Shown: positions 1-60,723 of the stretch, in pieces | Layout: every line of letters begins with the position of its first letter | How positions within the stretch are numbered: position 1 is the first letter of the stretch | NCBI GenBank assembly: GCA_030765585.1 | Contig: JAVCCJ010000034.1 | Span: 1 to 60,723, forward strand | Reading direction: 5' to 3' | Origin: Candidatus Zapsychrus exili | GTDB lineage: Bacteria > Omnitrophota > Gorgyraeia > Zapsychrales > Zapsychraceae | DNA: 60,723 nt | The notes under the pieces: generated by a model | What the model was told of the DNA's origin: nothing | Seen by the model: the letters and a program-made list of their open reading frames with translations, nothing else | The model's database searches: none | Program-made: the position numbers and the translations under genes

Positions 1-5
1 TTATA

Positions 6-94
6 TGGTGTTGCGTTCTTATCGGTGTTGCGCAAAAGCGTCGCAACACCTCTTTTTGAGAATCCTTCGGCTTCTCAACTTCATCGCAACACCA
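6..94. repeat. Nested inverted-repeat element upstream of miaB (may be cut by the window edge)
   Basis: TGGTGTTGCG 6-15 pairs with CGCAACACCA 85-94; inner GGTGTTGCG 24-32 / CGCAACACC 42-50; TTGAGAA 56-62 / TTCTCAA 72-78. Confidence 0.6.
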
Positions 95-119
95 CCGACG
101 TTTTAAGAAAGACAATAAA

Positions 120-1433
120 ATGAAGAGTGTCTTTCTTAAAACGTATGGCTGTCAAATGAATGAGCATGATAGCGAAATCATCCGCTCTATTTTGACTCAA
201 GCTGGATTCAATTTTACAGAAAATGAATTAGATGCAGATATACTACTTCTTAATACATGCTCTGTACGTGAGAGTGCGCACAGAAAGATCTTTGGAAAGA
301 TACACAGGGTTCGTCACGAAAAAGGAGGGCTTCCTCTTATAGTGGGTGTGTTAGGCTGTATGGCAACGGGCTTAAAAGACGAACTTATAAAAGATAAGGG
401 TTTTGCGATAGATTTCATAGTAGGACCAGATAACTACAAAAACTTACCTACAACTATCAATAAAGTAGTTGAATCACATGAAAAATTGTCAGACATTAAA
501 TTTTATAAAAACGAAACTTACTCAGAAATAGTGGCCGAAAGGGATGCAAGCATAAATGCTTGGATTGCTATCATGAGAGGCTGCGACAACTTCTGCTCTT
601 TTTGTATAGTTCCACTTACTCGTGGACGCGAAAGGTCATTAAATAAAGATTCAATAATAAAAGAAGCTAAAAGCTTAAGCTCTAAAGGATATCAGCAAAT
701 CACTCTTTTAGGTCAAAATGTAAACTCATATAAAGACGGTGAAGCAGACTTTTGCAAACTTCTTGAAGAACTAGTTAAAGTAAAAGATATAGAAAGAATA
801 CGATTTGTCGCACCACATCCAAAAGATTTTCCTGAAAAGTTGATTGATGTAATAGCAAAAAATAAGAAAATATGTAAAAGCATTCATCTTCCACTGCAAG
901 CAGGAAACAACAGAATTCTTGATCTGATGAATAGAAAATATACAAAAGAAGAATTTATTTCTCTAGCCGATAAAATGCGAAATAAAATTCCAAATCTTGT
1001 TTTAACAACAGACATAATTGTAGGTTTTCCAACTGAAACAGAAGAAGAATTTAATGACACTCTCTACGTGGTAGAAAAAGTTGGATTTGATTCTGCTTTC
1101 ATTTTTAAATATTCGGAAAGAAAGAATACAAAAGCAGCTAAAGAGCTTAAAGATGATATCTCGGAAGAAGAAAAAACCAAGCGCATAGTTAAACTTCAAG
1201 ATCTTCAAGGAAAAATATCTTTAAAGAAAAATGAAGCTGAAATAGGCAAAACGTATACAATATTAATAGAAAACATGAACAAAACTAAAGAACCTTGTCT
1301 TTACATAGGCAAGAATGATGGAAATAAACTTATTACCTTCAGATCATCCAAAAAATACGAATTAGGGTCATTTATTGATGTTAAAGTTAATCATGGCTCA
1401 CCGCATAATCTTAGAGGAGAAGAAGTTCTATGA
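120..1433 (+). CDS. miaB: tRNA-2-methylthio-N6-dimethylallyladenosine synthase (radical SAM methylthiotransferase)
   Basis: N-terminal KTYGCQMN..D and NTCSVRE; radical SAM CDNFCSFC; C-terminal TRAM-like region. Confidence 0.92.
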   Translation: MKSVFLKTYGCQMNEHDSEIIRSILTQAGFNFTENELDADILLLNTCSVRESAHRKIFGKIHRVRHEKGGLPLIVGVLGCMATGLKDELIKDKGFAIDFIVGPDNYKNLPTTINKVVESHEKLSDIKFYKNETYSEIVAERDASINAWIAIMRGCDNFCSFCIVPLTRGRERSLNKDSIIKEAKSLSSKGYQQITLLGQNVNSYKDGEADFCKLLEELVKVKDIERIRFVAPHPKDFPEKLIDVIAKNKKICKSIHLPLQAGNNRILDLMNRKYTKEEFISLADKMRNKIPNLVLTTDIIVGFPTETEEEFNDTLYVVEKVGFDSAFIFKYSERKNTKAAKELKDDISEEEKTKRIVKLQDLQGKISLKKNEAEIGKTYTILIENMNKTKEPCLYIGKNDGNKLITFRSSKKYELGSFIDVKVNHGSPHNLRGEEVL

Positions 1434-4400
1434 AAGACAAGCTAATACAATTCTTTCTTAAGCGACATTTGCTAGCCAACATGATATTTATTGCTATTTT
1501 TATAGGAGGAATTCTTTCTTGGACACAAATACCTAAAGAAGAGCTTCCTGACGTTACTTTTGATAATGTAAGGATTTCAGTAAATTATCCTGGGGCATCA
1601 TCTGAGGAAGTAGAATATTATGTTACCCAACCTATAGAAGAAGCGCTTCGCGACCTTGATGGCATATACAGCATAACTAGTTCAACTGGCATAGGAACAT
1701 GTAGCATTACAGCAGAAATAGAAAAAAACTACCCAGACAAGGACGAAGTTATAACGGAAATACGAAACGAAGTTTTAAATGTAGGCTTACCTGACGATAT
1801 AAGAGATGACCCTCGTGTTAGAGTATTTAAAACTTCCCGAAAAGCAATAATAGATATCGGACTCTTCTTAGAAGAAGAAAATATTCTAAATGTAGAATCT
1901 AGGCAGCTGCTTCAGTCATATGTTTTAGCTCTCGAAAACAAACTTTTAAGCTTGCCTGAAGTCTCTTCAATAAGTCGCTCAGGATATCTTGATGATGAAA
2001 TCCATATCAAAGTAGATCCGCAAAAACTTATCGAATACAACATACCGTTTAATGCCATTAGCAGAGAGATAAATACCAACAATGTTCGCCAACCTGCCGG
2101 CAGCATTGAAAACATAAAAGAACCTAAAGTAACTCTTGCAGGAGAGCTCAACACAATAGAGGAAATTAAAGAGCTTGGAATTCAAGGCGGATTTGACGGA
2201 AACATCGTAAGGCTTAAAGATGTTGCTAGCATAGAAAAAGGCCATGAAAAGACTAAATCTGTAACAAAAATAAACGGACGCGAAGGAATATTCTTACGCG
2301 TCACTAAAAGCTCTCAAATAGGTATTATTGATGCAATTGACGCTGTTAAGAAATATTGCGAAGAGTTTAAAAGAAATAATGCTCAAGATGGAAAAATCAA
2401 CATTGTTTTATTGGATGATGAATCTTTTGACGTGCAGAATAGACTTTCTTTAATTGCACTAAACGGAATCATTGGTTTTGTACTAATACTTTTCTCATTA
2501 TTTATTTTTCTAGATTTCCGCTCAGGCGTATGGGTTGCTATGGGTATACCATTTACATTCTGTTTTACTCTCATTGCCGTACTTATTTCAGGCTATTCTA
2601 TAAACAACATAACACTTGCAGCTTTTATCATTGTTATGGGTATGGTCGTAGATGATGCTATTGTCGTATCAGAAAATATAACTAGATTAAGGTTTAGAGG
2701 AATGAAAACAAAAGAAGCTGCCGCCAGAGGCACTTCATTTGTGTTTATGCCTATCCTTGCAAGTATTTTAACTACCTGTGTTGCATTTATCCCACTAATG
2801 TTCTTTAGTGGGCACTTCGGGAAAATGGTTACTTTTATTCCTCCGATAATTTTCTTTATGCTAGCAGGAAGTTTTCTAGAGGCACTTTTCATACTGCCAG
2901 GGCATATGATGATTCCTATCGAAAACATGTTTTCATTCTTTTCTAAAACCAAAACAGAAAACAGTGAGATAAAAGCGCATTGGTTTGATGCCTTTGAAGA
3001 TGCCTATGAAAAATTTATCAGAACAATACTGTCATTTAAATGGATAGTATTTGCATTATTTATTCTTCTTATTATTATTTCAGGATTTATTGCGTCCAAG
3101 AAAATGAAATTCTTAATGTTTCCAAATGAAGAAACAAGAGAGATAAGACTTACAGCCCAAGCTCCTGAAGGATCTCAACGTTACGAAACTGCGCGAAAAT
3201 CTCAATCCATTGAAAACATTCTTAGCACATACTTAGGAGCAGAAGTTGTTGGATTTAGAAATGAAATTGCAAGAACGAGAAGAGGCTCTGTATCTCAAGA
3301 GAATAAGTTTAGAATGCGCGTAGAAATATTGCCAAAAGAAAAACGTGCAAAATCAGCAAATCAGCTTATAAAAGAATGGGAAGAAAAATTTAAAAATGTC
3401 AAAGACGTAACGGAAATAAAATTCCGCAAAACTTGGCACGGTCAATCTAGCGGAAGCCCTATTGAAATCGTCATTAAAGAGAATAACGATGAGCTGCGTT
3501 ATGCTGTTGCAGAAAAACTAGCAGAAGCCATGAGAAGTCATCCTAGCCTTAAAAATGTTGAAATTGATAGACCCGTGTTAAGCCCTGAATACAGAATAAA
3601 ACTTGATCGCGATAAAATAAGAAAATTCTCAATAAGCCCGTCAGATATTGCGTCAACGCTACGTGCAGCTTTGGAAGGAAAAACCTTGTATGATTTTATG
3701 GGAAATGATGAGGAAGTTTATGTAAGGCTTACTGCCATTGAAAGCGCTAAAGAGAGCATAGAAAAAGTTCTAAATATTCCAGTAGAAAACAAAGGTAGTT
3801 ATCTAGTGCCTCTTAAAAGCATCGTTAGCGTAGAAGAGCTACAGCGTCCAGACTCAATTGAAAGAGAAGATCTTAAGCGTACAACAAAAGTATATGCAGA
3901 TATAAAAGAGGGAGGAAAAACAACACCTTTAGACATTGCTGACAACTTTGAGAAGAATGTATTTAGCAAAATAACCTCAACGCATCCTTCAACGATTATC
4001 GAGTTTTCCGGAGAAGTAAAAGATACCAGAGAATCTCAAAAAGATTTTGCATCGGCTATACTAATGGCAATTATTCTCATTTACATAATTCTAGCATTAT
4101 TGTTTAATTCCATACTCAAGCCTTTCGTAATTATGCTTACAATACCGTTCGGTGTTGTTGGTATTATACTGGCATTCTGGATACACGGAATATCTCAATA
4201 TGGATTCTTTGCAGTAATAGGGGCTCTGGGGCTTTCAGGTGTTGTTATAAATGATGCCATAATTATGCTTACAAAACTTGAATCTGATTTCAATACTTCT
4301 GCTGCTAATGAACAAAAAAACACACAAATTGCCTCTATTGCAAAAACTCGTCTTCGCGCTGTTATCCTAACAACAATAACCACAGTAGTTGGAATTATTC

Positions 4401-4567
4401 CAACCGCCTATGGCTGGGCAGGCTACGATGCTATGTTGGCACAAATGATGTTAGCACTTTCATGGGGACTTGTCTTTGGAACACTAATAACACTTATCTT
4501 AATTCCATGCGTTTTTGCAGCACTTAGAAGTGGCCCACCTAAGCTTGGGCATATTGAGTTGGTCTGA
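1430..4567 (+). CDS. RND-family efflux transporter permease subunit (AcrB/AcrD/AcrF-like)
   Basis: 1045 aa, two large periplasmic loops and two TM bundles, TM4 GMVVDDAIVVSEN, TM11 RLRAVILTT; ATGA overlap with miaB. Confidence 0.9.
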   Translation: MKDKLIQFFLKRHLLANMIFIAIFIGGILSWTQIPKEELPDVTFDNVRISVNYPGASSEEVEYYVTQPIEEALRDLDGIYSITSSTGIGTCSITAEIEKNYPDKDEVITEIRNEVLNVGLPDDIRDDPRVRVFKTSRKAIIDIGLFLEEENILNVESRQLLQSYVLALENKLLSLPEVSSISRSGYLDDEIHIKVDPQKLIEYNIPFNAISREINTNNVRQPAGSIENIKEPKVTLAGELNTIEEIKELGIQGGFDGNIVRLKDVASIEKGHEKTKSVTKINGREGIFLRVTKSSQIGIIDAIDAVKKYCEEFKRNNAQDGKINIVLLDDESFDVQNRLSLIALNGIIGFVLILFSLFIFLDFRSGVWVAMGIPFTFCFTLIAVLISGYSINNITLAAFIIVMGMVVDDAIVVSENITRLRFRGMKTKEAAARGTSFVFMPILASILTTCVAFIPLMFFSGHFGKMVTFIPPIIFFMLAGSFLEALFILPGHMMIPIENMFSFFSKTKTENSEIKAHWFDAFEDAYEKFIRTILSFKWIVFALFILLIIISGFIASKKMKFLMFPNEETREIRLTAQAPEGSQRYETARKSQSIENILSTYLGAEVVGFRNEIARTRRGSVSQENKFRMRVEILPKEKRAKSANQLIKEWEEKFKNVKDVTEIKFRKTWHGQSSGSPIEIVIKENNDELRYAVAEKLAEAMRSHPSLKNVEIDRPVLSPEYRIKLDRDKIRKFSISPSDIASTLRAALEGKTLYDFMGNDEEVYVRLTAIESAKESIEKVLNIPVENKGSYLVPLKSIVSVEELQRPDSIEREDLKRTTKVYADIKEGGKTTPLDIADNFEKNVFSKITSTHPSTIIEFSGEVKDTRESQKDFASAILMAIILIYIILALLFNSILKPFVIMLTIPFGVVGIILAFWIHGISQYGFFAVIGALGLSGVVINDAIIMLTKLESDFNTSAANEQKNTQIASIAKTRLRAVILTTITTVVGIIPTAYGWAGYDAMLAQMMLALSWGLVFGTLITLILIPCVFAALRSGPPKLGHIELV

Positions 4568-4655
4568 TCCGATAAAAAGAAGTTGCTTTATTTTAATTAT
4601 TTAATATAATCGTTTAATAACTATTATTAATATTACTAATTCTTTTGGAGATTAA

Positions 4656-5684
4656 ATGTTGACTAAGAACAAGATGACAGCGGAAGAGCTTCACGCTAAG
4701 CTTAATAATATAAAGATTGGCGGATATTTCTGTAATTTCTCACTTAAAAAATGTGAAGAATTTGTGCCGATAATAAATGAAATAAATGAGCTAAAAAAAG
4801 AGAAGAATGCAGTAATTTTAGCTCATACATATGTTGGTCCTGAGATAATTTATGGTGTAGCAGATTATGTTGGAGATTCGCTAGGCTTAAGTAAAAATGC
4901 GCTTGAAACAGATGCTGATATAATAATTTTCTCAGCTGTTCGCTTTATGGGAGAAACTGCAAAAATACTTAATCCAAATAAAACTGTTCTTGTTCCAAGC
5001 TCCTATGATGGTTGTGACCTAGCTGAAAGTATTGACGCAAAAACAGTCATAAGACTAAGAAAAGAAAACCCAGATTATACGTTTGTTTGTTATGTAAACA
5101 CAACAGTTGACGTAAAAGCAGAATGCGATGTTTGCGTTACATCTGCAAATATCTATAAAGTCATTGAAGCTATTGAGAATAAAAAAATATTTTTTGTTCC
5201 CGATAAGCTTATGGGATTAAACCTAATAGAAGAAATGAAAAACAGAGGAATAGCTAAAGATATAAAAATTTACAACGGACACTGTGCCGCTCACAAAGAA
5301 TATAACTTGGTTGATGTTTTAAAAATAAAGGCTCATCATCCAAGAGTCAAAGTTGTGAGCCATCCCGAATGTAAACCTGAAGTATGCGAAAATTCTGATT
5401 TTGTAGGAAGTACAACTCAAATGTTAAACTATGTAAGAGATACTTCTTCAGAAAGTTTCTTTGTACTAACTGAATGTGGCCTCGCTTCTAGATTAATGTC
5501 AGAATTCTCAGATAAAAATTTAGTGGGAATGTGCACATTATGCCCATATATGAAATCAAATAAGCTTGAAGATATATTAAAAATGCTTAAAAATCCAGAA
5601 AGTAAAAATATAGTCGTTATAGATGAAGAGATGCGTTTAAAAGCTAAAAAATGTGTTGATGCTATGTTAAAATATACAGGCTAA
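4656..5684 (+). CDS. nadA: Quinolinate synthase
   Basis: AVILAH.Y, ADYVGDS, VRFMGETAKILNP, YVNT, HPEC, CPYMK motifs. Confidence 0.93.
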   Translation: MLTKNKMTAEELHAKLNNIKIGGYFCNFSLKKCEEFVPIINEINELKKEKNAVILAHTYVGPEIIYGVADYVGDSLGLSKNALETDADIIIFSAVRFMGETAKILNPNKTVLVPSSYDGCDLAESIDAKTVIRLRKENPDYTFVCYVNTTVDVKAECDVCVTSANIYKVIEAIENKKIFFVPDKLMGLNLIEEMKNRGIAKDIKIYNGHCAAHKEYNLVDVLKIKAHHPRVKVVSHPECKPEVCENSDFVGSTTQMLNYVRDTSSESFFVLTECGLASRLMSEFSDKNLVGMCTLCPYMKSNKLEDILKMLKNPESKNIVVIDEEMRLKAKKCVDAMLKYTG

Positions 5685-5691
5685 ACAAATA

Positions 5692-5769
5692 CTGTCATTC
5701 CGGTTTCAAACCGTAAGGCGAGAATGCAGGAATCTCATAAAAAGATTCCTGCTACGCCAAGAATGACAG
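5692..5769. repeat. REP/dRS3-like dyad (GTCATTCC...GGAATCT family)
   Basis: Outer IR CTGTCATTC 5692-5700 / GAATGACAG 5761-5769; inner IR GCAGGAATCT 5726-5735 / AGATTCCTGC 5743-5752; related copies at 12434, 17501, 19558, 20251, 28337. Confidence 0.8.
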
Positions 5770-5780
5770 AAGAGGAATAA

Positions 5781-6905
5781 ATGAAAAAAGAACTAGGCAT
5801 AATCGAAACTAAGTATTTCACATTTGCAGAAGTCCCAAACGAGCTTGTCCTTAAAAGTGGAGAAAAACTAGGACCCATAACACTTGCATATGAGACATAT
5901 GGAGAGCTTAACAAAGATAAATCTAATGCGATACTTGTATTGCATGCTCTATCTGGGGACGCTCATGCTGCAGGACTTAAAAAAGACGATAAGAAACCTG
6001 GCTGGTGGGACAATATGATTGGTCCAGGCAAGGCATTCGATACCAATAAATACTTTGTCATCTGCTCAAACGTTATAGGCGGATGTAAAGGTAGTACAGG
6101 ACCATCTTCAATAAATCCAAAAACAAACAAATCTTATGGTTTAAGTTTTCCTGTAGTAACCATAGAAGACATGGTTAACGCCCAAAAATATCTCATTGAT
6201 TCCTTGGGAATTGAAAAACTTTTATCAGTTGTTGGCGGATCTATGGGTGGTATGCAAGTACTTCAATGGGCCTTATCTTATACTGATAACGTTAAATCTG
6301 CTATTGCAATTGCAACAAGTGTGAGGCATACCGCACAACAAATAGCTTTTCATGAAGTTGGCCGCGAAGCAATCATGACTGATCCTGACTGGCAGGGCGG
6401 AGATTACTACGGCAAAACTGCGCCTGCGCGCGGACTATCAGTTGCTAGAATGATAGGTCACATTACATATATGAGCGAAGAGTCGATGGAGGAAAAATTT
6501 GGTCGTAAGCTTAAAGACAAAGAACGTTTAGGATATGATTTTTCCAGCGACTTTGAAATTGAAGGCTATTTAAAATATAGAGGAGACAGCTTTGTGCAAC
6601 GTTTTGATGCAAACTCATGGTTATATATATCAAAAGCTTTAGATTATTTTAACTTAAAAGAAAAAACAAAACTATCTAATGTATTCAAAGATGTTAAATC
6701 ATCTTTTCTTGTCATATCATTTACGTCTGATTGGCTGTATCCTAGATATCAATCTAAGGATATTGTAAAAGCCCTTAAAATAAACGGAAAAGATGTGACC
6801 GACATTGAAATAAAATCATCTTATGGGCATGATGCGTTTTTAGTTGAAGCTGAAAGTCAATCAAAAATTATCTCTCACTATTTAGACAGGATTTATAAAG
6901 CATGA
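5781..6905 (+). CDS. metX: Homoserine O-acetyltransferase
   Basis: [26 protein letters not shown] nucleophile elbow, RFDAN, GHDAFL. Confidence 0.95.
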
Positions 6906-7492
6906 GAACTGACTATAAAATAATACTTGATAACATAAAAAAGAATTCAACTGTTCTTGACCTTGGTTGCGGAGACGGAGAACTTTTATCAGTTCTTATC
7001 AAAGAGAAGGGTTGTTCTGGCACTGGAATTGAAATAAACGAAGACGCTATATACAAGTGTGTTGAGAACGGCATCGCTGTTTCCCATGGAGACATAGATA
7101 CAGAACTTCTTGACTATCCGGACAAAAGCTTTGATTACGTCATATTGAATGAGAGTCTGCAGGAGGTTCTTAATCCTCAGAAGGTTATCTTAGGAGCATT
7201 AAGAGTCGGAAAAAAAGTTTTTGTAGGAATTCCTAATTTTTGTCAAATAAAAGGACGCTTTCAGGTGGCAATTAGAGGAACGGTTCCTGTTACAAAAGAT
7301 CTTCCACATCAATGGTTTGACACTCCAAATTTACGTTTTTTAAGCCTTAAAGATTTTAGAAAGTTCTGCGAAATAAATAAAATAGATATCTTAAAAGTAG
7401 TAGGAATATCTGGCAACAACATTGCACCTGTTTTGTACAATCTATTTGCGGATATAGGAATATTCCTTTTAGAAAAAAATAACGAAGAATAG
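6902..7492 (+). CDS. metW: Methionine biosynthesis protein MetW (SAM-dependent methyltransferase fold)
   Basis: [25 protein letters not shown]; overlaps metX stop as in canonical metXW. Confidence 0.9.
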
Positions 7493-7495
7493 AAA

Positions 7496-8680
7496 ATGAC
7501 TCAAAAAAGAATATATATGGATCACAATGCGACTACGCCTCTTCACGAGGAAGTCAAAAATACTATGATAGAAGCCTTAAGCTTATTTGGCAACCCATCC
7601 AGTCTTCATAGTTTTGGAAGAGAATCTCGAATTGCTGTAGAAGAAGCAAGGGAAAAAGTTGCATCTTTTATTGGAGCAGAGGCGGATGAGATATTTTTTG
7701 TTGGAAGCGGTTCAGAAGCAAATAATACCGTTTTGTCAATTACGCCTTGCAACCCAGAAACCTGCGCTTGCCAATCTGAGTGTGGACGTGAAATAGTAAC
7801 AACCAAAATAGAACATCCTTGTATACTCGAAACCTCAAAATGCATTAGCAAAAAGGAAGGTACGAAAGTGACCTTTATTGATGTTGATAAATTTGGTAAA
7901 GTAAAAATTGATTCATTAAAAGAAGCTATCAATGAAAAAACTGGTCTTGTCTCTATTATGATGGCAAATAATGAAATAGGTACTATTCAAAATATAAAAG
8001 AACTAGCTAAAATTGCACACGACAAAGGTGCTTTGTTTCATACAGACGCTGTTCAAGCAGTTGGCAAAATTCCTGTCGATGTGAAAGACCTAGACGTTGA
8101 TTTTCTTACAATATCTGCGCACAAAATGTATGGTCCAAAAGGAATTGGCGCTCTTTATGTAAAAAGAGGCGTTGCATTTTGTCCTTTTATTCATGGCGGA
8201 CATCAAGAAAAAGGAAGACGTGCTGGAACAGAAAATACGCTTGGAATAATAGGTTTAGGCAAAACAGTCGATATGCGCAAAAAAGAAATGGTAAAAGAAG
8301 AAAGAAACCTACTTAAGCTTAAAAGTATTTTAAAAGATGAAATATCAAAAAACATAGAGGATATTTCTTTTAATGGGCATCCAACAGATTGTCTTGCAGG
8401 AACCCTTAATGTCTCATTTGATGGGATAGAGGGTGAAGCTATACTATTGTATCTTGACTTAGAAGGAATTGCCGTTTCTACAGGATCTGCCTGTGCATCA
8501 GGATCGCTTGATCCATCGCACGTGCTTTTAGCAACTAGCGTACAAGTTGAAAAAGCGCACGGATCGGTAAGGATAAGTTTAGGAAAGAATAACACAGAAG
8601 AAGAAGTGCGATATGTTGCAAAAAAACTAGCAGAAGTAGTTAAAAAAACTCGTAGCATGTCTACAGTATATAAGAAATAA
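7496..8680 (+). CDS. nifS: Cysteine desulfurase NifS/IscS type
   Basis: YMDHNATTP, HTDAVQ, SAHKMYGPKGIG (PLP lysine), STGSACASG catalytic Cys, next to a nifU-like gene. Confidence 0.9.
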   Translation: MTQKRIYMDHNATTPLHEEVKNTMIEALSLFGNPSSLHSFGRESRIAVEEAREKVASFIGAEADEIFFVGSGSEANNTVLSITPCNPETCACQSECGREIVTTKIEHPCILETSKCISKKEGTKVTFIDVDKFGKVKIDSLKEAINEKTGLVSIMMANNEIGTIQNIKELAKIAHDKGALFHTDAVQAVGKIPVDVKDLDVDFLTISAHKMYGPKGIGALYVKRGVAFCPFIHGGHQEKGRRAGTENTLGIIGLGKTVDMRKKEMVKEERNLLKLKSILKDEISKNIEDISFNGHPTDCLAGTLNVSFDGIEGEAILLYLDLEGIAVSTGSACASGSLDPSHVLLATSVQVEKAHGSVRISLGKNNTEEEVRYVAKKLAEVVKKTRSMSTVYKK

Positions 8681-8812
8681 AATCTAAGCACTAAATGCGA
8701 AATACGAAACAATATCAAAATTCTAATAACAAAGAAAGAAAACAATATTTCTAACTTTAGAGCTTTATAATCCGAATTTGTTTCGATATTCGTGTTTCGA
8801 ATTTGAGAGATT
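8681..8812. repeat. Heptamer-periodic dyad repeat element (CGAAAYA / TTTCGA family)
   Basis: Ends AATCT/AGATT; heptamer-like units on both arms; 8774-8792 is the exact reverse complement of 9436-9454. Confidence 0.65.
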
Positions 8813-8815
8813 ATT

Positions 8816-9415
8816 ATGAACGATTGGGCATATACAGATAAGGTCAAAAAACATTTTACAAATCCAAAGAATATCCTTACCGATGAAGAAAGTTTTAAAG
8901 CAGATGGCAAAGGAATGGTTGGAAACGTAAAATGTGGTGATCAAATGTTAATGGCAATTAAAGTAAATAAAGATAGTGACACTATCGAAGATTGCAAGTG
9001 GAAGACATATGGCTGTGCATCTGCAATTGCAAGCACATCTGTTTTATCTGTTATGGTAAAAGGTATGAAACTCAGTGACGCCTATCACATAACGCCTAAA
9101 GACATAACAAAAGAGCTTGGAAGTTTGCCTGAACACAAAATACATTGCTCTGTCTTAGGAGATAAAGCTCTTCGTGCGGCAATTGATGATTATTATGAAA
9201 AATCAAACCAAGAAGAAAAAATAGAAAAAGATAAAGCAAAAATTATTTGCCAATGCATGAGCGTAACTGACCATGAAATAGAGCATTCTGTACTAGAAGG
9301 CGCAAAAACATACTTAGCGCTTCAAGAACACACTAAACTTGGCACTGTTTGCGGACAATGCGAAACAGAGGCAAGAAAACTACTAGAAGAATACAAAAGA
9401 AAACACTTTTCATAA
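8816..9415 (+). CDS. nifU: Fe-S scaffold: IscU/NifU N-terminal domain plus BFD-like [2Fe-2S] domain
   Basis: GNVKCGDQM, TYGCASAIAS, KIHCS; C-terminal ICQCMSV...GTVCGQC. Confidence 0.85.
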   Translation: MNDWAYTDKVKKHFTNPKNILTDEESFKADGKGMVGNVKCGDQMLMAIKVNKDSDTIEDCKWKTYGCASAIASTSVLSVMVKGMKLSDAYHITPKDITKELGSLPEHKIHCSVLGDKALRAAIDDYYEKSNQEEKIEKDKAKIICQCMSVTDHEIEHSVLEGAKTYLALQEHTKLGTVCGQCETEARKLLEEYKRKHFS

Positions 9416-9514
9416 AAAACACGAAATCCTAATTTCGAATATCGAAACAAATTCAAAACAATAAATCCAAACATTTTAAGCTTTTAGTCATTAGAATTTA
9501 GCATTTAGGGTTTA
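9416..9514. repeat. Second heptamer-periodic dyad element
   Basis: CGAATATCGAAACAAATTC 9436-9454; right arm TTAGAAT-TTAGCAT-TTAGGGT 9491-9511. Confidence 0.6.
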
Positions 9515-9536
9515 ACTAAAAACAGGAGAAAACGCA

Positions 9537-9758
9537 ATGGATGAAAAATTAACTAAAATAATTGATGAAAATATTCGCCCAATGCTTCAAAAAGATGGTG
9601 GCGATTTAGAAATAATAAGCTATGAAGGCAATACGCTAAAGATATCTTATCAAGGCGCCTGTGGATGTTGTCCACATGCAGCAATAGGGACATTAAAATT
9701 CATAGAGAGCGTGCTTAAAGATCAGTACAATTCAGATATTATTGTTGAAAAAGCATAG
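9537..9758 (+). CDS. NifU C-terminal (Nfu) domain protein
   Basis: IRPMLQKDGGDLE and GACGCC CxxC; RBS AGGAG. Confidence 0.9.
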   Translation: MDEKLTKIIDENIRPMLQKDGGDLEIISYEGNTLKISYQGACGCCPHAAIGTLKFIESVLKDQYNSDIIVEKA

Positions 9759-9786
9759 AATTTACAAATAAACAATAAAACTTACT

Positions 9787-9816
9787 AAAAAAGGGGGCAA
9801 AATGTCCCTTTTTTTT
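9787..9816 (+). terminator. Intrinsic terminator after the nif cluster
   Basis: AAAAAAGGGGGC-AAAAT-GTCCCTTTTTTTT hairpin with T run. Confidence 0.75.
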
Positions 9817-9974
9817 AATTTTACAAACCACTACTAAGCTTAGCAAATGTCTAACCAATTCGGTATGCGCCGACCAAATTGAAAAAATACATACAATATT
9901 ATAAAATTTTTGCTTTTTTAGGGCTTAATATGTTATTATATTAATCTATAAAAATATTTTACGATATATAACTT

Positions 9975-11348
9975 ATGATTAGAGCATCTTCTGAATTTAA
10001 ACACATCAAAATGAACCCTTTTAGTCTTTCATTTTCAAAAGACATTGAAGGGGACTTTCTATCTCATTACTGTACAAAATACCTAAATCACATACGCTGG
10101 TCTATGTTTCTAGGAATTGCTATCTGGGGACTTTTCGGCGTATTAGATGTCTGGATTGCACCAAGAGAAACCTTATTTAAGCTTTTCTTAATGCGCTACG
10201 CCATTGTTTGGCCGATTATGGTCATAAGTATAATCCTTTCTTACACTAAAAATGTAAAAAAATATATAGGTTTTGCTATTTCGATAGGAATTCTCGCAAG
10301 CGGTCTAGGAGTTATCGCTAAGGCAGCTATTGTTCCAGCAGAAATGAGTTATATATGGAATGCTAGTATCATTGTAATATTTATCTACAGCTATGCTATC
10401 ATGAGGTCTCGTTTTGTGTGGGCAGCAACAATAGGCGTAATAATTATCATCGCCTACGAGCTTGTAGCAATAAATATTATAGAGCTTTCCAAAGCAGATC
10501 TTTTAAACAATAACTTCTTTATAATAACAGGTAACTTGATAGGGATGTACGTATGTTATTTTATGGAGATGTTCGCTCGCAAAGACTTTTTGTACTCAAG
10601 ACTAATTATATCCGAAAGAAATAAGATAGCTCGTATAAATACGCAGCTTAAAAGTGAAATAAGCGAACGACTTGAGGTAGAAAAGTCCCTAGAAGAGCAT
10701 CAATCAGATTTAGAGAAATTAATAAGCGAACGTACAAAAGATTTAGAACGCACTCAAGAAGAAATTATATACACATTAGCTCACGCATCAGAATATAGAG
10801 ATAACGAGACAGGAAAACATATACAGCGTATGAGCCAATATTGTGCTTTATTAGGTCACGCCATCGGACTTGACAAAAAAGAGTGCGAACTACTTGATCT
10901 TGCAAGTCAAATGCATGATATCGGAAAGATTGGTATTCCAGATTCCGTACTTCTTAAGCCTGGCAAACTAGACAAAGAAGAGTGGGAAATTATGAAAACT
11001 CACGCTAAAATTGGGGCGCAAATATTGCCTGATAATAACTCTAAACTTCTTAGCATGGCAAAGGTTATTGCTCTTACGCATCATGAAAACTGGGATGGAA
11101 CAGGCTATCCACAAAAGTTAAAAGAAGAAAACATTCCCTTGCTAGGTCGCATCGTAAGGCTTTGTGATGTTTTTGATGCATTAACGAGCAGGCGCCCATA
11201 CAAAGAAGCTTGGCCAATAGAACAAGCTTTGGCAGAGATTTATAGCCTAGATGGAATTCAGTTTGACCCTAATCTAGTTGCAAAATTCAAAGAAGTGCTT
11301 CCGTACATATTGGAAATCTCCAACAAGCCCAACCTTACAGAAAAATAA
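9975..11348 (+). CDS. Membrane-anchored HD-GYP cyclic-dinucleotide phosphodiesterase
   Basis: About 5-6 N-terminal hydrophobic helices, coiled coil, EYRDNETGKH, MHDIGKIG, HHENWDGTGYP, DVFDAL..RRPYK. Confidence 0.88.
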   Translation: MIRASSEFKHIKMNPFSLSFSKDIEGDFLSHYCTKYLNHIRWSMFLGIAIWGLFGVLDVWIAPRETLFKLFLMRYAIVWPIMVISIILSYTKNVKKYIGFAISIGILASGLGVIAKAAIVPAEMSYIWNASIIVIFIYSYAIMRSRFVWAATIGVIIIIAYELVAINIIELSKADLLNNNFFIITGNLIGMYVCYFMEMFARKDFLYSRLIISERNKIARINTQLKSEISERLEVEKSLEEHQSDLEKLISERTKDLERTQEEIIYTLAHASEYRDNETGKHIQRMSQYCALLGHAIGLDKKECELLDLASQMHDIGKIGIPDSVLLKPGKLDKEEWEIMKTHAKIGAQILPDNNSKLLSMAKVIALTHHENWDGTGYPQKLKEENIPLLGRIVRLCDVFDALTSRRPYKEAWPIEQALAEIYSLDGIQFDPNLVAKFKEVLPYILEISNKPNLTEK

Positions 11349-11381
11349 GGACCATTCTTGTTTAAATTTTCAGAATGACCC

Positions 11382-11398
11382 TGATTACACTGATTAAA
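11382..11398. repeat. 9-mer tandem half-repeat TGATTACAC-TGATTAAA
   Basis: 16/17 identical to 28271-28287. Confidence 0.45.
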
Positions 11399-11413
11399 TA
11401 GGCACTTTAGCGC

Positions 11414-12343
11414 CTATTTAAAATCGCCTAAGAATCTGACTTCGTGTTCTAACTCTAGTCCAAATTTGTTTTTTACGATGTAGGCCATTTTGTTTGATAG
11501 GTCAAATACATCTTGAGGCAGACAAGTTTGATTGGATTTTACAATAATGTTGGCATGCTTATTAAAAACAGATGCTCCGCCAACTTTTAAATCTTTAGCA
11601 CCAGCTTGATCTAAATACCATCCTGCAGCACGACGATCTTCACCAGCTTCTTTTGGCTCAATGTTCTTAAATATGCTCCCTGCGCACGGCGTAACTTCTG
11701 GGCAAGGATGCTTTTCCCATCTAACAGTCAGAAATTCTTTTCTCTCATCTAACAATTTATTATTATCAGATAATTTAAGCGAGAATTGTACTGATAAAAC
11801 TACATCTTCCGATTTCTTTAAAATTGAATCTCTGTATTTAAAACCCAGGTCTTGATGTTCAATATGACTCTTAATACCTTCCTTTGATACAATCTCCACG
11901 CTTGATACTGAATCAGATATTTGTCTTCCAAATGCACCTGCATTTCCAACAACTGCACCACCTACAGTTCCAGGTATACCTGATGCAAAATTAATACCCT
12001 CTAACCCTTGCTCCGCTGCAAAAGACACTACATCATCTAGCTTTGCACTAGCCGAAACAAATATATCATCTCCTACGCGCTCAAAAATAGGTTCATTTGA
12101 TGCAAAACGTACAACATAGCAATCAAGTCCTTTGTCAGACACTATTATGTTAGATCCTTCTCCTACAACAATAAAGGGGAGAGAGTCTGCTGCAAGTTGT
12201 CTTATAACTTCTTGGATTTGCTCTGGTGTTTTACAATCAAAGAGCGTGGGGCAAGGTCCACCTAATTTAAATGTAGTAAAATCACAAAGTCGTGGATTAT
12301 CGAAAATTTCAACGCCAAGTTTTTTTAATTTAAGTACGTCCAA
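11414..12343 (-). CDS. murB: UDP-N-acetylenolpyruvoylglucosamine reductase
   Basis: TTFKLGGP, GEGSNII, GIPGTVGGAVVGNAGAFG, AGSIFKN, KHANIIV, LEHEV. Confidence 0.93.
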   Translation of the reverse strand: MDVLKLKKLGVEIFDNPRLCDFTTFKLGGPCPTLFDCKTPEQIQEVIRQLAADSLPFIVVGEGSNIIVSDKGLDCYVVRFASNEPIFERVGDDIFVSASAKLDDVVSFAAEQGLEGINFASGIPGTVGGAVVGNAGAFGRQISDSVSSVEIVSKEGIKSHIEHQDLGFKYRDSILKKSEDVVLSVQFSLKLSDNNKLLDERKEFLTVRWEKHPCPEVTPCAGSIFKNIEPKEAGEDRRAAGWYLDQAGAKDLKVGGASVFNKHANIIVKSNQTCLPQDVFDLSNKMAYIVKNKFGLELEHEVRFLGDFK

Positions 12344-12359
12344 TTAAATCCTCGTTTTG

Positions 12360-12595
12360 ACAAAAGGTGCCAGTGCAGATTCAAGATGCTAGTGCAACAG
12401 TTTAAAAAATTTTATCACTACTACCCTAACTTCTGTCATCCCTGCGAAGGCAGGGATCCCCGCTTTTAAATAACTGTTTCTCGCAACATCAAGAGATTCC
12501 TGCCTTCGCAGGAATGACAACGGGAGAAACAGGGATGGCAAACAAAGAACAAAAGGTGCCAGGCACTTGTCGATTTATTTTAGGTGCCAGGCACC
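12360..12595. repeat. Composite repeat locus: GGTGCCAGGCACC-family copies around a dRS3-like dyad
   Basis: ACAAAAGGTGCCAG at 12360-12373 and 12549-12562; palindrome GGTGCC-A-GGCACC 12583-12595; dyad TGTCATCCCTGCGAAGGCAGGGATC 12434-12458 and GAGATTCCTGCCTTCGCAGGAATGACA 12493-12519. Confidence 0.8.
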
Positions 12596-13090
12596 CAGCA
12601 AAAACAAATAATCTGAAAGTCTATTTACCCAAGAAAGGATGAATTTGTTTGTAATTGCTTTTTTATTAAAAAGTGTAACTATTTTTCTCTCTACTCTTCG
12701 AGAAACAGCACGAGCCAAATCAATGTAAGATGAAACTAAAGAGCCCTGCACAATATTAAAGCATTTAGGCAACATAACCTTTTTACTTAAATACAAAACT
12801 TTTTTGTCTAATATATTTAGATCTTCTTTTTCTAAACGCCTTTTAAGCTTGGTAATCTTCCCAGGAGTTGTTGCAACTTCAGATGATATTACAATAAGTA
12901 TTTTCTGCAAACACAAAATTTCATTCTTTAGCTTTTTAACTTTAGCAGACGCACTTACAACAGACAAAATGCTTATAAGATCATCAATATCTCCTAACGC
13001 ATCTATTGTAGGAGAACTTTTTGAAACTTTCTCTCCCGAAAAAAGAGAAGTAGTTCCTTTATCGCCTTTTTTTGTTGTTATGTTTGTCAT
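12575..13090 (-). CDS. pduO: ATP:cob(I)alamin adenosyltransferase, PduO type
   Basis: ITTKKGDKGTTSLFSG, LGDIDDL, RAVSRRVER, NRLSDYLF. Confidence 0.85.
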   Translation of the reverse strand: MTNITTKKGDKGTTSLFSGEKVSKSSPTIDALGDIDDLISILSVVSASAKVKKLKNEILCLQKILIVISSEVATTPGKITKLKRRLEKEDLNILDKKVLYLSKKVMLPKCFNIVQGSLVSSYIDLARAVSRRVERKIVTLFNKKAITNKFILSWVNRLSDYLFLLGAWHLK

Positions 13091-13091
13091 G

Positions 13092-13346
13092 TTAAAAAGT
13101 TATTTTTACCATTCCCGTTTTTATTTTACATCTGCAAGCTAATCTTGTAGTTTTATCCAAGCCTAGATCTTTTTCCTCGGCTGTTAAATCGTTTAAGTTA
13201 TCTGCGCCTTCCAGCACTTTAATAAGGCATGAACCACAAGCACCAGCATTACAGCTAAAAACAACTCCTGAAGACTTACAAGCCTCAGATATTTTATCCC
13301 CGTCGTCTAATTGATGTTCGATGTGATTTACAATTAATGTTGCCAT
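13092..13346 (-). CDS. [2Fe-2S] ferredoxin
   Basis: FSCNAGACGSC...RLACRC. Confidence 0.9.
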   Translation of the reverse strand: MATLIVNHIEHQLDDGDKISEACKSSGVVFSCNAGACGSCLIKVLEGADNLNDLTAEEKDLGLDKTTRLACRCKIKTGMVKITF

Positions 13347-13405
13347 ATTTGTTTACTCCTAAATAAGCGCTTCGCGCTCTATTGTTTGGGTCATTGAAAA
13401 TGACC

Positions 13406-14326
13406 CTAAATTTTTGGTAATTTAAAAACAATATTATTTTCAGGATTCTCAGAAGCATAAACAACTGAACCTGAATATTTTTGACTAATTCTTTCTACAA
13501 GCCCATCAACAATGTCTCTCGGAACAGATGCGCCAGAGCTTACACCAACTTTATTCTTACCCTCTAAAATACTAACATCAAGCTCGTCCTTAGAATCTAC
13601 TAAAGAGCTTGCCACTCCTGCACGAATTCCTGTCTCGCAAAGACGATTACTATTAGAACTATTCTTAGATCCGCAAATAATAATTACATCACATATCTTC
13701 GCAAGCTCTTTTACTGCATCTTGTCTACTTTGAGTTGCGTAACAAAGGTCCGAGCGAGAAGGGATGATAAGCTTAGAATATTTCTTCTTTAACTTATCTA
13801 TCATTGCTTTAGTATCATCAACCGAAAGTGTCGTTTGAGTTATAAATGCAACCTCTAAATTTTCATCTACACTAAGACAATCTACATCGTCTTTGTTTTC
13901 TACAATATGAAGTAATTCTTCTTTGACATAACCTGCTGTACCTATTATTTCCTGGTGACCTTTATGTCCAATTAAAATTGTATTAATGTTTTCTTTAGAG
14001 TATTTGACAGCTTGTGCGTGCACTCTCGCAACTAGTGGGCACGTTGCATCAATCACCTTTAGGTCTCTCGCTAAAGCCTCCTCAATCACAGAAGGAGGAA
14101 CTCCATGAGCACTTAAAATTATTCTCTCGCCTTTAGGAACTAGGTTTATCTCATCGACAAAAATAACACCCTGATCTTTAAAATCATTTACTACGAAAGT
14201 ATTGTGTACTATCTCATGATACACATAAAGAGGGGAGCCATACTTCTTAAGTGCTTCTTTTACAATATTTATGGCAAAAGAAACGCCCGCGCAGAATCCC
14301 TGAGTTTTTGCTAAATATATTTCCAT
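13406..14326 (-). CDS. ispH: 4-hydroxy-3-methylbut-2-enyl diphosphate reductase
   Basis: GFCAGV, HEIVHN, SAHGV, DATCPLV, LCYATQ.RQ, SSNSNRL, SSGASVP. Confidence 0.95.
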   Translation of the reverse strand: MEIYLAKTQGFCAGVSFAINIVKEALKKYGSPLYVYHEIVHNTFVVNDFKDQGVIFVDEINLVPKGERIILSAHGVPPSVIEEALARDLKVIDATCPLVARVHAQAVKYSKENINTILIGHKGHQEIIGTAGYVKEELLHIVENKDDVDCLSVDENLEVAFITQTTLSVDDTKAMIDKLKKKYSKLIIPSRSDLCYATQSRQDAVKELAKICDVIIICGSKNSSNSNRLCETGIRAGVASSLVDSKDELDVSILEGKNKVGVSSGASVPRDIVDGLVERISQKYSGSVVYASENPENNIVFKLPKI

Positions 14327-14501
14327 AAGTGCTTATTTAACTTGCAATACTTGTGCTTTTCTTTTAAGATTGAGCGTGATAATGTGGATGAGGTAATTGT
14401 AGCATGAAATTTTTTTTAGTAAACAAAAAGGTTCTTTCCTAACTTCATTTGATTGAAAGAAACTTGATTACAATAAGAATAAATACGGTCCAACAAAAAC
14501 G

Positions 14502-15713
14502 ATGAACACAAAAAAACAAAAAACACAAGAAGTTAAGATTGGTAACGTCAAGGTAGGTGGAAACAACCCAGTCGTAATCCAATCGATGACAAATACCGAT
14601 ACAGCAGATGTAAGCAAAACAACTGCACAAATTATTGAGCTTATTAAGGCTGGATCAGAGATAGTAAGGATAACTATCAATGACTCTGCCGCCTGCCAAG
14701 CTGTACCAAAAATAATAAACAACATAAGAAAAAAAGGCTACAGCACTCCTGTAGTTGGAGACTTTCATTACAATGGACATATTCTTCTAAACAAATTCCC
14801 AATACTTGCACACGCCCTAGATAAGTATCGAATCAATCCAGGTAATGTGGGTGGGAAAAATGCTCATGACAAAAACTTTGAAAAATTTATTAAGATAGCA
14901 ATAAAAACAAAAAAACCTATTCGTATTGGAGTTAACGGTGGCTCATTAGACAAAAATCTTTTTGAAGAATTAAAAGAAAAGAACAGTAGACTAAAGCGAA
15001 CGAAAACAGAAAAAGAAGTATGGCGAGCGGCACTTGTCGAAAGCGCAATAAGAAGTGCAAAACAAGCAATCAATTTAGGTCTTCCTAAAAACAAAATAAT
15101 ACTCAGCGTTAAAGCATCAGAGCTTCAAGATTTAGTTGCAATAAACAGGTCTCTGTCTAAACTTTGTGACCATCCAATTCACGTAGGACTAACTGAAGCA
15201 GGAAGCGATTTAGAAGGAATATCTTCTTCGGCTGCTGCTTTAGGAATTTTACTTAACGAAGGAATAGGCGACACTATCAGAGTATCACTTACCCCGCAAC
15301 CTAAAGTAAGCAGGGCTCGTGAAGTAGAGGTATGCAAAGCAATTGTTCAATCTTTAGGGCTTCGCCACTTTGAGCCAAAAGTAACAAGTTGTCCTGGCTG
15401 CGGAAGAACGGATGGAGAATATTTTCAGATGCTTGCAGACGATATTAAAAAGCACATAAAAAAGAATGTCTCTCGCTGGCGCAAAAAATATCCTGGAATA
15501 GAGAAAATAAGAATTGCTGTAATGGGTTGCATTGTTAATGGTCCAGGAGAGAGCAAACATGCAGATATTGGAATTAGCTTGCCAGGAAAAAGCGAAACCC
15601 CACAAGCACTTGTTTTTGTTAAAGAAAAATTGATTGCTAAATTAAAAGGTGGGAAAATAAAAGAAAAATTTATAAAAATACTCGAAGACTTTATCTGCCA
15701 GTTAAACAAGTAA
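14502..15713 (+). CDS. ispG: (E)-4-hydroxy-3-methylbut-2-enyl-diphosphate synthase
   Basis: IQSMTNT, GDFHYN, RINPGN, RIGVNGGSL, GIGDTIRVSL, SCPGCGR, MGCIVNGPGE. Confidence 0.95.
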   Translation: MNTKKQKTQEVKIGNVKVGGNNPVVIQSMTNTDTADVSKTTAQIIELIKAGSEIVRITINDSAACQAVPKIINNIRKKGYSTPVVGDFHYNGHILLNKFPILAHALDKYRINPGNVGGKNAHDKNFEKFIKIAIKTKKPIRIGVNGGSLDKNLFEELKEKNSRLKRTKTEKEVWRAALVESAIRSAKQAINLGLPKNKIILSVKASELQDLVAINRSLSKLCDHPIHVGLTEAGSDLEGISSSAAALGILLNEGIGDTIRVSLTPQPKVSRAREVEVCKAIVQSLGLRHFEPKVTSCPGCGRTDGEYFQMLADDIKKHIKKNVSRWRKKYPGIEKIRIAVMGCIVNGPGESKHADIGISLPGKSETPQALVFVKEKLIAKLKGGKIKEKFIKILEDFICQLNK

Positions 15714-15718
15714 ACTTC

Positions 15719-15778
15719 GTAGGGGCGGGATTCATCCCACTTTTGTCATTGCGAGAAGCACAAGCGACACGGCAATCT
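15719..15778. repeat. Composite: GTAG-type REP half plus GTCATTGCGAG-family half
   Basis: GTAGGGGCGGGATTCATCCC 15719-15738; TGTCATTGCGAG...GGCAATCT 15744-15778. Confidence 0.65.
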
Positions 15779-15815
15779 CATTAAGAACCAGGTAAGATAA
15801 GGAAAGGGAGGGTTT

Positions 15816-16430
15816 ATGAAAAATTTCAAATATATCCTGCATATCTTTTTAATATTATTAATTTTTCCTAAAACAGCTTATTGCTGCATTGATTCAGGAG
15901 CTGGTTTTGCAACAGAGGCACTTTTAACTGATTCAGAAATAGAATACGATTTTTCTGATATTGAGGAAAAAGTTAATACAACAAAAATAAAACACCCCTT
16001 TGGTGGCAGCAAAGACGGCTTTGCCTATGCTTCTAATTTTAACAATAAAGTTGTTGTAATCATTGGTGAAGATGTAATGTTGAAGCCACTTGAGGAATTT
16101 TCAATGGAAAAGTTTGACATTAAGTCTAAGCTAGTCTCAGGATTTAATATAAGAATTCAAATCCCTTATGAGTATAAGAGAGACGAGTCCTTTATGACAA
16201 AGATATCCACGTCTGTTGATTATAAAACATTTGATTTCTCAAAGGCAATGGAAACAGAGCTATTGTGGCTAAAAGGACAAGGTATAATTAAAAACATTTC
16301 AGACGAAGATTTAAAAGATATTACAGCTCTTACAAAACGGGGTCGAGCAGGAGAAAGTAATCGTATAGTTTACGATGAGGGAAAGTGGCTACAAGGAAAT
16401 TCCTGTGCCACACACCATAACCCGAACTAA
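15816..16430 (+). CDS. Hypothetical exported protein, C-terminus probably truncated by a repeat
   Basis: RBS GGAGG, signal-peptide-like N-terminus; final residues (NSCATHHNPN) read through the 24-bp repeat that starts at 16397. Confidence 0.6.
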   Translation: MKNFKYILHIFLILLIFPKTAYCCIDSGAGFATEALLTDSEIEYDFSDIEEKVNTTKIKHPFGGSKDGFAYASNFNNKVVVIIGEDVMLKPLEEFSMEKFDIKSKLVSGFNIRIQIPYEYKRDESFMTKISTSVDYKTFDFSKAMETELLWLKGQGIIKNISDEDLKDITALTKRGRAGESNRIVYDEGKWLQGNSCATHHNPN

Positions 16431-16452
16431 TTAAGGTTACGGTATGTGTCCC
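16397..16452. repeat. Left copy of bipartite direct repeat flanking the GMP synthase gene
   Basis: AAATTCCTGTGCCACACACCATAA 16397-16420 identical to 17462-17485; GTATGTGTCCC 16442-16452 identical to 17540-17550. Confidence 0.85.
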
Positions 16453-16483
16453 CAAATTGTTAAAACAAAGAAAGGATTTTATC

Positions 16484-17452
16484 ATGCCAGACATCAAAGA
16501 GATCACAGTGGGCGAGCTGAACACAAAAGATTTTATTGACCAAAAAGTAAAAGAAATATCACAGGCAGTCGGCGACGGAGAGGCTATAAACGCCTTATCC
16601 GGCGGAGTGGATTCTTCAGCTGTTACGATGCTGGGGCACAAGGCCCTGGGCAGTCGTCTTAAAACATATTTTGTTGATAATGGAATAATGAGAGAAGGCG
16701 AGCCGCAGAAAATTGTAGATCTGTTTAAAGAGCTAGGCGTTGTTGTTAAGATAGTTGATGCCAAAGATAAATTTTTTAAAGCACTAGCCGGCATTACTGA
16801 TCCAGAAGAAAAACGAGAAGCCATTACCCAGGCCTTTTATAAAGATGTTTTCGGAAAGCTTGTCAGCGAAAGCGGGGCAAAATATCTTTTGCAGGGGACT
16901 ATTTTAACTGATGTGGACGAAACCGTCGCAGGAATAAAAAGGCAGCACAATGTCTTTGAGCAATTAGGAATTGACCCAGAGAAGACATTTGGCTATAAGA
17001 TCCTTGAACCGTTGATCCAGTTGCGCAAAGATGGAGTAAGAAAAGCAGCGCAAGCTCTTGGATTACCAAAATGTTTATTTGCGCGTATGCCTTTTCCAGG
17101 TCCGGCATTGGCAGCAAGGGTAATAGGGGATGTAACGCCAGAAAAAATAGCCACTGTCCGCATTGCAACAAGTATTCTTGAAGAAGAGCTGGCACAATCA
17201 GAGGCGTTTCAACATATGGCTATCTTGCATCAGGATAAAGTCACTGGCATGCGCGATAATAAAAGGGATTTTGGTCTGCAAATCGAAATAAGGAGCTGGG
17301 ATAGCATTGACGCCAGAGAGGCAAAGCCAACAAGGCTGCCTTATGAGGTTTTAGAAAAGCTGGCAAGCAGGATGGTTTCTGAGGTTCCTGGGGTTGTGAG
17401 TGTAACATATAATATCGCGACCAAACCACCATCAACAATGGAAGTGGTGTAA
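16484..17452 (+). CDS. guaA: GMP synthase ATP-pyrophosphatase subunit (split, subunit-B type, no glutaminase domain)
   Basis: ALSGGVDSS PP-loop, G.TDPEEKR, LLQGTI..DV.E, IKRQHNV, PFPGPALAAR, V.YNIATKPPSTME; ATG 16484 after AAAGGA. Confidence 0.8.
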   Translation: MPDIKEITVGELNTKDFIDQKVKEISQAVGDGEAINALSGGVDSSAVTMLGHKALGSRLKTYFVDNGIMREGEPQKIVDLFKELGVVVKIVDAKDKFFKALAGITDPEEKREAITQAFYKDVFGKLVSESGAKYLLQGTILTDVDETVAGIKRQHNVFEQLGIDPEKTFGYKILEPLIQLRKDGVRKAAQALGLPKCLFARMPFPGPALAARVIGDVTPEKIATVRIATSILEEELAQSEAFQHMAILHQDKVTGMRDNKRDFGLQIEIRSWDSIDAREAKPTRLPYEVLEKLASRMVSEVPGVVSVTYNIATKPPSTMEVV

Positions 17453-17461
17453 GGGATATAT

Positions 17462-17550
17462 AAATTCCTGTGCCACACACCATAAGGGGTTTAAAAGGCT
17501 GGATCCCCGCATTCGCGAGGATGACAGTATAAGGTCCAAGTATGTGTCCC
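17462..17550. repeat. Right copy of bipartite direct repeat, carrying an inserted dRS3-like half
   Basis: 24-mer 17462-17485, GGATCCCCGCATTCGCGAGGATGACAG 17501-17527, 11-mer 17540-17550. Confidence 0.85.
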
Positions 17551-17581
17551 AGAACTGATGGCTTATGAGAACTGAAAACTT

Positions 17582-18478
17582 ATGAAAAAAACAACGATTA
17601 TAGTAATCTTTTTATGTTTTGTGTTATGGCTATTCATTAAACCAAGCAAACCTTCGTACATTAAAGTTATTGGTCAAGTTGTAGATTTTGATTCTAATGA
17701 GCCTATATCGGATGCTAATGTAAAAATATTTCGTTTTTTTAATACCGGCAATTTATGGAGTTTTTTAAAATATAGCTATTTACGTGAAGAAAAAATTGCC
17801 ACCACAAATTCTTTGGGGCAATTTAATTTTAACAAAATAATAAAAGTTTCAAAAATAGGGAATAATATTAGGAGTGGTGACATTGAAATAACAAAGAAAG
17901 GGTATATTTCTTTTTATTATCAGATATTAGACCCTGCACCTATTCCATCTGAGTTTCAAATACGACTTAAAAAACAATACATGGGTTTTAAATTACCTCA
18001 AGGGCTTATACGCTACAAAATACCTACGCGCTCTGACAAAAAATATATTAACTTTCCGAACAATAAAGTTAGCAATGAAAAAGCCACAGCTGATTTAATT
18101 CTTGATTTTTATGAAGTTACTACAAACATTATTCCAGAAACATCTCAACGTCTGGGATCTTATAGAAGCTTATCCGGAACTTCTATTATTTTAAAAAGAC
18201 TTCAAGTCCAAGAGAATGGAGGCATTGCTGCTATTCCGATTCAAGAAGGAGGTCGCTTAGTTAATAGTTTTGAAGAATTGGCTAGCTGTTCTGAGCTTGA
18301 ATATAAAGAATATGTTGAATATCCTCCTCCGTCTGTTTATTGCATTAGAACAAAAGATGGTAACCATTATGCTAAAATTTACTTAGAAAACAACGGACGG
18401 CTATGTTGGATTTATCAGCCAGATAGTTCTACTGATGTAGAATCAGAATTAACAAGTCTAAAAAGATGGTTAAAATAA
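17582..18478 (+). CDS. Hypothetical membrane-anchored/exported protein with carboxypeptidase-regulatory-like beta domain
   Basis: N-terminal hydrophobic helix, GQVVDFDSNEPISDANV, ATTNSLGQFNF; AT-rich. Confidence 0.6.
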   Translation: MKKTTIIVIFLCFVLWLFIKPSKPSYIKVIGQVVDFDSNEPISDANVKIFRFFNTGNLWSFLKYSYLREEKIATTNSLGQFNFNKIIKVSKIGNNIRSGDIEITKKGYISFYYQILDPAPIPSEFQIRLKKQYMGFKLPQGLIRYKIPTRSDKKYINFPNNKVSNEKATADLILDFYEVTTNIIPETSQRLGSYRSLSGTSIILKRLQVQENGGIAAIPIQEGGRLVNSFEELASCSELEYKEYVEYPPPSVYCIRTKDGNHYAKIYLENNGRLCWIYQPDSSTDVESELTSLKRWLK

Positions 18479-18505
18479 ATAGGAATTTAAGTGGGGGTTG
18501 ATTTG

Positions 18506-18550
18506 AAAAGGAGCCAAGCTCCGTGCTTAGCACGGAGCTTGGCTCCTTTT
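18506..18550. terminator. Perfect 21-bp inverted repeat, probable bidirectional terminator
   Basis: AAAAGGAGCCAAGCTCCGTGC-TTA-GCACGGAGCTTGGCTCCTTTT between convergent genes. Confidence 0.8.
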
Positions 18551-18564
18551 TTCGTAACTTAAAC

Positions 18565-19368
18565 TTAGAGCTTTTCTGTTCTTGCGACCTTCCTATTTTC
18601 AAACACAAGATATTCTTTGTAACCCGCTTCACGGGCGGCGGCGACTGCCTTATCAAAATCCATACCAACTTGTTCTGGTGTGTGCGCATCAGATCCAAAA
18701 ACAATAGGTACACCTTCGTTGCAATAAATTTTCAATTCAGGAAGGGAAGGATAGATTTCACCTATAGGCTTGCGAAGTCCAGAACTATTTATCTCAATTG
18801 CAACTCCACATTCTTTAAACACACGAGCCGTAGCATTAACCTCGCCACTTAAATCTTTTGTAGCACGATCGCCAAACTTCTTTAAAAGATCAACGTGTGC
18901 CATTATATCAAACATACCTGTCTCTGCAGATTTGCGCAGCAGCTTATGATAAGCAAAGTAAATACTATTAATATCTTGTTTATCCCATTTAGGACGCTCA
19001 TCTGGATTATCAAAACCCCAAGACTCTATAAAGTGAACAGATCCTAAAATATAATCGAAAGAATAAAGAGCAAGAAGCTCTTTTGTTTTTTCTTCGTAAT
19101 CTGGCATATAGTCAGCTTCGATTCCAATCTTAATGGAGATCTTATCTTTGTATTCTTCCTTTAAATCGCTTATCATTTTATAATAATCAAGTAACTTATC
19201 TATACCCATGGTAACGCTTGGATCTACATGAGATAGGAAGGGGGCATGGTCAGAGAATCCAACCTCTTTTAATCCTAAAGAAATTGCACGTTCTACATAA
19301 TCTTTTGGTTCTCCTGTTGCGTGTCCGCAAAGAAAAGTATGCATATGATAGTCATAAATAGGAATCAT
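18565..19368 (-). CDS. hisK: Histidinol-phosphatase, PHP family (HisJ/HisK type)
   Basis: DYHMHTFLCGHA, FSDHAP, IGIEAD, GSVH, AHVDL, EINSSG, FGSDAH; start moved to ATG 19368. Confidence 0.8.
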   Translation of the reverse strand: MIPIYDYHMHTFLCGHATGEPKDYVERAISLGLKEVGFSDHAPFLSHVDPSVTMGIDKLLDYYKMISDLKEEYKDKISIKIGIEADYMPDYEEKTKELLALYSFDYILGSVHFIESWGFDNPDERPKWDKQDINSIYFAYHKLLRKSAETGMFDIMAHVDLLKKFGDRATKDLSGEVNATARVFKECGVAIEINSSGLRKPIGEIYPSLPELKIYCNEGVPIVFGSDAHTPEQVGMDFDKAVAAAREAGYKEYLVFENRKVARTEKL

Positions 19369-19514
19369 GATTGACATTATAACATAAAAGAAAAAGAGAA
19401 GGACTCCTTTTCTTTTAAAATCCAAAATCTCAAATCCAAAAATAATGATATTCTTAAAAGTAAAGAGACAAGCGAGCCGCTACCTTTTTAAAAAAAGGAA
19501 AGCATTGGCTTTCC

Positions 19515-19543
19515 TTGACCGAATCTTTAGTCTATGCTATATT
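19515..19543 (+). promoter_or_regulatory. Putative sigma70 promoter of folE
   Basis: TTGACC-N17-TATATT with TG extended -10. Confidence 0.5.
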
Positions 19544-19557
19544 CCTCTATTACAGAA

Positions 19558-19641
19558 TGTCATTCCCGCGAAGGCGGGAATCTATTACAAAAAATTATTA
19601 ATATTTATATTTAAAGATCCCTACCTACGCAGGGATGACAA
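19558..19641. repeat. dRS3-like dyad in the folE leader
   Basis: TGTCATTCCCGCGAAGGCGGGAATCT 19558-19583 (contains ATTCCC-N8-GGGAAT) and AGATCCTCTACCTACGCAGGGATGACA 19615-19641. Confidence 0.8.
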
Positions 19642-19653
19642 GGTTAAACTATT

Positions 19654-20193
19654 ATGGAAAAATATTACGAAGATTTGATCAAATCTATTGGGGAAGACCC
19701 AAAAAGAGAAGGCTTAGTAGATACTCCTAAGCGTGCAGCAAAAGCTCTTAAGTATCTCACAAAAGGCTACGGCGAAGATTTAGATGAAGTCGTAAACAAC
19801 GCTATATTTGAATCTGACAATGATGAAATGATTATAGTAAAAGATATTGAGATGTATTCTCTTTGCGAACATCATCTGCTGCCATTCTTTGGAAAATGTC
19901 ATGTTGGATATCTTCCGAACGGAAAAATAATAGGACTTTCTAAAATATCAAGAATAGTTGATGTTTTTGCAAGACGGCTACAAGTCCAAGAAAACCTCAC
20001 AAAAGAAATAGCAGAAACAATACTTAAGTATACTAACGCTACAGGTGTAGGAGTAGTTATTGAAGCTCAACATCTATGCACAATGATGCGCGGAGTAGAA
20101 AAACAAAACTCTGTAATGAAAACATCTTGCATGCTTGGCACATTCAGAAAAAATGATTCAACTCGATCAGAATTTTTGACGTTGATAAAATGA
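19654..20193 (+). CDS. folE: GTP cyclohydrolase I
   Basis: [41 protein letters not shown]. Confidence 0.97.
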
Positions 20194-20216
20194 ATTAAAA
20201 AGGTAACCCGTTAAAT

Positions 20217-20305
20217 GGGATGGGAAGCGCCCAGCCCCTACAAAATAAACGGAGATTCCTGCCTTCGCAGGAATGACAGAATAAGCGCAGGAATGACAGA
20301 ATAAG
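20217..20305. repeat. Composite: GTAG-type REP half (minus), dRS3-like half and 19-bp tandem duplication
   Basis: GGGATGGGAAGCGCCCAGCCCCTAC 20217-20241; GGAGATTCCTGCCTTCGCAGGAATGACAG 20251-20279; GCAGGAATGACAGAATAAG at 20267-20285 and 20287-20305. Confidence 0.75.
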
Positions 20306-20320
20306 AGGAATAAAATAACT

Positions 20321-20761
20321 ATGTTTGGAATTTTAATACTACTATTTACCGTATTACCCGCACTAGAACTAATACTACTTATTAGAGTAGGTGCTCAAAT
20401 TGGAGCTTTTAATACATTATTTATTATAGTGTTTACTGGTGTGCTTGGTGCTTACCTGGCAAGGTTGCAAGGTTTTGTTGTGCTTCGTAAGATACAAGAA
20501 AATTTAAGCAAAGGGATGATACCGAATGAGGATCTTTTAGATGGTCTTATGATTTTAGTTGGAGGTATAGTTCTTTTAACCCCTGGCTTTATTACAGATA
20601 TAACGGGATTCTTGCTTCTTATTCCTTTAACCAGATCAATTATAAAATTCTGGCTAAGCAAACAATTTGAAGGAATGATAAAAAGAGGCAATGCAATCAA
20701 CGTAAATTCATTTGATGGCCGACCAAACGAAACAAAAAGATTTGACGATATTGATGTGTAG
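20321..20761 (+). CDS. fxsA: FxsA family membrane protein
   Basis: P.LELILLI.VG..IG, TGVLGAYLAR.QG, GG.VLLTPGFITD..G. Confidence 0.9.
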   Translation: MFGILILLFTVLPALELILLIRVGAQIGAFNTLFIIVFTGVLGAYLARLQGFVVLRKIQENLSKGMIPNEDLLDGLMILVGGIVLLTPGFITDITGFLLLIPLTRSIIKFWLSKQFEGMIKRGNAINVNSFDGRPNETKRFDDIDV

Positions 20762-20979
20762 CGATAAGCTTCGCTTATCGCGATAAGGTGCTGCTCTTAT
20801 AATGTTATTGCCCGAAGGCAATAACGTGTTATCAAAAGCATCACCGCCCAATGTTACCTTTTGTTCCGCGGTGTTTCTTTTTTTCGGTAATTCCCAGAAG
20901 CGTGGAATTACCTCTTAGCGATAAACTTCGTTTATCGCTTACCGGAAACACCTTACAGAGATAAGCTTCGCTTATCTCT
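20760..20979. other. 220-bp multi-hairpin element with imperfect terminal inverted repeats (MITE-like or structured RNA)
   Basis: Six stems; 31-nt terminal IRs 20760-20790 / 20949-20979 (24/31 match); see findings. Confidence 0.65.
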
Positions 20980-21073
20980 TATTAAGTAAGAAGAAATATT
21001 TTTCTTGCAAAAATAAAAGATATTGCTAACATAATTCCATCTTAACAAATATAAACATTTGGAGGAAAACAAT

Positions 21074-21814
21074 ATGCAACTAAAAGACAAAATTGCTTTG
21101 ATAACAGGCTCAGCGCGCGGAATAGGAAAAGCTATTGCCGAAGGCTTTGCTAAAGAAGGAGCAACAATAATTATCTCTGATATAAACGAAGAGATGGCGC
21201 TTGAAACCTCAAAAGAGTTTATTGGCCAAGGCCTAAAAGCTGATTGCTTTGCAGCTAATGTTACAGATACAAAAAGTGTTGTAGAAATGGTCGATAAAAT
21301 TCTTGACAAATATGGACGGATTGATATATTAGTTAACAACGCAGGCATAACAAAGGATAATCTACTAGTAAGAATGGACGAAGCTCAATGGGACGCCGTT
21401 CTTAATATTAATTTAAAAGGTACCTTTGTATGCACTAAGGCAGTAATAAAAAGTATGATGAAGGCAAGAGCTGGTAAGATTGTTAATATTGCTTCGATCA
21501 TTGGAATAACAGGAAATGCAGGGCAAGCCAATTATGCTGCAAGCAAAGCAGGCATAATAGGTTTCACGAAATCAATAGCAAAAGAATTTGCTTCTCGTGG
21601 AATTACAGCTAATGCTGTAGCTCCAGGCTTTATTAAGTCAGAAATGACAGAAAAGCTAACTGACGCAGCAGCTGAAGCTATTTTTAAGAACATTCCGATG
21701 GGAACAATGGGAACACCTGATGATGTAGCTAATGTGTGTTTATTTTTAGCATCTAAAAGCGCAAATTACATCACTGGTCAAACAATAGTAGTTGACGGCG
21801 GAATGGTAATATAA
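21074..21814 (+). CDS. fabG: 3-oxoacyl-ACP reductase
   Basis: TGSARGIG, NNAGIT, YAASK; RBS GGAGG 21061-21065; upstream of acpP-fabF. Confidence 0.95.
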   Translation: MQLKDKIALITGSARGIGKAIAEGFAKEGATIIISDINEEMALETSKEFIGQGLKADCFAANVTDTKSVVEMVDKILDKYGRIDILVNNAGITKDNLLVRMDEAQWDAVLNINLKGTFVCTKAVIKSMMKARAGKIVNIASIIGITGNAGQANYAASKAGIIGFTKSIAKEFASRGITANAVAPGFIKSEMTEKLTDAAAEAIFKNIPMGTMGTPDDVANVCLFLASKSANYITGQTIVVDGGMVI

Positions 21815-21859
21815 ACACAAAGATAGAAGAAAAAGTATACCTTAAATAGGAGGAAATAA

Positions 21860-22093
21860 ATGGCAACTGAAGAAAAAATTAAATCAATCATCGCAGAACA
21901 ATTAGGCGTTAAACCAGAAGAAGTTACTCCAGAAGCATCATTCATAGATGACCTTGGTGCAGATTCTCTAGATACTGTTGAACTTATCATGGCATTAGAA
22001 GAAGAGTTCGGCGTTGAAATTCCAGATGAAGATGCTGAAAAAATGACTACTGTTGGCGATGCAGTTAAATATATCAACGAAAAAGCTGTTTAG
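21860..22093 (+). CDS. acpP: Acyl carrier protein
   Basis: [21 protein letters not shown]. Confidence 0.98.
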
Positions 22094-22123
22094 TCAACGG
22101 ATAAAACAGCGGTAAATTCTTTT

Positions 22124-22158
22124 GAATAAGGCCCCGGCAAAACGCCGAGGCCTTATTC
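22124..22158. terminator. Strong stem-loop after acpP (terminator or mRNA-stabilising hairpin)
   Basis: GAATAAGGCC-C-CGGC-AAAAC-GCCG-A-GGCCTTATTC; no clean downstream T run. Confidence 0.45.
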
Positions 22159-22301
22159 TATAAACTAATAAATTAAAAATCTCGGTTACCTCATAACAAC
22201 CGAAAAACCTAGATCTCTCAAAACAGACAAAAGCATTAATACGTTTTATGCTTTTAAATAAAACGAGAAATCAATATTTTATTGGGAGTGTGGAATAAAT
22301 T

Positions 22302-23549
22302 ATGGAAAAGAAAAGAATCGTTATAACTGGCGTTGGCGTAATATCTCCGGTAGGTACTGGAATCGAGAAATTTTGGAAATCTCTAACTGAAGGTAAGAGC
22401 GGTATAGCTAGAATAACGGATTTCGATCCATCTGAATTTACCAGTCAAATAGCTGGAGAGATTAAAGATTACGATCCTTTAGAATATTTTAATTCAAAAG
22501 AAGCTAGAAACTTAGCTAGATTTGTTCAGTACGCATGGGTTGCTGCAAAGGAAGCCGTTGAATCTGCAAACTTAGACATGGAAAAAGTGGATCCTGATCG
22601 TGTTGGTGTTATGGTAGGCTCTGGAATAGGAAGCATTGGAACATTAGAGGCAGAACATACGAAATACAAAGAACGCGGTCCTTCAAGAATTTCTCCACAT
22701 TTTATTCCAAAAATTATCATAAATGAAGCAGCAGGCCAAGTATCTATAAGAACTGGTGCAAGAGGCCCAAACACTTGTGTTGTAACAGCTTGTTCTACAG
22801 CAACTAATGCTATTGGCGATGCTATGAGATGCATTCAGGTAGGCGATGCTGATGCTATGATAGCAGGCGGAACAGAAGGCGCTACAACAGAAATGGGTGT
22901 TGGCGGATTCTGCGCAATAAAAGCTTTATCCACAGGCAGCAACGACAATCCAGAAAAAGCTTCTCGTCCGTTCGATTTAAACCGCGACGGTTTTATTATG
23001 GGAGCAGGTGCTGGTGTAGTTGTTTTAGAGTCACTAGAGCATGCCAAAAAAAGAGGGGCTCCTATAATGGCTGAAATCGTAGGTTACGGAAGAACGGCTG
23101 ATGCCTTTCATATTACCGCACCGCATCCTGAAGGAAGAGGTGGGGCAAAAGCAATGGAACTTGCAATAAAAGACGCGAATCTTACACCAAAAGATATATC
23201 ATATATAAACGCTCACGGAACTTCTACAAAGCTTAATGACAAAATAGAAACACTTGCGATCAAAACAGTCTTTGGTGACGAAGCTTACAAAACTCCTATC
23301 AGCTCAACTAAATCTATGACAGGTCATTTATTAGGAGCTGCAGGTGGAATAGAATTTGCAGCGTGTCTTCTTGCCATAAGAGACGGCATAATACCGCCTA
23401 CAATCAACCAAGAGACGTCAGATCCTGACTGCGATCTTGACTATACTCCAAATGTAGCTCGTAAAATCGATGTGTGTGTTGCAATGTCAAATTCCCTAGG
23501 ATTCGGCGGACATAACGCTAGCTTAGTTGTAAAAAAATTCCAAGAATAA
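22302..23549 (+). CDS. fabF: 3-oxoacyl-ACP synthase II
   Basis: TACST, INAHGTST, GHLLGAAG, SNSLGFGGHN. Confidence 0.96.
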   Translation: MEKKRIVITGVGVISPVGTGIEKFWKSLTEGKSGIARITDFDPSEFTSQIAGEIKDYDPLEYFNSKEARNLARFVQYAWVAAKEAVESANLDMEKVDPDRVGVMVGSGIGSIGTLEAEHTKYKERGPSRISPHFIPKIIINEAAGQVSIRTGARGPNTCVVTACSTATNAIGDAMRCIQVGDADAMIAGGTEGATTEMGVGGFCAIKALSTGSNDNPEKASRPFDLNRDGFIMGAGAGVVVLESLEHAKKRGAPIMAEIVGYGRTADAFHITAPHPEGRGGAKAMELAIKDANLTPKDISYINAHGTSTKLNDKIETLAIKTVFGDEAYKTPISSTKSMTGHLLGAAGGIEFAACLLAIRDGIIPPTINQETSDPDCDLDYTPNVARKIDVCVAMSNSLGFGGHNASLVVKKFQE

Positions 23550-23594
23550 TCGTCTATTTAATTATCCTTTAAAAACCAAAAAAGGAGTTACTTA

Positions 23595-24650
23595 ATGAAT
23601 AACTATAAGCTTGCTATTATACCTGGTGACGGAACAGGACCAGAAGTAATAAATGAAGGTTTAAAAGTGCTAGAAGCTATATCTGAGAAATGCAACTTTA
23701 AGTACGAAACTGTAAACTACGATTTTGGCGGAGAAAGATATCTAAAAACAGGTGAGGTTTTGCCTGAATCAGCAATAGGAGAATTAAAGAAATTTGATTC
23801 TATCTATCTTGGGGCAATAGGACACCCAGATGTAAAGCCTGGGATATTAGAAAAAGGCATACTGCTTAAAATACGTTTTGATTTAGACCAATATATAAAC
23901 TTACGACCTGTTCAACTTTACGATGAAAGATTTTGCCCACTTAAAAATAAGAAACCAGAAGATATAGATTTTGTAGTTGTTAGAGAGAACTCTGAAGGCC
24001 TTTATAAGGGAATGGGAGAATTCAAAGACAAAGGTACGGCTAACGAGGTTGCGACTCAAATTTCGTACAACACAAGAACTGGAGTTGAAAGATGTTTGCG
24101 CTATGCCTTTGAATATACGCAAAAATACGGAAAGAAAAAACAACTTACTCTGTGCGGTAAGACAAACGTTCTTACATATGCCTTTGACCTTTGGGAGCGA
24201 ACCTTCTATGAAGTGGCAAAAGAATACCCTGACGTTAAAACAGACTATGCTCACGTTGATGCAACAACAATGTGGTTTGTTAAAAATCCTGAGTGGTTTG
24301 ACGTCATCGTAACTGATAATATGTTTGGTGACATTATCACAGATCTAGGAGCAATGATTCAAGGTGGAATGGGAATAGCAGCCGGCGGAAATATTAACCC
24401 TAACGGCGTGTCTATGTTTGAGCCTATCGGTGGATCTGCGCCAAAATATACTGGACTAAATGTTATCAACCCTCTTGCTGCAATATGTGCTTTATCAATG
24501 CTACTAAAACAATTAGGGGAAGATACTGCAGCGGCAATGATTGAAAAATCTGCAAGATTAGTTGCTACAGACAAACTAAGAGACCTTGCAGCAAAGAAAA
24601 TGGGATTTTCAACAACTGAAGTAGGCGATTTGGTTGTTGCAAATTTATAA
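23595..24650 (+). CDS. leuB: 3-isopropylmalate dehydrogenase
   Basis: [43 protein letters not shown]. Confidence 0.85.
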
Positions 24651-24652
24651 TT

Positions 24653-24725
24653 TAAGGTCTAAGGGATAAGGCTTAAGGTTTCAGCAAAAAATAAAAAAAT
24701 ACTTAAACCCTAAACCTTAAACCTA
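24653..24725. repeat. Heptamer dyad element (TAAGGNN ... CYTAAAC)
   Basis: Four TAAGGNN units 24653-24680; CTTAAACCCTAAACCTTAAACCTA 24702-24725 identical to 32792-32815. Confidence 0.75.
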
Positions 24726-24744
24726 TTGATAAAGGAATTATATC

Positions 24745-25734
24745 ATGAAAAAATACAATGTAGCTATCGTCGGATGCAGAAGTGCGGTCGGCATGGAAAT
24801 GTATAACATACTAAAGGAAAGAAATTTTCCTATAGAGAAACTTATACCTTTATCTTTTAACCCTGATAAATGTCCAGACTATGAGTTTGACGGAAAAGTC
24901 TTCAAAGCGCAAAAACTAACACACGATTGCTTTGCTGGAGTTGATATCGTTTTATCTTCACCAGGGGCTTCGGTAAGCAAAGAATACAGCCCATCAGCAG
25001 TAGCTGCAGGGGCAGTTGTGATTGATAACACATCTCAATTTAGAATGGATCCAGATGTTCCTTTAGTTGTGCCTGAAGTTAACCCAGAAGATATAAAAAA
25101 GCATAAAGGAATAATCGCAAATCCAAATTGCTCTACAATTCAAATGGTAGTTGCTTTAAAACCATTACATGATTTTGCAAAGATAAAAAGGGTTGTAGTG
25201 TCTACTTATCAGTCGGTATCTGGTGCAGGAAGCGAAGCTATGGAAGAATTAGCTGCTCAAGCTAAAGATGCTTCAGTGCCTGCCAATAAGTTTCCTTACA
25301 AAATAGCTTTTAATCTTATTCCTCAAATAGATGTCCCTATGGATAATTTATATACAAAAGAAGAAATAAAGATGGTGAACGAAACTAAAAAGATAATGCA
25401 CGATGAATCAATCAAAATTACAGCTACTTGCGTACGCGTACCTGTAATTAAAGCTCATTCTGAAGCTATAAACATTGAAACAGAAAATAAAATTACAAGA
25501 GAGAAAGCTATTGAGCTTCTTTCTGCTGCGCCAGGAATTATTGTTATCGACGATATAAACAACAAGAAATATCCAATGCCTTTAGATGCAGAGGGCAAAG
25601 ACGATACATTTGTTGGTCGTATACGCGAAGACGAGACAATAGAGAATGGTTTAGATATTTGGGTAGTGTCAGATAATCTCCGCAAAGGAGCTGCATTAAA
25701 CGCTGTTCAGATAGCAGAAGAATTAATTAAATAA
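24745..25734 (+). CDS. asd: Aspartate-semialdehyde dehydrogenase
   Basis: VIDNTSQFRM, PLVVPEVN, IANPNCST, STYQSVSGAG, DNLRKGAALNAVQIAE. Confidence 0.95.
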   Translation: MKKYNVAIVGCRSAVGMEMYNILKERNFPIEKLIPLSFNPDKCPDYEFDGKVFKAQKLTHDCFAGVDIVLSSPGASVSKEYSPSAVAAGAVVIDNTSQFRMDPDVPLVVPEVNPEDIKKHKGIIANPNCSTIQMVVALKPLHDFAKIKRVVVSTYQSVSGAGSEAMEELAAQAKDASVPANKFPYKIAFNLIPQIDVPMDNLYTKEEIKMVNETKKIMHDESIKITATCVRVPVIKAHSEAINIETENKITREKAIELLSAAPGIIVIDDINNKKYPMPLDAEGKDDTFVGRIREDETIENGLDIWVVSDNLRKGAALNAVQIAEELIK

Positions 25735-25738
25735 TAGC

Positions 25739-25817
25739 GTAGGGGCGGGCCTTGTGTCCGCCCATTAAAATTATTATCCATATCTATCGTTCGGGCGGAC
25801 ACAAGGCCCGCCCCTAC
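25739..25817. repeat. GTAG-type REP doublet (REPIN-like)
   Basis: Perfect 25-bp IR GTAGGGGCGGGCCTTGTGTCCGCCC 25739-25763 / 25793-25817. Confidence 0.85.
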
Positions 25818-25843
25818 AAATTACCTCTATATCTCTTTTTATC

Positions 25844-26587
25844 ATGCGCAACATAAAACTAACAATTGAGTACAACGGAACAAATTTCTGCGGATTTCAA
25901 ATCCAACCAAAAGGCAAACGCACCGTTCAAGGTGAAATACAAAATACCTTAAAAATAATATTCAAAAAAAACATCAAAATTATAGGTTCAGGTCGCACAG
26001 ATAGTGGAGTACATGCAACTGCTCAAGTAGCTAATTTTAAAATTAGCTCAAGTATGCCTACTAAAGAGATAATATCTGCAATAAACGCAAACATAGATAA
26101 TGACATTACAGTACTAGAAGCAGCAGATGTCAGCTTAGACTTTCATTCGCAATACAATATAAAATCAAAAACTTACAGATACACTATATTAAATAGAGCT
26201 ACTAGATGCTCTTTAGAAAAAGATTTCTGCCTGTTGCATAATCGCAAATTAAATGTAAAGCATATGAAAGATGCGGCAAAATTATTGATTGGTCAAAGAG
26301 ATTTTAAATCTTTCCAGTCATCCGACAAAACAAGAAAACCTGGTAGCACAATCAGAACAATTAAAAATATAAAAATCAAAAAAAGCGGCGACTTCATTTA
26401 CATAGATATAGAAGCTAACGGCTTTTTATACAAAATGGTGAGAAATATAGTAGGAACGCTATTAGGTGTGGGCTCGGGAAGGCTCGAGAAAGGATCAATA
26501 AGAAAAATTCTTAAGGCAAAGAATAGAAACACAGCCAGCCCTACAGCACCCGCCAAAGGACTATGCTTAATTAAAGCCGAATATTAG
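25844..26587 (+). CDS. truA: tRNA pseudouridine(38-40) synthase
   Basis: YNGTNFCGFQ, GRTDSGVHA, FLYKMVRNIVG, TAPAKGL. Confidence 0.96.
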   Translation: MRNIKLTIEYNGTNFCGFQIQPKGKRTVQGEIQNTLKIIFKKNIKIIGSGRTDSGVHATAQVANFKISSSMPTKEIISAINANIDNDITVLEAADVSLDFHSQYNIKSKTYRYTILNRATRCSLEKDFCLLHNRKLNVKHMKDAAKLLIGQRDFKSFQSSDKTRKPGSTIRTIKNIKIKKSGDFIYIDIEANGFLYKMVRNIVGTLLGVGSGRLEKGSIRKILKAKNRNTASPTAPAKGLCLIKAEY

Positions 26588-26706
26588 CACAATACTCTTT
26601 ACGAGCAAATTCTACGATTTAATCCTTTTAATGAAGCACATTATGCTCTATAATAAATTTAATAATAAATTTTGCCTTATTAAACCAAAATTAAAAATTG
26701 ATTGAT

Positions 26707-27156
26707 ATGCCACATTCCAATACTAAAAAATATGGTTTCACCTTACTTGAACTTATTATTGTTATTATCATAGTTGGTGTTTTAGCAAGTTTAGCGCTGC
26801 CAAGATTTTTCAATGTAATAAAATTCGCTAAAAGCACTGAAGCAGTAAACACATTTGGCACAATAAAACGTACTATTGATCGCTGCGCAATGATGGGCGG
26901 AATATCTATGAACTATAACCTATGTGACACTTGGGCAGAGCTAGGCATTGTAGAATCAGAGGTGGACTCATCCACCTTTAACTATACTCTTACTTATAGC
27001 GGTACTACCTATATATACTTTTACGCATATTTAATAGGTGATACATCAAACTATATTCGTTGGTATATTTATAAACCTGCTGGTACTCATCAAGGAAAAA
27101 TACGCTACATAAGAGGTTATGGAGCATTTAAACAACTTGACCAATCTAACTTTTAA
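26707..27156 (+). CDS. Type IV pilin (orphan paralog)
   Basis: Class III signal KKYG/FTLLELIIVIIIVGVLASLALP with E5; 44/54 identical to the N-terminus of the 60296 pilin. Confidence 0.85.
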   Translation: MPHSNTKKYGFTLLELIIVIIIVGVLASLALPRFFNVIKFAKSTEAVNTFGTIKRTIDRCAMMGGISMNYNLCDTWAELGIVESEVDSSTFNYTLTYSGTTYIYFYAYLIGDTSNYIRWYIYKPAGTHQGKIRYIRGYGAFKQLDQSNF

Positions 27157-27195
27157 AAAGCCAGATTCCTTCCTAAAGAATTCCAAACAAAACAT

Positions 27196-27223
27196 TTGAC
27201 ATTCCCGCTTAAGATGATATACT
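27196..27223 (+). promoter_or_regulatory. Putative sigma70 promoter of rplM-rpsI
   Basis: TTGACA-N16-TATACT with TG extended -10. Confidence 0.6.
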
Positions 27224-27299
27224 TTCCTAACATTTGACGCAAAATGAAGCGTCTGCAAAACTAGTTAAATTTCATAAAAAAGAAGAGAAAACGATAAAA

Positions 27300-27734
27300 A
27301 TGATTCAAAAAACTTACATGGCAAAATCAACTGAGGTAGAACAAAAATGCTATCTTATTGATGCAAATAATAAAGTACTGGGAAAGATTGCAGCTAAAGC
27401 GGCAACTATTCTTCGCGGTAAACATAAGGCAATTTTTACACCCCATGTAGATACTGGAGATATGGTTATAGTTATAAATTCTGAAAAAGTTAAAGTAACT
27501 GGTAACAAGCTAAAGAAAAAAGAATATCACCATTATAGTGGATATCATTCTGGGCAAAAAGTACTTACCCTAGAAGACATGCTTGCAAAAAACCCAGCAA
27601 AGGTCATTGAGCTCGCAGTAAATAGAATGATTCCATCTGGACCACTAGGAAATAGGATGCGAACAAAATTAAAAGTTTACAAAGGGGACAAACATCCTCA
27701 TCAATCACAAAAACCTATTGTCTTAGATATATAG
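27300..27734 (+). CDS. rplM: 50S ribosomal protein L13
   Basis: LRGKHK..FTPHVDTGD, YHHYSGY, HPHQSQKP; start moved to ATG 27300. Confidence 0.97.
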   Translation: MIQKTYMAKSTEVEQKCYLIDANNKVLGKIAAKAATILRGKHKAIFTPHVDTGDMVIVINSEKVKVTGNKLKKKEYHHYSGYHSGQKVLTLEDMLAKNPAKVIELAVNRMIPSGPLGNRMRTKLKVYKGDKHPHQSQKPIVLDI

Positions 27735-27750
27735 ACAGGAGAATAAAAGC

Positions 27751-28146
27751 ATGACAGAAGTTGTAAAATATGGCGCTACAGGCCGACGAAAAAGTTCAGT
27801 TGCTCGAGTAAACATTGCTCCAGGAACAGGTAATATTCGTGTAAATAAACGAACATTTGAAAACTATTTCCCTCGAGAAACAGATCGCCTAACTATATTA
27901 GAACCTTTATCTCTTACCAACACAAAAGGTAAGCTTGATATAGATGTTAAAGTAACTGGTGGTGGAAACACTGGCCAAGCAGGAGCATTTCTATTAGGTC
28001 TAGCGCGAGCTTTATCTCTTCTAGATCCAGATAATAAGAGCATACTTAAGAAAGCATCATTATTAAGACGCGATCCTAGAATGAAAGAAAGAAAGAAGCC
28101 CGGTCAGAAGGGAGCGCGTAGGAAATTTCAATGGGTTAAGAGATAG
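27751..28146 (+). CDS. rpsI: 30S ribosomal protein S9
   Basis: TGRRKSSVAR, GGGNTGQAGA, RDPRMKERKKPG..ARRKFQWVKR. Confidence 0.98.
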   Translation: MTEVVKYGATGRRKSSVARVNIAPGTGNIRVNKRTFENYFPRETDRLTILEPLSLTNTKGKLDIDVKVTGGGNTGQAGAFLLGLARALSLLDPDNKSILKKASLLRRDPRMKERKKPGQKGARRKFQWVKR

Positions 28147-28183
28147 TCTTAGACCTAAAGAAAAATTAAAATTTGATTTTAAG

Positions 28184-28229
28184 AAAACCCATCTGATCAA
28201 CATAAAAGAGTTGACGAGATGGGTTTTTT
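28184..28229 (+). terminator. Intrinsic terminator after rpsI
   Basis: AAAACCCATCT...AGATGGGTTTTTT with inner TCAAC/GTTGA stem. Confidence 0.75.
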
Positions 28230-28270
28230 ATTTTATTATAAAACTCTTATTCTTCGTCGGTATTCTTAAG

Positions 28271-28462
28271 TGATTACAGTGATTAAAGAAAACGCTGGCA
28301 ATGATGAGAGAAAATGATGACAATGATTAAGAAACACTGTCATTCCTGCGGCTTGCCCTTAGAAGCCTTGGCGAAGTAGGGAGGCAGGAATCTCATAACT
28401 GTATAAGACAAGTGAAAATAATAAGATTGCCACGGCTTGCTATCGCAAGCCTCGCAATGACA
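28271..28462. repeat. Composite repeat locus upstream of argC
   Basis: 9-mer tandem 28271-28287; CTGTCATTCCTGC 28337-28349 ... GGCAGGAATCTC 28383-28394 with a 33-nt insert; AGATTGCCAC...CTCGCAATGACA 28424-28462. Confidence 0.75.
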
Positions 28463-28486
28463 ATGCTTTAAAAAGGAATCTAAACT

Positions 28487-29506
28487 ATGGTTAAAGTAGG
28501 AATTGTTGGAGTAAGTGGGTACTCAGGTCTTGAGCTGCTTAAGATATTATTAAATCACAAAGAAGTACGCGTAACTTATGTTAGTGCTAATAATACAACA
28601 GGCAAGATCTCTGTAATTTGGCCACAATTAAAAAATAAATGCAACCTAGTTTGCAAAAAATATAATGTAAAAAAAGCTATTGACCTGTGCGATGTTATCT
28701 TTCTCGCTGTTCCACATAAAACAGCAATGAAAATAACTCCAGAGTTACTTAAGAACAAAAAACTTGTTATTGACTTAAGTAGTGACTATCGACTAGAGGC
28801 AGCCTCATTATATAAAAAATGGTACAAAGAAACCCACACAGACACAAGCAACCTTAAGAAAGCTGTGTATGGCCTACCTGAACTATATCGAGAAGATATA
28901 AAGAAGGCCAATCTAATTTCTAATCCAGGATGCTATCCTACAGCTGCAATTTTAGGACTTACGCCTTTTATTTCTGTGCATTCTAATATTATCAATTCAA
29001 TTACCATTGATGCTAAATCAGGCGTATCAGGAGCAGGGAAACGAGTAACAACTGCGCTTAGCTTTGCTGAGGCAAATGAAAATTTTAAAGCATACAAAGT
29101 CTTGAACCATCAGCATGCTCCAGAAATAGATCTTTATCTATCAAAAATATCTGACAAAAAAGTATCTATAGATTTTGTGCCGCATCTTCTTCCTACAAAC
29201 CGAGGAATACTTGAGACCATATATGTACGCCTAGATAAAAAAGTGTCACTAAACAATATATACAAAATTTATAAACGTTTTTATAAAACTGAAAAATTTG
29301 TGCGAGTATTACATTTGGACGTTCAACCTGAGCTTAAAAATGTGACCAACACAAATTATTGTGATATAGGGCTTGCAATCAGTAAGAACGGAAAGCTTCT
29401 TGTTATAACAAGCGTTATTGATAATCTGCTAAAAGGCGCATCTGGACAAGCCGTTCAAAATATGAATATAGCCTGCAACTTTAAAGAAGACACAGGAATA
29501 AAATGA
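28487..29506 (+). CDS. argC: N-acetyl-gamma-glutamyl-phosphate reductase
   Basis: GVSGYSG, YGLPEL, NPGCYPT, SGVSGAG, DNLLKGASGQAVQNMN. Confidence 0.96.
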   Translation: MVKVGIVGVSGYSGLELLKILLNHKEVRVTYVSANNTTGKISVIWPQLKNKCNLVCKKYNVKKAIDLCDVIFLAVPHKTAMKITPELLKNKKLVIDLSSDYRLEAASLYKKWYKETHTDTSNLKKAVYGLPELYREDIKKANLISNPGCYPTAAILGLTPFISVHSNIINSITIDAKSGVSGAGKRVTTALSFAEANENFKAYKVLNHQHAPEIDLYLSKISDKKVSIDFVPHLLPTNRGILETIYVRLDKKVSLNNIYKIYKRFYKTEKFVRVLHLDVQPELKNVTNTNYCDIGLAISKNGKLLVITSVIDNLLKGASGQAVQNMNIACNFKEDTGIK

Positions 29507-30645
29507 AAATAATAAAAGGTGGCGTGACAAAACCTCAAGGATATAAAGCAAGTGGAATATCGTGCGGAATAAAACGATCAGGGAAACTTGACCTAGGCCT
29601 TATTGCAAGCGACTGCGCCACAGTAAGCGTAGGAGTATTTACTAAAAGTTCAGTAAAAGCAGCTCCTCTTGTAATTAGTCAGAAACATATAAAAAACAAC
29701 AAGATTCAGGCTATTATTGTAAATAGTGGTAATGCTAATTGTTTTACTGGTAAATTTGGTCTCGCATATGCAGATAAAACTACAGAGATAATAGGAAAGC
29801 TTCTTAATATTTCAAAAAAAGATGTAATAGTTTCATCTACTGGAATAATCGGAAAACCGCTTCCTTTTAAAAAAATAAAAAATGCATCGAAAAAACTTGT
29901 ACAAAATTTAAGTAAGTCTGGTTCAGAAAGAATAGCTAAGTCCATACTAACAACTGACAAGAAAACAAAACAGTCAGCTGTGCAAATAAACTTAAGGGGC
30001 AAGAAAGTGTATGTAGGTGCTTGTGCAAAAGGATCCGGCATGATTGCGCCAAATATGGCTACAATGCTTGCCTTCGTTACAACTGATGCAGCCATCAATG
30101 CAAACATGTTAAAGATTGCTTTAAAAAAAGCCAATGATGAATCTTTTAACTGTATTAGTGTTGATGGCTGCATGAGCACAAATGACATGGTTATCGTTAT
30201 GGCAAACGGACTTGCGAAAAATAAGAAAATCACAAAAGCTGGAGCTGACTTTAAAAAATTATGCAAAGCAATAAACTATATATGTCTTGACCTTGCAAAG
30301 AAAATTGTTCTAGATGGAGAAGGGGCAACAAAATTTATCAACATAGAAGTAATGGAAGCTAAAAACAAAAAGCAGGCTCAAAAAGCTGCTTTACAAATTG
30401 CTAATTCTGTTCTTGTTAAAACAGCAGCTTACGGAAGCAATCCAAATTGGGGTCGAATTGCAGCAGCTGTTGGGTCTTTAGGTATTTCTAAAATAACTGA
30501 AAACAACTTAAAAATAGTATTTAGCTCATTTAAAGAAAAAGAAATAAAAATAATCGTAGATTTAGGCTTAGGCAAAGCATCCGCATCCGCTTATACTTGT
30601 GATCTATCATTAGACTATGTGAGGATAAATGGAAAATATAATTAA
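29503..30645 (+). CDS. argJ: Ornithine acetyltransferase / N-acetylglutamate synthase
   Basis: NSGNAN, STGIIG, KGSGMIAPNMATML, STND, DGEGATK, NWGRI. Confidence 0.95.
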   Translation: MKIIKGGVTKPQGYKASGISCGIKRSGKLDLGLIASDCATVSVGVFTKSSVKAAPLVISQKHIKNNKIQAIIVNSGNANCFTGKFGLAYADKTTEIIGKLLNISKKDVIVSSTGIIGKPLPFKKIKNASKKLVQNLSKSGSERIAKSILTTDKKTKQSAVQINLRGKKVYVGACAKGSGMIAPNMATMLAFVTTDAAINANMLKIALKKANDESFNCISVDGCMSTNDMVIVMANGLAKNKKITKAGADFKKLCKAINYICLDLAKKIVLDGEGATKFINIEVMEAKNKKQAQKAALQIANSVLVKTAAYGSNPNWGRIAAAVGSLGISKITENNLKIVFSSFKEKEIKIIVDLGLGKASASAYTCDLSLDYVRINGKYN

Positions 30646-31483
30646 AAAAGCAAGCGTATTAATCGAAGCGATTCCTTATATACATGCATTTCGAAAGAAA
30701 GTTTTTGTCATAAAATATGGCGGTAGCATACTTGACAATGCTGTTATTCGAAAGAATGTACTAGAAGATATTGTTTTCTTAAGCTATGTTGGAATTCATA
30801 CCATACTTGTGCATGGTGTAGGTCCACATATAAGCATGCGCGTCAAAGAAGCTGGGCTTAACTCTGAGTTTTGTGATGGAATACGAGTAACTGATAAAGA
30901 AACTCTTGATATCGTAAGCGAAGAACTTGAAAAATTAAATCAACAAATCGTAGAAGAGATTAAAGAGCTAAAAGGCGATGTAACGGGACTGAAAGGCAGC
31001 GAAAACATAATTCATGTTGAAAAACGTAAAGCATCGAAAGACCTTGGGTATGTTGGCACTATTACATCGATAGATAAAGACGCCTTAAATAAACATCTCA
31101 AAAAAGGACATATCACCGTTGTGTCTCCTATGGGAATTAGCACAGAAAAGCAGCCTCATAACATTAATGCTGATGAGGTAGCAAGCGTAATTGCAACATC
31201 AATGGAAGCTGAAAAACTCGTTCTACTTACAAATGTACATGGTGTTATGCGAAATCCTGATGATGAAGATTCGCTTATATCAACGCTTACCACTGCTGAG
31301 ATTGACAACTTAATAAAATTAAACGTTATTCAAAGCGGAATGATACCAAAAGTTAACTCTTGTATTTCGGCTTTAAACGGAGGAGTCAAAAAGACTCACA
31401 TTGTTGACGCTCGAATGCAGCACGCTCTATTGCTTGAGTTCTTTACAAACCGTGGTGTTGGAACTCAGATACATAAGGGGTAA
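30629..31483 (+). CDS. argB: Acetylglutamate kinase
   Basis: VIKYGGS, GIRVTD, NINAD, GMIPKV, LLEFFT..GVGT; HGGG loop reads HGVG. Confidence 0.93.
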   Translation: MENIIKKASVLIEAIPYIHAFRKKVFVIKYGGSILDNAVIRKNVLEDIVFLSYVGIHTILVHGVGPHISMRVKEAGLNSEFCDGIRVTDKETLDIVSEELEKLNQQIVEEIKELKGDVTGLKGSENIIHVEKRKASKDLGYVGTITSIDKDALNKHLKKGHITVVSPMGISTEKQPHNINADEVASVIATSMEAEKLVLLTNVHGVMRNPDDEDSLISTLTTAEIDNLIKLNVIQSGMIPKVNSCISALNGGVKKTHIVDARMQHALLLEFFTNRGVGTQIHKG

Positions 31484-31484
31484 A

Positions 31485-31566
31485 GTAGGGGCAGGCCCCC
31501 GTGCCTGCCTGAATAACAATGATCAATTATATTGAATAGCGGGCGGGGATAGAACCCCGTCCCTAC
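31485..31566. repeat. GTAG-type REP doublet
   Basis: GTAGGGGCAGGCCCCCGTGCCTGCC 31485-31509 and GGGCGGGGATAGAACCCCGTCCCTAC 31541-31566, each self-hairpinned. Confidence 0.8.
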
Positions 31567-31578
31567 GAACCTATTATT

Positions 31579-32772
31579 ATGAAAAAAATGGACATTATTA
31601 AAAACTACCAAAAATATATTCTTTCTACATACACACGAACTGAAGCTATTTTTGTAAAAGGTAAAGGAAGTATTATCATTGATATACATGGAAAGAAATA
31701 TTTAGATTTTTTCCCTGGCTGGGGTGTAAACAATATGGGGCATTGCCATACAAAAGTTATGTCAGGCGTACGGGATCAAATAGGAAAACTTATTCATGTG
31801 CCTAATAATTTTTACCATCCTAATCAGGTAAAATTAGCTCAAGAAATTATTCGAAACTCATTCGATGGAAAAGTATTCTTCTGCAACAGCGGAACTGAAG
31901 GGTGTGAGGCAGCAATAAAGTTTGCACGTGCATATGGAAAAGGTTCTCGTTTTGAAATTATTACCATGAAGAACTCTTTTCATGGGCGTACACTTGGATC
32001 TTTAGCCGCAACAGGACAAGAAAAATACCAAAAAGGATTTAGCCCTTTACCCGAAGGCTTTAAAACTGTTGAGTTTAACGATATATCTGCTTTAAAAGGA
32101 GCTATAACAAGCAAAACAGTAGCTATAATGCTTGAGCTTGTTCAAGGAGAAGGCGGATTAAACATTGCAAATAAAGAATATATTAAAGAGCTTCGAAACC
32201 TATGTGACGAAAAAGATATTTTACTTATTTTTGACGAAGTGCAAACCGGAATGGGTCGAACAGGAGAAATGTTTGCATTTAAAAATTATGGGGTAAAACC
32301 TGACCTTATGATACTAGCTAAAGCGCTAGGCGGTGGACTTCCTATAGGAGCATTAGTAGTTAAAGAAAGTATCTCTGACACATTTAAGCCTGGAATGCAT
32401 GCGTCAACCTTTGGAGGAAGCCCTTTAATTTGTAAAGCATCACTTGGGGCTTTTAAGGCTATCTTCGCTGATAAGATGCTTAAAAATACAAGAACAATGG
32501 GACAGTATATTCTAGAAAAACTTCAAAGCTTAAAAGATAAATTTGATTGTATTGTTGATATTCGCGGTATGGGCCTTATGATAGGCATAGAATTAAATAT
32601 CGAAGGAAAAGATATCTACGAAGAATGCTTTAAAAAAGGACTTATTATAAACTGTACTCAGGGAAATGTTCTGCGACTTATGCCAGCTTTAAATATTACA
32701 CGAAAACAAGCTAACAAAGCTCTTTATATTTTAGAAAAAGCAATAACAACAGTTATAAGGGATAAGGGATAA
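31579..32772 (+). CDS. argD: Acetylornithine aminotransferase
   Basis: FCNSGTE, SFHGRT, FDEVQTGMGRTG, AKALGGG, HASTFGG. Confidence 0.93.
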   Translation: MKKMDIIKNYQKYILSTYTRTEAIFVKGKGSIIIDIHGKKYLDFFPGWGVNNMGHCHTKVMSGVRDQIGKLIHVPNNFYHPNQVKLAQEIIRNSFDGKVFFCNSGTEGCEAAIKFARAYGKGSRFEIITMKNSFHGRTLGSLAATGQEKYQKGFSPLPEGFKTVEFNDISALKGAITSKTVAIMLELVQGEGGLNIANKEYIKELRNLCDEKDILLIFDEVQTGMGRTGEMFAFKNYGVKPDLMILAKALGGGLPIGALVVKESISDTFKPGMHASTFGGSPLICKASLGAFKAIFADKMLKNTRTMGQYILEKLQSLKDKFDCIVDIRGMGLMIGIELNIEGKDIYEECFKKGLIINCTQGNVLRLMPALNITRKQANKALYILEKAITTVIRDKG

Positions 32773-32815
32773 GTTGTTTTTTAACTTAAACCTTAAACCC
32801 TAAACCTTAAACCTA
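32755..32815. repeat. Heptamer dyad element overlapping the argD stop
   Basis: ATAAGGG-ATAAGGG-ATAAG 32755-32773; CYTAAAC x4 32785-32812. Confidence 0.75.
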
Positions 32816-32829
32816 AAATAGGAAAACAT

Positions 32830-33744
32830 ATGAAGAAAGATCTACTCACAATAGAAGACTTAACAAAAGACGATATACTAAAGATCTTAAAATCAACAGA
32901 AGAACTTAAAAAAGATAAATTTAAGTGCAACAATCTTTTAGATGGCAAATCTATTGCTCTAGTTTTTCAAAAATCATCAAACCGAACTCGCGTATCTTTT
33001 GAAGTAGGGATAAGTCAATTAGGCGGAAACTGTGTTTATCTAGGTCCGAAAGAAATCAAGCTTGGAGTTCGAGAATCTGTATCTGATGCAGCAAATACAC
33101 TTGCTCGTTATGTTGATGGGATTGTGGCTCGAACATACAAGCATCAAGACATTATCGATTTGGCAAAATATGCCAATATACCTATTATAAATGGCTAGTC
33201 TGATCTTTATCATCCATGTCAGGGGCTAACTGATATCTTTTCCGTAAAGGAAAAGTTTGGCACCTTAGATGGAATAACCGTATCTTATGTAGGCGATGGA
33301 AACAATGTATGCACTTCTTTATTGTTTGTATGTGCAAAGCTTGGAGTTAATGTCAATATTGCGACACCTGACGCATATCGAATAGACTCAACTATTTTAG
33401 ATAAAGCTAACTCTTACGCCAAACAATCTGGTGCAAAAATAAACACAGGAAACGACCCAAAAGAATTAGTTAAAGGGGTAGATGTGATTTACGCAGATGT
33501 CTGGGTAAGTATGGGACAAGAGGATGAGACAGCGAAACGACTAAAAGATTTCGAAGATTTCCAAATAAATAAAAATCTAGCCGATCTTGCTAATAAAGAT
33601 TTTGTTTTCATGCATTGCCTTCCTGCGCATCGAGGGCAAGAAGTAACAGGCGAAGTTATTGACGGACCTAATTCAATTGTGTTTGATCAGGCTGAAAATC
33701 GACTTCATACTCAAAAAGCTATACTTAAATTTCTATTTCAATAG
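32830..33744 (+). pseudogene. argF: Ornithine carbamoyltransferase interrupted by an in-frame TAG (33196-33198)
   Basis: KSSNRTRVSFE, then ING-TAG-SDLYHPCQ, YVGDGNNV, W.SMG, HCLP in one frame; real lesion vs assembly error unresolved. Confidence 0.85.
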
Positions 33745-33755
33745 AGGAGATATAT

Positions 33756-34928
33756 ATGTCAAAGAAAGTTGTTTTAGCATATTCAGGCGGACTTGATACA
33801 TCCTGCATAATACCTTGGTTAAAAAACAAAGGATATAACACAATTGCTGTTATTGGCAATGTTGGGCAAGGTGGAGACTTTGCGAAAATAGAAAAGAAAG
33901 CTCTTAAATCAGGTGCTTCAAAAGTTTACTGTCTTGATTTGCAAAAAGAATTAATAGAAGACTACGTACTATTAGCACTTCGAGCAGGGGCTTTATACGA
34001 AGGAAAATATAATTTAGCTTGTGCTTTGTCTCGACCATTAATTGCAAAACATCAAACAGCTATAGCCTTAAAAGAAAAAGCCGATGCACTTGCTCACGGC
34101 TGTACTGGAAAAGGGAATGATCAGGTACGATTTGAAACAACATTTCGTCTAATGGCGCCAGAAATGGAAATCATAGCCCCAGTACGTGTGTGGGAATTTA
34201 AAACGCGAGATCAAGAGATTGATTACGCAAAAGAACAAGGCGTCCCAGTTAATGTTACTAAAAAAAGTCCTTATAGCATAGACACAAACATCTACGGACG
34301 AGCCATAGAATGTGGTGTGCTTGAAAATCCATGGAATGAGCCGCCAGAAAATATTTATTCAATGACAACGTCTCCATCTAAGGCTCCTAACAAGGTAACT
34401 TATGTTGATATTGCTTTTGTAAAAGGTGTACCGAAGAAAATAAATGGCAAATCTTACAAACCAGTTGCTCTTGTAAAGAAACTGAACGAAATTGGCGGCA
34501 AAAATGGAGTAGGGCGAGTAGATATGATAGAAAATCGTCTTGTAGGTATTAAATCACGTGAAATTTATGAAAATCCTGCAGGGACTATGTTGAATATTGC
34601 ACTAAACGACCTTGAAAGCTTAGTTCTGGACCGAGAGACAATGCGATATAAGACTCAAGCTTCTCAAAAATATGCTGAATTGACTTATAATGGATTATGG
34701 TTTACTCCACTAAAAGAACAACTAGATAAATATTTTGATGCAATGCATGAGTTTACAACGGGTGTTGTGCGACTAAAACTTTATAAAGGAAATTGCAATG
34801 TTGTAGGGCGAAAGTCTAAACATTCTCGATACAAAGAAAAACTTGCTACTTATGGCAAGGGAGATCAATTTAATCAAAAATTAGCAGAAGGATTTAACGC
34901 ATTGTGGGCAATGCCATTTAAAAAATAA
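33756..34928 (+). CDS. argG: Argininosuccinate synthase
   Basis: AYSGGLDTS, SRPLIA, HGCTGKGNDQVRF, ENRLVGIKSREIYE. Confidence 0.97.
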   Translation: MSKKVVLAYSGGLDTSCIIPWLKNKGYNTIAVIGNVGQGGDFAKIEKKALKSGASKVYCLDLQKELIEDYVLLALRAGALYEGKYNLACALSRPLIAKHQTAIALKEKADALAHGCTGKGNDQVRFETTFRLMAPEMEIIAPVRVWEFKTRDQEIDYAKEQGVPVNVTKKSPYSIDTNIYGRAIECGVLENPWNEPPENIYSMTTSPSKAPNKVTYVDIAFVKGVPKKINGKSYKPVALVKKLNEIGGKNGVGRVDMIENRLVGIKSREIYENPAGTMLNIALNDLESLVLDRETMRYKTQASQKYAELTYNGLWFTPLKEQLDKYFDAMHEFTTGVVRLKLYKGNCNVVGRKSKHSRYKEKLATYGKGDQFNQKLAEGFNALWAMPFKK

Positions 34929-34939
34929 TAGGGGAAAAC

Positions 34940-36322
34940 ATGTCATCAAAAAAATTATGGGGTAGCCGCTTTAAAACAGGTACTGATAAATTGGCAGACA
35001 ATTTTAGCTTTAGCATAGCTTATGACTATCGTCTTGCGAAATACGATGTGCTCACAGGCATTGTTCACGCTGATATGTTAGGTAAAAAGAACATAATCAG
35101 CAAAAAGGATGCTTCTAAAATCATATCTGGACTTAAAAAAATTGCCTCAAAGATAAATAAAGGTACTTTTAAGTTTGATAAAACGGCGGAAGATATTCAC
35201 ACCAATATTCAAACAGAACTAAAAAAATTAATCGGAGATGCTGCAGATAAACTACATACAGCGCGATCACGAAACGACTTAATAGCGGTTGATATGAAAA
35301 TGTACTGCTCTGATGAGCTTGTCCTTATTATTGATCTAACTGCAAAGCTTCAAAAATCAATATTAAAATTTGCTGAAAAGAATAAAGATATCATTATCCC
35401 AGCTTATACTCATCTTCAAGCAGCACAAGTTGTACTTTTATCGCATCACGCACTTGCATATATTGAAATGCTTGAGCGAGATAAAAAACGATTAATGGAC
35501 TCTATTATGCGAGCAGATCAAATGCCTTTAGGGAGCTGTGCGCTTTCAGGCACATCACTTCCTATAGATCGCAAAATGGTTGCCAAGAATCTTGGGTTTT
35601 ACGAAGCAACGCAGAATAGCATTGATTCTGTAAGTGATCGAGACTTTATAGTAGACGCGTTAGCATCAATAGCTATCATGGGTATGCATTTTTCACGAAT
35701 AGCTGAAGATTTTATTATATGGTCTACAAATGAGTTTAATTTCGTAAATATAGATTGGTCGCTTTGTACGGGGTCATCTATCATGCCTCACAAAAAAAAT
35801 CCTGATATATTAGAGCTAGTGCGTGCTGAAACATCAACGCTATATAGCAACCTTAACAAGATTCTTGTTTTGATGAAGGGGCTTCCTTTAACGTACAATC
35901 GAGATATGCAACTAGACAAGCCGCCTTTATTTGAATCTATAGATAAAACAAAAGAGATACTTCAGCTATTGTCAAAACTATTTGCTACATTAAAAATTAA
36001 GAAAGACGTTCTTAAAAAGCGTACCTGTGATGAATCGCTTTTCTCTGTTGATATTATGGAGTATCTAATTAAGAAGGGGCTGTCGTACCGAGAAGCTCAC
36101 GACACTATTGGTAAAATTATAAAAGAATGTACAGATAAAGGTAAGAAGATATCTGACCTAAACATTAAAGAGCTTAAAAAATATTCTATAAAGTTTGAAA
36201 ATAATGTTAAGAAGCTTTTAAACGCGGAGGTTTCTGTTAAAATTAAAAAATCGCTAGGCTCAACAAGTCCTGAATCTGTAGAGACTCAAATCAAGAATTG
36301 GAAAAGGATATTAAATGCATAA
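34940..36322 (+). CDS. argH: Argininosuccinate lyase
   Basis: LWGSRF, LHTARSRND, PAYTHLQ, GSSIMPHKKNPD, YNRDMQ. Confidence 0.96.
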   Translation: MSSKKLWGSRFKTGTDKLADNFSFSIAYDYRLAKYDVLTGIVHADMLGKKNIISKKDASKIISGLKKIASKINKGTFKFDKTAEDIHTNIQTELKKLIGDAADKLHTARSRNDLIAVDMKMYCSDELVLIIDLTAKLQKSILKFAEKNKDIIIPAYTHLQAAQVVLLSHHALAYIEMLERDKKRLMDSIMRADQMPLGSCALSGTSLPIDRKMVAKNLGFYEATQNSIDSVSDRDFIVDALASIAIMGMHFSRIAEDFIIWSTNEFNFVNIDWSLCTGSSIMPHKKNPDILELVRAETSTLYSNLNKILVLMKGLPLTYNRDMQLDKPPLFESIDKTKEILQLLSKLFATLKIKKDVLKKRTCDESLFSVDIMEYLIKKGLSYREAHDTIGKIIKECTDKGKKISDLNIKELKKYSIKFENNVKKLLNAEVSVKIKKSLGSTSPESVETQIKNWKRILNA

Positions 36323-37568
36323 TTTCAAATTTAAAAATAATGAGCTTTGTTGTGAAGGCGTCAAGATAAGCTCTATTGCAAGGAAAGTTGGCACACCTTT
36401 CTATCTATACAGTCAAAAGGCTTTTGTCGAGCGCTGCAATAGCATTAAAAAAGCCTTTAAAGAAGTTACGCCTATTATTTGTTTTGCAGTTAAATCAAAC
36501 AACAATCTATCTGTCTTAAAAACTTTAAAAGATTTAGGCGCAGGATTTGATATTGTATCTTTAGGCGAACTTAAGAAGGTTCTTAAAGTTGGAGCTGATG
36601 CTAGTAAAATAGCTTTTGCATCTGTAGGAAAAACAGAAGAAGAGATAAGAGCAGCTTTAAAAGCTTCAATATTATTCTTCAATGTCGAATCTGAACCAGA
36701 ACTTGTCAGAATAAATGAGATAGCTAAGCAATTAAAGAAAAAGGCTCCTGTTGCGTTAAGAATAAATCCTGACGTTGATGCTGCAACGCACAAATCAATA
36801 ACAACAGGTACTCTTAAAAATAAATTTGGAATAGATCTAAAAACAACAAAAAATATATTAACGAATCAAAAAAAATATCCACACATTAACTTTAAAGGGC
36901 TTCATATACACATAGGATCTCAAATAACAACAATAGATCCATTTGTAAACGCGATAAAGAAAGTTACTGTTTTTATAAAAACTCTTGAAGCTAATGAAAT
37001 TGAGCTGGAATACTTTGATATTGGCGGAGGAATGGGAATATCTTACGATGGCAAAAAAACTCCAAGTGCATCAGATTTTGCCAAGAAAATAGTTCCTTTG
37101 CTTAAGAAAACTGGATTAAAGATAGTGCTTGAGCCTGGAAGATTCATATCAGGCAATTCAGGTGTATTTGTAACAAAATCTCTTTATCTAAAAGATAATG
37201 GGGTAAAGAAGTTTCTTATCGTTGATGGCGGTATGAGCGATTTAATAAGACCAACTCTTTATCAAGCACATCATGAAATAGTACCTGTTAAAAAGACAAG
37301 TGCTAAGAAAATAAAAGTAGACATAGTGGGTCCTATTTGTGAAAGTGGAGATTACTTTGCTAAAGACAGAAATTTCCCTCGTGTAAAAGATGGTGATTTG
37401 ATTGCAATAAAAAGCGCTGGCGCCTACGGACATGTTATGGCAAGCAACTATAACGTAAGGCCTAAACCAGCTGAAATAATGGCAAAAGGATCGAAATGGG
37501 CTATTGTAAGAAAGAAAGAGTCTTTCGAAGACCTAATTAAAAATGAAAAAATACCGAGTATAATATGA
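36315..37568 (+). CDS. lysA: Diaminopimelate decarboxylase
   Basis: FAVKSN, KFGI, HIGSQ, DIGGG, EPGRFI, GPICESGD, GAYG.MASNYN. Confidence 0.96.
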   Translation: MHNFKFKNNELCCEGVKISSIARKVGTPFYLYSQKAFVERCNSIKKAFKEVTPIICFAVKSNNNLSVLKTLKDLGAGFDIVSLGELKKVLKVGADASKIAFASVGKTEEEIRAALKASILFFNVESEPELVRINEIAKQLKKKAPVALRINPDVDAATHKSITTGTLKNKFGIDLKTTKNILTNQKKYPHINFKGLHIHIGSQITTIDPFVNAIKKVTVFIKTLEANEIELEYFDIGGGMGISYDGKKTPSASDFAKKIVPLLKKTGLKIVLEPGRFISGNSGVFVTKSLYLKDNGVKKFLIVDGGMSDLIRPTLYQAHHEIVPVKKTSAKKIKVDIVGPICESGDYFAKDRNFPRVKDGDLIAIKSAGAYGHVMASNYNVRPKPAEIMAKGSKWAIVRKKESFEDLIKNEKIPSII

Positions 37569-38389
37569 TAAAAAAAATAAACTTTACAAAAATGGCTGGA
37601 GCAGGAAATGATTTTATAGTCGTAGATGTACAAAAAAATATTGATTATAAGAACTTAGCAAAAAAAGTTTGCGATCGTACCAACGGAATTGGAGCAGATG
37701 GACTTTTGGTTCTTGATAAGTCAAAAAAGTCAGACTACAAAATGCGCATCATAAATCCTGACGGATCAGAAGCTGAAATGTGTGGAAATGGCGCAAGATG
37801 CCTAGCTGCATATATCACTAAAAATAAAAAACCAAAAAAACAGATGTTCTCAGTTGAAACATTGTCCGGAGAAATACTGTGCAGAGCTAAAAAAGAAATT
37901 GCTATCGTAAGACTAAAAGACCCAAAAGGGTATAAGGACAGCATCACACTTTCTATTAATAAACAAAAAATACATGTCTCATTCATTGATACAGGAGTTC
38001 CTCACATTGTCATATTTGTCGACAAACTAGAGAATATTAATGTTTCTAAGATTGGCAGAGACATTCGATTCGATACAAAATTTAAACCAAAAGGAACAAA
38101 TGTAAATTTTATTGAACAAATAAATAAGAATTTAATTGATGCCCGTACTTATGAACGCGGTGTCGAAAACGAAACAAAGGCATGCGGCACAGGCAGTGTT
38201 GCATCCGCCATAATTGCATATCTAAAAACTAATCCTACTATTAAAAACAAACAAGGCGCAACAATGAAGGTCAAAACAAAAAGTGGGGAAATTTTAGAAG
38301 TTTGTTTTGATATAATCAAAGGTACAGCGATCAATGTTTGGCTCTTAGGAAGTGCCAAATTTATAGCTAAGGGAGAATATTATGTTTAA
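37565..38389 (+). CDS. dapF: Diaminopimelate epimerase
   Basis: KMAGAGNDF, EMCGNGARC, TGVPH, TYERGV, ACGTG. Confidence 0.96.
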   Translation: MIKKINFTKMAGAGNDFIVVDVQKNIDYKNLAKKVCDRTNGIGADGLLVLDKSKKSDYKMRIINPDGSEAEMCGNGARCLAAYITKNKKPKKQMFSVETLSGEILCRAKKEIAIVRLKDPKGYKDSITLSINKQKIHVSFIDTGVPHIVIFVDKLENINVSKIGRDIRFDTKFKPKGTNVNFIEQINKNLIDARTYERGVENETKACGTGSVASAIIAYLKTNPTIKNKQGATMKVKTKSGEILEVCFDIIKGTAINVWLLGSAKFIAKGEYYV

Positions 38390-39260
38390 AGGTTTACTTG
38401 TCGCAATAATTACACCATTTAAAGACGGAACAATTGATGAGAATAAATTTAAAGAACTCATTGAGATTCAAATAAAAAATGGAACAAATGGAATTGTTCC
38501 TTGCGGAACAACAGGCGAGTCTCCGACTCTTACAACAAAAGAACACGACAAAGTAATAGAGCTATGCATTGAGACTGTAAATAAAAGAATTCCGGTTATA
38601 GCAGGTACAGGTTCGAACTCAACTGCTGAAGCTATTCATCTGACAAAACATGCAGCAGATGCAGGGGCTGATGCAGCATTAGTTGTAACTCCTTATTATA
38701 ATAAGCCTACACAAAAAGGAATATATCTACACTTTAAAGCTGTTGCTGAAAGTGTCGACATTCCTATAATTCTTTACAACATAGAAAGTCGCACCGGTAG
38801 AAACATCGAAACAGAAACAGTTGCAAAACTTGCACGTGACTGCAAAAATATTATAGGAGTTAAGGAAGCATCTGGCTCTCTAGAACAAGCTGGCGATGTA
38901 AAAAAAGCGTGTGGAGATGATTTCATTGTACTGTCTGGAGATGATGCACTAACGCTTCCTATGATGGATATAGGAGGATCAGGCGTTATATCTGTTGTTG
39001 CAAATATCGTACCAAAAGATGTTGCCGCTATGGTCAATGCTTATAACAAAGGAAATAAAGAAAAAGCATTTGAATTAAACAATAAACTAACTCCTTTAAT
39101 CAAAGCAATGTTTATTGAAACAAATCCTATTCCAGTCAAACATGCCGCAGGTCTTCTTGGGCTTTGCTCAAGAGAGGTTCGTCTTCCACTATGCGAAATG
39201 GAAGATGCGAATCTTGAAATATTAAAAAACGAGCTCAAAAACTACGGGTTGCTAAAATAG
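38382..39260 (+). CDS. dapA: 4-hydroxy-tetrahydrodipicolinate synthase
   Basis: GTTGESPTL, VTPYYNKP, LYNI, GVKEASG, ETNPIPVK. Confidence 0.96.
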   Translation: MFKGLLVAIITPFKDGTIDENKFKELIEIQIKNGTNGIVPCGTTGESPTLTTKEHDKVIELCIETVNKRIPVIAGTGSNSTAEAIHLTKHAADAGADAALVVTPYYNKPTQKGIYLHFKAVAESVDIPIILYNIESRTGRNIETETVAKLARDCKNIIGVKEASGSLEQAGDVKKACGDDFIVLSGDDALTLPMMDIGGSGVISVVANIVPKDVAAMVNAYNKGNKEKAFELNNKLTPLIKAMFIETNPIPVKHAAGLLGLCSREVRLPLCEMEDANLEILKNELKNYGLLK

Positions 39261-39279
39261 ATCCTAAAACGAGGTAAAT

Positions 39280-40017
39280 ATGATTAAACTTGCAATTAGC
39301 GGTTGCTTAGGCAGAATGGGCACCAAAATAACCCAACTAGCACTACGACAACCTAAGCGCTTTGAAATCCATACGCTACTAGAGCATCCTAGCCATCCTA
39401 AAGCTAACCAAGCTTGCGAAGGTGTACCTGTAAGCGCTGATAGCTCATCTTTAAAAGGCTCGGATGTTTTAATCGAATTTACTTTACCAGAAGGTACTCT
39501 ACAAAACCTTAGAACTTGTGTTGAGCAAAAAATACCTATGGTGATTGGGACAACGGGATTGACGCCTGAACAAAAAAAAGAAGTAAAGAAGGCTGCAGAA
39601 ATTATTCCCATAATCTACGGAACAAACATGTCTATCGGGGTAAACGTTTTATTTAAGGCGACAGAACTAGTTGCAAAGAAACTTCAAGGTGCGATGGACA
39701 TCTCCATTTACGAAGAGCATCACATACACAAAAAAGACTCTCCTTCGGGAACAGCAAAAACTTTAGCTGAAATAGCAGAAGAAGCATCAAAACAAAAAGC
39801 AAAGTTTAACCCTGAACCTTTAAGAGAAGGTGAAATTATTGGAAATCATGAGATCGCTTTTGAAACAGAATTTGATACATTCAAGATGTATCACCACGCG
39901 AAAGATAGAGCTATGTTTGCGCTAGGAGCCTTAGAAGCAGCACATTACTTAGCAGAAAAGAAACCTGGACTTTATAGTATGCAGCAAGTTTTAGGCCTAG
40001 ATCAAATAAAGGTGTAA
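39280..40017 (+). CDS. dapB: 4-hydroxy-tetrahydrodipicolinate reductase
   Basis: GCLGRMG, IGTTG, NMSIG, EEHH..KKDSPSGTA, H.A.DR..FA.GA. Confidence 0.95.
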   Translation: MIKLAISGCLGRMGTKITQLALRQPKRFEIHTLLEHPSHPKANQACEGVPVSADSSSLKGSDVLIEFTLPEGTLQNLRTCVEQKIPMVIGTTGLTPEQKKEVKKAAEIIPIIYGTNMSIGVNVLFKATELVAKKLQGAMDISIYEEHHIHKKDSPSGTAKTLAEIAEEASKQKAKFNPEPLREGEIIGNHEIAFETEFDTFKMYHHAKDRAMFALGALEAAHYLAEKKPGLYSMQQVLGLDQIKV

Positions 40018-40072
40018 GGTTTAAGAAATCCAAGAAAAAAATCCCCCTCATTAAACTAGAAAGGAAGTATTC

Positions 40073-41239
40073 GTGTCAAACAATATAGACTTCTCGCAAA
40101 GATTAAAAGATTTACCTCCATATTTATTTTTAACAATTGATAAAGCAAAGAGAGCGGCAATTGCAGAAGGTCGCGATGTTATAAATCTTGGCATCGGAGA
40201 CCCTGATTCTCCAACTCCACAACATATAATAGAATCAATGAAAAAAGCTGTCGAAGATGGAGACAATCATCATTATGCATTAGACGCTGGACTACCAGAA
40301 CTTAGAGAAGAAATAAACAAATGGTTTAACAATCGTTTTGATGTTGATTTAGATACTGATTCTGAAATTTATCCTTTAATCGGATCAAAAGAAGGACTTG
40401 CTCATTTTCCTTTAGGGGTTATTAACCCAGGAGATAGGGTTGTGCTAACAAATCCGGCATACCCAGCATATAGACCAGCTATTGAGTTTGCAGGAGGAGA
40501 AATAATAAATGTACCTCTTAGCGAAGAAAACTCATTTTTGCCTAGTATCGAAGATATCAGAAAACTAGACAATATAAAAATGATGCTAGTAAATTACCCA
40601 AATAATCCAACGTCTGCGGTTGCAACCAAAGAATTTTATGAAGACTTGGTCAAATTAGCAAAAGAAAAAGACTTCTTCATTGTTTCTGATATGGCTTATT
40701 CTGAGGTTTATTATGATGGGCAGAAACCTATAAGCATACTAGAAATAAACGGGGCAAAAGATATTGCAATAGAATTTCATTCGCTATCAAAAACTTATTA
40801 CATGACAGGCTGGAGAATAGGATGGGCCTGCGGGAATAAAACATTAGTTGCCGCCTTGGCACAAGTTAAATCAAACTTCGATTCTGGAATTTTTCAAGCT
40901 ATTCAAGTAGCAGGAATCGCAGCTCTAAAGAGCGATGAAGCGATAACAGATGATATGAGAGCACTCTACAAAGAAAGAAGAGATATTCTTATCAATGGCT
41001 TAAAAAGCATTGGCTGGGATATTCCCACGCCTAAAGCAGCATTTTACATTTGGGCTAAACTTCCAAACGGATTTAAAACTTCAATGGAATGCGCAAAAGC
41101 ATTCTTAGATAAAGCTAATATCGTAATAACTCCTGGTATTGGTTTTGGCGAATATGGTGAAGGCTATGTTCGAATGACATTAACAATCTCAAAAGAAAGA
41201 ATCATTGAGGCTGTAAACAGATTAAAGAAAATTCTTTAA
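40073..41239 (+). CDS. dapL: LL-diaminopimelate aminotransferase
   Basis: Class I PLP aminotransferase (GSKEG, NYPNNPT, SLSKTY.MTGWRIG) in dap operon context; GTG start. Confidence 0.8.
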   Translation: MSNNIDFSQRLKDLPPYLFLTIDKAKRAAIAEGRDVINLGIGDPDSPTPQHIIESMKKAVEDGDNHHYALDAGLPELREEINKWFNNRFDVDLDTDSEIYPLIGSKEGLAHFPLGVINPGDRVVLTNPAYPAYRPAIEFAGGEIINVPLSEENSFLPSIEDIRKLDNIKMMLVNYPNNPTSAVATKEFYEDLVKLAKEKDFFIVSDMAYSEVYYDGQKPISILEINGAKDIAIEFHSLSKTYYMTGWRIGWACGNKTLVAALAQVKSNFDSGIFQAIQVAGIAALKSDEAITDDMRALYKERRDILINGLKSIGWDIPTPKAAFYIWAKLPNGFKTSMECAKAFLDKANIVITPGIGFGEYGEGYVRMTLTISKERIIEAVNRLKKIL

Positions 41240-41248
41240 CTTATTATT

Positions 41249-41683
41249 ATGTCAAATGCATATCTATCTCTAGGATCAAATCTAGGTAACCGACAAAAAA
41301 ACATAGAGGATGCGATTTCTCTATTAAATGAGAATCCCATAAATATTGTTTCGACATCTTCTATCATAGAAACCAATCCTATAGGCGGACCAAGGAATCA
41401 AAACAAATATTTAAATGCTGTTGTAGAAGTAACAACAGATCTTAGTCCGCACAACCTTCTTTACAAAGTTAACAAAATAGAGCATAGGCTAGGAAGAGTT
41501 CGCACAATAAAAGATGGACCGCGAACTATTGACATAGATATACTTATTTTTGATTCAATAAAAATAGAATCTGATGACCTTACCATTCCTCATCCTAGAA
41601 TGTTAGATAGAGATTTTGTTATGATTCCATTAAAAGAAATAGCGAAAGAATTAGTAGAAAATTTAGATTATGCTAACAATTAA
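41249..41683 (+). CDS. folK: 2-amino-4-hydroxy-6-hydroxymethyldihydropteridine diphosphokinase
   Basis: YLSLGSNLG, YLNAV, GPRTIDIDIL, PHPRM..R.FV. Confidence 0.95.
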   Translation: MSNAYLSLGSNLGNRQKNIEDAISLLNENPINIVSTSSIIETNPIGGPRNQNKYLNAVVEVTTDLSPHNLLYKVNKIEHRLGRVRTIKDGPRTIDIDILIFDSIKIESDDLTIPHPRMLDRDFVMIPLKEIAKELVENLDYANN

Positions 41684-42518
41684 ATCGACCAAACAAGCTA
41701 CAAAAGCAATAAAAGAAATAAGTTCAAAAAACAAGAGTATTGGCTTTGTCCCTACAATGGGGGCTTTACACGAAGGCCATCTTTCTTTAATAAAAAAAGC
41801 TCGTCGAGAATGTGACATTGTTGTCCTCAGTATCTTTGTTAACCCGACTCAATTTGCAGCAAATGAAGATCTTAATAAATATCCTCGTCAGAAAAAAAAA
41901 GATGAATTGTTGGCAAAAAAAGAAAAAGTTGATATAATATTTTATCCGTCGGTCGAGGAGATGTACAAAAACGATTGCCTTACATTTGTAGAAACAACAG
42001 GATTAGGAAAACTTTTGTGTGGTAAATATAGACCTAGACACTTTCGTGGCATCACAACAGTTGTTGCAAAGCTTCTTAACATAGTGACACCTAACGTTAT
42101 TTATCTTGGAAGCAAAGATGGACAGCAAGCTATCATAATAAGAAAAATGGTTGATGACCTAAACTTTAACGTGAAGGTAAGGATTTGTCCAACCATACGC
42201 GAACGTGACGGACTTGCAATGAGCTCAAGGAATAGCTACCTAACAAAAAAACAACGTAGCGAATCCGCTGTTCTTTTTAAAGCCTTAAAACTAGCCAAAA
42301 AAGAAATTTTATCCGGCCAGTACAACTCAAAGAAAATTATAAATTTTATTAGAAATTTTATAATCACTAAGAGTTCAGCAAAGATTGATTACATTGGTTG
42401 CGTAAACAGAGACTCATTAAAATCTCTTGAAAAGCTACACGGTAGGGTTATGATAGCTTTAGCCGTTAAATTTAAAAAAGTCAGACTCATCGACAACATT
42501 GTGTTTAAAGTAAAATAA
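41670..42518 (+). CDS. panC: Pantoate-beta-alanine ligase
   Basis: PTMGALHEGH, SIFVNPTQF, RPRHF.G, RE.DGLAMSSRN, RLIDN. Confidence 0.95.
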   Translation: MLTIKSTKQATKAIKEISSKNKSIGFVPTMGALHEGHLSLIKKARRECDIVVLSIFVNPTQFAANEDLNKYPRQKKKDELLAKKEKVDIIFYPSVEEMYKNDCLTFVETTGLGKLLCGKYRPRHFRGITTVVAKLLNIVTPNVIYLGSKDGQQAIIIRKMVDDLNFNVKVRICPTIRERDGLAMSSRNSYLTKKQRSESAVLFKALKLAKKEILSGQYNSKKIINFIRNFIITKSSAKIDYIGCVNRDSLKSLEKLHGRVMIALAVKFKKVRLIDNIVFKVK

Positions 42519-42522
42519 TTTT

Positions 42523-43335
42523 ATGAAAAACAAAATTAAAGTCGGCATAGTTGGATGTGGAGCGATAGGTTCAGGTATCGCAAGAAGCATCAAAAGCGAA
42601 TTAAAAAAAGATTATAAAATATCTGGTCTTTATGATACTGATAAGACCGTTTCCTCAAAACTCGCAAAAAGCTTATGCGAAACAAAATCTATCAAAATAT
42701 CCCTTAAAAGTTTAATCAAAAGCTGCGATATCGTTATTGAGGCTGTTAATTCAATAAGTGTATACGACATAGCAAAAGAATCTATCAAGCTTAAAAAGAA
42801 CATCCTTGTCATGAGCTCAGGTCAACTTCTAAACGCAAAAGATCTATTTAGCCTAGCAAAGAGAAATGGATGCAAAATAATAATACCGTCTGGCGCGATA
42901 TCAGGTATAGATGCAATAAAAGCCTCTAGTATGATTAATTTTAAGAAAATAACCCTTACAACTCGAAAACCTATTACTGGCTTTAAAAATGATCCAAACT
43001 TCACAAAAAAGAACGCAGGCAAGACAAATAAAGATATTGTTATTTTTAAAGGTAGCGTTGATAAGGCTGTCAAATTATTTCCTAGAAACATCAACGTAGC
43101 AGCAACTCTATCATTAGCATGCAGAGACAAAAGCAAAGTGACTGTTCAAATAATCACTTCTTCTAAATATAAAAATAATTCTCATGAAATTGAAATGATA
43201 GGTGATTCTGGACGCATTACAACAAAAACAGAGAATGTAATTTGTCCCGACAATCCTAAGACGAGCTATTTAGCTGTTTTATCTGCTATTGCAACGTTAA
43301 AGCAATTTAGCTCAGGATTGTTTGTCGGGACTTAA
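42523..43335 (+). CDS. nadX: L-aspartate dehydrogenase (NAD biosynthesis)
   Basis: GCGAIG, PSGAISGID, TTRKP, FPRNINVA, NPKTS.LA. Confidence 0.88.
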   Translation: MKNKIKVGIVGCGAIGSGIARSIKSELKKDYKISGLYDTDKTVSSKLAKSLCETKSIKISLKSLIKSCDIVIEAVNSISVYDIAKESIKLKKNILVMSSGQLLNAKDLFSLAKRNGCKIIIPSGAISGIDAIKASSMINFKKITLTTRKPITGFKNDPNFTKKNAGKTNKDIVIFKGSVDKAVKLFPRNINVAATLSLACRDKSKVTVQIITSSKYKNNSHEIEMIGDSGRITTKTENVICPDNPKTSYLAVLSAIATLKQFSSGLFVGT

Positions 43336-43371
43336 ATCAATAAAAATACTTGTGGAAAGGAGGGTTAACAA

Positions 43372-43704
43372 ATGGCTAAGAAAGTTGCTAAAGTAGGTAT
43401 CAAAAAGGAAGCTGGATGCCTTTATTTTGTAGACAAGAAAGGCGATATCTCTTGCGCTAAAATGGCTCGTGGTAACAAGAAGGGTGGTTCACCTAAGAAA
43501 GTTGCTAAAGTCGGTATTACAAAAGAGTCAGGTTTCCTTTATTTTATAGATAAAGACGGAGACATCTCTTGCGCAAAAATGGTTCGTGGGGGTAAAAAGA
43601 AAAAAGCTGCAAAGAAAGTTGCAAAGAAGAAAGCTCCAGCTAAGAAGAAAGTTGTGAAGAAAATTGTAAAGAAAGTTGTAAAAAAAGCTAAAAAAAAGAA
43701 ATAA
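43372..43704 (+). CDS. Small basic protein with a duplicated 32-aa domain and Lys/Ala/Val-rich tail
   Basis: Strong RBS GGAAAGGAGG; repeats at residues 3-34 and 42-73 (26/32 identical); 22 Lys in last 36 aa. Confidence 0.8.
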   Translation: MAKKVAKVGIKKEAGCLYFVDKKGDISCAKMARGNKKGGSPKKVAKVGITKESGFLYFIDKDGDISCAKMVRGGKKKKAAKKVAKKKAPAKKKVVKKIVKKVVKKAKKKK

Positions 43705-43723
43705 TAATATAGCTTTTACATAC

Positions 43724-43769
43724 TTTAAACAGCCCTAATAAGCTAAACAGTTTGCTAGGGCTGTTTAAA
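43724..43769 (+). terminator. Stem-loop after the basic-protein gene
   Basis: TTTAAACAGCCCTA 43724-43737 / TAGGGCTGTTTAAA 43756-43769, perfect 14 bp. Confidence 0.6.
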
Positions 43770-43816
43770 ATTTAATTAAAAATCTCAATCCATCATCAAT
43801 TCTTACCAGTTCAATT

Positions 43817-46606
43817 ATGCAATCGCAACATATAACTATCTCTGGCGCAAAAGAACATAATCTAAAAAATATTAGCCTAAAGATTCCTCGCAATAAATTT
43901 ACTGTCATTACCGGTTTAAGTGGCTCTGGAAAATCGTCCTTAGCGTTTGACACAATTTACGCAGAAGGACAAAGAAGGTATGTAGAGAGTTTGTCTGCCT
44001 ACGCTCGTCAATTTCTTGAGCAACTACAGAAACCTAACGTTGAACACATCGAAGGCTTATCTCCTACAATATCAATAGAACAAAAAACAACTAGTCGCAA
44101 TCCGCGCTCTACTGTCGCAACGCAAACAGAAATTTACGATTATCTTCGTCTTTTATATGCAAGAGTTGGCACGCCCTACTGCTATAAATGCGGCAAGAAA
44201 ATAGAAAAGCAAACATCGTCAGAAATTGTTAATCAAATTTTAAAACACAAAGAAGAAACAAAAATAATAATTTTAGCTCCAATAATAAGAGGTAAAAAGG
44301 GCGAGCATAAAAATATAGGAAACAAGATAGCTAAAGCAGGCTTTGCTAGACTACGTATTAATGGAAAAATATATGAAACACAAGACGAAATAAAATTAGA
44401 TAGGTACAAATCTCACGACATTGAAGTTGTTATCGACCGTCTTACTATAAAGCCGACAATCAAAAAAAGACTTACTGAGTCAATTGAAACCGCACTTAAT
44501 GTGGGATGCGGTATTGTCTTTGTAGATTCTGGATTAAGAATTCCACTTGCTGTATACAGCGAGAATTACGCCTGTGTTGACTGTGGAATAAATATAGAAG
44601 AAATAGAACCTCGCATATTTTCATTTAACTCACCTTACGGTGCCTGCAGCGAATGCAACGGGCTAGGAACAAAGCTTGAAATAGACCCTGAGCTACTTAC
44701 TCCAGACAACACAAAACCTTGGATAAATGCAATAGCACCAGCAAAACGAGGACGAAGACACTACCTAATGTACTACAGAGCCCTCATGCGAGATCTGGCA
44801 GAATTATATGCTGTTGACCCGCACACGCCCTACAAAGAACTGAAAAAAGATTTCAAGGAAATAATGCTTTACGGATCAAAAGATAATATCTGGAACAAAG
44901 AATATGAAGGCGTTGTGAACTACCTAGAAAGAATGTTCAAGGACACTGACAGCGACTGGCTAAAAGACGAACTTAATCGTTATATGTCTATCTTGCCGTG
45001 CCCAACATGTCACGGCTTAAGGTTAAAAAAAGAGTCTTTAGCTGTTAAAATAAAAACAGCCAACATATCTGACATTACATCACTTTCAATTAAAGAAGCT
45101 AAAAAATTCTTTTCAGAACTTAAACTATCTAAAAATAAAACAATCATTGCGGAAGAAATACTAAAAGAGATTATTCGCAGACTAGATTTCTGCATAAATG
45201 TAGGACTTGACTATCTTACCTTAAGTAGAAAAAGCTCTACTTTATCAGGAGGGGAAGCAGAAAGAATAAGATTGGCAACTCAAGTTGGGTCCGGTCTTGT
45301 TGGAGTTATTTATATTCTTGATGAACCAAGCATAGGACTTCACCCGAAAGATAATGAAAGACTTCTATCAACTCTTCATTCTCTGAGAGATATTGGCAAC
45401 ACCCTTATTGTCGTAGAGCATGATGAAGAAACCATAAGAAAAAGCGACTACATAATTGATCTTGGACCAGGAGCAGGAGAGTATGGGGGAGAGATTATGT
45501 ACGCAGGAGATATAAAAGGCCTTCTGAAGTCCAAAAAATCTCTTTCTGGAAAATACTTAAGCGGAAGACTAAAGATATCAACACCTAAAAAAAGAAGGTC
45601 TTACAAAAAATCTGACGTGATAAAAATCGTCAAGGCCGAAGAGCATAATCTAAAAAAAATAAACGTAACTTTTCCGCTAGGAACATTTATTTGCGTTACA
45701 GGCGTATCTGGCTCCGGTAAATCAACTCTTGTCGATGAAATACTTTACAAAGCATTATCTCAAAAAATAAATTATTCAAAAGAAAAGCCAGGTAAACACA
45801 AAAATATCCTAGGAACAGAAAAGATAGATAAAATAATAGAGGTAGACCAATCTCCCATAGGAAGAACGCCTAGGTCAAATCCTGCAACATACACAGGCAT
45901 ATTTAGCCATGTAAGGGCGTTATTTAGCCAGCTACCTGAATCAAAAATGCGAGGATATAAACCAGGCCGTTTTAGCTTTAATGTAAAAGGTGGCAGATGT
46001 GAGGCATGTAAGGGAGACGGAATAAAAAAGATTGAGATGCATTTCTTGCCTGATGTATACATTGAATGCGAGGTGTGCGCAGGCAGACGCTTTACAGAGC
46101 AAACACTGGAGGTAGAATTCAAAGAAAAAAATATATCCAGCGTCTTAGATGCTTCAGTAACGGAAGCTCTTGAATTATTTAAAAACATACCTCGTATTAA
46201 AAAGATATTGCAAACCTTAAGCGATGTCGGTTTAGGTTATATAAAATTAGGTCAACCAGCAACAACTCTATCTGGAGGAGAAGCACAAAGAGTAAAGCTC
46301 GCGAGCGAACTTTGCAAGCCATCAACAGGAAATACTCTTTATATATTAGATGAGCCTACAACAGGCCTACACTTTGCTGATGTTGAAAAACTTTTAAACG
46401 TCCTTCAAAGACTGGTTGATCGCGGCAACACAGTTATTGTAATAGAGCACAATCTAGAAATAATTAAAAACTCAGACTATATAATTGACCTTGGACCTGA
46501 TGGAGGAGATAAGGGCGGAGAGATTATTTTTTCTGGTTCACCAAATGAAATAATAAAGCATAAGACTTCATATACGGGTAAATATCTAAAAAAGGTTATG
46601 TCCTAA
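43817..46606 (+). CDS. uvrA: Excinuclease ABC subunit A
   Basis: Two ABC modules (GLSGSGKSS, GVSGSGKST, LSGGEA), zinc-finger CxxC pairs. Confidence 0.98.
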   Translation: MQSQHITISGAKEHNLKNISLKIPRNKFTVITGLSGSGKSSLAFDTIYAEGQRRYVESLSAYARQFLEQLQKPNVEHIEGLSPTISIEQKTTSRNPRSTVATQTEIYDYLRLLYARVGTPYCYKCGKKIEKQTSSEIVNQILKHKEETKIIILAPIIRGKKGEHKNIGNKIAKAGFARLRINGKIYETQDEIKLDRYKSHDIEVVIDRLTIKPTIKKRLTESIETALNVGCGIVFVDSGLRIPLAVYSENYACVDCGINIEEIEPRIFSFNSPYGACSECNGLGTKLEIDPELLTPDNTKPWINAIAPAKRGRRHYLMYYRALMRDLAELYAVDPHTPYKELKKDFKEIMLYGSKDNIWNKEYEGVVNYLERMFKDTDSDWLKDELNRYMSILPCPTCHGLRLKKESLAVKIKTANISDITSLSIKEAKKFFSELKLSKNKTIIAEEILKEIIRRLDFCINVGLDYLTLSRKSSTLSGGEAERIRLATQVGSGLVGVIYILDEPSIGLHPKDNERLLSTLHSLRDIGNTLIVVEHDEETIRKSDYIIDLGPGAGEYGGEIMYAGDIKGLLKSKKSLSGKYLSGRLKISTPKKRRSYKKSDVIKIVKAEEHNLKKINVTFPLGTFICVTGVSGSGKSTLVDEILYKALSQKINYSKEKPGKHKNILGTEKIDKIIEVDQSPIGRTPRSNPATYTGIFSHVRALFSQLPESKMRGYKPGRFSFNVKGGRCEACKGDGIKKIEMHFLPDVYIECEVCAGRRFTEQTLEVEFKEKNISSVLDASVTEALELFKNIPRIKKILQTLSDVGLGYIKLGQPATTLSGGEAQRVKLASELCKPSTGNTLYILDEPTTGLHFADVEKLLNVLQRLVDRGNTVIVIEHNLEIIKNSDYIIDLGPDGGDKGGEIIFSGSPNEIIKHKTSYTGKYLKKVMS

Positions 46607-47139
46607 TGCAAATTAAAATATCAAAAGAATGTCAAGATTTCTCAGAAAGACTAGAGATACTCCCTAAGACAATAGCCTCAACATTCGTAAATAAAACTCA
46701 AGGTCTATTGATAAAATCCACTCCCGCACAAATCTATGCTATCAAATGGTTTGGCGGAAACAGAATTATACTGACTAATGGAATAATAACTAAACATCAA
46801 AAACAAGAATCCGGCTCAAAAATTCTTGAGATAACTGCTAAATTTGCTATCGAACTAAAAGAAACCCTTCCCTATGGAATAATAAGTAAGAATATGAAAA
46901 TGCCAAAAATTTTAAATGCTGTCGCAAAAAGCTTTGGCGTACCAGTTACTTGCCATAAAGAAGAACAGCCATCAAAAATATATAATGGAAAATGGGACGG
47001 AAAAACTATAAAATTTAAGTTAAATAAGAACGATCACTATCAAGTGTCTGGATCGTTTAATCCAAAAACAAAAACTTGCAAAAATGTCTGGGTATTTTCA
47101 TTTAACGAGTACAAAAAATGGTTTCATTCATTAAGTTGA
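46606..47139 (+). CDS. Hypothetical protein
   Basis: 177-aa ORF with TAATG coupling to uvrA; no motif recognised. Confidence 0.55.
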   Translation: MQIKISKECQDFSERLEILPKTIASTFVNKTQGLLIKSTPAQIYAIKWFGGNRIILTNGIITKHQKQESGSKILEITAKFAIELKETLPYGIISKNMKMPKILNAVAKSFGVPVTCHKEEQPSKIYNGKWDGKTIKFKLNKNDHYQVSGSFNPKTKTCKNVWVFSFNEYKKWFHSLS

Positions 47140-47169
47140 AAAATCAAAGAAAGCTGTTAAAATATTCGC

Positions 47170-49671
47170 ATGCACAATTTAAGAATCATTAAAAAATATA
47201 CACAATTAATATTTATATTATTTGCTATACAAACAATATTTTTTCTAGGCGCGTCAACTACCTTTGCGCAAAATAATAAAAACGAACTATTTTCTATTGC
47301 CCAAAAAGCATTTGATGATGGCTTTTATGACGTTGCTATCAGATACACAGAACAACTATTAGAACGATATCCTCAGACAGAAAAAATAATTCAAGCTAAA
47401 TTACTTTTAGGTCAATGTTACTTTTTCAAAAGCCAATATTTAAAAGCCTACGAAATTTTTAATGAATTACTTCAATATTCAGAATTTAAAGATGTTACAC
47501 TCTTTTGGCTAGGGGAAACATACTTAAAAGGTTCTGATTACACTCAAGCAGAACAACAATATAATCAATTAATAAAAGTTTATCCAGATTCAATATACGT
47601 CCCGCAGGCTTATTATTCTTTAGGTTGGTCTTATTTTGAACAGAACAATTTTAAAAAAGCCAAAGAAATATTAAACAAACTACTTCAAACATTCCCAATG
47701 CATCAATTATCTGAAGATGCTAGCTTTAAACTAGGAGAAATAGCGTACAATCTCAAAGATTATAAATCAGCGATCAATCTCTTCGAAAAATACATAGCAA
47801 CTTACCCTCAATCAACTCGTCATGCTGAAAGCTATTTTTATATAGGAGAATCTTTCTATTCTCTTGGAGACTATCTTACATCAATCACATATTATGCAAA
47901 ATCGGCAGAAATTTCTTTGGACGATAAATTAATAATAATGTCAAAAGTAAGCTTAGGATGGGGCTATTTAAAGCTAGGGAGGCATCAGCTTGCTGAAAAA
48001 AGCTTTAATGACGCGCTTGATGTTGCACAACAAAAAGGAATTCTTTCTGATGATGTGTTCTTGGGTCAAGCAACTCTTTATGCGGGAACAGGGGATAATT
48101 CCAAAGCTCTTGAAGCATATAAGAATATTATAAAGAGCTTTCCTAGCAGTCAAAGAATAAAAGAAGCTTACTTAGGTAGAGCAAACACATATTATCTTCT
48201 TAAGAAATATGCTCAAGCAATAGAATCATACGATGAACTTATAAACAAATTCTCAGAGGACGAATCTAGTCAAGAAATAGTAGAGAAGGCCTACTTCGGA
48301 TTAGCTTGGTCACATCTTAAATCAGGCGATCTTAAATCATCTATAAATAGCTTTGAAACAATTAAAAACAAAACAAAAAGTCAAAGCGCTAAAATAAGTG
48401 CATTAACGCAAATAGGCGATGCCTATCAAGACGCTAATATGCTTGACAAAGCAATAGAAGCATACGATCAAGTGCTCAAAGACTATCCAAACAATCCCTA
48501 CACAGATTATGTTCAATATCGACAAGGAATAGCTCTTTTAAAAATGGATAAGATAGAATCTGCAACACTATCTTTTCAAGGACTAGAAGCTAACTTTCCC
48601 CAAAGCAATTATTTAAATGATATAAAATATTATCTTGCTGTCATTTATTTCAAAAAAGAAGACTGGACCTCTGCGAAAGAACAGGTTGAAGATTTCATAG
48701 ATGGCTTGCCAGAGTCTCATGAATTTCTAGCTGAAAGTTATTACATATTAGCTCTTTCTCAATTCAATCTACAGAAATACGACGAAGCTATAAAAACATA
48801 TAACAAAATCATTAAAAACTATCCCTATCAATCTACAATTATCAAAAGCTCTGAAATAGCAATAGCAAAATGCCTTTATAAAAAAGGTTCCGTAAACGAA
48901 GCCTTAAAAAGGTTTAACTTATTAATAAATAAGTTTCCAAACTCAAGTGTATCGGAAGAAGCGATCATATGGCTCGGAGATCATTATTTAGAAATATCTA
49001 ATTTTGCAACAGCTATAAAACACTACTCTGTTTTTATGGACACCTTTCCTGAGAGCAAAAAATTAAACCTAGTAAAATATCAGCTTGGTCAAGCTTATCA
49101 AGCGCTAGAGAAATATGACGCTGCTGTAAACATATTAAAAGAGATCACTGATAAAAACAGAGAATTATACGCAAAGGCGAGACTAGCAATTGCTCATATA
49201 TTTTCAAGAGATTTAAATGATGATAAAGCTGTCGAGACATATAAAAGCATCATAGAAACATCTCCTGAGCTTAAAAGAGACGCTTATGTCAAAATAGCTG
49301 CTGTATATAAGAGAAATCAAGAGTACAGCAAGGCCCTAGATAGCTACGCCAATGCCTTAAAATCTGATAAACTACTAAGTTCATCGCAAAATTCAGAAAT
49401 ACAATTTTCTATTGGAGATACTTACGAACTTTTAAACAATACAGACAAAGCGGTGGAAGAATATTTAAAAATCCCATATCTTTACCAAAACCAAATAAGC
49501 TGGATAATAAAATCTTATTTAAGGGTAGGAAGAATATTTGAAGACAAAGAAAAATGGGAAGAAGCTAAAATAATCTACAAAAAGATAGTAGGCCATAAAA
49601 CAGATGAATCAAAATTCGCATACGAACGTATTGAGTGGATAGAAGAAAATTCTTTAGAAATTAAACAATAA
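47170..49671 (+). CDS. Exported multi-TPR protein (CpoB/BamD-like repeats)
   Basis: Signal peptide then recurrent TPR helices (A.Y.LG..Y, YP.S..A..A) over about 800 aa. Confidence 0.88.
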   Translation: MHNLRIIKKYTQLIFILFAIQTIFFLGASTTFAQNNKNELFSIAQKAFDDGFYDVAIRYTEQLLERYPQTEKIIQAKLLLGQCYFFKSQYLKAYEIFNELLQYSEFKDVTLFWLGETYLKGSDYTQAEQQYNQLIKVYPDSIYVPQAYYSLGWSYFEQNNFKKAKEILNKLLQTFPMHQLSEDASFKLGEIAYNLKDYKSAINLFEKYIATYPQSTRHAESYFYIGESFYSLGDYLTSITYYAKSAEISLDDKLIIMSKVSLGWGYLKLGRHQLAEKSFNDALDVAQQKGILSDDVFLGQATLYAGTGDNSKALEAYKNIIKSFPSSQRIKEAYLGRANTYYLLKKYAQAIESYDELINKFSEDESSQEIVEKAYFGLAWSHLKSGDLKSSINSFETIKNKTKSQSAKISALTQIGDAYQDANMLDKAIEAYDQVLKDYPNNPYTDYVQYRQGIALLKMDKIESATLSFQGLEANFPQSNYLNDIKYYLAVIYFKKEDWTSAKEQVEDFIDGLPESHEFLAESYYILALSQFNLQKYDEAIKTYNKIIKNYPYQSTIIKSSEIAIAKCLYKKGSVNEALKRFNLLINKFPNSSVSEEAIIWLGDHYLEISNFATAIKHYSVFMDTFPESKKLNLVKYQLGQAYQALEKYDAAVNILKEITDKNRELYAKARLAIAHIFSRDLNDDKAVETYKSIIETSPELKRDAYVKIAAVYKRNQEYSKALDSYANALKSDKLLSSSQNSEIQFSIGDTYELLNNTDKAVEEYLKIPYLYQNQISWIIKSYLRVGRIFEDKEKWEEAKIIYKKIVGHKTDESKFAYERIEWIEENSLEIKQ

Positions 49672-49723
49672 AATATAACTCCCTAAGTCATTATAGTTTG
49701 GGGATAATTAAGGAGGATTCAAA

Positions 49724-50380
49724 ATGGGCGGTGGCATATGGGAAATGAATGCATGGAAGTTAATTTTAACTGGTGGACCAATAATGGCGCCTATACTATT
49801 ATGTTCCTTTTTTGCTTTAGGAATAGTTATTGAGAAAACGATTTATCTCTTCAGCATAAAAACAAATATTGGAGAACTTAAAAAAAAGATTTTTGACTCC
49901 ATAAAAGACAACAAGATAAAAGAAGCTATGTCTCTCTGCGATTCAAATAGATCTCCTATCGCCAAAATATTAAAAGCTGGAATAATCAAATTTGGATGTT
50001 CAAGAGAAGAAATAAAAGAAAGTATGGAAGACGTAAGTCTTTTTGAAATACCAAAGCTTGAAAGTCGACTAAGTGCGCTCGCGACAATAGCTCATATAAG
50101 TCCGCTTTTAGGTCTGCTTGGAACTGTTACAGGCATGACAGCAAGTTTTCATACAATACAGGTTCAAGCTGCGGCCTTAAACCCTGTCACTCCTGGAGAC
50201 CTTGCAGGAGGGATTGGCGAAGCGCTCCTTACTACTGTAGCTGGTTTAATGGTAGCTATACCAACATTTGTTGCTTACAACTATTGCGTCAATAGGGTCA
50301 ATCACGTGATTCTAGATATGGAACGGGCTGCCACAGAACTAACAAATTTCATGTGTCAAATAACAGAAGCTAAAAGTTAA
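49724..50380 (+). CDS. MotA/TolQ/ExbB proton channel family protein
   Basis: ISPLLGLLGTVTGM, GIGEALLTTVAGL.VAIP. Confidence 0.92.
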   Translation: MGGGIWEMNAWKLILTGGPIMAPILLCSFFALGIVIEKTIYLFSIKTNIGELKKKIFDSIKDNKIKEAMSLCDSNRSPIAKILKAGIIKFGCSREEIKESMEDVSLFEIPKLESRLSALATIAHISPLLGLLGTVTGMTASFHTIQVQAAALNPVTPGDLAGGIGEALLTTVAGLMVAIPTFVAYNYCVNRVNHVILDMERAATELTNFMCQITEAKS

Positions 50381-50391
50381 GGGTAGATAAA

Positions 50392-50799
50392 ATGAAATTC
50401 AAACGACATACAAAATTAGAACACGGGTCAGAACAGATAGACTTAGCTCCTTTAGTAGACGTTATTTTTCAGCTTCTTATATTTTTTATGCTCTCATCCT
50501 CGTTTACTTTTCAATCTGGCATAAACGTAAAACTTCCTAAAGCTATAACTAGCGATGTAATAAAGGAAGAGAACCTGGTAGTAACAATAACGAGTGAGAA
50601 TATTATTTATCTAAATGGAACAATAACTACGCTAAAAGAATTAAACGTTCACTTAAGCAAAACAGCTGCCGATAAAAAACGTCCTCTATTAATAAAAGCA
50701 GATAGAAGAGCTTCTGTTGGAAGGATAGTAGACGTCTGGGACCTCTGTAGAAATTTAGGAATCGAAAAAATTAACATCGCGACAAATCAAAATAAGTAA
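50392..50799 (+). CDS. ExbD/TolR family protein
   Basis: IDLAPLVDVIFQLLIFFML with conserved Asp; LIKAD; coupled to the next gene. Confidence 0.92.
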   Translation: MKFKRHTKLEHGSEQIDLAPLVDVIFQLLIFFMLSSSFTFQSGINVKLPKAITSDVIKEENLVVTITSENIIYLNGTITTLKELNVHLSKTAADKKRPLLIKADRRASVGRIVDVWDLCRNLGIEKINIATNQNK

Positions 50800-51257
50800 T
50801 GATACGTCTTCCTAAAACAATAAAATATTTGCTTTTAAAAGCATTACTTTTATCAGTACTTCTGCACATAATAATATTAAAGCTGTTTATATTTACTTTT
50901 CCAACCAAAGTATTGTCACATAAGCCACGTCTAGTTTTTTTAGGACCTATATTAAAAGAAGAAGACATGCTTCAAAAAGTGTCTAGAAAAGATTTTTCTT
51001 CAGAAAACAAAATTTCAAAAGGATTTGTTGGAAAAACAATAAATGCAAATAAAGAAAAATCTCCTCCAACAGAGCTTACTAAACCACTGATTTCTAGGAA
51101 TAATATCAATACTAAATCAAAAAAGACAATAAAATCTATTTTCTTAAAACAAAAAAAGAACACATTAGACAATAAAGCCGTATATGATGACATTGGCATA
51201 AAATTTCAAGACTATCCGTACAAATCGCTTAGGTTTCCTAGTCCAATAAATAAATAA
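50799..51257 (+). CDS. Hypothetical protein with TonB/TolA-like N-terminal anchor and no recognisable TonB C-domain
   Basis: TM helix with S-x3-H (SVLLH), Lys-rich remainder, TAATG coupling to exbD. Confidence 0.5.
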   Translation: MIRLPKTIKYLLLKALLLSVLLHIIILKLFIFTFPTKVLSHKPRLVFLGPILKEEDMLQKVSRKDFSSENKISKGFVGKTINANKEKSPPTELTKPLISRNNINTKSKKTIKSIFLKQKKNTLDNKAVYDDIGIKFQDYPYKSLRFPSPINK

Positions 51258-51299
51258 CCACAGCATGGCAAAGAAAATAATGCTGCTTTAAATTTAATT

Positions 51300-51545
51300 A
51301 TGATAAAAACAGACATCGTATTTTTTATCGCTACAATGCTATCTTCATCAATAGTTCTTGTTTTTGCCTTTTGGCTGTTCTATAATTACAATAAAGATGA
51401 GAATATTTTAAATAAAACTAAATACTTACAACAATGCCCTTACTGCACTCATATATTTTTTGTTTATGAGAAAGAGGACATTCAAACTTGTCCACAATGT
51501 AAAAGCTTCTTAAAAACAAGAAGCGAACAAAACCAATCAGAATAA
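51300..51545 (+). CDS. Small membrane protein with zinc-ribbon-like CxxC pairs
   Basis: N-terminal TM, CPYC...CPQC. Confidence 0.65.
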   Translation: MIKTDIVFFIATMLSSSIVLVFAFWLFYNYNKDENILNKTKYLQQCPYCTHIFFVYEKEDIQTCPQCKSFLKTRSEQNQSE

Positions 51546-51554
51546 AGGTGAGAT

Positions 51555-51866
51555 ATGCTTAAAAATTTAAAAAATAACGAAAACGGAGTTGTTTTCATAA
51601 TGGTTATAGCTATCATAATGGTTATGATGGTTCTTGTAATATCAGTACTTAGCATGAACACCAGTCAAGTCATAAGCACAGAAGATGAGGTTAGACGCAT
51701 TCAAGCAGAAACTCTTGCTATGGGAGCGCTAGATTATTCTTTTGAATTAGCAGAGAATTCAACGCTTGGAACAGGCCCACTATACAACGAGACCATTGAT
51801 GGCACAGTTTTTTCAGTATCAACAGATTTTTCAAGCAGTGACCTAGATATAGATGTAGATTATTAG
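51555..51866 (+). CDS. PilX/GspK-like minor pilin N-terminal protein
   Basis: NENG/VVFIMVIAIIMVMMVL class III-like signal lacking E5; QA..LA..ALDY helix. Confidence 0.6.
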   Translation: MLKNLKNNENGVVFIMVIAIIMVMMVLVISVLSMNTSQVISTEDEVRRIQAETLAMGALDYSFELAENSTLGTGPLYNETIDGTVFSVSTDFSSSDLDIDVDY

Positions 51867-52047
51867 CTATACGCAGGCAACAATACTAACACCAATACCC
51901 TCATTATTTAGAATTATTCCAAACTTCGACAAAATCACTATTTTTTATCATCTATCAAATACCGATTATCCTCCTAAATAATACAGTTTAAATAAATATA
52001 CGACAAATTACACATAAAGCCTTAATTTAAAATAGTTTACAAACATA

Positions 52048-52076
52048 TTGACAAAGTAAGTTTATTATAGTTTAAT
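52048..52076 (+). promoter_or_regulatory. Putative sigma70 promoter of the pil cluster
   Basis: TTGACA-N17-TTTAAT in an AT-rich intergenic region. Confidence 0.45.
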
Positions 52077-52109
52077 TAAGTTTGTAGGCATATATTATGC
52101 ATTATAGGG

Positions 52110-52349
52110 ATGCATTATAAAATATATGTTTTAGCTTGTACGAAAACAAATGGCTATCATATGATGAAAAACTTATTAGACGTAGACGATCTGGCTAAAT
52201 ATCTAAAGCTTCAAAAGCAAACCATTTATAACTGGCTAAACCAGAGGAAGATATCTGGAATAAAAATAGGCGGTGTATGGCGCTTTGATAAGCGAGAAAT
52301 AGATAAGTGGCTAAAGTCTCAGTCAAGAAAAATCAGCAAAAGAAAGTAG
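52110..52349 (+). CDS. Excisionase-family (HTH_17/MerR-like) DNA-binding protein
   Basis: LLDVDDLAKYL.L.KQTIYNW...KI.G.KIGGVWRF....ID.W; alternative start ATG 52161. Confidence 0.85.
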   Translation: MHYKIYVLACTKTNGYHMMKNLLDVDDLAKYLKLQKQTIYNWLNQRKISGIKIGGVWRFDKREIDKWLKSQSRKISKRK

Positions 52350-52434
52350 ATTTATTAATGGCTTGATTTGCTTCATGAGCATTTGAAATAAAGTGACCTT
52401 GACGTCAGCTATTAATTAAATTGATAGGAAAAAT

Positions 52435-54006
52435 ATGACTGCAAACAAACAATTAGGAATTTTCTGGGGAGATGACAAACTATCTTTCTCTGAAATATAT
52501 GGTACATCCTTTGATGAGGAAGCAAATAAGTCCTTTAGCATATCTTATAAAAGAATCAGTATCGGTGGACTAATTGAAGTTGAAGACCAAGAGACAAAGG
52601 CAGAAGAAACTAAACTAGTTGAATCCATAAAAAATACTTTAGCACAAAAAGGGATAGATGGATCCTCTGTTAAGCTGTCGCTACCCACAAGAGACATAAT
52701 ACTCAGATCTTTTGTTGTCCCTTGGGTTCCTCAAAATGAAATGAAAAGAGTAGTTGAATTTGAAGCAAACAAATACTTACCTTTTCCTCTAAGCGAACTA
52801 TCCTATTCTTTTCAATCTTTGACTATAACTCAGAAAGGAAACAAACTCATAAGGATAATATTCGCTGCTATAAAAAAAGATGCGTTAAATAAATATCAAG
52901 AGCTGCTAGAAAGAGCTGGGTTAGGGGTTGATGTTGTAGAGCCTGACCCAATAAGTCTAATAAGAATGTTGACACACCAAGACTTAATACCAAAAAATGA
53001 AGCATTTGCTCTTGTGGTAAAAGAGAGCTCTAGGGGTAAAATTATTATAATCGACCAAGGCATACCTCAGTTTATTAGAGATTTTCAATTAAGAATAAAA
53101 TCATCTGACAACGAAGAAATAAGCCCTGATTTCTTAACAACAAGGTTTGTAAACGAAATTCATGTGTCGCTAGATTACTTTAATAGGATGGGGAGTCAAC
53201 AAAATATAAAGAGCTTAAAATTAATATGTTTTTCTAATTCAGAAAACACAATAAAAGCTCTTGAAGAAAATCTAGATATACCTATTACAAAAATAGAAAA
53301 TGATACCATCTCAACAATAGGACAAGACAATATCGACTTTCTTAATTCATATGGCGCAAGTCTTTTTGGACTAATAGACACCCCTTCAGACCTTAATTTA
53401 TCAGAAAAAAAACTAGCAAACAAATCTGCAACAATAAAAGAGCTACTAAAGAATATTGACTACAAAACAGTACTGCCTATCATAGCAGGATCTATAGCTT
53501 TAATAATAGTTTCATCCATGATGTCAAATTTCTTTATCAAGAAAATAAATGAGAAATTTATTACCCTTAAAGAAAAATTAGGCATATATGAAAATGCTTC
53601 TGTCGAAATCATAGAAAGCAAAAACAACATGTTAAGAGAGCAGCTTGATGTATTTAAAAATATACGAGTAAACAGTGAGATATCTTTATTTTTAAGAGAA
53701 GTGCCAAAAATGTTGCCAGAAGGAGCATGGATTAAAGATTTTAATATAGCATACGTCGAAAAAACTTCTAGAAATAGCGAAACCGGCGAAGACGTTTTAA
53801 ACAAAAGTAAGCCTAAAATAGGTCTAAACGGCTACGTTCATAAAAAAAATACAAACGAGCAATTTAAGATTGCTAATAAATTCCTTAGCAATCTTAAGCG
53901 CAATAAAGAATTTTCTAGTCAGTTTGAAGAAATTGAGCTTCAATCGGCTAAAGCAGAGAAATTAGAACAATACGAACTAACTTCTTTTGAAATTAACTGT
54001 AAATAA
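52435..54006 (+). CDS. PilM-PilN fusion (GspL-like architecture)
   Basis: PilM-like actin-fold region (SLPTRDIILRSF, YLPFPLSEL, VVEPDPISL), TM near residue 345-370, then PilN-like coiled coil and ferredoxin-like region. Confidence 0.7.
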   Translation: MTANKQLGIFWGDDKLSFSEIYGTSFDEEANKSFSISYKRISIGGLIEVEDQETKAEETKLVESIKNTLAQKGIDGSSVKLSLPTRDIILRSFVVPWVPQNEMKRVVEFEANKYLPFPLSELSYSFQSLTITQKGNKLIRIIFAAIKKDALNKYQELLERAGLGVDVVEPDPISLIRMLTHQDLIPKNEAFALVVKESSRGKIIIIDQGIPQFIRDFQLRIKSSDNEEISPDFLTTRFVNEIHVSLDYFNRMGSQQNIKSLKLICFSNSENTIKALEENLDIPITKIENDTISTIGQDNIDFLNSYGASLFGLIDTPSDLNLSEKKLANKSATIKELLKNIDYKTVLPIIAGSIALIIVSSMMSNFFIKKINEKFITLKEKLGIYENASVEIIESKNNMLREQLDVFKNIRVNSEISLFLREVPKMLPEGAWIKDFNIAYVEKTSRNSETGEDVLNKSKPKIGLNGYVHKKNTNEQFKIANKFLSNLKRNKEFSSQFEEIELQSAKAEKLEQYELTSFEINCK

Positions 54007-54018
54007 ATTTTAAAACTT

Positions 54019-54654
54019 ATGAATTTAGAAAAAATAAAAAACTTTATCAACAAACTCAACAATATCAAAATAGAAGATTTTAAGAACATTGATGTTGAAC
54101 AGTTAAAAAATATCAATATATACCAGATTAAAGATTTTATCCTGTCTAGACCAAATGAAGCAATAAAAGTGTTCTTTGTAATGCTATCTATAATAATTCT
54201 TATCAGTATCCGTTCTGGACACGTTAAAGAGACGAGAACATTAAGGGAAAACACAATACAGATGGCGGACATTTTAACATACGTTGAAGAATATAAGGTT
54301 CTTCAAAAAGAATATAATGACTTTATGAAAAGTTTTCCAAAATCAATCCCAAGCTATCAATTATTAAACAAGCTATCTGAGCTTGCTCAATCAAGAGGAA
54401 TAAAAATATTAGATTTTTCTCCAGCAGCAGAAGAAGACAAAAAACTATGGCAACTTGCAACTGTTGATATTTCAATTGAATCAAAAGATTATAAAAGCAT
54501 CATTCTTTTTATGCAAGATATTGAAGATCCTAAACATGCTATGAGAGTAGATACTTGGACCGGGGAAATGCCAAGCGAGCAAACAGAAGGCGCTGCTAAA
54601 AATCTACTTAAAGCCAAAATTACAATAGGCGCAATTAAGTTAAAAAATGAATAA
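54019..54654 (+). CDS. pilO: PilO/GspM-like protein
   Basis: Single TM, coiled coil, LLNKLSELAQSRGI.I..F.P, Y.SI..F..DIE. Confidence 0.7.
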   Translation: MNLEKIKNFINKLNNIKIEDFKNIDVEQLKNINIYQIKDFILSRPNEAIKVFFVMLSIIILISIRSGHVKETRTLRENTIQMADILTYVEEYKVLQKEYNDFMKSFPKSIPSYQLLNKLSELAQSRGIKILDFSPAAEEDKKLWQLATVDISIESKDYKSIILFMQDIEDPKHAMRVDTWTGEMPSEQTEGAAKNLLKAKITIGAIKLKNE

Positions 54655-55189
54655 AAAATATTTAATACTAGTCCTATTTTTATTGTCATTAACTTCGTTA
54701 TCTTATGGAAAAGATACTGTATCTAGTGACTCTAAACTGCAAAATACTTATGATTTAAGCGACCTAAGAAATCCTTTTCTTCCTCAATTACCTGTTAAAG
54801 AAAAAGAAACTATTAAAAAAGAAGTTAAAAAAGAAACTCAAATAGACAGAATAAAAAAAGAACGCACTAAAGTTAAAAAAATAAAACCTATTAAGAAAAG
54901 GGTCAAAAAGAAAACTGTGGTTCCTAAAATAGATAAGGCAGTACAAGAGGTTGTGTCTGAGGAGAAAAAAACATTAAAAGAAGTATTAGAGCCGACTGCG
55001 CCTGAGATTAAAATAACAGGTCTAATATGGAACTCGGAAAAACCTCAAGCGATAATAGAAGGCAAAGTTGTCAACATAGGAGATGCCTTGCCATATAAAA
55101 GTAAAAAAGATGTAATAAAAATAATCGCTATTCGTAAATCCGAAGTTGACATTAACTTTAGAGACAAAATATTTACAATAAAACAATAA
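54647..55189 (+). CDS. PilP/GspC-like periplasmic protein without lipobox
   Basis: Signal peptide with no Cys, DLRNPF motif, ITGLIWNSEKPQAIIEGKVVNIGD beta domain. Confidence 0.6.
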   Translation: MNKKYLILVLFLLSLTSLSYGKDTVSSDSKLQNTYDLSDLRNPFLPQLPVKEKETIKKEVKKETQIDRIKKERTKVKKIKPIKKRVKKKTVVPKIDKAVQEVVSEEKKTLKEVLEPTAPEIKITGLIWNSEKPQAIIEGKVVNIGDALPYKSKKDVIKIIAIRKSEVDINFRDKIFTIKQ

Positions 55190-55201
55190 AAGGAGTGCTA
55201 T

Positions 55202-56704
55202 ATGAACAAGAACGATTTTTATAAATTATTAAAAATGACATTTATTTTGTTAATGTTTATGTTAATAACAACGTCCTCAGATGCGCTAAATTTTTCTGAT
55301 ACAAGCGTATTTATCTACCCTGAATTTGAAGAAACGGTATCTATGGACTTTAAAGATGCTTCTCTAAATGACGTCTTAAAAATATTCTCTCAACAGTCTA
55401 ACCTAAACTTTATAGCAGCAGCAAATGTTTCAGACAAGAAAGTCAATCTTTACTTGAACAATGTAAGTATAGAGGAAGCTCTTGAGAGAATTCTATCTGC
55501 TAATAACTTAACATATGAAATTACTCCAGGAAGTAATATTTTTACCGTTAAAGCTCTCAATAGACCAGAAAAACAGCTAGTAACTCACGTATATAGACTA
55601 AAGCATGCGTCTGTATCTTCTGCTAAAATAACAAAAGAAATTGGCAGTTCTAGCGATTCAGATAGTTCAAGCTCAGAAACTTCAGACTCAGATAGTTCAG
55701 AAGAAGGCTTGATATCTGCTATTGAATCTCTATTAACAGAGGATGGATCTATCGTAGAAGACGCTAGAACAAATAGTATTATAGTTACAGATATTCCTAG
55801 CATATTTCCATCAATAGAACAAACAATTACGAAATTGGATATTAGGATTCCGCAAATTCTAATAGAAGTTGAGATGCTTGATATATCAAAATCTACTACA
55901 GAGCTATTAGGGTCTAAATGGGGCAATACTCCTCTAAGTATAACGGGCGGCGAAAGAAGTGACTACCTTCCTTTTAATCTAAACAATGCTATGGACACCC
56001 CGGCAAGTAGCGGCATTGAAGACAGGTACACCACAGGTACTGTTTCATTTGCAGGACTAACTTATATTTTACAATTTTTAAGAACACAAACTGATACTAA
56101 AAATCTTGCAAGACCTAGAATACTTACTCTAAACAATCAAACAGCTGAAATAAAAATTGTAACAGATGAAGCAATAGGCAGTGTAAACAGTCAAACAACT
56201 TCTGAGGGGTCATCAACTTCTGCGCTAGAAGCTGAAAGAGTTCAAACAGGTGTGTTTCTAAAAGTAACACCTCAAGCGAACATAGAGACAGGCGAAATAA
56301 CTCTTGCTATTGAGCCTAGAGTTATTCAAGCTAGAACGGGTCAAACTTTTGGAGCTAACACCTATAAAGACCCTGAAGAAAGAGGAACAAAATCAATACT
56401 ACGAGTAAAGGATGGTGATACCGTAATACTCGGAGGACTATTAAGAAACGATATTTCTAACACAAAAACATGGGTGCCTTTTATTGGAAGAATACCTATA
56501 ATAGGGTCCCTATTTAAGCATAAAGATAAAGCGGAAACACAAAGAGAGTTGATTGTCTTTATAACACCACACATAATACAAGAAAATGTAGACTTTAAAG
56601 CTCAAAAAAATAATAGAAAAATAACCAGGGAACAAGACATGCCTTTTAGAAGATTTAATATGGTCGACAAAGAGCTTTCTTCAATAGAAAGGAGTAATTT
56701 CTGA
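55202..56704 (+). CDS. Secretin (PilQ/GspD family, short form)
   Basis: VSMDFKDASL.DVL STN domain, IVEDARTNSIIV, QILIEV, ARPRILTLNNQTAEI, VPFIGRIPIIGSLFK. Confidence 0.92.
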   Translation: MNKNDFYKLLKMTFILLMFMLITTSSDALNFSDTSVFIYPEFEETVSMDFKDASLNDVLKIFSQQSNLNFIAAANVSDKKVNLYLNNVSIEEALERILSANNLTYEITPGSNIFTVKALNRPEKQLVTHVYRLKHASVSSAKITKEIGSSSDSDSSSSETSDSDSSEEGLISAIESLLTEDGSIVEDARTNSIIVTDIPSIFPSIEQTITKLDIRIPQILIEVEMLDISKSTTELLGSKWGNTPLSITGGERSDYLPFNLNNAMDTPASSGIEDRYTTGTVSFAGLTYILQFLRTQTDTKNLARPRILTLNNQTAEIKIVTDEAIGSVNSQTTSEGSSTSALEAERVQTGVFLKVTPQANIETGEITLAIEPRVIQARTGQTFGANTYKDPEERGTKSILRVKDGDTVILGGLLRNDISNTKTWVPFIGRIPIIGSLFKHKDKAETQRELIVFITPHIIQENVDFKAQKNNRKITREQDMPFRRFNMVDKELSSIERSNF

Positions 56705-56707
56705 TAT

Positions 56708-58456
56708 ATGGCTAGACCAAGGATGGGCGAAATACTGCTCAAAAAAGGACTTATTACTTTAGAGCAACTAGAAAAAAGTCTTGAGACTCAAAAGAAACAA
56801 GGGGGTCGTATAGGTGAGATCTTTATAAGTCTCGGCTTTATATCAGAAGAGAATATGATAGCTGAACTAGGTCTTCAGCTAGGCATACCATATTATTCTT
56901 CAGAGCAACCAGAACTACTTACTCCAAACCCTGATCAAGAGCTAGAAAAGCTCATACCTAGTGATTTTGCACGCAAAAACAACGTGCTACCGCTATCTAA
57001 GAATATGAACTCATTAACATGCGCTATAAACGACCCTTCAGAGCTTATTTTAATAGATAATATAAAAAGAATTACTGACTGTGAAACAAATATAGTGCTA
57101 GCTACAAAAAAATCTATACAAAAAGCTATAGGCAAGTTCTATTTTGGAGAAAGTGGAAGTATAACTGACGACTCCAAACATTCTATGCTTAATCAAGCTG
57201 TTGAGAAGTCTTATGCTCAAAATGAAGATAACATCTCAATAGCAAGCTCTTCGACAAATACTGCATCCGCAGAACTTAGTTTAGACAGTCTTATAGCAAA
57301 AGCTGGGGAAGCTCCTGTTATCAAACTTGTTGACTTAATTATTCGCCAGGCAATAGATGAACAAGCGAGTGATATTCACATAGAACCTTTTGAAAACAAT
57401 ATTCATCTTCGATATAGAATAGATGGAACCTTATACGACATACCGCCTCCAGCTCCTCATTTACATTTACCAATAGTTTCTCGTATAAAAATTTTAGCTA
57501 AACTAGATATAGCAGAAAAACGTCTCCCACAAGATGGCAATATTACAGCAAAGCTTGAAGACAGAGCTGTTGACTTAAGAATCTCCACCATACCAACGGT
57601 TTGGGGAGAAAAAGTAGTTATGAGAATCTTAGACAAAGGCGCTGTAAACCTTCAGCTAGGAAGCCTTGGTTTCGACACTAAACAAGTAGAGACGATCAGA
57701 AAAGCCTTAAAATCTCCATATGGATTATTTTTTGTAACAGGACCAACTGGAAGCGGAAAATCTACCACGCTTTATTCTTCACTAAACGAAGTTATGGATT
57801 CAACTAAAAACATTATGACAGCAGAAAACCCAGTTGAATATAAATTAGAGGGTATAAATCAAATAAATGTGCGCTCTGCAATTGGACTTACATTCGCAAC
57901 AGCGCTTAAAGCATTCTTACGTCAAGATCCTGATATTATCATGGTTGGAGAGGTAAGAGACCTAGAAACTGCTTCTATATGTATACGAGCTGCATTAACA
58001 GGGCATTTCGTTTTAAGCACACTACATACTAATGATGCTGCCTCTGCTATAACTAGACTTATGGACATTGGAGTATCTAGCTTTTTACTTACACCTTCTT
58101 TAACGCTTATAATTGGACAACGACTTGCGAAGAAACTCTGCTCAGAATGCAAAGAGCCTTACGAACCTACGCCTGAACAACATGGTGGAATAAAATTCAA
58201 AAGTGATTTAATATATAAACCGAAAGGATGTGAGAAGTGCAATCACCATGGTTATAGGGGAAGAGTGGTTGTGTCAGAAGTCCTAGAAGTTAATGATAAA
58301 ATAAGAGCATTGATATCTAAGAATGCGGCTTCAAATGAGATTAAAGATGCAGCAAGATCTAACGGTATGTCTACTATATTTGAAACAGGAATCAAACTAG
58401 TCGAAAATGGCATAACTAGCTTTGAAGAAATTTGCAGAGTAAGTATCGAAGTATAA
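56708..58456 (+). CDS. pilB: PilB/GspE assembly ATPase with N-terminal MshEN motif
   Basis: ASDIHIEP, LPQDG, GPTGSGKST, LRQDPDIIMVGEVRD, TGH.VLSTLHTN, tetracysteine motif. Confidence 0.92.
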   Translation: MARPRMGEILLKKGLITLEQLEKSLETQKKQGGRIGEIFISLGFISEENMIAELGLQLGIPYYSSEQPELLTPNPDQELEKLIPSDFARKNNVLPLSKNMNSLTCAINDPSELILIDNIKRITDCETNIVLATKKSIQKAIGKFYFGESGSITDDSKHSMLNQAVEKSYAQNEDNISIASSSTNTASAELSLDSLIAKAGEAPVIKLVDLIIRQAIDEQASDIHIEPFENNIHLRYRIDGTLYDIPPPAPHLHLPIVSRIKILAKLDIAEKRLPQDGNITAKLEDRAVDLRISTIPTVWGEKVVMRILDKGAVNLQLGSLGFDTKQVETIRKALKSPYGLFFVTGPTGSGKSTTLYSSLNEVMDSTKNIMTAENPVEYKLEGINQINVRSAIGLTFATALKAFLRQDPDIIMVGEVRDLETASICIRAALTGHFVLSTLHTNDAASAITRLMDIGVSSFLLTPSLTLIIGQRLAKKLCSECKEPYEPTPEQHGGIKFKSDLIYKPKGCEKCNHHGYRGRVVVSEVLEVNDKIRALISKNAASNEIKDAARSNGMSTIFETGIKLVENGITSFEEICRVSIEV

Positions 58457-58491
58457 TATAATAAATAATAATTCAAAAGAGGAACATAATA

Positions 58492-59735
58492 ATGCCAAAA
58501 TTTTCTTATGTTGTAAAAGACAGAGAAGGTCACACTAAAAAAAATGTTGTCGAAGAAATTAGCCAGTCTATTCTTGTTTCAAAACTGCAAGCGCAAGAAT
58601 ATTTTATAATAAGCGTAAAAGAAATTAGCATGCCAATACCTCTTGCCAAAAAAAGACAACAAAAGAAAAAGAAAAAACAGTTCTCTCATAAAAAAGTTAA
58701 ACTAGAAGATTTACTTACTTTTTCACGCCAACTTGCAACAATGCTTGAATCTGGAGTAAATTTGGTACGAAGCTTAACTGTTATTCAGACACAAATACAA
58801 AGTGAACAGCTTTCAAAAATAATAAAACAAATACGAAACGATGTTGAGCAAGGTCTGTCTTTGAGTCCAGCACTTGCAAAACATCCGAAAGTTTTTAATC
58901 AATTTTGGGTAAGTTTAGTTGAAGTAGGAGAGGCCTCAGGAACTATGTCTACCGTTTTAAATAAACTCTCTTTTTACCTTGAACAACAAGCATCCTTTAG
59001 ATCAACAATTACATCTGGAATAATATATCCTTTAGTTTTATTGGCGTATCAGTTGGTGCCATTACATTTTTTGCTCTTTTTGTTGGCCCAAGATTTCAAT
59101 CCATCTTTCAGTCAATGGGGGCAGAACTACCTGCTATAACGACTATACTGCTCGCAACATTTGCATTTATAAAGAAAAACTTTCTATTGCTAGTTGGAGC
59201 AATTATCATAGCAGTGCAATTGTTTAAAAAGTATATAAAAACATACGTCGGAAGAATGAATTTCGAAAACTTTCTTTTTAATACTCCTACAATAGGTGAA
59301 ATATTCAAACTTATTGTGGTAGAAAGATTTACATCTCAAATGGCTATATTAATTGATGCTGGTGTTCCTATTTTATACGCACTTGATATATCAGAAAAGC
59401 TTGTTGACAATATAACTTGTGCTCAGATAATCAACGACATAAAGGAAGGTGTTAAAAAAGGTTCTCTTCTTGTAGATCAAATGCAAGAAAGCGAATTTTT
59501 TCCTCCCATGGCAATACAAATGATTATGGTAGGCGAAGAAACAGGAGAGCTTAGCAAAATGCTTAAGCACGTTGCAAACTATTACCAAGAAAATGTAGAA
59601 ACCTTTATGAAACGTTTTGCAACTATTATTGAACCTTTTATGCTTGTCTTTATGGGAGGTATAATAGGAACCATCGTTCTGGCAATGTTCTTGCCAATGT
59701 TTAACCTATCTCAGCTTGGTGGAGGTATGGGGTAA
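58492..59735 (+). pseudogene. pilC: PilC/GspF inner-membrane platform protein with a 1-nt frameshift near 59041
   Basis: FSRQLATMLESG...GEASG in the first frame; GEETGEL...IIEP in the second; adding one base at 59041-59043 restores IYPLVL-GVSVGAITFFALFVGPRF. Confidence 0.85.
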
Positions 59736-59900
59736 TAAGAACAAACTATTGAAGATTTCTAAATGTTTATTCTGTAACGATTTATGAATTCTTTCTTATT
59801 CCGAAAGATAGGAAAATTTATAAAATTTACCTTTAAAATAACCTATTTTTAAGGTAAACTAATAAAGTTAAAGAAAATTTACTATAGATTTTACCGTTAT

Positions 59901-59929
59901 TTGACAAACCAGTTTTTTTGTGGCATACT
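59901..59929 (+). promoter_or_regulatory. Sigma70 promoter of the pilin leader
   Basis: TTGACA-N17-CATACT, about 40 nt upstream of the riboswitch. Confidence 0.7.
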
Positions 59930-59968
59930 TTTCGTAGAAGGTAAAAGAAGTTCTTTTGAAGTGTATTT

Positions 59969-60096
59969 GATTATTGTACAGGTAAACTGCCCGTAAGGGT
60001 AGGACACAAAACTAGAGGACCCAAGCTCAAAGATTTTTTTTTGAGATTATATATAGATGTGAACATTAAGTATAGGGTAGCCAGTTGCCGATAATC
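59969..60096 (+). promoter_or_regulatory. Cyclic di-GMP-I (GEMM-I) riboswitch
   Basis: P1 GATTATTG/CGATAATC; GGTAAA; P2 CTGCCC-GTAA-GGGTAG; GACACAAA; P3 AACTAG..ACCC/GGGT..CCAGTT; 3' GCCGA. Confidence 0.85.
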
Positions 60097-60137
60097 GTAT
60101 AATGACAACTTAAGGCAAAGTAAATCTAATTTAGTGC

Positions 60138-60170
60138 ACCTATTCTGCGGAAAGCGGGATAGGTTTTTTT
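60138..60170 (+). terminator. Intrinsic terminator, probable riboswitch expression platform
   Basis: ACCTATTCTGC-GGAAA-GCGGGATAGGT followed by a T run, between aptamer and pilin ATG. Confidence 0.8.
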
Positions 60171-60295
60171 ATTGAATACATAGATTGCAAAGTATTTTAA
60201 AGGTTATTGAACAGACAGAGGCCTAAAAAAACTGATAAATCGTAACAAAACAAAAAAAGAACAAAAGCGAAGTTAAAAATAAAAAGGAGACAAAA

Positions 60296-60718
60296 ATGAA
60301 ACTTAACAAACTTAACAAAAAAAGCGGTTTTACATTACTTGAAATTATTATCGTTATTATAATTGTTGGTGTCTTAGCAAGTTTAGCATTACCTAGATTC
60401 TTCCAAACAGTCAAATTTGCAAAAAGTACTGAAGCCTTAAATACTCTTGGTGCAATAAGAAGAGCTGTTGATCGTTGTGCAATGATGACTGGAGCTGCAT
60501 TAACTTATGGAAACTGTAAAAGCTACGCACAGATAGGAATGGAGAACCCGAGCACTGAATCAGAAACGTTCGCTTATACATTTGGTTCAACCAGCACTAC
60601 AACAAGTTTAATTGCAACAAGTGCTGATGGAGTTATTACTCTTAAAATAAATTATGCCAACCTAGCCAATATAGTCGTTACTAGGACTGGTACCAGTTCA
60701 TACGCACAAATAAAGTAG
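60296..60718 (+). CDS. pilA: Type IV pilin (probable major pilin)
   Basis: RBS AGGAG; KKSG/FTLLEIIIVIIIVGVLASLALP; Cys pair RCAMM...NC. Confidence 0.85.
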   Translation: MKLNKLNKKSGFTLLEIIIVIIIVGVLASLALPRFFQTVKFAKSTEALNTLGAIRRAVDRCAMMTGAALTYGNCKSYAQIGMENPSTESETFAYTFGSTSTTTSLIATSADGVITLKINYANLANIVVTRTGTSSYAQIK

Positions 60719-60723
60719 TAAAA

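Follow-up and report, generated by a model that had tools for sequence, protein, structure and literature searches.

A GMP synthase subunit gene between two copies of a small hairpin repeat in Candidatus Zapsychrus exili: apparent repeat-associated genome shuffling

The window, a 60,723-nt stretch of DNA that is one whole contig of Candidatus Zapsychrus exili (Omnitrophota), carries an intact gene for a stand-alone GMP synthase subunit between two copies of a small hairpin-forming repeat. The arrangement looks like ordinary repeat-associated genome shuffling rather than a new gene-cassette system. The explanation that we favor, with about even confidence, is that the gene came into a hypervariable slot through a repeat-associated rearrangement of which the two repeat copies are the joints; no cassette machinery would be needed. 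An earlier note on this DNA, made from the sequence alone, had proposed a repeat-bounded cassette moved by an unknown recombination system. That proposal was not borne out: no recombinase was found in the contig, the repeats do not form an attC or dif-like site, and the gene is flanked by repeats at 0 of 67 other loci.

The arrangement itself is real. Contigs of three other assemblies (ENA k141, Logan, and JGI; L001 to L003) have the same layout, with 100% identity over 1.6 to 3.0 kb and both repeat copies included, and one Logan unitig spans both copies. These agreeing assemblies were probably built on reads of the same sample. An assembly artefact was rejected, since a 24-nt repeat cannot be an assembly duplication.

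The GMP synthase subunit gene and its composition

The gene at 16484 to 17452 (plus strand) is of the guaAB type and encodes an intact protein of 322 aa, identified by Pfam, TIGR, and structure matches as the stand-alone ATP-pyrophosphatase subunit of GMP synthase. PF00958 matched the protein at 1.9e-19. Its TIGR00884 score (301 bits) is below the curated cutoff of 338.75, which is why NCBI names members of the family "ExsB family" or "ATP-binding protein." The top solved structures were those of Pyrococcus horikoshii (2dpl; E 8e-79) and Methanocaldococcus jannaschii subunit B (6jp9; E 2e-71). The alignments run end to end, and with 2dpl, residues 16 to 320 of the protein pair with residues 5 to 306 of the structure. 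The features that define subunit B are all there, namely a PP-loop ATP-pyrophosphatase domain with SGGxDS, a GMP_synt_C dimerisation domain, and full-length similarity. Both the PP-loop (SGGVDSS) and the C-terminal KPPSTME are retained, as are all invariant columns of a 28-member family alignment. From its sequence, the gene is predicted to encode a normal, working subunit B of a GMP synthase of the two-subunit archaeal type, and this protein would adenylate XMP and then aminate it to GMP.

The protein resembles the two-subunit archaeal GMP synthetases (P. horikoshii PH1347, 2dpl; M. jannaschii, 6jp9; PMC10526850) in being a stand-alone ATP-pyrophosphatase subunit of about 310 to 320 aa with a PP-loop, a dimerisation domain, and a KPPxT(I/M)E C terminus, and these are its best-scoring solved relatives. 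Unlike them, the window protein has a 5-residue insertion following the HNV motif and comes from a bacterial phylum, whereas a review describes bacterial enzymes as two-domain proteins (PMC10526850). Nearly all sampled Omnitrophota encode the subunit. It invariably has a gene of its own, and the surroundings of that gene are not fixed; no conserved neighborhood was present in 77 loci. Subunit B identity across the phylum is 70 to 82%. Searches of phage and plasmid collections returned only ordinary full-length guaA genes (39 to 41% identity), and none of the RNA runs searched was found to hold the gene.

The earlier note had stated that no glutaminase lies nearby, and none was found in the 60.7-kb contig: 23 of its open reading frames (ORFs) were scanned with Pfam, and the remaining ones were named by synteny with relatives' Pfam tables or by N-terminal sequence. 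Nor was the partner glutaminase seen as an adjoining gene in 77 other loci, where neighbors were clustered and part of them annotated. An unlinked subunit B is no anomaly: according to a review, the ATP-pyrophosphatase unit functions without the glutaminase unit and accepts ammonia in vitro (PMC10526850).

The gene is richer in GC than its neighbors, as had been noticed. Its GC content is 0.440 and its GC3 is 0.393, which is 4.9 standard deviations (sd) above the 55 other ORFs of the window (GC3 mean, 0.256; sd, 0.028; range, 0.20 to 0.33, with a maximum of 0.325). As a sign of recent import, however, the excess did not hold up. GC3 was above that of the neighbors in 45 of 57 other loci of the gene, and the window gene exceeds the norm of its family by only about 1 sd, so that the excess is mostly a family trait. 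Because the gene family is generally richer in GC3 than its neighbors, the excess is unusable as evidence of import, and it was rejected as proof of recent transfer. As this case shows, a gene that stands out in composition and lies between direct repeats has not necessarily been imported recently. A side result is a split, archaeal-type GMP synthase in Omnitrophota, with a subunit B gene that is very conserved in sequence, wanders in genome position, and has a GC3 systematically above that of its neighbors.

The repeat element and other spacer repeats

A 24-mer, AAATTCCTGTGCCACACACCATAA, is present in exact form at 16397 to 16420 and at 17462 to 17485, and these are its only two occurrences in the window; no further copy was found there with up to 3 mismatches (0 expected in shuffles). 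An 11-mer, GTATGTGTCCC, is likewise exact at 16442 and 17540. The spacers between 24-mer and 11-mer are 21 nt in the left copy and 54 nt in the right copy, all as first reported. The left copy (16397 to 16456) consists of the 24-mer, a 21-nt middle, and the 11-mer at 16442 to 16452, and exact repeats, folding, and alignment of a third copy delimit it as a hairpin element of about 59 nt. Its arms (16409 to 16422 and 16434 to 16448) form a 15-bp stem, with a free energy of −26.4 kcal/mol (z −3.9) for the minus strand folded as RNA. In the right copy (17462 to 17554), the 24-mer and the 11-mer (17540 to 17550) are kept, the middle is replaced, and the stem is reduced to its outer 8 bp. A dRS3-like hairpin of window repeat families D2 and D7 is nested there (17493 to 17533). 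The pattern ATYCC-N10-GGRAT occurred 5 times against 0.09 expected, pieces similar to the nested hairpin are present in L062, L008, and L060, and the dRS3-like family has a left arm identical to ATTCCTG, the 7 nt that follow AA at the start of the 24-mer.

The element is known from three copies, two in the window and one on another contig. This third copy is 81% identical, aligns to exactly 16398 to 16456, and has different flanks. It comes from the same metagenomes, and the depth of its contig matches that of the organism in two runs (4.3 versus 4.1 to 5.2 in X1; 3.8 versus 2.3 to 3.6 in X2). It was not recovered from the metagenome contigs when either half of the element was used alone. Since the 30 nt upstream of it hold stops in all three frames, the third copy is noncoding at its own site, and the idea that it is the 3′ end of a paralogue was rejected. 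While the third copy has 11 mismatches, the ends of the two flanking copies match at 35 of 35 positions; the flanking pair is specially related. Their middles are unrelated (21 nt versus 13 nt with the nested hairpin removed).

An exact scan of 185,579 species genomes and of 241 million metagenome records for the 20-mer core, TTCCTGTGCCACACACCATA, gave 0 matches; evidently neither collection includes the window's own genome. The REP pattern GGGACAC...GTGTCCC was absent from the window and matched once in 94 loci, with no tie to the element. The flanking repeats are two copies of one discrete, small, hairpin-forming intergenic repeat of the REP or Neisseria-mosaic kind.

Neither an Rfam family nor an intrinsic terminator was found at the repeats, which bears on the idea of a shared cis-regulatory element. 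Each copy is on the coding strand, shortly after a stop codon and ahead of a start codon (by 87 and 120 nt), so that the 24-mer and 11-mer boxes might be an operator, leader, or terminator for the subunit B gene and the ORF that starts at 17582. We consider this highly improbable. The boxes are unequally spaced, there is no T-run terminator or Rfam match, and the hairpin is far stronger on the noncoding strand. The third copy is oppositely oriented and lies 15 nt away from an ATG on the reverse strand, perhaps the start of a gene, and nothing similar lies upstream of the gene in other loci.

Several hairpin repeat families crowd the spacers of the contig, and nesting is common. Of the 29 spacers that measure 40 nt or more, 11 hold a perfect hairpin stem of 9 bp or longer, compared with 2% of length-matched coding segments. 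At 15719 to 15778, for example, a GTAG-headed hairpin and a GTCATTGCGAG-type hairpin, read in the sequence, belong to families unrelated to the 24-mer element. The earlier note had pointed to a run of three genes (starting at 15816, at the subunit B gene, and at 17582) separated by repeats. The separation is true but not specific: the other two junctions hold different repeat families, and hairpins are frequent in the contig's spacers generally.

A variable slot and the origin of the arrangement

The gene lies in a slot with two conserved borders. On the left is ispG (14502 to 15713, plus strand), whose best homologues are Omnitrophota IspG proteins (up to 65% identity) and which keeps ispH-ispG synteny; by IspG, the closest relatives are GCA_015233405.1 and GCA_015233115.1. 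On the right is a PHP-domain phosphoesterase gene (18565 to 19425, minus strand; PF02811 at 7e-29), found in the same position and orientation in 5 of 5 relatives' loci. Those five loci (L008, L009, L095, L096, and L097, from four relatives with IspG 62 to 65% identical) retain the backbone PduO-Fer2-ispH / ispG-[slot]-PHP(−)-folE. The slot measures 254 nt in L009, 795 nt in L008, about 1.6 to 1.7 kb in L095 to L097, and 2.85 kb in the window, and its contents are unrelated. In the relatives it holds an RNase_T gene, an 85-aa ORF, or DUF5674 plus three others; in the window it holds a truncated secreted-protein gene, the subunit B gene, and an ORFan. The gene for GMP synthase subunit B is absent from the slot in all five relatives' loci. 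Because these loci keep the backbone and carry other genes in the slot, never subunit B, the position of the gene here is derived.

The ORFan (17582 to 18478, plus strand) encodes 298 aa, is AT rich, and has an N-terminal hydrophobic segment. It has no detectable homologue: there was no Pfam or NCBIfam match, and among 5.8 billion proteins its sole match was itself. Between it and the convergent PHP gene, inverted repeat I15 (18506 to 18550) forms a perfect 22-bp palindrome that is terminator-like on both strands.

The ORF upstream of the subunit B gene (15816 to 16430, plus strand) encodes a 204-aa protein with a signal peptide, of a Heavy_Cys_CGP-like family. PF27854 is listed for it in the precomputed annotation of L001, and TIGR04292 gave a partial match of 53 bits, below the cutoff of 200. 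The left repeat copy was said to truncate this ORF, and the homology data agree. Phmmer alignments with the family stop at about residue 193 of 204, homologues extend 19 to 61 residues beyond the alignment column of that residue, and the last 11 codons and the stop lie inside the repeat. The repeat truncates one gene and supplies a new stop codon for the same gene. The tail of the homologues carries a conserved Cys motif and an LLxL(I/V) ending; the missing tail was not found in any frame of 16380 to 17640 or elsewhere in the window. In the two closest homologues' surroundings, which are other operons, no empty-site arrangement was seen.

In the rearrangement that we favor, the two element copies would be the joints of the event that brought the gene here. 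The likely route would be recombination between element copies, either a Campbell-type insertion, in which the incoming segment held one copy, or recombination of imported DNA at the repeats. The same event may have cut the 3′ end off the upstream ORF, and the loop of the right copy would have been replaced by the nested dRS3-like hairpin. Because the middles of the flanking copies are unrelated, this model requires that nested insertion as a second event. Several observations weigh against it. The window protein sits on a long branch of its own, with no close donor. No donor, empty site, or alternative junction was seen at a depth of 2 to 5x in Logan contigs, which drop rare variants. In the frame of the upstream ORF, the 24-mer reads GNSCATHH, which MAFFT aligns with the Cys motif of the family, and part of the repeat might on this alignment be native coding DNA. 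If the rearrangement took place as we favor, the locus offers a neat case, from a phylum about which little is known, of small hairpin repeats at the joint of a rearrangement.

Two unrelated insertions of the element, one in each of the neighboring spacers, and a single deletion would leave an identical picture. Such unrelated local spread, with the element copied or gene-converted into two neighboring spacers, the gene between them by coincidence, and the upstream tail lost by a separate deletion, is a serious though rather unlikely alternative. It fits spacers crowded with hairpin families in which nesting is common, a copy of the element at an unrelated site, the lack of flanking repeats at any other locus of the gene, and a GC3 excess that is a family trait. 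Yet the sole two copies in 60.7 kb occupy consecutive spacers around the one gene that is missing from the slot in five relatives' loci. The left copy also coincides, to the base, with the end of the upstream ORF homology, the missing tail was not found after it, and a recent hop would be expected to copy the middle of the element too.

Comparison with known mobile and repeat systems

Integron cassettes carry attC sites with R''/L''/L'/R' boxes (RYYYAAC ... GTTRRRY), and an IntI integrase and attI lie beside the cassette array. The pdif site, 28 bp long, consists of two 11-bp arms, one for XerC and one for XerD (TTATG...), with a 6-bp spacer between them. Like integron cassettes and the pdif modules of Acinetobacter plasmids, the locus has a single gene without its own recombinase, bounded by short, partly palindromic repeats. 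Unlike them, it has no attC core sites, no XerC/D 11-6-11 site, and no integrase or attI found in the contig; the neighboring genes are bounded by other repeats, and subunit B belongs to the housekeeping genes of the phylum rather than to the accessory ones. An attC site was rejected: GTTRRRY and RYYYAAC are not in the required positions of either copy, and the copies share only their ends, with no attC-like imperfect palindrome. A Xer/dif site was rejected as well, as CCATAA alone resembles the end of a XerC arm, the complementary TTACGG is 16 nt away instead of 6, and there is no TTATGNNAA arm.

A true mobile cassette, in which the copies are att-, attC-, or pdif-like sites of a trans-acting, hairpin-specific recombinase encoded elsewhere that moves single-gene modules in the slot, we judge improbable. 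Identical direct repeats do surround one gene, which is intact and lies in a hypervariable slot; an arm of dRS3 type forms the end of the element; dRS3 repeats serve a phage recombinase of Neisseria as integration targets (PMC3898611); and the gene family lacks a conserved neighborhood in 77 loci. Set against this, the 23 Pfam-scanned ORFs include no integrase or transposase, and the others, known by synteny or N-terminal sequence only, resemble housekeeping genes; by Pfam or synteny, no recombinase was recognized among the contig ORFs. The element lacks GTTRRRY/RYYYAAC boxes and the 11-6-11 layout, and the two other genes of the slot are bounded by different, unrelated repeats. At 0 of 67 other loci of the gene were flanking repeats above chance (longest, 13 nt, against up to 12 nt in the null), and the core had no match in the genome and metagenome collections, in neither of which the window's own genome evidently lies. 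Excised circles and empty sites, which the note had suggested seeking in reads, were looked for in Logan contigs of three salt-lake runs (depth, 2 to 5x; rare variants are dropped), and no circular or skipping joint was seen. It is similarly doubtful, to a high degree, that the element of about 59 nt is the recombination site of a trans-acting Omnitrophota enzyme specific for hairpins or dRS3. Such an enzyme would shuttle single genes to and from hypervariable slots, with pdif-analogous cassettes that lack a linked integrase and with the subunit B gene as one cargo among them. Were the element a recombination site for single-gene modules, the mechanism would be a new one for cassettes, but on present evidence this is unlikely.

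MITEs have terminal inverted repeats and a target-site duplication. The ends of the present element belong to one long imperfect hairpin, and no shared duplication is visible at the flanks of the three copies. REP, BIME, and REPIN sequences are short imperfect palindromes mobilised by RAYT transposases and present in tens to hundreds of dispersed copies. The element is like them in being a short imperfect palindrome, stable as a hairpin in the left copy, that is extragenic or overlaps gene ends, is dispersed, and is prone to mosaic nesting; it differs in having no GTAG head and in the three copies seen.

The closest parallels are in Neisseria. As with its dRS3/RS mosaic elements (PMC3898611), several short hairpin repeat families are nested in the spacers, and the nested repeat fits the dRS3 pattern ATTCC(C)-N8-(G)GGAAT. 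A gene with identical small repeats to its left and right also has a counterpart there: pilC1 lies between identical dRS3 repeats, which have been proposed as the site where it integrates or is deleted (Schoen et al. 2009, PMC3898611). In contrast with Neisseria, the phylum is another, the flanking element is not dRS3 and resembles it only in the first 7 nt after AA, three copies were seen, and no dRS3-specific recombinase or phage is known here. Minimal mobile elements, as PMC3898611 relates them from Saunders and Snyder (2002), were defined among strains of naturally transformable species and are exchanged by homologous recombination in flanking genes. The ispG/PHP slot is like them in holding different whole genes, lineage by lineage, between the same two conserved genes; unlike in that account, the comparison here is across distant lineages (IspG 62 to 65% identical), and the likeness seen is one of slot content. 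By analogy, the rearrangement that we favor resembles the minimal mobile elements and intergenic mosaic repeats of Neisseria and not an integron-like cassette, and dRS3-like repeats and slots like those of minimal mobile elements, known from Neisseria, recur in Omnitrophota.

The repeat pair and its dispersed relatives

The 24-mer AAATTCCTGTGCCACACACCATAA occurs at two sites, 16397-16420 and 17462-17485, on either side of the GMP synthase subunit B gene (16484-17452, plus strand), and GTATGTGTCCC is exact at both 16442 and 17540, as an earlier note on this DNA had reported. No further copy of the 24-mer with up to 3 mismatches was found in the window, where shuffles expect 0. The window is a complete contig of 60,723 nt; its counterparts from three other assemblers (L001 to L003) are 100% identical across both copies, and one Logan unitig covers 16077-17713 (all probably built from the same reads as the window). 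Assembly duplication of the 24-mer, raised in the same note, is therefore excluded.

The left copy of the element (16397-16456) is a hairpin with arms at 16409-16422 and 16434-16448, whose 15-bp stem, with the minus strand folded, gave -26.4 kcal/mol (z -3.9). The right copy (17462-17554) has the same ends, 24 nt on the left and 11 nt on the right, around a different middle, and a hairpin of the contig's dRS3-like family is nested in this copy at about 17493-17533. Repeats of this family at 12438, 12496, 19562, 19617, and 20255 have the Neisseria dRS3 pattern (PMC3898611), ATTCC(C)-N8-(G)GGAAT; written as ATYCC-N10-GGRAT, the pattern occurs 5 times in the window versus 0.09 expected. The first letters of the 24-mer after a leading AA, ATTCCTG, are those of the left arm of the family (16399-16405 and 17464-17470). 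This left end may be a half-site scar; the chance of the word at that boundary is about 3e-4 by a post hoc estimate. Another dRS3-like repeat directly follows ispG in the closest relative, L008 (11216-11322), and in the window a copy at 28339-28395 surrounds a 33-nt insert. A 1.2-kb stretch without an ORF of at least 90 aa (11349-12574) includes a 14-bp perfect inverted repeat made of dRS3-like units (12441-12512).

A third copy of the element was found when contigs from the salt-lake metagenome runs were aligned to the left copy. This copy matches exactly the interval 16398-16456, at 81% identity; it is carried by another contig, between other flanking sequences, and has the depth of this organism in two runs. 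The element is thus both discrete and dispersed. The 30 nt upstream of the third copy contain stops in all three frames, so the element is noncoding there. Neither half of the element, used singly, recovered this copy, so its 24-mer differs from the one that the other two share. The copies that flank the subunit B gene are each other's closest relatives. The 20-nt core had no match in 185,579 species genomes or in 241 million metagenome records, and at 67 other subunit B loci no flanking direct repeat exceeded chance (longest, 13 nt; the null reaches 12).

A constrained gene in a variable slot

The 322-aa product matched Pfam GMP_synt_C and PP-loop families and scored 301 bits, just below the cutoff, with the NCBIfam guaA_Cterm model. 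Its best solved relatives are subunits B of two-subunit GMP synthetases, from Pyrococcus horikoshii (2dpl; E 8e-79) and Methanocaldococcus jannaschii (6jp9; E 2e-71), both of which can be aligned over their full length, and SGGVDSS and the KPPSTME at the C terminus are retained; bacterial two-domain enzymes scored lower. Thousands of homologues (319 to 335 aa, 70 to 82% identical) occur in Omnitrophota MAGs and metagenomes, with hosts of 39 to 69% GC among the loci compared (L007 and L010 to L089), and at each position that is invariant in a 28-member alignment the window protein has the conserved residue. The gene is intact, strongly constrained, and of housekeeping type. According to a review (PMC10526850), two-subunit GMP synthetases are typical of many archaea, and their ATP-pyrophosphatase unit does not depend on the glutaminase unit for activity and, in vitro, accepts external ammonia. 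That review presents the bacterial enzymes as two-domain, whereas the best structural relatives of the Omnitrophota subunit are archaeal. No glutaminase was found among the window ORFs scanned, in keeping with the earlier note; given the independence of the ATP-pyrophosphatase unit, an unlinked subunit B is not an anomaly.

The gene is richer in GC than its neighbors, as had been noticed (GC 0.440; GC3 0.393, which is 4.9 standard deviations above the mean of 0.256 for the 55 other contig ORFs [standard deviation, 0.028; maximum, 0.325]). As a sign of import, this observation did not hold up. Among 80 metagenome loci fetched with the family alignment, 57 had enough flanking genes, and the subunit B gene exceeded its median neighbor in GC3 at 45 of these (mean excess, +0.063; Wilcoxon P, 3.6e-7). 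Family GC3 tracked host GC3 (slope, 1.03; r, 0.86), and the window excess of +0.138, equaled or surpassed at 16% of loci, is about 1 standard deviation above the family norm. The anomaly is therefore mostly a family property and no mark of recent import. The window protein is placed on a long branch of its own (terminal length 0.16 versus a median of 0.08) with no close donor, which fits a deep lineage, since the best IspG relative of the window is only 65% identical.

In five loci from four relatives (IspG 62 to 65% identical), the backbone (MurB)-PduO-(MoaE-ThiS)-Fer2-ispH / ispG-slot-PHP(-)-folE-...-fabG-acpP-fabF is kept. The slot, bounded in the window by ispG (14502-15713) and the PHP gene (18565-19425, minus strand), holds an RNase_T gene in L008, an 85-aa ORF in L009, and DUF5674, a small ORF, and Redoxin and Glyoxalase genes in L095 to L097; in the window, it holds a truncated ORF (15816-16430), the subunit B gene, and ORF 17582 (17582-18478). 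The subunit B gene was absent from the slot in all five loci, so its position in the window is derived. Across 77 subunit B loci, the gene had essentially no conserved neighbor (largest neighbor-protein cluster, 5 members). ORF 17582 (298 aa, AT rich, GC3 0.21, with a hydrophobic N-terminal segment) matched only itself among 5.8 billion proteins.

In argF of the window (ornithine carbamoyltransferase; 32830-33744), an in-frame TAG (33196-33198) lies where the frame otherwise reads ING-x-SDLYHPCQ, at the position of a conserved Leu; the same frame goes on beyond it, and the arg operon around it is intact. In run X1, two Logan unitigs end or overlap there, each one letter off the window, so the stop could reflect a polymorphism or an error at low coverage. 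The T2SSF (PilC-like) gene (58492-59735) appears as two overlapping ORFs (58492-59139 and 59115-59735), possibly through a frameshift or sequencing error.

The truncated upstream ORF and the origin of the arrangement

ORF 15816 is a member of a Heavy_Cys_CGP-like family. Nearly all alignments from an exhaustive phmmer search stopped at residues 186 to 198, and the element starts in codon 194. The closest homologues run 19 to 61 residues further, in a tail that has a conserved Cys motif and ends in LLxL(I/V). No remnant of the missing tail was found in any frame of 16380-17640 or elsewhere in the contig. The truncation by the left copy that had been proposed is thus supported, and this copy lies exactly at a joint between noncontiguous DNA. 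As a caveat, repeat-encoded GNSCATHH can be aligned with the Cys motif of the family; we attribute this match to chance or exaptation, given that the third copy is noncoding. The closest homologues of ORF 15816, at 43% and 38% identity (L090, 517-1269, and L091 to L094, e.g., L091, 6001-6693), sit between a PNP_UDP_1 gene and IF-2B (MtnA-like) and Aldolase_II genes, and gene ends there abut the next start or overlap it by one base. This layout looks like a methylthioadenosine salvage operon, in which the family may have a role at odds with its label "Cys-rich surface protein."

Repeat-associated rearrangement is the best-supported reading, and we give it about an even chance. Both joints of an incoming segment would have been formed by copies of a small hairpin element that is recombinogenic, and the segment would have carried the subunit B gene into the hypervariable slot; the 3' end of ORF 15816 would have been lost in the same process. 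The main rival, in which unrelated local spread of the element was accompanied by a separate deletion, is on the unlikely side.

The earlier note had favored a cassette, in a run of three genes separated by repeats. Repeats do lie at the junctions, but those at the other two are different. A true cassette mechanism lacks support and is improbable: no recombinase was found in the contig, the architecture is neither attC nor dif-like, and neither skipping nor circular joints, corresponding to the empty sites and excised circles that the note had suggested seeking, were found in Logan contigs of 2-5x depth. Moreover, hairpins are general in this contig, with perfect stems of 9 bp or longer in 11 of 29 spacers versus 2% of coding controls. 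That the repeats instead serve a regulatory role likewise lacks support and is very improbable.

The closest known situations to the rearrangement that we favor are the Neisseria intergenic mosaic elements of dRS3 repeats, including genes between identical dRS3 repeats, and the minimal mobile elements of Neisseria (PMC3898611). The arrangement is thus of a kind known from Neisseria and hardly described so far in Omnitrophota.

What the first reader, a model, noticed from the sequence alone, without database searches (positions are those of the whole stretch)
20760..20979. 220-bp densely structured element between fxsA and fabG: unknown MITE or ncRNA
Seen: H1 GCGATAAGC-TTC-GCTTATCGC (20761-20781); a long interrupted hairpin 20787-20845 capped by TTATTGCC-CGAA-GGCAATAA; a stem GGTGTTTC/GAAACACC (20870-20877 / 20945-20952) enclosing GGTAATTCC/GGAATTACC and AGCGATAAAC-TTC-GTTTATCGCT; and H6 AGAGATAAGC-TTC-GCTTATCTCT (20957-20979). 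The three TTC hairpins differ by compensatory changes. GGTAA has two alternative partners (20908-20912 or 20939-20943), so the fold could switch. The ends form 31-nt imperfect terminal IRs. Established: C-GAA-G triloops (minus strand here) are exceptionally stable in ssDNA. Inference: a ssDNA-stage mobile element or origin, or a switchable RNA upstream of fabG. I do not recognise it as tmRNA, RNase P, SRP, 6S or a known riboswitch.
Basis: partly seen in the sequence, partly recalled or inferred. Interest (0 to 1): 0.72.

Follow-up and report, generated by a model that had tools for sequence, protein, structure and literature searches.

The report
Mosaic of small palindromic DNA repeats
The 220-bp "structured element" is real, but it is best read as a patchwork of small hairpin-forming repeats (REP-like selfish DNA) inserted between fxsA and the fabG promoter of an uncultured Omnitrophota bacterium, not as a dedicated RNA gene or fabG riboswitch.

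Summary
All the hairpins exist at the stated coordinates and far exceed chance (fold z about -9 on both strands; TTC hairpin 3 copies against 0.1 expected). No Rfam family matches.

Four syntenic Omnitrophota relatives (fxsA-fabG-acpP-fabF) have spacers of -4 to 147 nt without the element. The window keeps their promoter-like TTGCAA-N16-TGnTAnnAT box downstream of it. So the ~225 bp are an insertion between the fxsA stop codon and the fabG promoter.

The element is not one unit. Its modules occur separately, in foreign flanks, in salt-lake, salt-marsh, marine and sediment metagenomes; one 60-nt piece is 100% identical.

A diverged second copy of the three-way-junction module lies at window 7-93. 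It has conserved loop and linkers and 5 fully compensated stem pairs.

The same window also carries GTAG-headed and TGTC-tagged REP dimers.

Best reading: a REP/BIME-like mosaic of nested palindromic repeats. I infer, without having tested it, that it spreads as ssDNA hairpins through a HUH transposase and acts locally as a 3' hairpin block on the fxsA transcript.

High copy number, an associated transposase and transcription could not be shown.

It is a new variant of a known kind, of moderate interest.

The parts
20756..20980 (+). Whole inserted block (~225 nt) between the conserved end of fxsA (...GATATTGAT) and the ancestral-looking spacer (ATTAAGTAA...). Boundaries are uncertain by about 10-15 nt.
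   Evidence: Relatives' spacers are -4 to 147 nt and lack it. Both flanks align to the relatives' spacers.
20759..20781 (+). H1: TTC-triloop hairpin TAG-CGATAAGC-TTC-GCTTATCGC. The fxsA stop codon TAG (20759-61) lies in its 5' foot, and GTAG is at 20758-61.
   Evidence: (D1, I12)
20787..20845 (+). Module A: outer stem GGTG.CTGC/GCAT.CACC, linker TCTTATAA, inner hairpin GTTATTGCC-CGAA-GGCAATAAC. It occurs with foreign flanks in runs X1, X2 and X3.
   Evidence: (I3). Weak fit to the Y model (15.8 bits, E 0.25).
20870..20952 (+). Y2: three-way-junction module. Layout: outer stem GGTGTTTC/GAAACACC; linker TTTTTTTC; h1 GGTAATTCC-CAGAAGCGT-GGAATTACC (20886-20912); TCTT; h2 = TTC hairpin H5 (20917-20939); TACCG.
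   Evidence: I14, I16; 94.5 bits. Sub-unit 20881-20940 is 100% identical in a salt-marsh contig with other flanks.
20957..20979 (+). H6: TTC-triloop hairpin AGAGATAAGC-TTC-GCTTATCTCT, in the same orientation as H1 and H5.
   Evidence: (I8, D1)
7..93 (+). Y1: diverged second copy of the Y module, at the contig start and 26 nt upstream of the miaB-like ATG. Layout: GGTGTTGCG-TTCTTATC-[GGTGTTGCG-CAAAAGCGT-CGCAACACC]-TCTTTTT-[GAGAATCC-TTC-GGCTTCTC]-AACTTCAT-CGCAACACC.
   Evidence: score 46 against 16+/-2.7 in 2000 shuffles; 109 bits. Depth in X1 is 10.8 against 4.2, with a branch at 126.
21005..21032 (+). Promoter-like box TTGCAA-N16-TAACAT (with TGn), shared with relatives. It lies downstream of the element and upstream of the fabG RBS and ATG (21074).
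   Evidence: Alignment with L135 and L138. It falls below the threshold of the consensus scan, so it is inferred from conservation only.
20321..20761 (+). fxsA (146 aa)
   Evidence: Pfam FxsA, 1.6e-35. Homologues named Candidatus Omnitrophica, at most 69% identity.
21074..21814 (+). fabG (3-oxoacyl-ACP reductase), followed by acpP and fabF
   Evidence: Pfam adh_short_C2 2.4e-69, PP-binding, ketoacyl-synt

Best explanation
The block is a mosaic of small interspersed palindromic repeats of the REP/BIME kind. It was inserted, probably in more than one step, between the stop codon of fxsA and the fabG promoter of an Omnitrophota genome.

It is built from two motif classes:
- 21-23-nt hairpins with a C-TTC-G triloop (GAA on the other strand).
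- 'GGTG...CACC'-framed palindromes that carry one inner hairpin (module A) or two (Y module).

Shown: the modules are repeated elsewhere in other contexts, the orthologous sites in relatives are empty, and the stems keep perfect Watson-Crick pairing through double changes.

Inferred:
- The modules spread as single-stranded DNA hairpins handled by a HUH/Y1 transposase of the RAYT or IS200/IS605 type, preferentially next to or inside existing hairpins. This would give the nested, accreted architecture.
- In place, the block is co-transcribed at the 3' end of fxsA. There the stable hairpins, the first of which starts in the stop codon, would protect the message from 3' exonucleases and could damp read-through or termination-codon decoding.
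- It has no specific role for fabG.
For: - Empty orthologous sites. fxsA-fabG-acpP-fabF-icd-asd synteny holds in L135-L139, with spacers of 63, 147, -4, 65 and 26 nt and no element. The window's right flank retains their TTGnAA-N16-TGnTAnnAT box.
- Independent modules. Pieces 20776-20847, 20867-20941 and 20944-20975 lie in contigs with unlike flanks in X1-X3. Piece 20881-20940 is 100% identical in a salt-marsh contig, and 20872-20980 has 6 mismatches in a marine contig. Runs X3-X6 hold words of the element but almost none of the flanking genes.
- A paralogue, Y1, at 7-93, with a significant alignment. It has 5 pairs changed on both sides, none broken, and conserved loop and linkers. It sits at a contig end with about 2.5-fold depth and a branch.
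- The window also holds GTAG-headed REP dimers (25739-25817, 31485-31566) and TGTC-tagged dRS3-like hairpins, some of them nested.
- Literature precedent: REP stems of 6-13 bp, 2-3-nt loops, clusters, location downstream of ORFs, and REP dimers nested in longer palindromes (PMC3733652).
- No Rfam match. Folding is equally good on both strands, with perfect Watson-Crick stems.
Against: - High copy number is not shown. All 3 TTC hairpins in the 60-kb window lie in this block. The JGI metagenome scan found only the identical locus. Other copies number only a few per run.
- The GTAG tag is present only at H1; H5 has TTAG and H6 has ACAG.
- The hairpins are in direct, not alternating, orientation.
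- No transposase or RAYT gene is in the window, and the rest of the genome could not be examined.
- Conserved loop plus compensated stems would also fit a functional RNA.
- Transcription is untested, because no RNA run is available.
Confidence: 0.6

Rival explanations
1. The Y module, and perhaps the whole block, is a functional structured RNA. It could be a cis-acting intergenic or 3'-UTR element, or a small RNA, whose conserved 9-nt loop CARAAGCGU is bound by a protein or another RNA. The repeats would be paralogous RNA genes or motifs rather than selfish DNA.
For: - Y1 and Y2 keep the loop and linkers while the stems change by 5 fully compensated pairs.
- Both lie on the same strand as the flanking genes.
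- Y1 ends 26 nt before the miaB-like ATG, so it is almost certainly transcribed.
- Fold z-scores are about -9.
Against: - There are no G-U pairs and no strand asymmetry.
- It is absent from orthologous spacers of four relatives and from their loci.
- Modules recombine in different combinations and flanks.
- No Rfam family matches.
- Only two full copies are available, so covariation statistics are weak (13 of 500 shuffles reach the observed value).
- Concerted arm changes can also arise in DNA by template switching in quasi-palindromes (own knowledge).
Confidence: 0.2
2. It is a single MITE of about 220 bp with 31-nt terminal inverted repeats, mobilised as one unit by a DDE transposase.
For: - Terminal inverted repeat of 31 nt, 77% complementary (I1).
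- A possible 4-bp direct repeat TATT at 20749-52 and 20980-83.
- One X3 copy seems to have module A followed directly by CACCTTATAG, that is, the closing arm without module B.
Against: - The inverted repeat follows automatically from identical self-palindromic hairpins at both ends.
- No second full-length copy was found.
- Modules occur alone.
- The TATT repeat is weak in 35%-GC DNA, and removing it would shorten the conserved DDIDI C-terminus of FxsA.
Confidence: 0.1
3. The three GATAAGC-N3-GCTTATC palindromes are operators for a dimeric regulator of the fab operon.
For: Three near-identical 21-23-bp palindromes lie upstream of fabG-acpP-fabF.
Against: - They lie about 25 to 245 nt upstream of the -35 box, not over the promoter.
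- Relatives with the same operon lack them.
- One of them is embedded in a 60-nt unit found identical in an unrelated context.
Confidence: 0.04
4. It is a single-strand initiation (priming) signal or a replication-origin-like element that uses mini-hairpins.
For: - GCGAAGC lies on the minus strand of H1 and H6, and CCGAAGG on the plus strand of module A.
- These match mini-hairpin motifs described at the phage G4 origin and at RSF1010 ssiA (PMC13037366).
Against: - The context is chromosomal housekeeping genes.
- There is no replication gene, no similarity to plasmids or phages and none to viral contigs.
Confidence: 0.03

Closest known systems
REP / BIME elements (GTAG- and CGTC-tagged palindromic repeats; Di Nocera et al. 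2013, PMC3733652)
   Same: - 21-23-nt units with 9-10-bp stems and a 3-nt loop.
- Extragenic, just downstream of an ORF, between co-directional genes.
- Clustered with other hairpins.
- Subfamilies differ by complementary stem changes.
- H1 carries GTAG.
- Bona fide GTAG and TGTC REP dimers lie in the same window.
   Different: - AT-rich stems.
- The tag is not conserved (TTAG, ACAG).
- Head-to-tail orientation, which is rare for REPs.
- Low observed copy number.
- No RAYT seen.
REP dimers nested in longer palindromes (A. variabilis GTAG-15, H. neapolitanus CGTC-1, T. roseum GTAG-23; PMC3733652 section 7)
   Same: Two small hairpins sit inside an outer palindrome (GGTGTT.C ... G.AACACC), giving a three-way junction. 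Y1 even repeats its outer arms as the inner hairpin.
   Different: - The inner pair is a heterodimer in direct orientation.
- The 9-nt loop and the pyrimidine linkers are conserved.
- The outer stem co-varies between copies.
IS200/IS605-derived non-autonomous elements (PATE-type MITEs) and REPtrons (PMC8266576; own knowledge for PATEs)
   Same: - Similar hairpins at both ends on the same strand.
- No convincing target-site duplication.
- The junction falls right after TTGAT. From my own recall, TTGAT is a known IS200/IS605-type target pentanucleotide; this was not checked here.
   Different: - No tnpA or tnpB was found.
- Cleavage sites are undefined.
- The modules move separately.
Modular repeats such as pneumococcal BOX elements and Neisseria mosaic intergenic regions with dRS3 and Correia elements (own knowledge; PMC3733652 mentions the Neisseria mosaics)
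   Same: A mosaic of short modules, in variable number and combination, in intergenic DNA.
   Different: No sequence similarity. The modules here are nested hairpins rather than a linear A-B-C array.
DNA mini-hairpins GCGNAGC at ssDNA initiation sites (PMC13037366)
   Same: The exact GCGAAGC and CCGAAGG motifs cap the hairpins.
   Different: Here they cap long stems in chromosomal intergenic repeats. No replication context is present.

Membership tests
REP (GTAG/CGTC-tagged) | Small (20-40 bp) palindromic unit with a 6-13-bp stem and a short loop | tested here: met
   H1, H5 and H6 are 21-23 nt, with stems of 9-10 bp and a 3-nt loop. Criteria are from PMC3733652.
REP (GTAG/CGTC-tagged) | Conserved unpaired GTAG (or CGTC) tag at one end | tested here: inconclusive
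   H1 has GTAG at 20758-61, with its G paired. H5 has TTAG and H6 has ACAG.
REP (GTAG/CGTC-tagged) | High copy number in the genome | tested here: inconclusive
   There are 3 copies in 60.7 kb, all in this block. The JGI scan found only the identical locus. A few variant copies occur per Logan run. The rest of the genome was not available.
REP (GTAG/CGTC-tagged) | Extragenic position, mostly downstream of ORFs between unidirectional or convergent genes | tested here: met
   It lies directly after the fxsA stop codon, and fabG is co-directional.
REP (GTAG/CGTC-tagged) | Cognate RAYT / TnpA-REP gene flanked by the repeats | not testable with these tools
   No Y1_Tnp or other transposase was found among 58 ORFs of the window. 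The genome outside the window could not be reached.
BIME-type cluster | REPs in alternating orientation separated by conserved linkers | tested here: not met
   All three TTC hairpins and both Y copies are in the same orientation. Linkers are conserved only between Y1 and Y2.
Classical MITE | Terminal inverted repeats plus a target-site duplication, with multiple full-length copies | tested here: not met
   The 31-nt inverted repeat (77%) is trivial for palindromic ends. Only a weak TATT direct repeat is present. No second full-length copy was found, and modules occur separately.
IS200/IS605-derived element | Subterminal hairpins on one strand at both ends, insertion 3' of a fixed 4-5-nt target without duplication | tested here: inconclusive
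   H1 and H6 are in direct orientation at the ends. The window diverges from relatives right after TTGAT, and removing 20756-20980 would restore ...DIDIK*. This rests on one site only.
Any Rfam RNA family | Covariance-model match | tested here: not met
   The best E-values are 0.19-7, far below the gathering scores. The only gathering-level hit in the window is c-di-GMP-I at 59971-60092.
Intrinsic terminator | GC-rich stem followed by a T-run | tested here: not met
   No terminator-like site in 20100-21200. The hairpins are followed by GATAAGG, TACCGG and TATTAAG.

The most novel reading that the evidence does not exclude
The 'GGTG...CACC'-framed Y module would be an undescribed family of structured mobile elements of Omnitrophota and neighbouring uncultured lineages. 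The family features are a conserved CARAAGCGU loop, pyrimidine linkers, a TTC/GAA-triloop partner hairpin and freely co-varying stems. Such elements would insert into or beside hairpin loops by a so far unidentified ssDNA enzyme, or would double as a functional RNA recognised through that loop.
Probability: 0.15. Interest if true: 0.6.

Novelty: new variant of a known kind. Interest (0 to 1): 0.35.

Why it matters
- **Annotation.** It prevents a dense structure upstream of fabG from being annotated as a riboswitch or sRNA.
- **Repeat families in Omnitrophota.** A candidate-phylum genome carries at least four families of palindromic repeats: GTAG REP dimers, TGTC/dRS3-like hairpins, TTC hairpins and Y modules.
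- **Nesting.** The repeats are nested in one another. This is useful material for asking how REP-like DNA spreads, for example by targeting hairpins.
- **Assembly.** Such repeats break metagenome assemblies; Y1 sits at the contig end.
- **Dispersal.** A 60-nt unit that is identical in a salt lake and a salt marsh hints at recent mobility or transfer.

Tried and rejected
- **Genome-contig scan** with the 17-mer GATAARCTTCGYTTATC. The pattern was too short.
- **Metagenome-contig scan** with the 21-mer hairpin pattern. Only L125 was relevant, and it is 100% identical to window 20668-21971. The other 13 hits are unrelated.
- **Five viral-contig scans** with the hairpin, module A, h1 and Y patterns: nothing relevant.
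- **blastn against plasmids and phages**: no match.
- **Protein search** with a translated frame of the element, to catch spurious ORFs on other copies: nothing.
- **blastn-short** of the element against the window: no second copy at that sensitivity. Y1 was found only by reading the folded spacers and then confirmed.
- **Covariance model R1** on the relatives' loci: no Y element.
- **RNA runs**: none available.
- **Exact look-up of FxsA**: not on record.
- **Riboswitch-like switching** via the alternative GGTAA partner: rejected on thermodynamic grounds.
- **Terminator reading:** rejected.

Full report
**Observation**

- The repeat finder returns three copies of a 23-nt unit, TAG-CGATAAGC-TTC-GCTTATCGC, at 20759, 20916 and 20956 (91% and 87% identity to the first).
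- It also returns the perfect stems I12, I14, I16 and I8, the long imperfect hairpin I3, and the 31-nt terminal inverted repeat I1.
- The degenerate hairpin pattern occurs 3 times in 60.7 kb against 0.10 expected. No shuffle of 100 reaches 3.
- The 231-nt stretch folds to -85.9 kcal/mol (z -8.6) on the plus strand and -91.1 (z -9.2) on the minus strand.
- Among the 23 spacers of at least 90 nt in the window, only 25735-25843 is more extreme.
- The three TTC hairpins differ at two stem positions by changes on both sides.
- The alternative partner for GGTAA exists (I13). The alternative helix has at most 1% probability, and enforcing it costs 4.9 kcal/mol. A thermodynamic switch is therefore not favoured.

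**Context**

- The flanking genes are fxsA (Pfam FxsA, 1.6e-35) and fabG-acpP-fabF.
- The closest FxsA proteins reach only 69% identity. Those with names come from Candidatus Omnitrophica MAGs.
- The window has 35% G+C, and its 31-mers occur in salt-lake metagenomes.
- A JGI contig, Ga0075122_10079349, is 100% identical over 1304 nt.
- All 58 larger ORFs of the window are housekeeping or pilus genes. No transposase is among them.

**Empty-site comparison**

- Four relatives (five loci, L135-L139) keep the order fxsA-fabG-acpP-fabF-icd-asd.
- Their fxsA-fabG spacers are 63, 147, -4, 65 and 26 nt, and none holds the hairpins.
- Two of these spacers consist essentially of TTGnAA-N16-TGnTAnnAT. 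The window has the same box (TTGCAA ... TGCTAACAT, 21005-21032) downstream of the element, and it aligns with them.
- The block is therefore an insertion between the fxsA stop codon and the fabG promoter. It is not a conserved fabG leader.
- The relatives' genes end ...GATATTGAT ATT TAA/TAG. The window reads ...GATATTGAT|GTGTAGCG...CTCTT|ATTAAGTAA. Removing 20756-20980 would restore ...DIDIK*. This is an inference from one site.
- A competing reading uses a 4-bp direct repeat, TATT, at 20749-52 and 20980-83.

**Not one unit but a mosaic**

Logan contigs of public runs carry the modules separately, with flanks unlike the window.
- Piece 20776-20847 occurs in X1, X2 and X3. Pieces 20867-20941 and 20944-20975 occur in X1 and X3.
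- Runs from marine sediment, salt marsh and sea water hold words of the element but hardly any of the flanking genes.
- A salt-marsh contig has 20881-20940 with 0 differences in foreign flanks. A marine contig has 20872-20980 with 6 differences.
- Loose ends show recurrent arrangements:
  - a hairpin ending AAGTTTATCGCT, or AGAGATTAACTT-GAAA-AGTTAATCTCT, directly 5' of module A;
  - module A followed by ...CACCTTATAG without module B;
  - GGTGTTTCC-TTGAAACT-GGAAACACC, which is the outer stem without inner hairpins.
- No full-length second copy was found in the window, in JGI metagenomes, in viral contigs, or in plasmids and phages.

**A paralogue in the window**

- Reading the folded spacers revealed a diverged copy of the three-way-junction module at 7-93 (Y1).
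- The local alignment with 20870-20952 (Y2) scores 46, against 16 +/- 2.7 (maximum 37) in 2000 shuffles. It is the best non-self hit in the window.
- The outer stem, the linker TT.TT.TC, the 9-nt loop CA(A/G)AAGCGT, the linker TCTT and the TTC triloop of the second hairpin are conserved.
- The inner stem h1 differs at 4 of 9 pairs and the outer stem at 1. All these differences are compensated, and all 35 cells are Watson-Crick.
- A covariance model built from the two copies finds only them (109 and 94 bits). It also finds module A weakly (15.8 bits, E 0.25), which shares the frame GGTG.TGC-TCTTAT...GCA.CACC.
- The model finds nothing in the relatives' loci.
- Y1 lies at the very start of the contig. 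In X1 its depth is 10.8 against 4.2 for the adjacent gene, with a branch after position 126. This is what a repeat that breaks an assembly looks like.

**Genomic background**

- The same window holds GC-rich, GTAG-headed hairpin dimers at 25739-25817 and 31485-31566.
- It holds TGTC-tagged hairpins with an 8-bp stem and a 4-nt loop, of the dRS3/CGTC-1 type, at 12434-12519, 17500, 19556, 19614 and 20252.
- It holds nested versions of these at 5692-5770 and 28217-28270.
- Di Nocera et al. (PMC3733652) define REPs by such features. They report REP clusters, complementary stem variants, location downstream of ORFs, and REP dimers sitting inside longer palindromes.
- The Y module has the same nested architecture as those REP dimers.

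**Interpretation**

- The best-supported reading is a REP/BIME-like mosaic of nested palindromic repeats.
- The mechanism of spread is inferred by analogy: ssDNA hairpins processed by a RAYT or IS200/IS605-type HUH enzyme (PMC8266576).
- Three observations fit that mechanism: equally perfect hairpins on both strands, GCGAAGC and CCGAAGG mini-hairpin caps (PMC13037366), and same-strand hairpins at both ends.
- No enzyme was found, and copy number could not be measured.
- The local effect is also inferred, from what is known of E. coli REPs (own knowledge): 3' hairpins on the fxsA message, the first of which overlaps the stop codon.
- The main rival is a functional RNA motif, suggested by the conserved loop with compensated stems.
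  - Against it stand the lack of G-U pairs or strand bias, the absence from orthologous sites, the modular reshuffling, and the lack of any Rfam hit.
  - No RNA data exist to settle the question.

**Verdict**

The element is a new variant of a known kind of element, of moderate interest.

Noticed in passing
window 59971-60092 (+): c-di-GMP-I riboswitch aptamer (55 bits, gathering score 35). It lies upstream of a prepilin-type gene (60296-60718, N_methyl motif) and just after a type IV pilus / T2SS cluster (52435-59735).
   Followed up: partly
window 33196-33198: The ornithine carbamoyltransferase gene (32830-33744) has an in-frame TAG (…ING*SDLYHPCQ…) and is otherwise intact. This could be a pseudogene, an assembly error or a recoded stop.
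   Followed up: partly
window 58492-59735: The pilC-like T2SSF gene is split into two overlapping ORFs (58492-59139 and 59115-59735), each with one T2SSF domain. This looks like a frameshift.
   Followed up: no
window 12434-12519, 17500-17526, 19556-19581, 19614-19640, 20252-20305, 5692-5770, 28217-28270: A family of TGTC-tagged hairpins, (TGTC)ATTCCTGC-GAAG-GCAGGAAT, of the CGTC-1/dRS3 type. They occur as an inverted dimer, as singletons and as nested forms with inserts in the loop. At 20266-20305 an exact 20-nt tandem duplication, CGCAGGAATGACAGAATAAG, follows one copy.
   Followed up: partly
window 25739-25817 and 31485-31566: GC-rich GTAG-headed REP dimers with the GTAG ends outside (REPIN-like). 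The arms of the first are 25 nt and 100% complementary, and its spacer folds with z -12.9.
   Followed up: partly
window 1-126: The contig begins next to the Y1 repeat. In run X1 this stretch has about 2.5-fold depth and a second continuation after position 126, so the repeat probably ended the assembly.
   Followed up: partly
window 8774-8804 / 9424-9454: A 31-nt inverted repeat (84% complementary) brackets the nifU-like ORF 8816-9415. A 559-nt AT-rich spacer follows it.
   Followed up: no
window 18506-18550: A perfect 21-bp palindrome, AAAAGGAGCCAAGCTCCGTGC-TTA-GCACGGAGCTTGGCTCCTTTT, lies between convergent genes. It is probably a bidirectional terminator.
   Followed up: no
window 43372-43704: A 110-aa ORF without a Pfam match contains an internal 97-nt tandem duplication (43376-43472 and 43493-43589, 81% identity).
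   Followed up: no
window 19654-20761 compared with L135, L136, L138: Relatives have folE-folB-folK-fxsA. The window has folE directly followed by fxsA, with REP-like hairpins in the gap, and folK lies elsewhere (41249-41683).
   Followed up: no

Follow-up and report, generated by a model that had tools for sequence, protein, structure and literature searches.

A TolQR/ExbBD-type stator module beside the type IV pilus genes of Omnitrophota and its possible role in the pilus machine

Six tightly packed genes were found directly ahead of the pilus genes (bases 47170-51866) in the window, the whole 60.7-kb stretch of DNA from an Omnitrophota bacterium that was analyzed. Tentatively, and with slightly less than even confidence, we read them as a stator of the TolQR/ExbBD type together with a dedicated adaptor and scaffold, which would serve the type IVa pilus machine of Omnitrophota as an accessory module, with a function comparable to that of PocAB-TonB3. 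This reading is based on the domains and key residues of the stator, the T152 helix, the pilin features of P103, the gene packing, the invariant gene order, the missing Tol and Ton partners, rate covariation and the Poc precedent. It is weakened by the sub-threshold family matches of P103, its non-significant Foldseek neighbors and the losses of the ExbD Asp and ExbB Glu where the gene order is unchanged. The open reading frames and their shared orientation were confirmed, as the first-pass annotation had described them, and they run head to tail into pilMN-O-P-Q-B-C:

47170..49671, + strand: TPR833, 833 aa, exported and made up of TPRs throughout (YbgF/CpoB- and BamD-type units), a periplasmic scaffold
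49724..50380, + strand: ExbB/TolQ-type stator subunit, 218 aa (PF01618 MotA_ExbB, 1.4e-30)
50392..50799, + strand: ExbD/TolR-type stator subunit, 135 aa, with membrane Asp23 (PF02472 ExbD, 9.8e-28)
50799..51257, + strand: T152, short TonB/TolA-like anchor, 152 aa, with an N-in transmembrane helix carrying S19-x3-H23 and no C-terminal domain
51300..51545, + strand: Zn81, single-pass membrane protein with a 4-Cys zinc ribbon, 81 aa (one transmembrane helix and CPYC...CPQC)
51555..51866, + strand: P103, miniature GspK/PilX/GspI-like minor pseudopilin, 103 aa (N-terminal profile matches and AF2 fold)

In the window, the T152 start codon overlaps the ExbD stop codon. In relatives, 4-base overlaps run from ExbD through Zn81, with the Zn81 gene usually overlapping the T152 gene by 4 bases, and P103 is joined by short gaps or overlaps. 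No terminator-like site was found in the window between the TPR gene and pilC. The uvrA and TPR genes, which are unrelated neighbors, also abut or overlap in some of these compact genomes and, thus, tight packing does not prove a single operon.

The Pfam matches bore out the TolQ/ExbB and TolR/ExbD pair that had been noted earlier. Against NCBIfam, the ExbB-type protein scored 106.7 bits with tolQ and 65.8 with exbB, both under the cut-off, and its top PDB sequence matches were TolQ (2e-12) and ExbB (8e-8). The ExbD-type protein matched ExbD (8e-6) and TolR (5e-3), and its LVD23VIF helix aligns with ExbD D25. The ExbB-type protein has T134, E166, T170 and T171. Judged by sequence, the proton-path residues are intact in both proteins and are those of a working proton channel. 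The essential membrane Asp is replaced by N, S or T in 9 of 78 ExbD orthologues (~12%), and the TM3 Glu by Q or A in 8/67 ExbB orthologues; the gene order is unaltered in these lineages. Median identity of ExbB and ExbD is 72-73%, and they are as conserved as UvrA. A second ExbB/ExbD was not found in the window.

TPR833 was also as first described: TPR families (Pfam TPR_6, TPR_2, YfiO) cover residues ~30-825, and the N-terminus is signal-peptide-like (R/K, a hydrophobic stretch, then TFA|QN), a feature kept in its orthologues, with no lipobox. Median identity is 55% over ~830 aa (53 loci). The NCBIfam tol_pal_ybgF model, a YbgF/CpoB-type TPR unit, matches it in 10 stretches and the TPR domain of E. 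coli CpoB matches it repeatedly. However, TPR833 has three times the length of E. coli CpoB (263 aa), of which only the TPR region (about residues 153-263) matches.

These results bear on the main alternative, a Pal-independent, Tol-like envelope system that maintains or constricts the outer membrane. It would consist of TolQ and TolR, a TolA-like tether reduced to a minimum and a giant TPR protein of the CpoB kind; Zn81 and P103 would belong to the pilus cluster rather than to the motor, and the pil genes would be adjacent only through a generally frozen gene order in the clade. The YbgF/CpoB-type units of TPR833, the better scores of ExbB with TolQ in both NCBIfam and solved structures, and conservation equal to that of UvrA, as expected of a housekeeping machine, all argue for it, and the S-x3-H anchor is identical in pattern to that of TolA. 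In a published survey of four Omnitrophica genomes, no outer-membrane tether of a known kind (Pal, OmpA, Lpp, OmpM) was found, so that another system must do that job. Nevertheless, the TolQ and TolR equivalog cut-offs were both missed by a wide margin, the ExbD-type protein resembles ExbD more closely than TolR, and the genes of Zn81 and the pilin-like P103 are coupled to that of T152 by overlaps. TolB, Pal, YbgC and domains like TolA II and III, which the anchor itself lacks, were absent from the window and within 10 kb in the ~100 related loci. We consider this explanation unlikely, though worth keeping in mind.

T152 fits the earlier description of an anchor with the TonB/TolA helix but no TonB C-domain. 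Its helix LLSVLLH aligns with LLSVCIH of E. coli TonB and IISAVLH of TolA, and it is by this S-x3-H helix that TonB and TolA engage stators of this type. Of 155 family representatives, 99% retain His23 and 86% Ser19. AF2 predicted helix 6-33 with confidence and the remainder at pLDDT <60. The tail after the helix (~115 residues) is disordered, flexible and Lys/Pro-rich, with the conserved short motifs KPxFxFLGSIL, KP, K..K..F and a C-terminal PYxPLRL. No sequence match to T152 was found in Pfam, NCBIfam or PDB. The protein belongs to a discrete family of 342 clusters, with lengths mostly of 130-175 aa among the best 150 of the 342. T152 has no TolA C-domain, and a TonB C-domain was absent from all 155 sequences.

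Another possible explanation is that ExbB and ExbD are a general energizer for TonB-domain proteins and outer-membrane transporters encoded elsewhere, with T152 a regulatory or decayed TonB paralogue. The module resembles the Ton system in its ExbB/ExbD domains with proton-path residues, its exbB-exbD-anchor order and its LLSVxxH helix, and the ExbD-type protein is closest to solved ExbD structures. A 2026 preprint also describes some Omnitrophota contigs that encode proteins with a TonB C-terminal domain, but it found receptor/sus-type clusters absent from the regions it examined. The absence of the TonB C-domain from the 155 T152 family sequences argues against this role, which would, in addition, leave the conserved TPR protein, Zn81 and P103 without one. 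We also found no TonB-dependent receptor, TolB, Pal, TolA or TonB C-domain in the window, and no TolA, TolB, Pal, TonB or TonB-dependent receptor within 10 kb in any of the related loci. This agrees with the lack of nearby partners reported in the first-pass annotation and offers no ordinary TonB receptor or Tol-Pal system for the module to pair with; Pal was likewise not found in the four surveyed genomes. A general energizer is very improbable.

The CxxC membrane protein and the PilX-like pilin of the earlier description correspond to Zn81 and P103. All four Zn81 Cys are kept in 23/23 aligned orthologues, Pfam zinc-ribbon matches are weak, and the ribbon side is presumed to be cytoplasmic. 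P103 has a leader of ~10 aa, Gly11 (Gly-1) and a hydrophobic helix without Glu5, as in GspK/PilX/GspI. Its orthologues matched the GspK N-terminus (NCBIfam, 13/17), PilX_N (9/17) and ComGG (7/17), all below curated cut-offs. AF2 modeled a 59-residue helix and a 3-stranded sheet (pLDDT 87.5), and P103 is thus predicted to adopt a minimal pilin fold; its best Foldseek neighbors, EpsI/GspI, were not significant (E about 1). P103 differs from this group in its 103 aa, compared to the 307-position GspK model, and in being encoded with a stator rather than with other pilins. One relative (L077) carries a gene with weak likeness to P103 within its pilin cluster.

Downstream of the module, the following features were identified:

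52110..52349, + strand: HTH_17 (excisionase/MerR-like) small DNA-binding protein (PF12728, 8.6e-16)
52435..54006, + strand: PilM-PilN fusion (PF11104 and PF05137)
54019..54654, + strand: PilO (PF04350, 1.5e-8)
54647..55189, + strand: PilP-like lipoprotein candidate, assigned by position, with no Pfam match in the window
55202..56704, + strand: PilQ secretin (STN/N0, Secretin_N and Secretin)
56708..58456, + strand: PilB assembly ATPase (orthologues carry MshEN and T2SSE)
58492..59735, + strand: PilC platform protein, split into two ORFs (58492-59139 and 59115-59735)
59971..60092, + strand: c-di-GMP-I riboswitch (Rfam RF01051, 55 bits)
60296..60718, + strand: type IV pilin (G|FTLLE; PF07963), sequence MKLNKLNKKSGFTLLE

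The HTH_17 gene, a candidate regulator, sits between the module and pilM and has a counterpart in roughly half of the relatives, at a median identity of 87%; where it is missing, only 39-87 bp separate P103 from pilM. The PilP-like candidate has weak T2SSB matches in relatives. PilC is a single ~410-aa ORF in relatives, and a GGGGG run occurs at about 59125. The riboswitch is followed by a terminator-like hairpin (60138-60164) and is at the same place in 6/7 relatives. As noted earlier, PilT is missing from the window: PilB is the only secretion ATPase there, an absence that applies to the 60.7 kb alone. Retraction by the module in place of PilT is pure speculation.

The module gene order was the same in every one of ~100 related Omnitrophota loci (ExbD identity 47-82%, PanC identity ~55%), which places it beyond chance. 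The pilM-N/O/P/Q/B/C and pilin genes were always downstream, and the module was never unlinked from them. However, the upstream housekeeping genes panC-aspDH-K110-uvrA were equally syntenic, as the Pal-less Tol-like explanation would have it. Synteny alone, therefore, proves no functional link; adjacency is weak evidence and may reflect general collinearity only. In an exploratory test of rate covariation, ExbB covaried with PilO (0.52) and PilMN (0.47), TPR833 with PilMN (0.51), and P103 with PilMN, PilQ and PilB (0.47-0.49), while ExbB with AspDH or UvrA gave about 0. PanC also covaried with the Pil proteins and, thus, the control is imperfect. Of the proposal of a proton motor linked to the type IV filament, the gene anatomy stood, and the constant linkage and the missing Ton and Tol-Pal partners both spoke in its favor; the drive of the filament stays a candidate role, given the equally syntenic upstream genes, the overlaps between unrelated neighbors and the ExbD orthologues without Asp.

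No mention of the six-gene module was found in the searchable Omnitrophota literature. PocAB-TonB3 and Glt make the idea less unprecedented than the first-pass annotation put it. In the Glt core complex of Myxococcus and relatives, already described (PMC3169522), exported TPR proteins and a TonB-like membrane protein accompany a TolQR-type motor, and this envelope machine does not serve uptake. The module could be related to this Agl-Glt complex and power either gliding or surface transport next to a separate pilus cluster. Its parts match aglRQS and gltD/E/G/C in kind, and the core complex also occurs in non-gliding bacteria, where its function is unknown (PMC3169522). Yet the module has one ExbD-type gene and a tie to pilus genes, its anchor is far smaller and, unlike GltG, lacks the TonB Pfam domain, and no GltC-like, GltF-like, outer-membrane beta-barrel or other Glt parts lie nearby. 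Such kinship is very improbable.

The closer precedent for an accessory stator of the pilus is PocAB-TonB3, the polar organelle coordinator of P. aeruginosa. According to the available portion of its description (PMC5285504), these ExbB/ExbD/TonB homologues are required for type IVa pilus production and polar placement, and a TonB3-PilQ N0 contact was suggested. The likeness, at the family level, is a homologue set that does not serve uptake (PMC5285504), and an STN/N0 domain is present in the Omnitrophota PilQ too. That portion attributes no pilus-cluster location, TPR partner, zinc-ribbon protein or pilin to the Poc genes, whereas in Omnitrophota all of the parts make up a single block with the pilus genes, and the anchor is a 152-aa tether without a C-domain. 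If the module works with the pilus, proton flow through ExbB5-ExbD2 would move the T152 helix, the tail of which would span the periplasm. The C-terminal PYxPLRL peptide could dock by strand addition or in a TPR groove, with TPR833, the PilQ N0/STN domain, PilP and PilN/O as candidate targets. P103 would be the contact on the pilus side and Zn81 that on the cytoplasmic side. The work may then go into installing, positioning or gating the pilus machine or into pulling on it, as has been proposed for PocAB-TonB3.

The first-pass annotation had proposed a candidate pmf-driven envelope machine adjoining the pilus cluster, and the six co-oriented reading frames at 47170-51866 on which it rested (here called the module) were found exactly as it listed them:

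47170-49671, + strand: TPR833, an 833-aa exported protein with matches to TPR families over nearly its full length
49724-50380, + strand: ExbB, a TolQ/ExbB-type stator subunit (PF01618)
50392-50799, + strand: ExbD, a TolR/ExbD-type stator subunit (PF02472)
50799-51257, + strand: T152, a 152-aa TonB/TolA-like anchor with an S-x3-H membrane helix and a predicted disordered tail
51300-51545, + strand: Zn81, an 81-aa single-pass zinc-ribbon membrane protein with CPYC...CPQC
51555-51866, + strand: P103, a 103-aa protein with a GspK/PilX-class minor pilin pattern

The identities assigned to these proteins also held. The ExbB/ExbD pair, the S-x3-H anchor without a TonB C-domain and the CxxC membrane protein were borne out by Pfam, alignment and AF2, and the protein called a PilX-like pilin has the GspK/PilX-class pattern, with family matches below cut-off.

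The two stator subunits matched PF01618 (ExbB) and PF02472 (ExbD) in Pfam at E-values near 1e-30. Proton-path residues are present in the window proteins: the membrane residue D23 in ExbD, and T134, E166, T170 and T171 in TM2 and TM3 of ExbB. ExbB is closer to TolQ than to ExbB, both in NCBIfam (107 versus 66 bits) and among solved structures (2e-12 versus 8e-8), and TolQ is its nearest solved relative despite the sub-cut-off NCBIfam score. ExbD, in turn, is closer to ExbD than to TolR among solved structures. The NCBIfam equivalog cut-offs were missed on the Ton side (exbB, 65.8 against 206; ExbD_2, 58.2 against 123) and on the Tol side (tolQ, 106.7 against 221; tolR, 63.3 against 127). Since all scores fall far under these curated cut-offs, the pair is, as judged from its sequence, a separate branch of the TolQR/ExbBD family. 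Every one of the closest relatives of the window's ExbB is labelled Candidatus Omnitrophota or Omnitrophica.

The start codon of T152 overlaps the exbD stop codon. T152 had no match in Pfam, NCBIfam or PDB sequences, E. coli TolA as a query did not match it, and 18 T152 orthologues gave no Pfam match even at E 0.5, the TonB C-terminal domain included. The sole confident element in the AF2 model was an N-terminal membrane helix (residues 6-33), the other ~115 residues being predicted to be disordered. Its helix motif, LLSVLLH, resembles those of E. coli TonB (LLSVCIH) and TolA (IISAVLH). Of 155 T152 family sequences, 99% retain His23 and 86% retain Ser19; most of the others substitute a different small residue for Ser19, which in the locus orthologues is Ala. 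Lys makes up 12% of the tail and Pro 10%. Near-invariant motifs are KPxFxFLGSIL next to the membrane on its outer side, a K-P in the middle, K108, K112 and PYxPLRL at the C-terminus. The helix likeness, the predicted disordered tail and the conserved short motifs suggest that T152 is a TonB/TolA-like transducer cut down to a coupling helix and a flexible tether with docking peptides. From the S-x3-H motif and the gene order, we infer that it couples to ExbB. An exhaustive profile search gave a family of 342 clusters, compared to just 8 matches with a word-indexed profile search. The best 150 of the 342 clusters were mostly 130-175 aa long (range 112-231) and matched mostly end to end.

The Cys residues of CPYC...CPQC in Zn81 were retained in all 23 aligned orthologues (23/23). 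Four-Cys zinc sites need a reducing compartment and, therefore, the zinc ribbon probably faces the cytoplasm. P103 begins with MLKNLKNNENG, followed by VVFIMVIAIIMVMMVLVISVL, and shows the features of a class III signal peptide, in that a basic leader of ten residues precedes a near-invariant Gly11 at -1 and a hydrophobic helix of ~20 residues. Glu at +5 is absent and PF07963 (N_methyl) was not matched; GspK/PilX-class minor pilins likewise have neither Glu5 nor the N_methyl motif. Sub-cut-off matches among 17 P103 orthologues were to the GspK N-terminus (13/17), PilX_N (9/17) and ComGG (7/17). The AF2 model (pLDDT 87.5) has a 59-residue helix (9-67) followed by a three-stranded sheet, and the top Foldseek matches, to the small pseudopilin EpsI/GspI, were not significant (E 0.7-2). 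A weak P103-like gene lies inside the pilin cluster of one related locus (L077).

Gene order was compared across about 100 related loci (labelled with an L), comprising 22 species-representative genomes, 70 metagenome contigs found with an ExbD alignment as the query and eight contigs reached via individual proteins. Their ExbD proteins are 47-82% identical to that of the window and PanC identity is just ~55%, which makes this a deep sample of relatives. Every sufficiently long locus has the order TPR, ExbB, ExbD, T152, Zn81, P103, (HTH), PilMN, PilO, PilP, PilQ, PilB, PilC and pilins. Four-base overlaps fall mostly at the ExbD/T152/Zn81 junctions, and in three genomes without the HTH gene the gap from P103 to pilM is 39-87 bp. 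There were few exceptions. In L006, a foreign gene for a 736-aa protein (9026-11236, - strand) lies between exbD and T152. P103 is missing from one contig. In L058 (10206-11998), pilMN, pilO, pilP and pilQ are absent and pilB comes straight after a truncated P103; this reflects either a natural deletion or a misassembly. Thus, the module did not come apart from the pil genes in its relatives. The protein inserted in L006 has Gly/Thr/Ala/Ser-rich repeats, and by our own reading its C-terminal segment resembles tail-fibre intramolecular-chaperone domains.

The genes upstream, namely panC, aspartate dehydrogenase (AspDH), a small Lys-rich protein gene and uvrA, are as constant in position as the pil genes. 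At ~55% PanC identity, order is still kept throughout the ~20-kb block at 41670-60718, which starts with panC, takes in uvrA and the module and ends with the pilins. This synteny is unusually frozen, unrelated housekeeping genes included. In some genomes, uvrA abuts or overlaps the TPR gene. In compact genomes whose order is generally this frozen, genes that adjoin or overlap need not share a function. The junction of uvrA with the TPR gene nevertheless marks a boundary, since it accepts lineage-specific insertions while hardly any fall between TPR and P103 in relatives. These insertions are a 177-aa ORF in the window (orf177, 46606-47139), 1.8 kb in L017 and L019 (5650-7463) and a 615-aa gene in L031 (3760-5607). 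No family match was found for the 177-aa ORF, nor a counterpart in relatives. The Lys-rich protein upstream of uvrA (110 aa, 43372-43704) is present in all relatives and has no Pfam match; the segment KVAKVGI..G.LYF.DK.GDISCAKM.RG occurs in it twice, as an internal duplication, and its tail is poly-Lys.

Covariation of evolutionary rates was explored with 19 loci, controlling for housekeeping divergence. The values were 0.78 for ExbB-ExbD and 0.66 for PilB-PilC. ExbB, TPR833 and P103 gave 0.4-0.5 with PilMN, PilO, PilQ or PilB, and ExbB was near zero with AspDH or UvrA. The Pil proteins covaried with PanC as well and, therefore, we take this test as weak support for a link between the module and the pilus. 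A pilus-associated stator module is the most likely reading, which we hold tentatively.

Downstream of the module are parts of a type IVa pilus: PilM, PilN, PilO, a secretin, a PilB-type ATPase, a PilC platform and a prepilin. Their order in the window is an HTH_17 gene, a PilM-PilN fusion, PilO, a PilP-like protein, PilQ, PilB, PilC, a riboswitch with a terminator hairpin, and the pilin. The PilQ secretin carries an STN/N0 domain. PilT was not found within the 60.7-kb window, confirming the first-pass annotation on this point, and no PilD was seen there. The regulatory element is as follows:

59971-60092: c-di-GMP-I riboswitch, with a terminator-like hairpin at 60138-60164, between pilC and the pilin gene

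The riboswitch occupies the same position in six of the seven relatives tested (L005, L007, L017, L041, L087 and L098), and the PilB orthologues have an MshEN domain. In MshE, this domain binds c-di-GMP. Both pilin supply and pilus assembly may, therefore, be controlled by c-di-GMP.

Several other features of the window were recorded. Its pilC consists of two overlapping ORFs (58492-59139 and 59115-59735) near a GGGGG run at ~59125, compared to a single ORF of ~410 aa in relatives; a frameshift, an assembly error or slippage could account for the split. The HTH_17 (excisionase/MerR-like) gene between P103 and pilM (52110-52349) also matches HTH models of the MADS1 (mad1) defence system. At a median identity of 87%, its product is better conserved than any other protein of the locus, yet roughly half of the relatives lack it. 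The window holds a second gene for a type IV pilin, with an N_methyl motif, at 26698-27156, 33 kb upstream of the cluster; it is paralogous to the cluster pilin (phmmer 1.3e-36). The remaining 47 kb hold biosynthetic and housekeeping genes and one AcrB-type pump, and the window's G+C content is low, about 33-37%. The window sequence is present in two DNA runs, both from salt-lake metagenomes, and no RNA runs containing it were found. A promoter/terminator scan gave no more sites than shuffled sequence and was informative for the riboswitch terminator only.

The module was then compared to known systems. It shares with Ton the ExbB/ExbD domains with their proton-path residues and the S-x3-H helix of TonB, and differs in having neither a TonB C-domain nor nearby TonB-dependent transporters. 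No TonB-dependent outer-membrane transporter appeared in the gene tables or family assignments of the 60.7-kb window or the flanks of related loci, and the window also lacks TolB, Pal, TolA, a TonB C-domain and a second ExbB/ExbD. A 2026 preprint with 176 complete genomes names TonB just for two Omnitrophota proteins with a TonB C-terminal domain and does not mention ExbB or TolQ. Given such proteins in the phylum, the module might, though improbably, serve as a shared energiser.

Tol-Pal is the nearest known system by sequence, and a Tol-like envelope system without Pal is a serious rival to the pilus-associated reading, though we consider it unlikely. TPR833 bears on this rival through CpoB. 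The YbgF/CpoB TPR-unit model of NCBIfam matches TPR833 in ten stretches, and the TPR domain of E. coli CpoB matches it repeatedly, down to 1e-8. These matches are limited to the TPR region of CpoB (residues ~153-263) and do not include its N-terminal part, and this TPR class is not specific to CpoB, being common to BamD and others. The module differs from Tol-Pal in having no TolB, no Pal and none of the long helical domain II or globular domain III of TolA. Queries with E. coli TolA, TolB, Pal, YbgC and TonB gave zero matches in the window and in the ~100 loci with 10-kb flanks. Thus, the earlier observation that no TonB-dependent receptor, tolB or pal is nearby extends to the relatives, and no support was found in these draft genomes for pairing with ordinary Tol-Pal or TonB receptors. 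In the supplementary table of an outer-membrane tether survey, four Omnitrophica genomes lack Pal, OmpA, Lpp, OmpM and LolA, and the sole 'Omnitrophica' entry with Pal is OLB16 (10.1101/2021.05.31.446380), a lineage that Seymour et al. 2023 called misclassified (PMC10066038). Since the genomes are drafts, the absence of Pal and other tethers is provisional.

Two other assignments of these proteins were set aside. The N-termini of TPR833 and 20 orthologues have the form of a cleaved signal peptide that ends in A-Q and lacks a lipobox. A lipoprotein pilotin (PilF/PilW/Tgl) was rejected for TPR833 because there is no lipobox, PilW/Tgl scores are far under cut-off and the protein exceeds the PilW and Tgl models (234 and 252 positions) several-fold in length. 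An anti-phage Zorya or other defence system was also rejected, as a single ZorA match (0.003) was accompanied by no other parts.

The first-pass annotation had pointed to Myxococcus AglRQS with its TPR and TonB-like partners. Agl-Glt is the nearest system in composition, as it too joins a TolQ/TolR-type motor to a TonB-like protein and to TPR proteins that are exported (PMC3169522). However, it has the TolQ-like AglR with two TolR-like subunits (AglQ and AglS), compared to one ExbB and one ExbD in the module, and GltG with a TonB Pfam domain that T152 does not have. Its exported TPR proteins are GltD, GltE and GltC, and the module has an exported TPR protein in TPR833. The nearest functional precedent is PocAB-TonB3 of P. 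aeruginosa. These ExbB/ExbD/TonB homologues are required for pilus production and polar placement, and contact of TonB3 with an FpvA-like N0 domain of PilQ has been suggested (PMC5285504). In the module, the tie to the pilus consists of gene linkage and weak rate covariation. Because the module lacks defining features of each of Ton, Tol-Pal and Glt, we file it separately, as a variant of the TolQR/ExbBD stators set apart by the T152 tether, a giant TPR partner, Zn81, a pilin-like subunit and its location in a type IVa pilus cluster.

The key acidic residues of the stator are replaced in some relatives. In 9 of 78 distinct ExbD orthologues, Asn, Ser or Thr takes the place of the essential membrane Asp, and 8 of 67 ExbB orthologues have Gln or Ala in place of the Glu in TM3, at the following loci:

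ExbD Asp replaced: L020, L024, L082, L086, L089, L091, L093, L098, L100
ExbB TM3 Glu replaced: L057, L068, L087, L089, L091, L093, L095, L098, L100

Both changes occur together in some lineages. Wherever these residues are altered, gene order is still complete and T152 retains its His. Mutant studies of ExbD (D25N) and TolR (D23) indicate that stators with such changes should not conduct protons. These stators may, then, no longer be proton-conducting, and the complex either serves as a static scaffold in part of the clade or has an alternative ion path. Replacement of these residues with gene order kept lowers our confidence in proton drive as the conserved functional core. Thus, the proposal of a proton motor tied to a type IV filament was upheld as to the kept gene linkage, but adjacency is no proof and the Asp/Glu residues are lost in some orthologues.

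Omnitrophota are widespread, ultra-small and thought to be host-dependent; type IVa pili occur in nearly all of them and are considered central to host attachment (Seymour et al. 2023, PMC10066038). Neither that paper nor a 2023 giant-gene preprint on the phylum mentions ExbB, TolQ or TonB, and the supplements of the former do not mention tolB, tolQ, exbB, pilT or TonB. Some lineages reportedly lack the pilus; in class 2-02-FULL-51-18, 4 of 9 genomes carry it. Within the pilus-associated reading, pmf-driven retraction replacing PilT is a speculative possibility. A further extension, which we regard as improbable, is that the Omnitrophota type IVa pilus has its own proton-driven stator and that pmf, instead of or besides a PilT ATPase, powers gating, retraction or force-holding in host attachment. 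With the disordered TonB-like tether and the giant TPR scaffold as its links, ExbB-ExbD would then pull either on the secretin/alignment complex or on a pseudopilin at the tip or base, and the Asn/Gln stator variants would be natural locked versions.

T152 represents a protein family of 342 clusters without previous annotation, and it illustrates how compact a TonB/TolA-like transducer may be, with a helix and a flexible peptide. If the module is instead Tol-like without Pal, it would bear on envelope cohesion in a phylum that seemingly lacks all four known outer-membrane tethers. If the link to the pilus is functional, this would be the first TolQR/ExbBD-type motor built into a pilus gene cluster, and it would allow the action of PocAB-TonB3-like systems on pili to be approached in a clean genetic setting.
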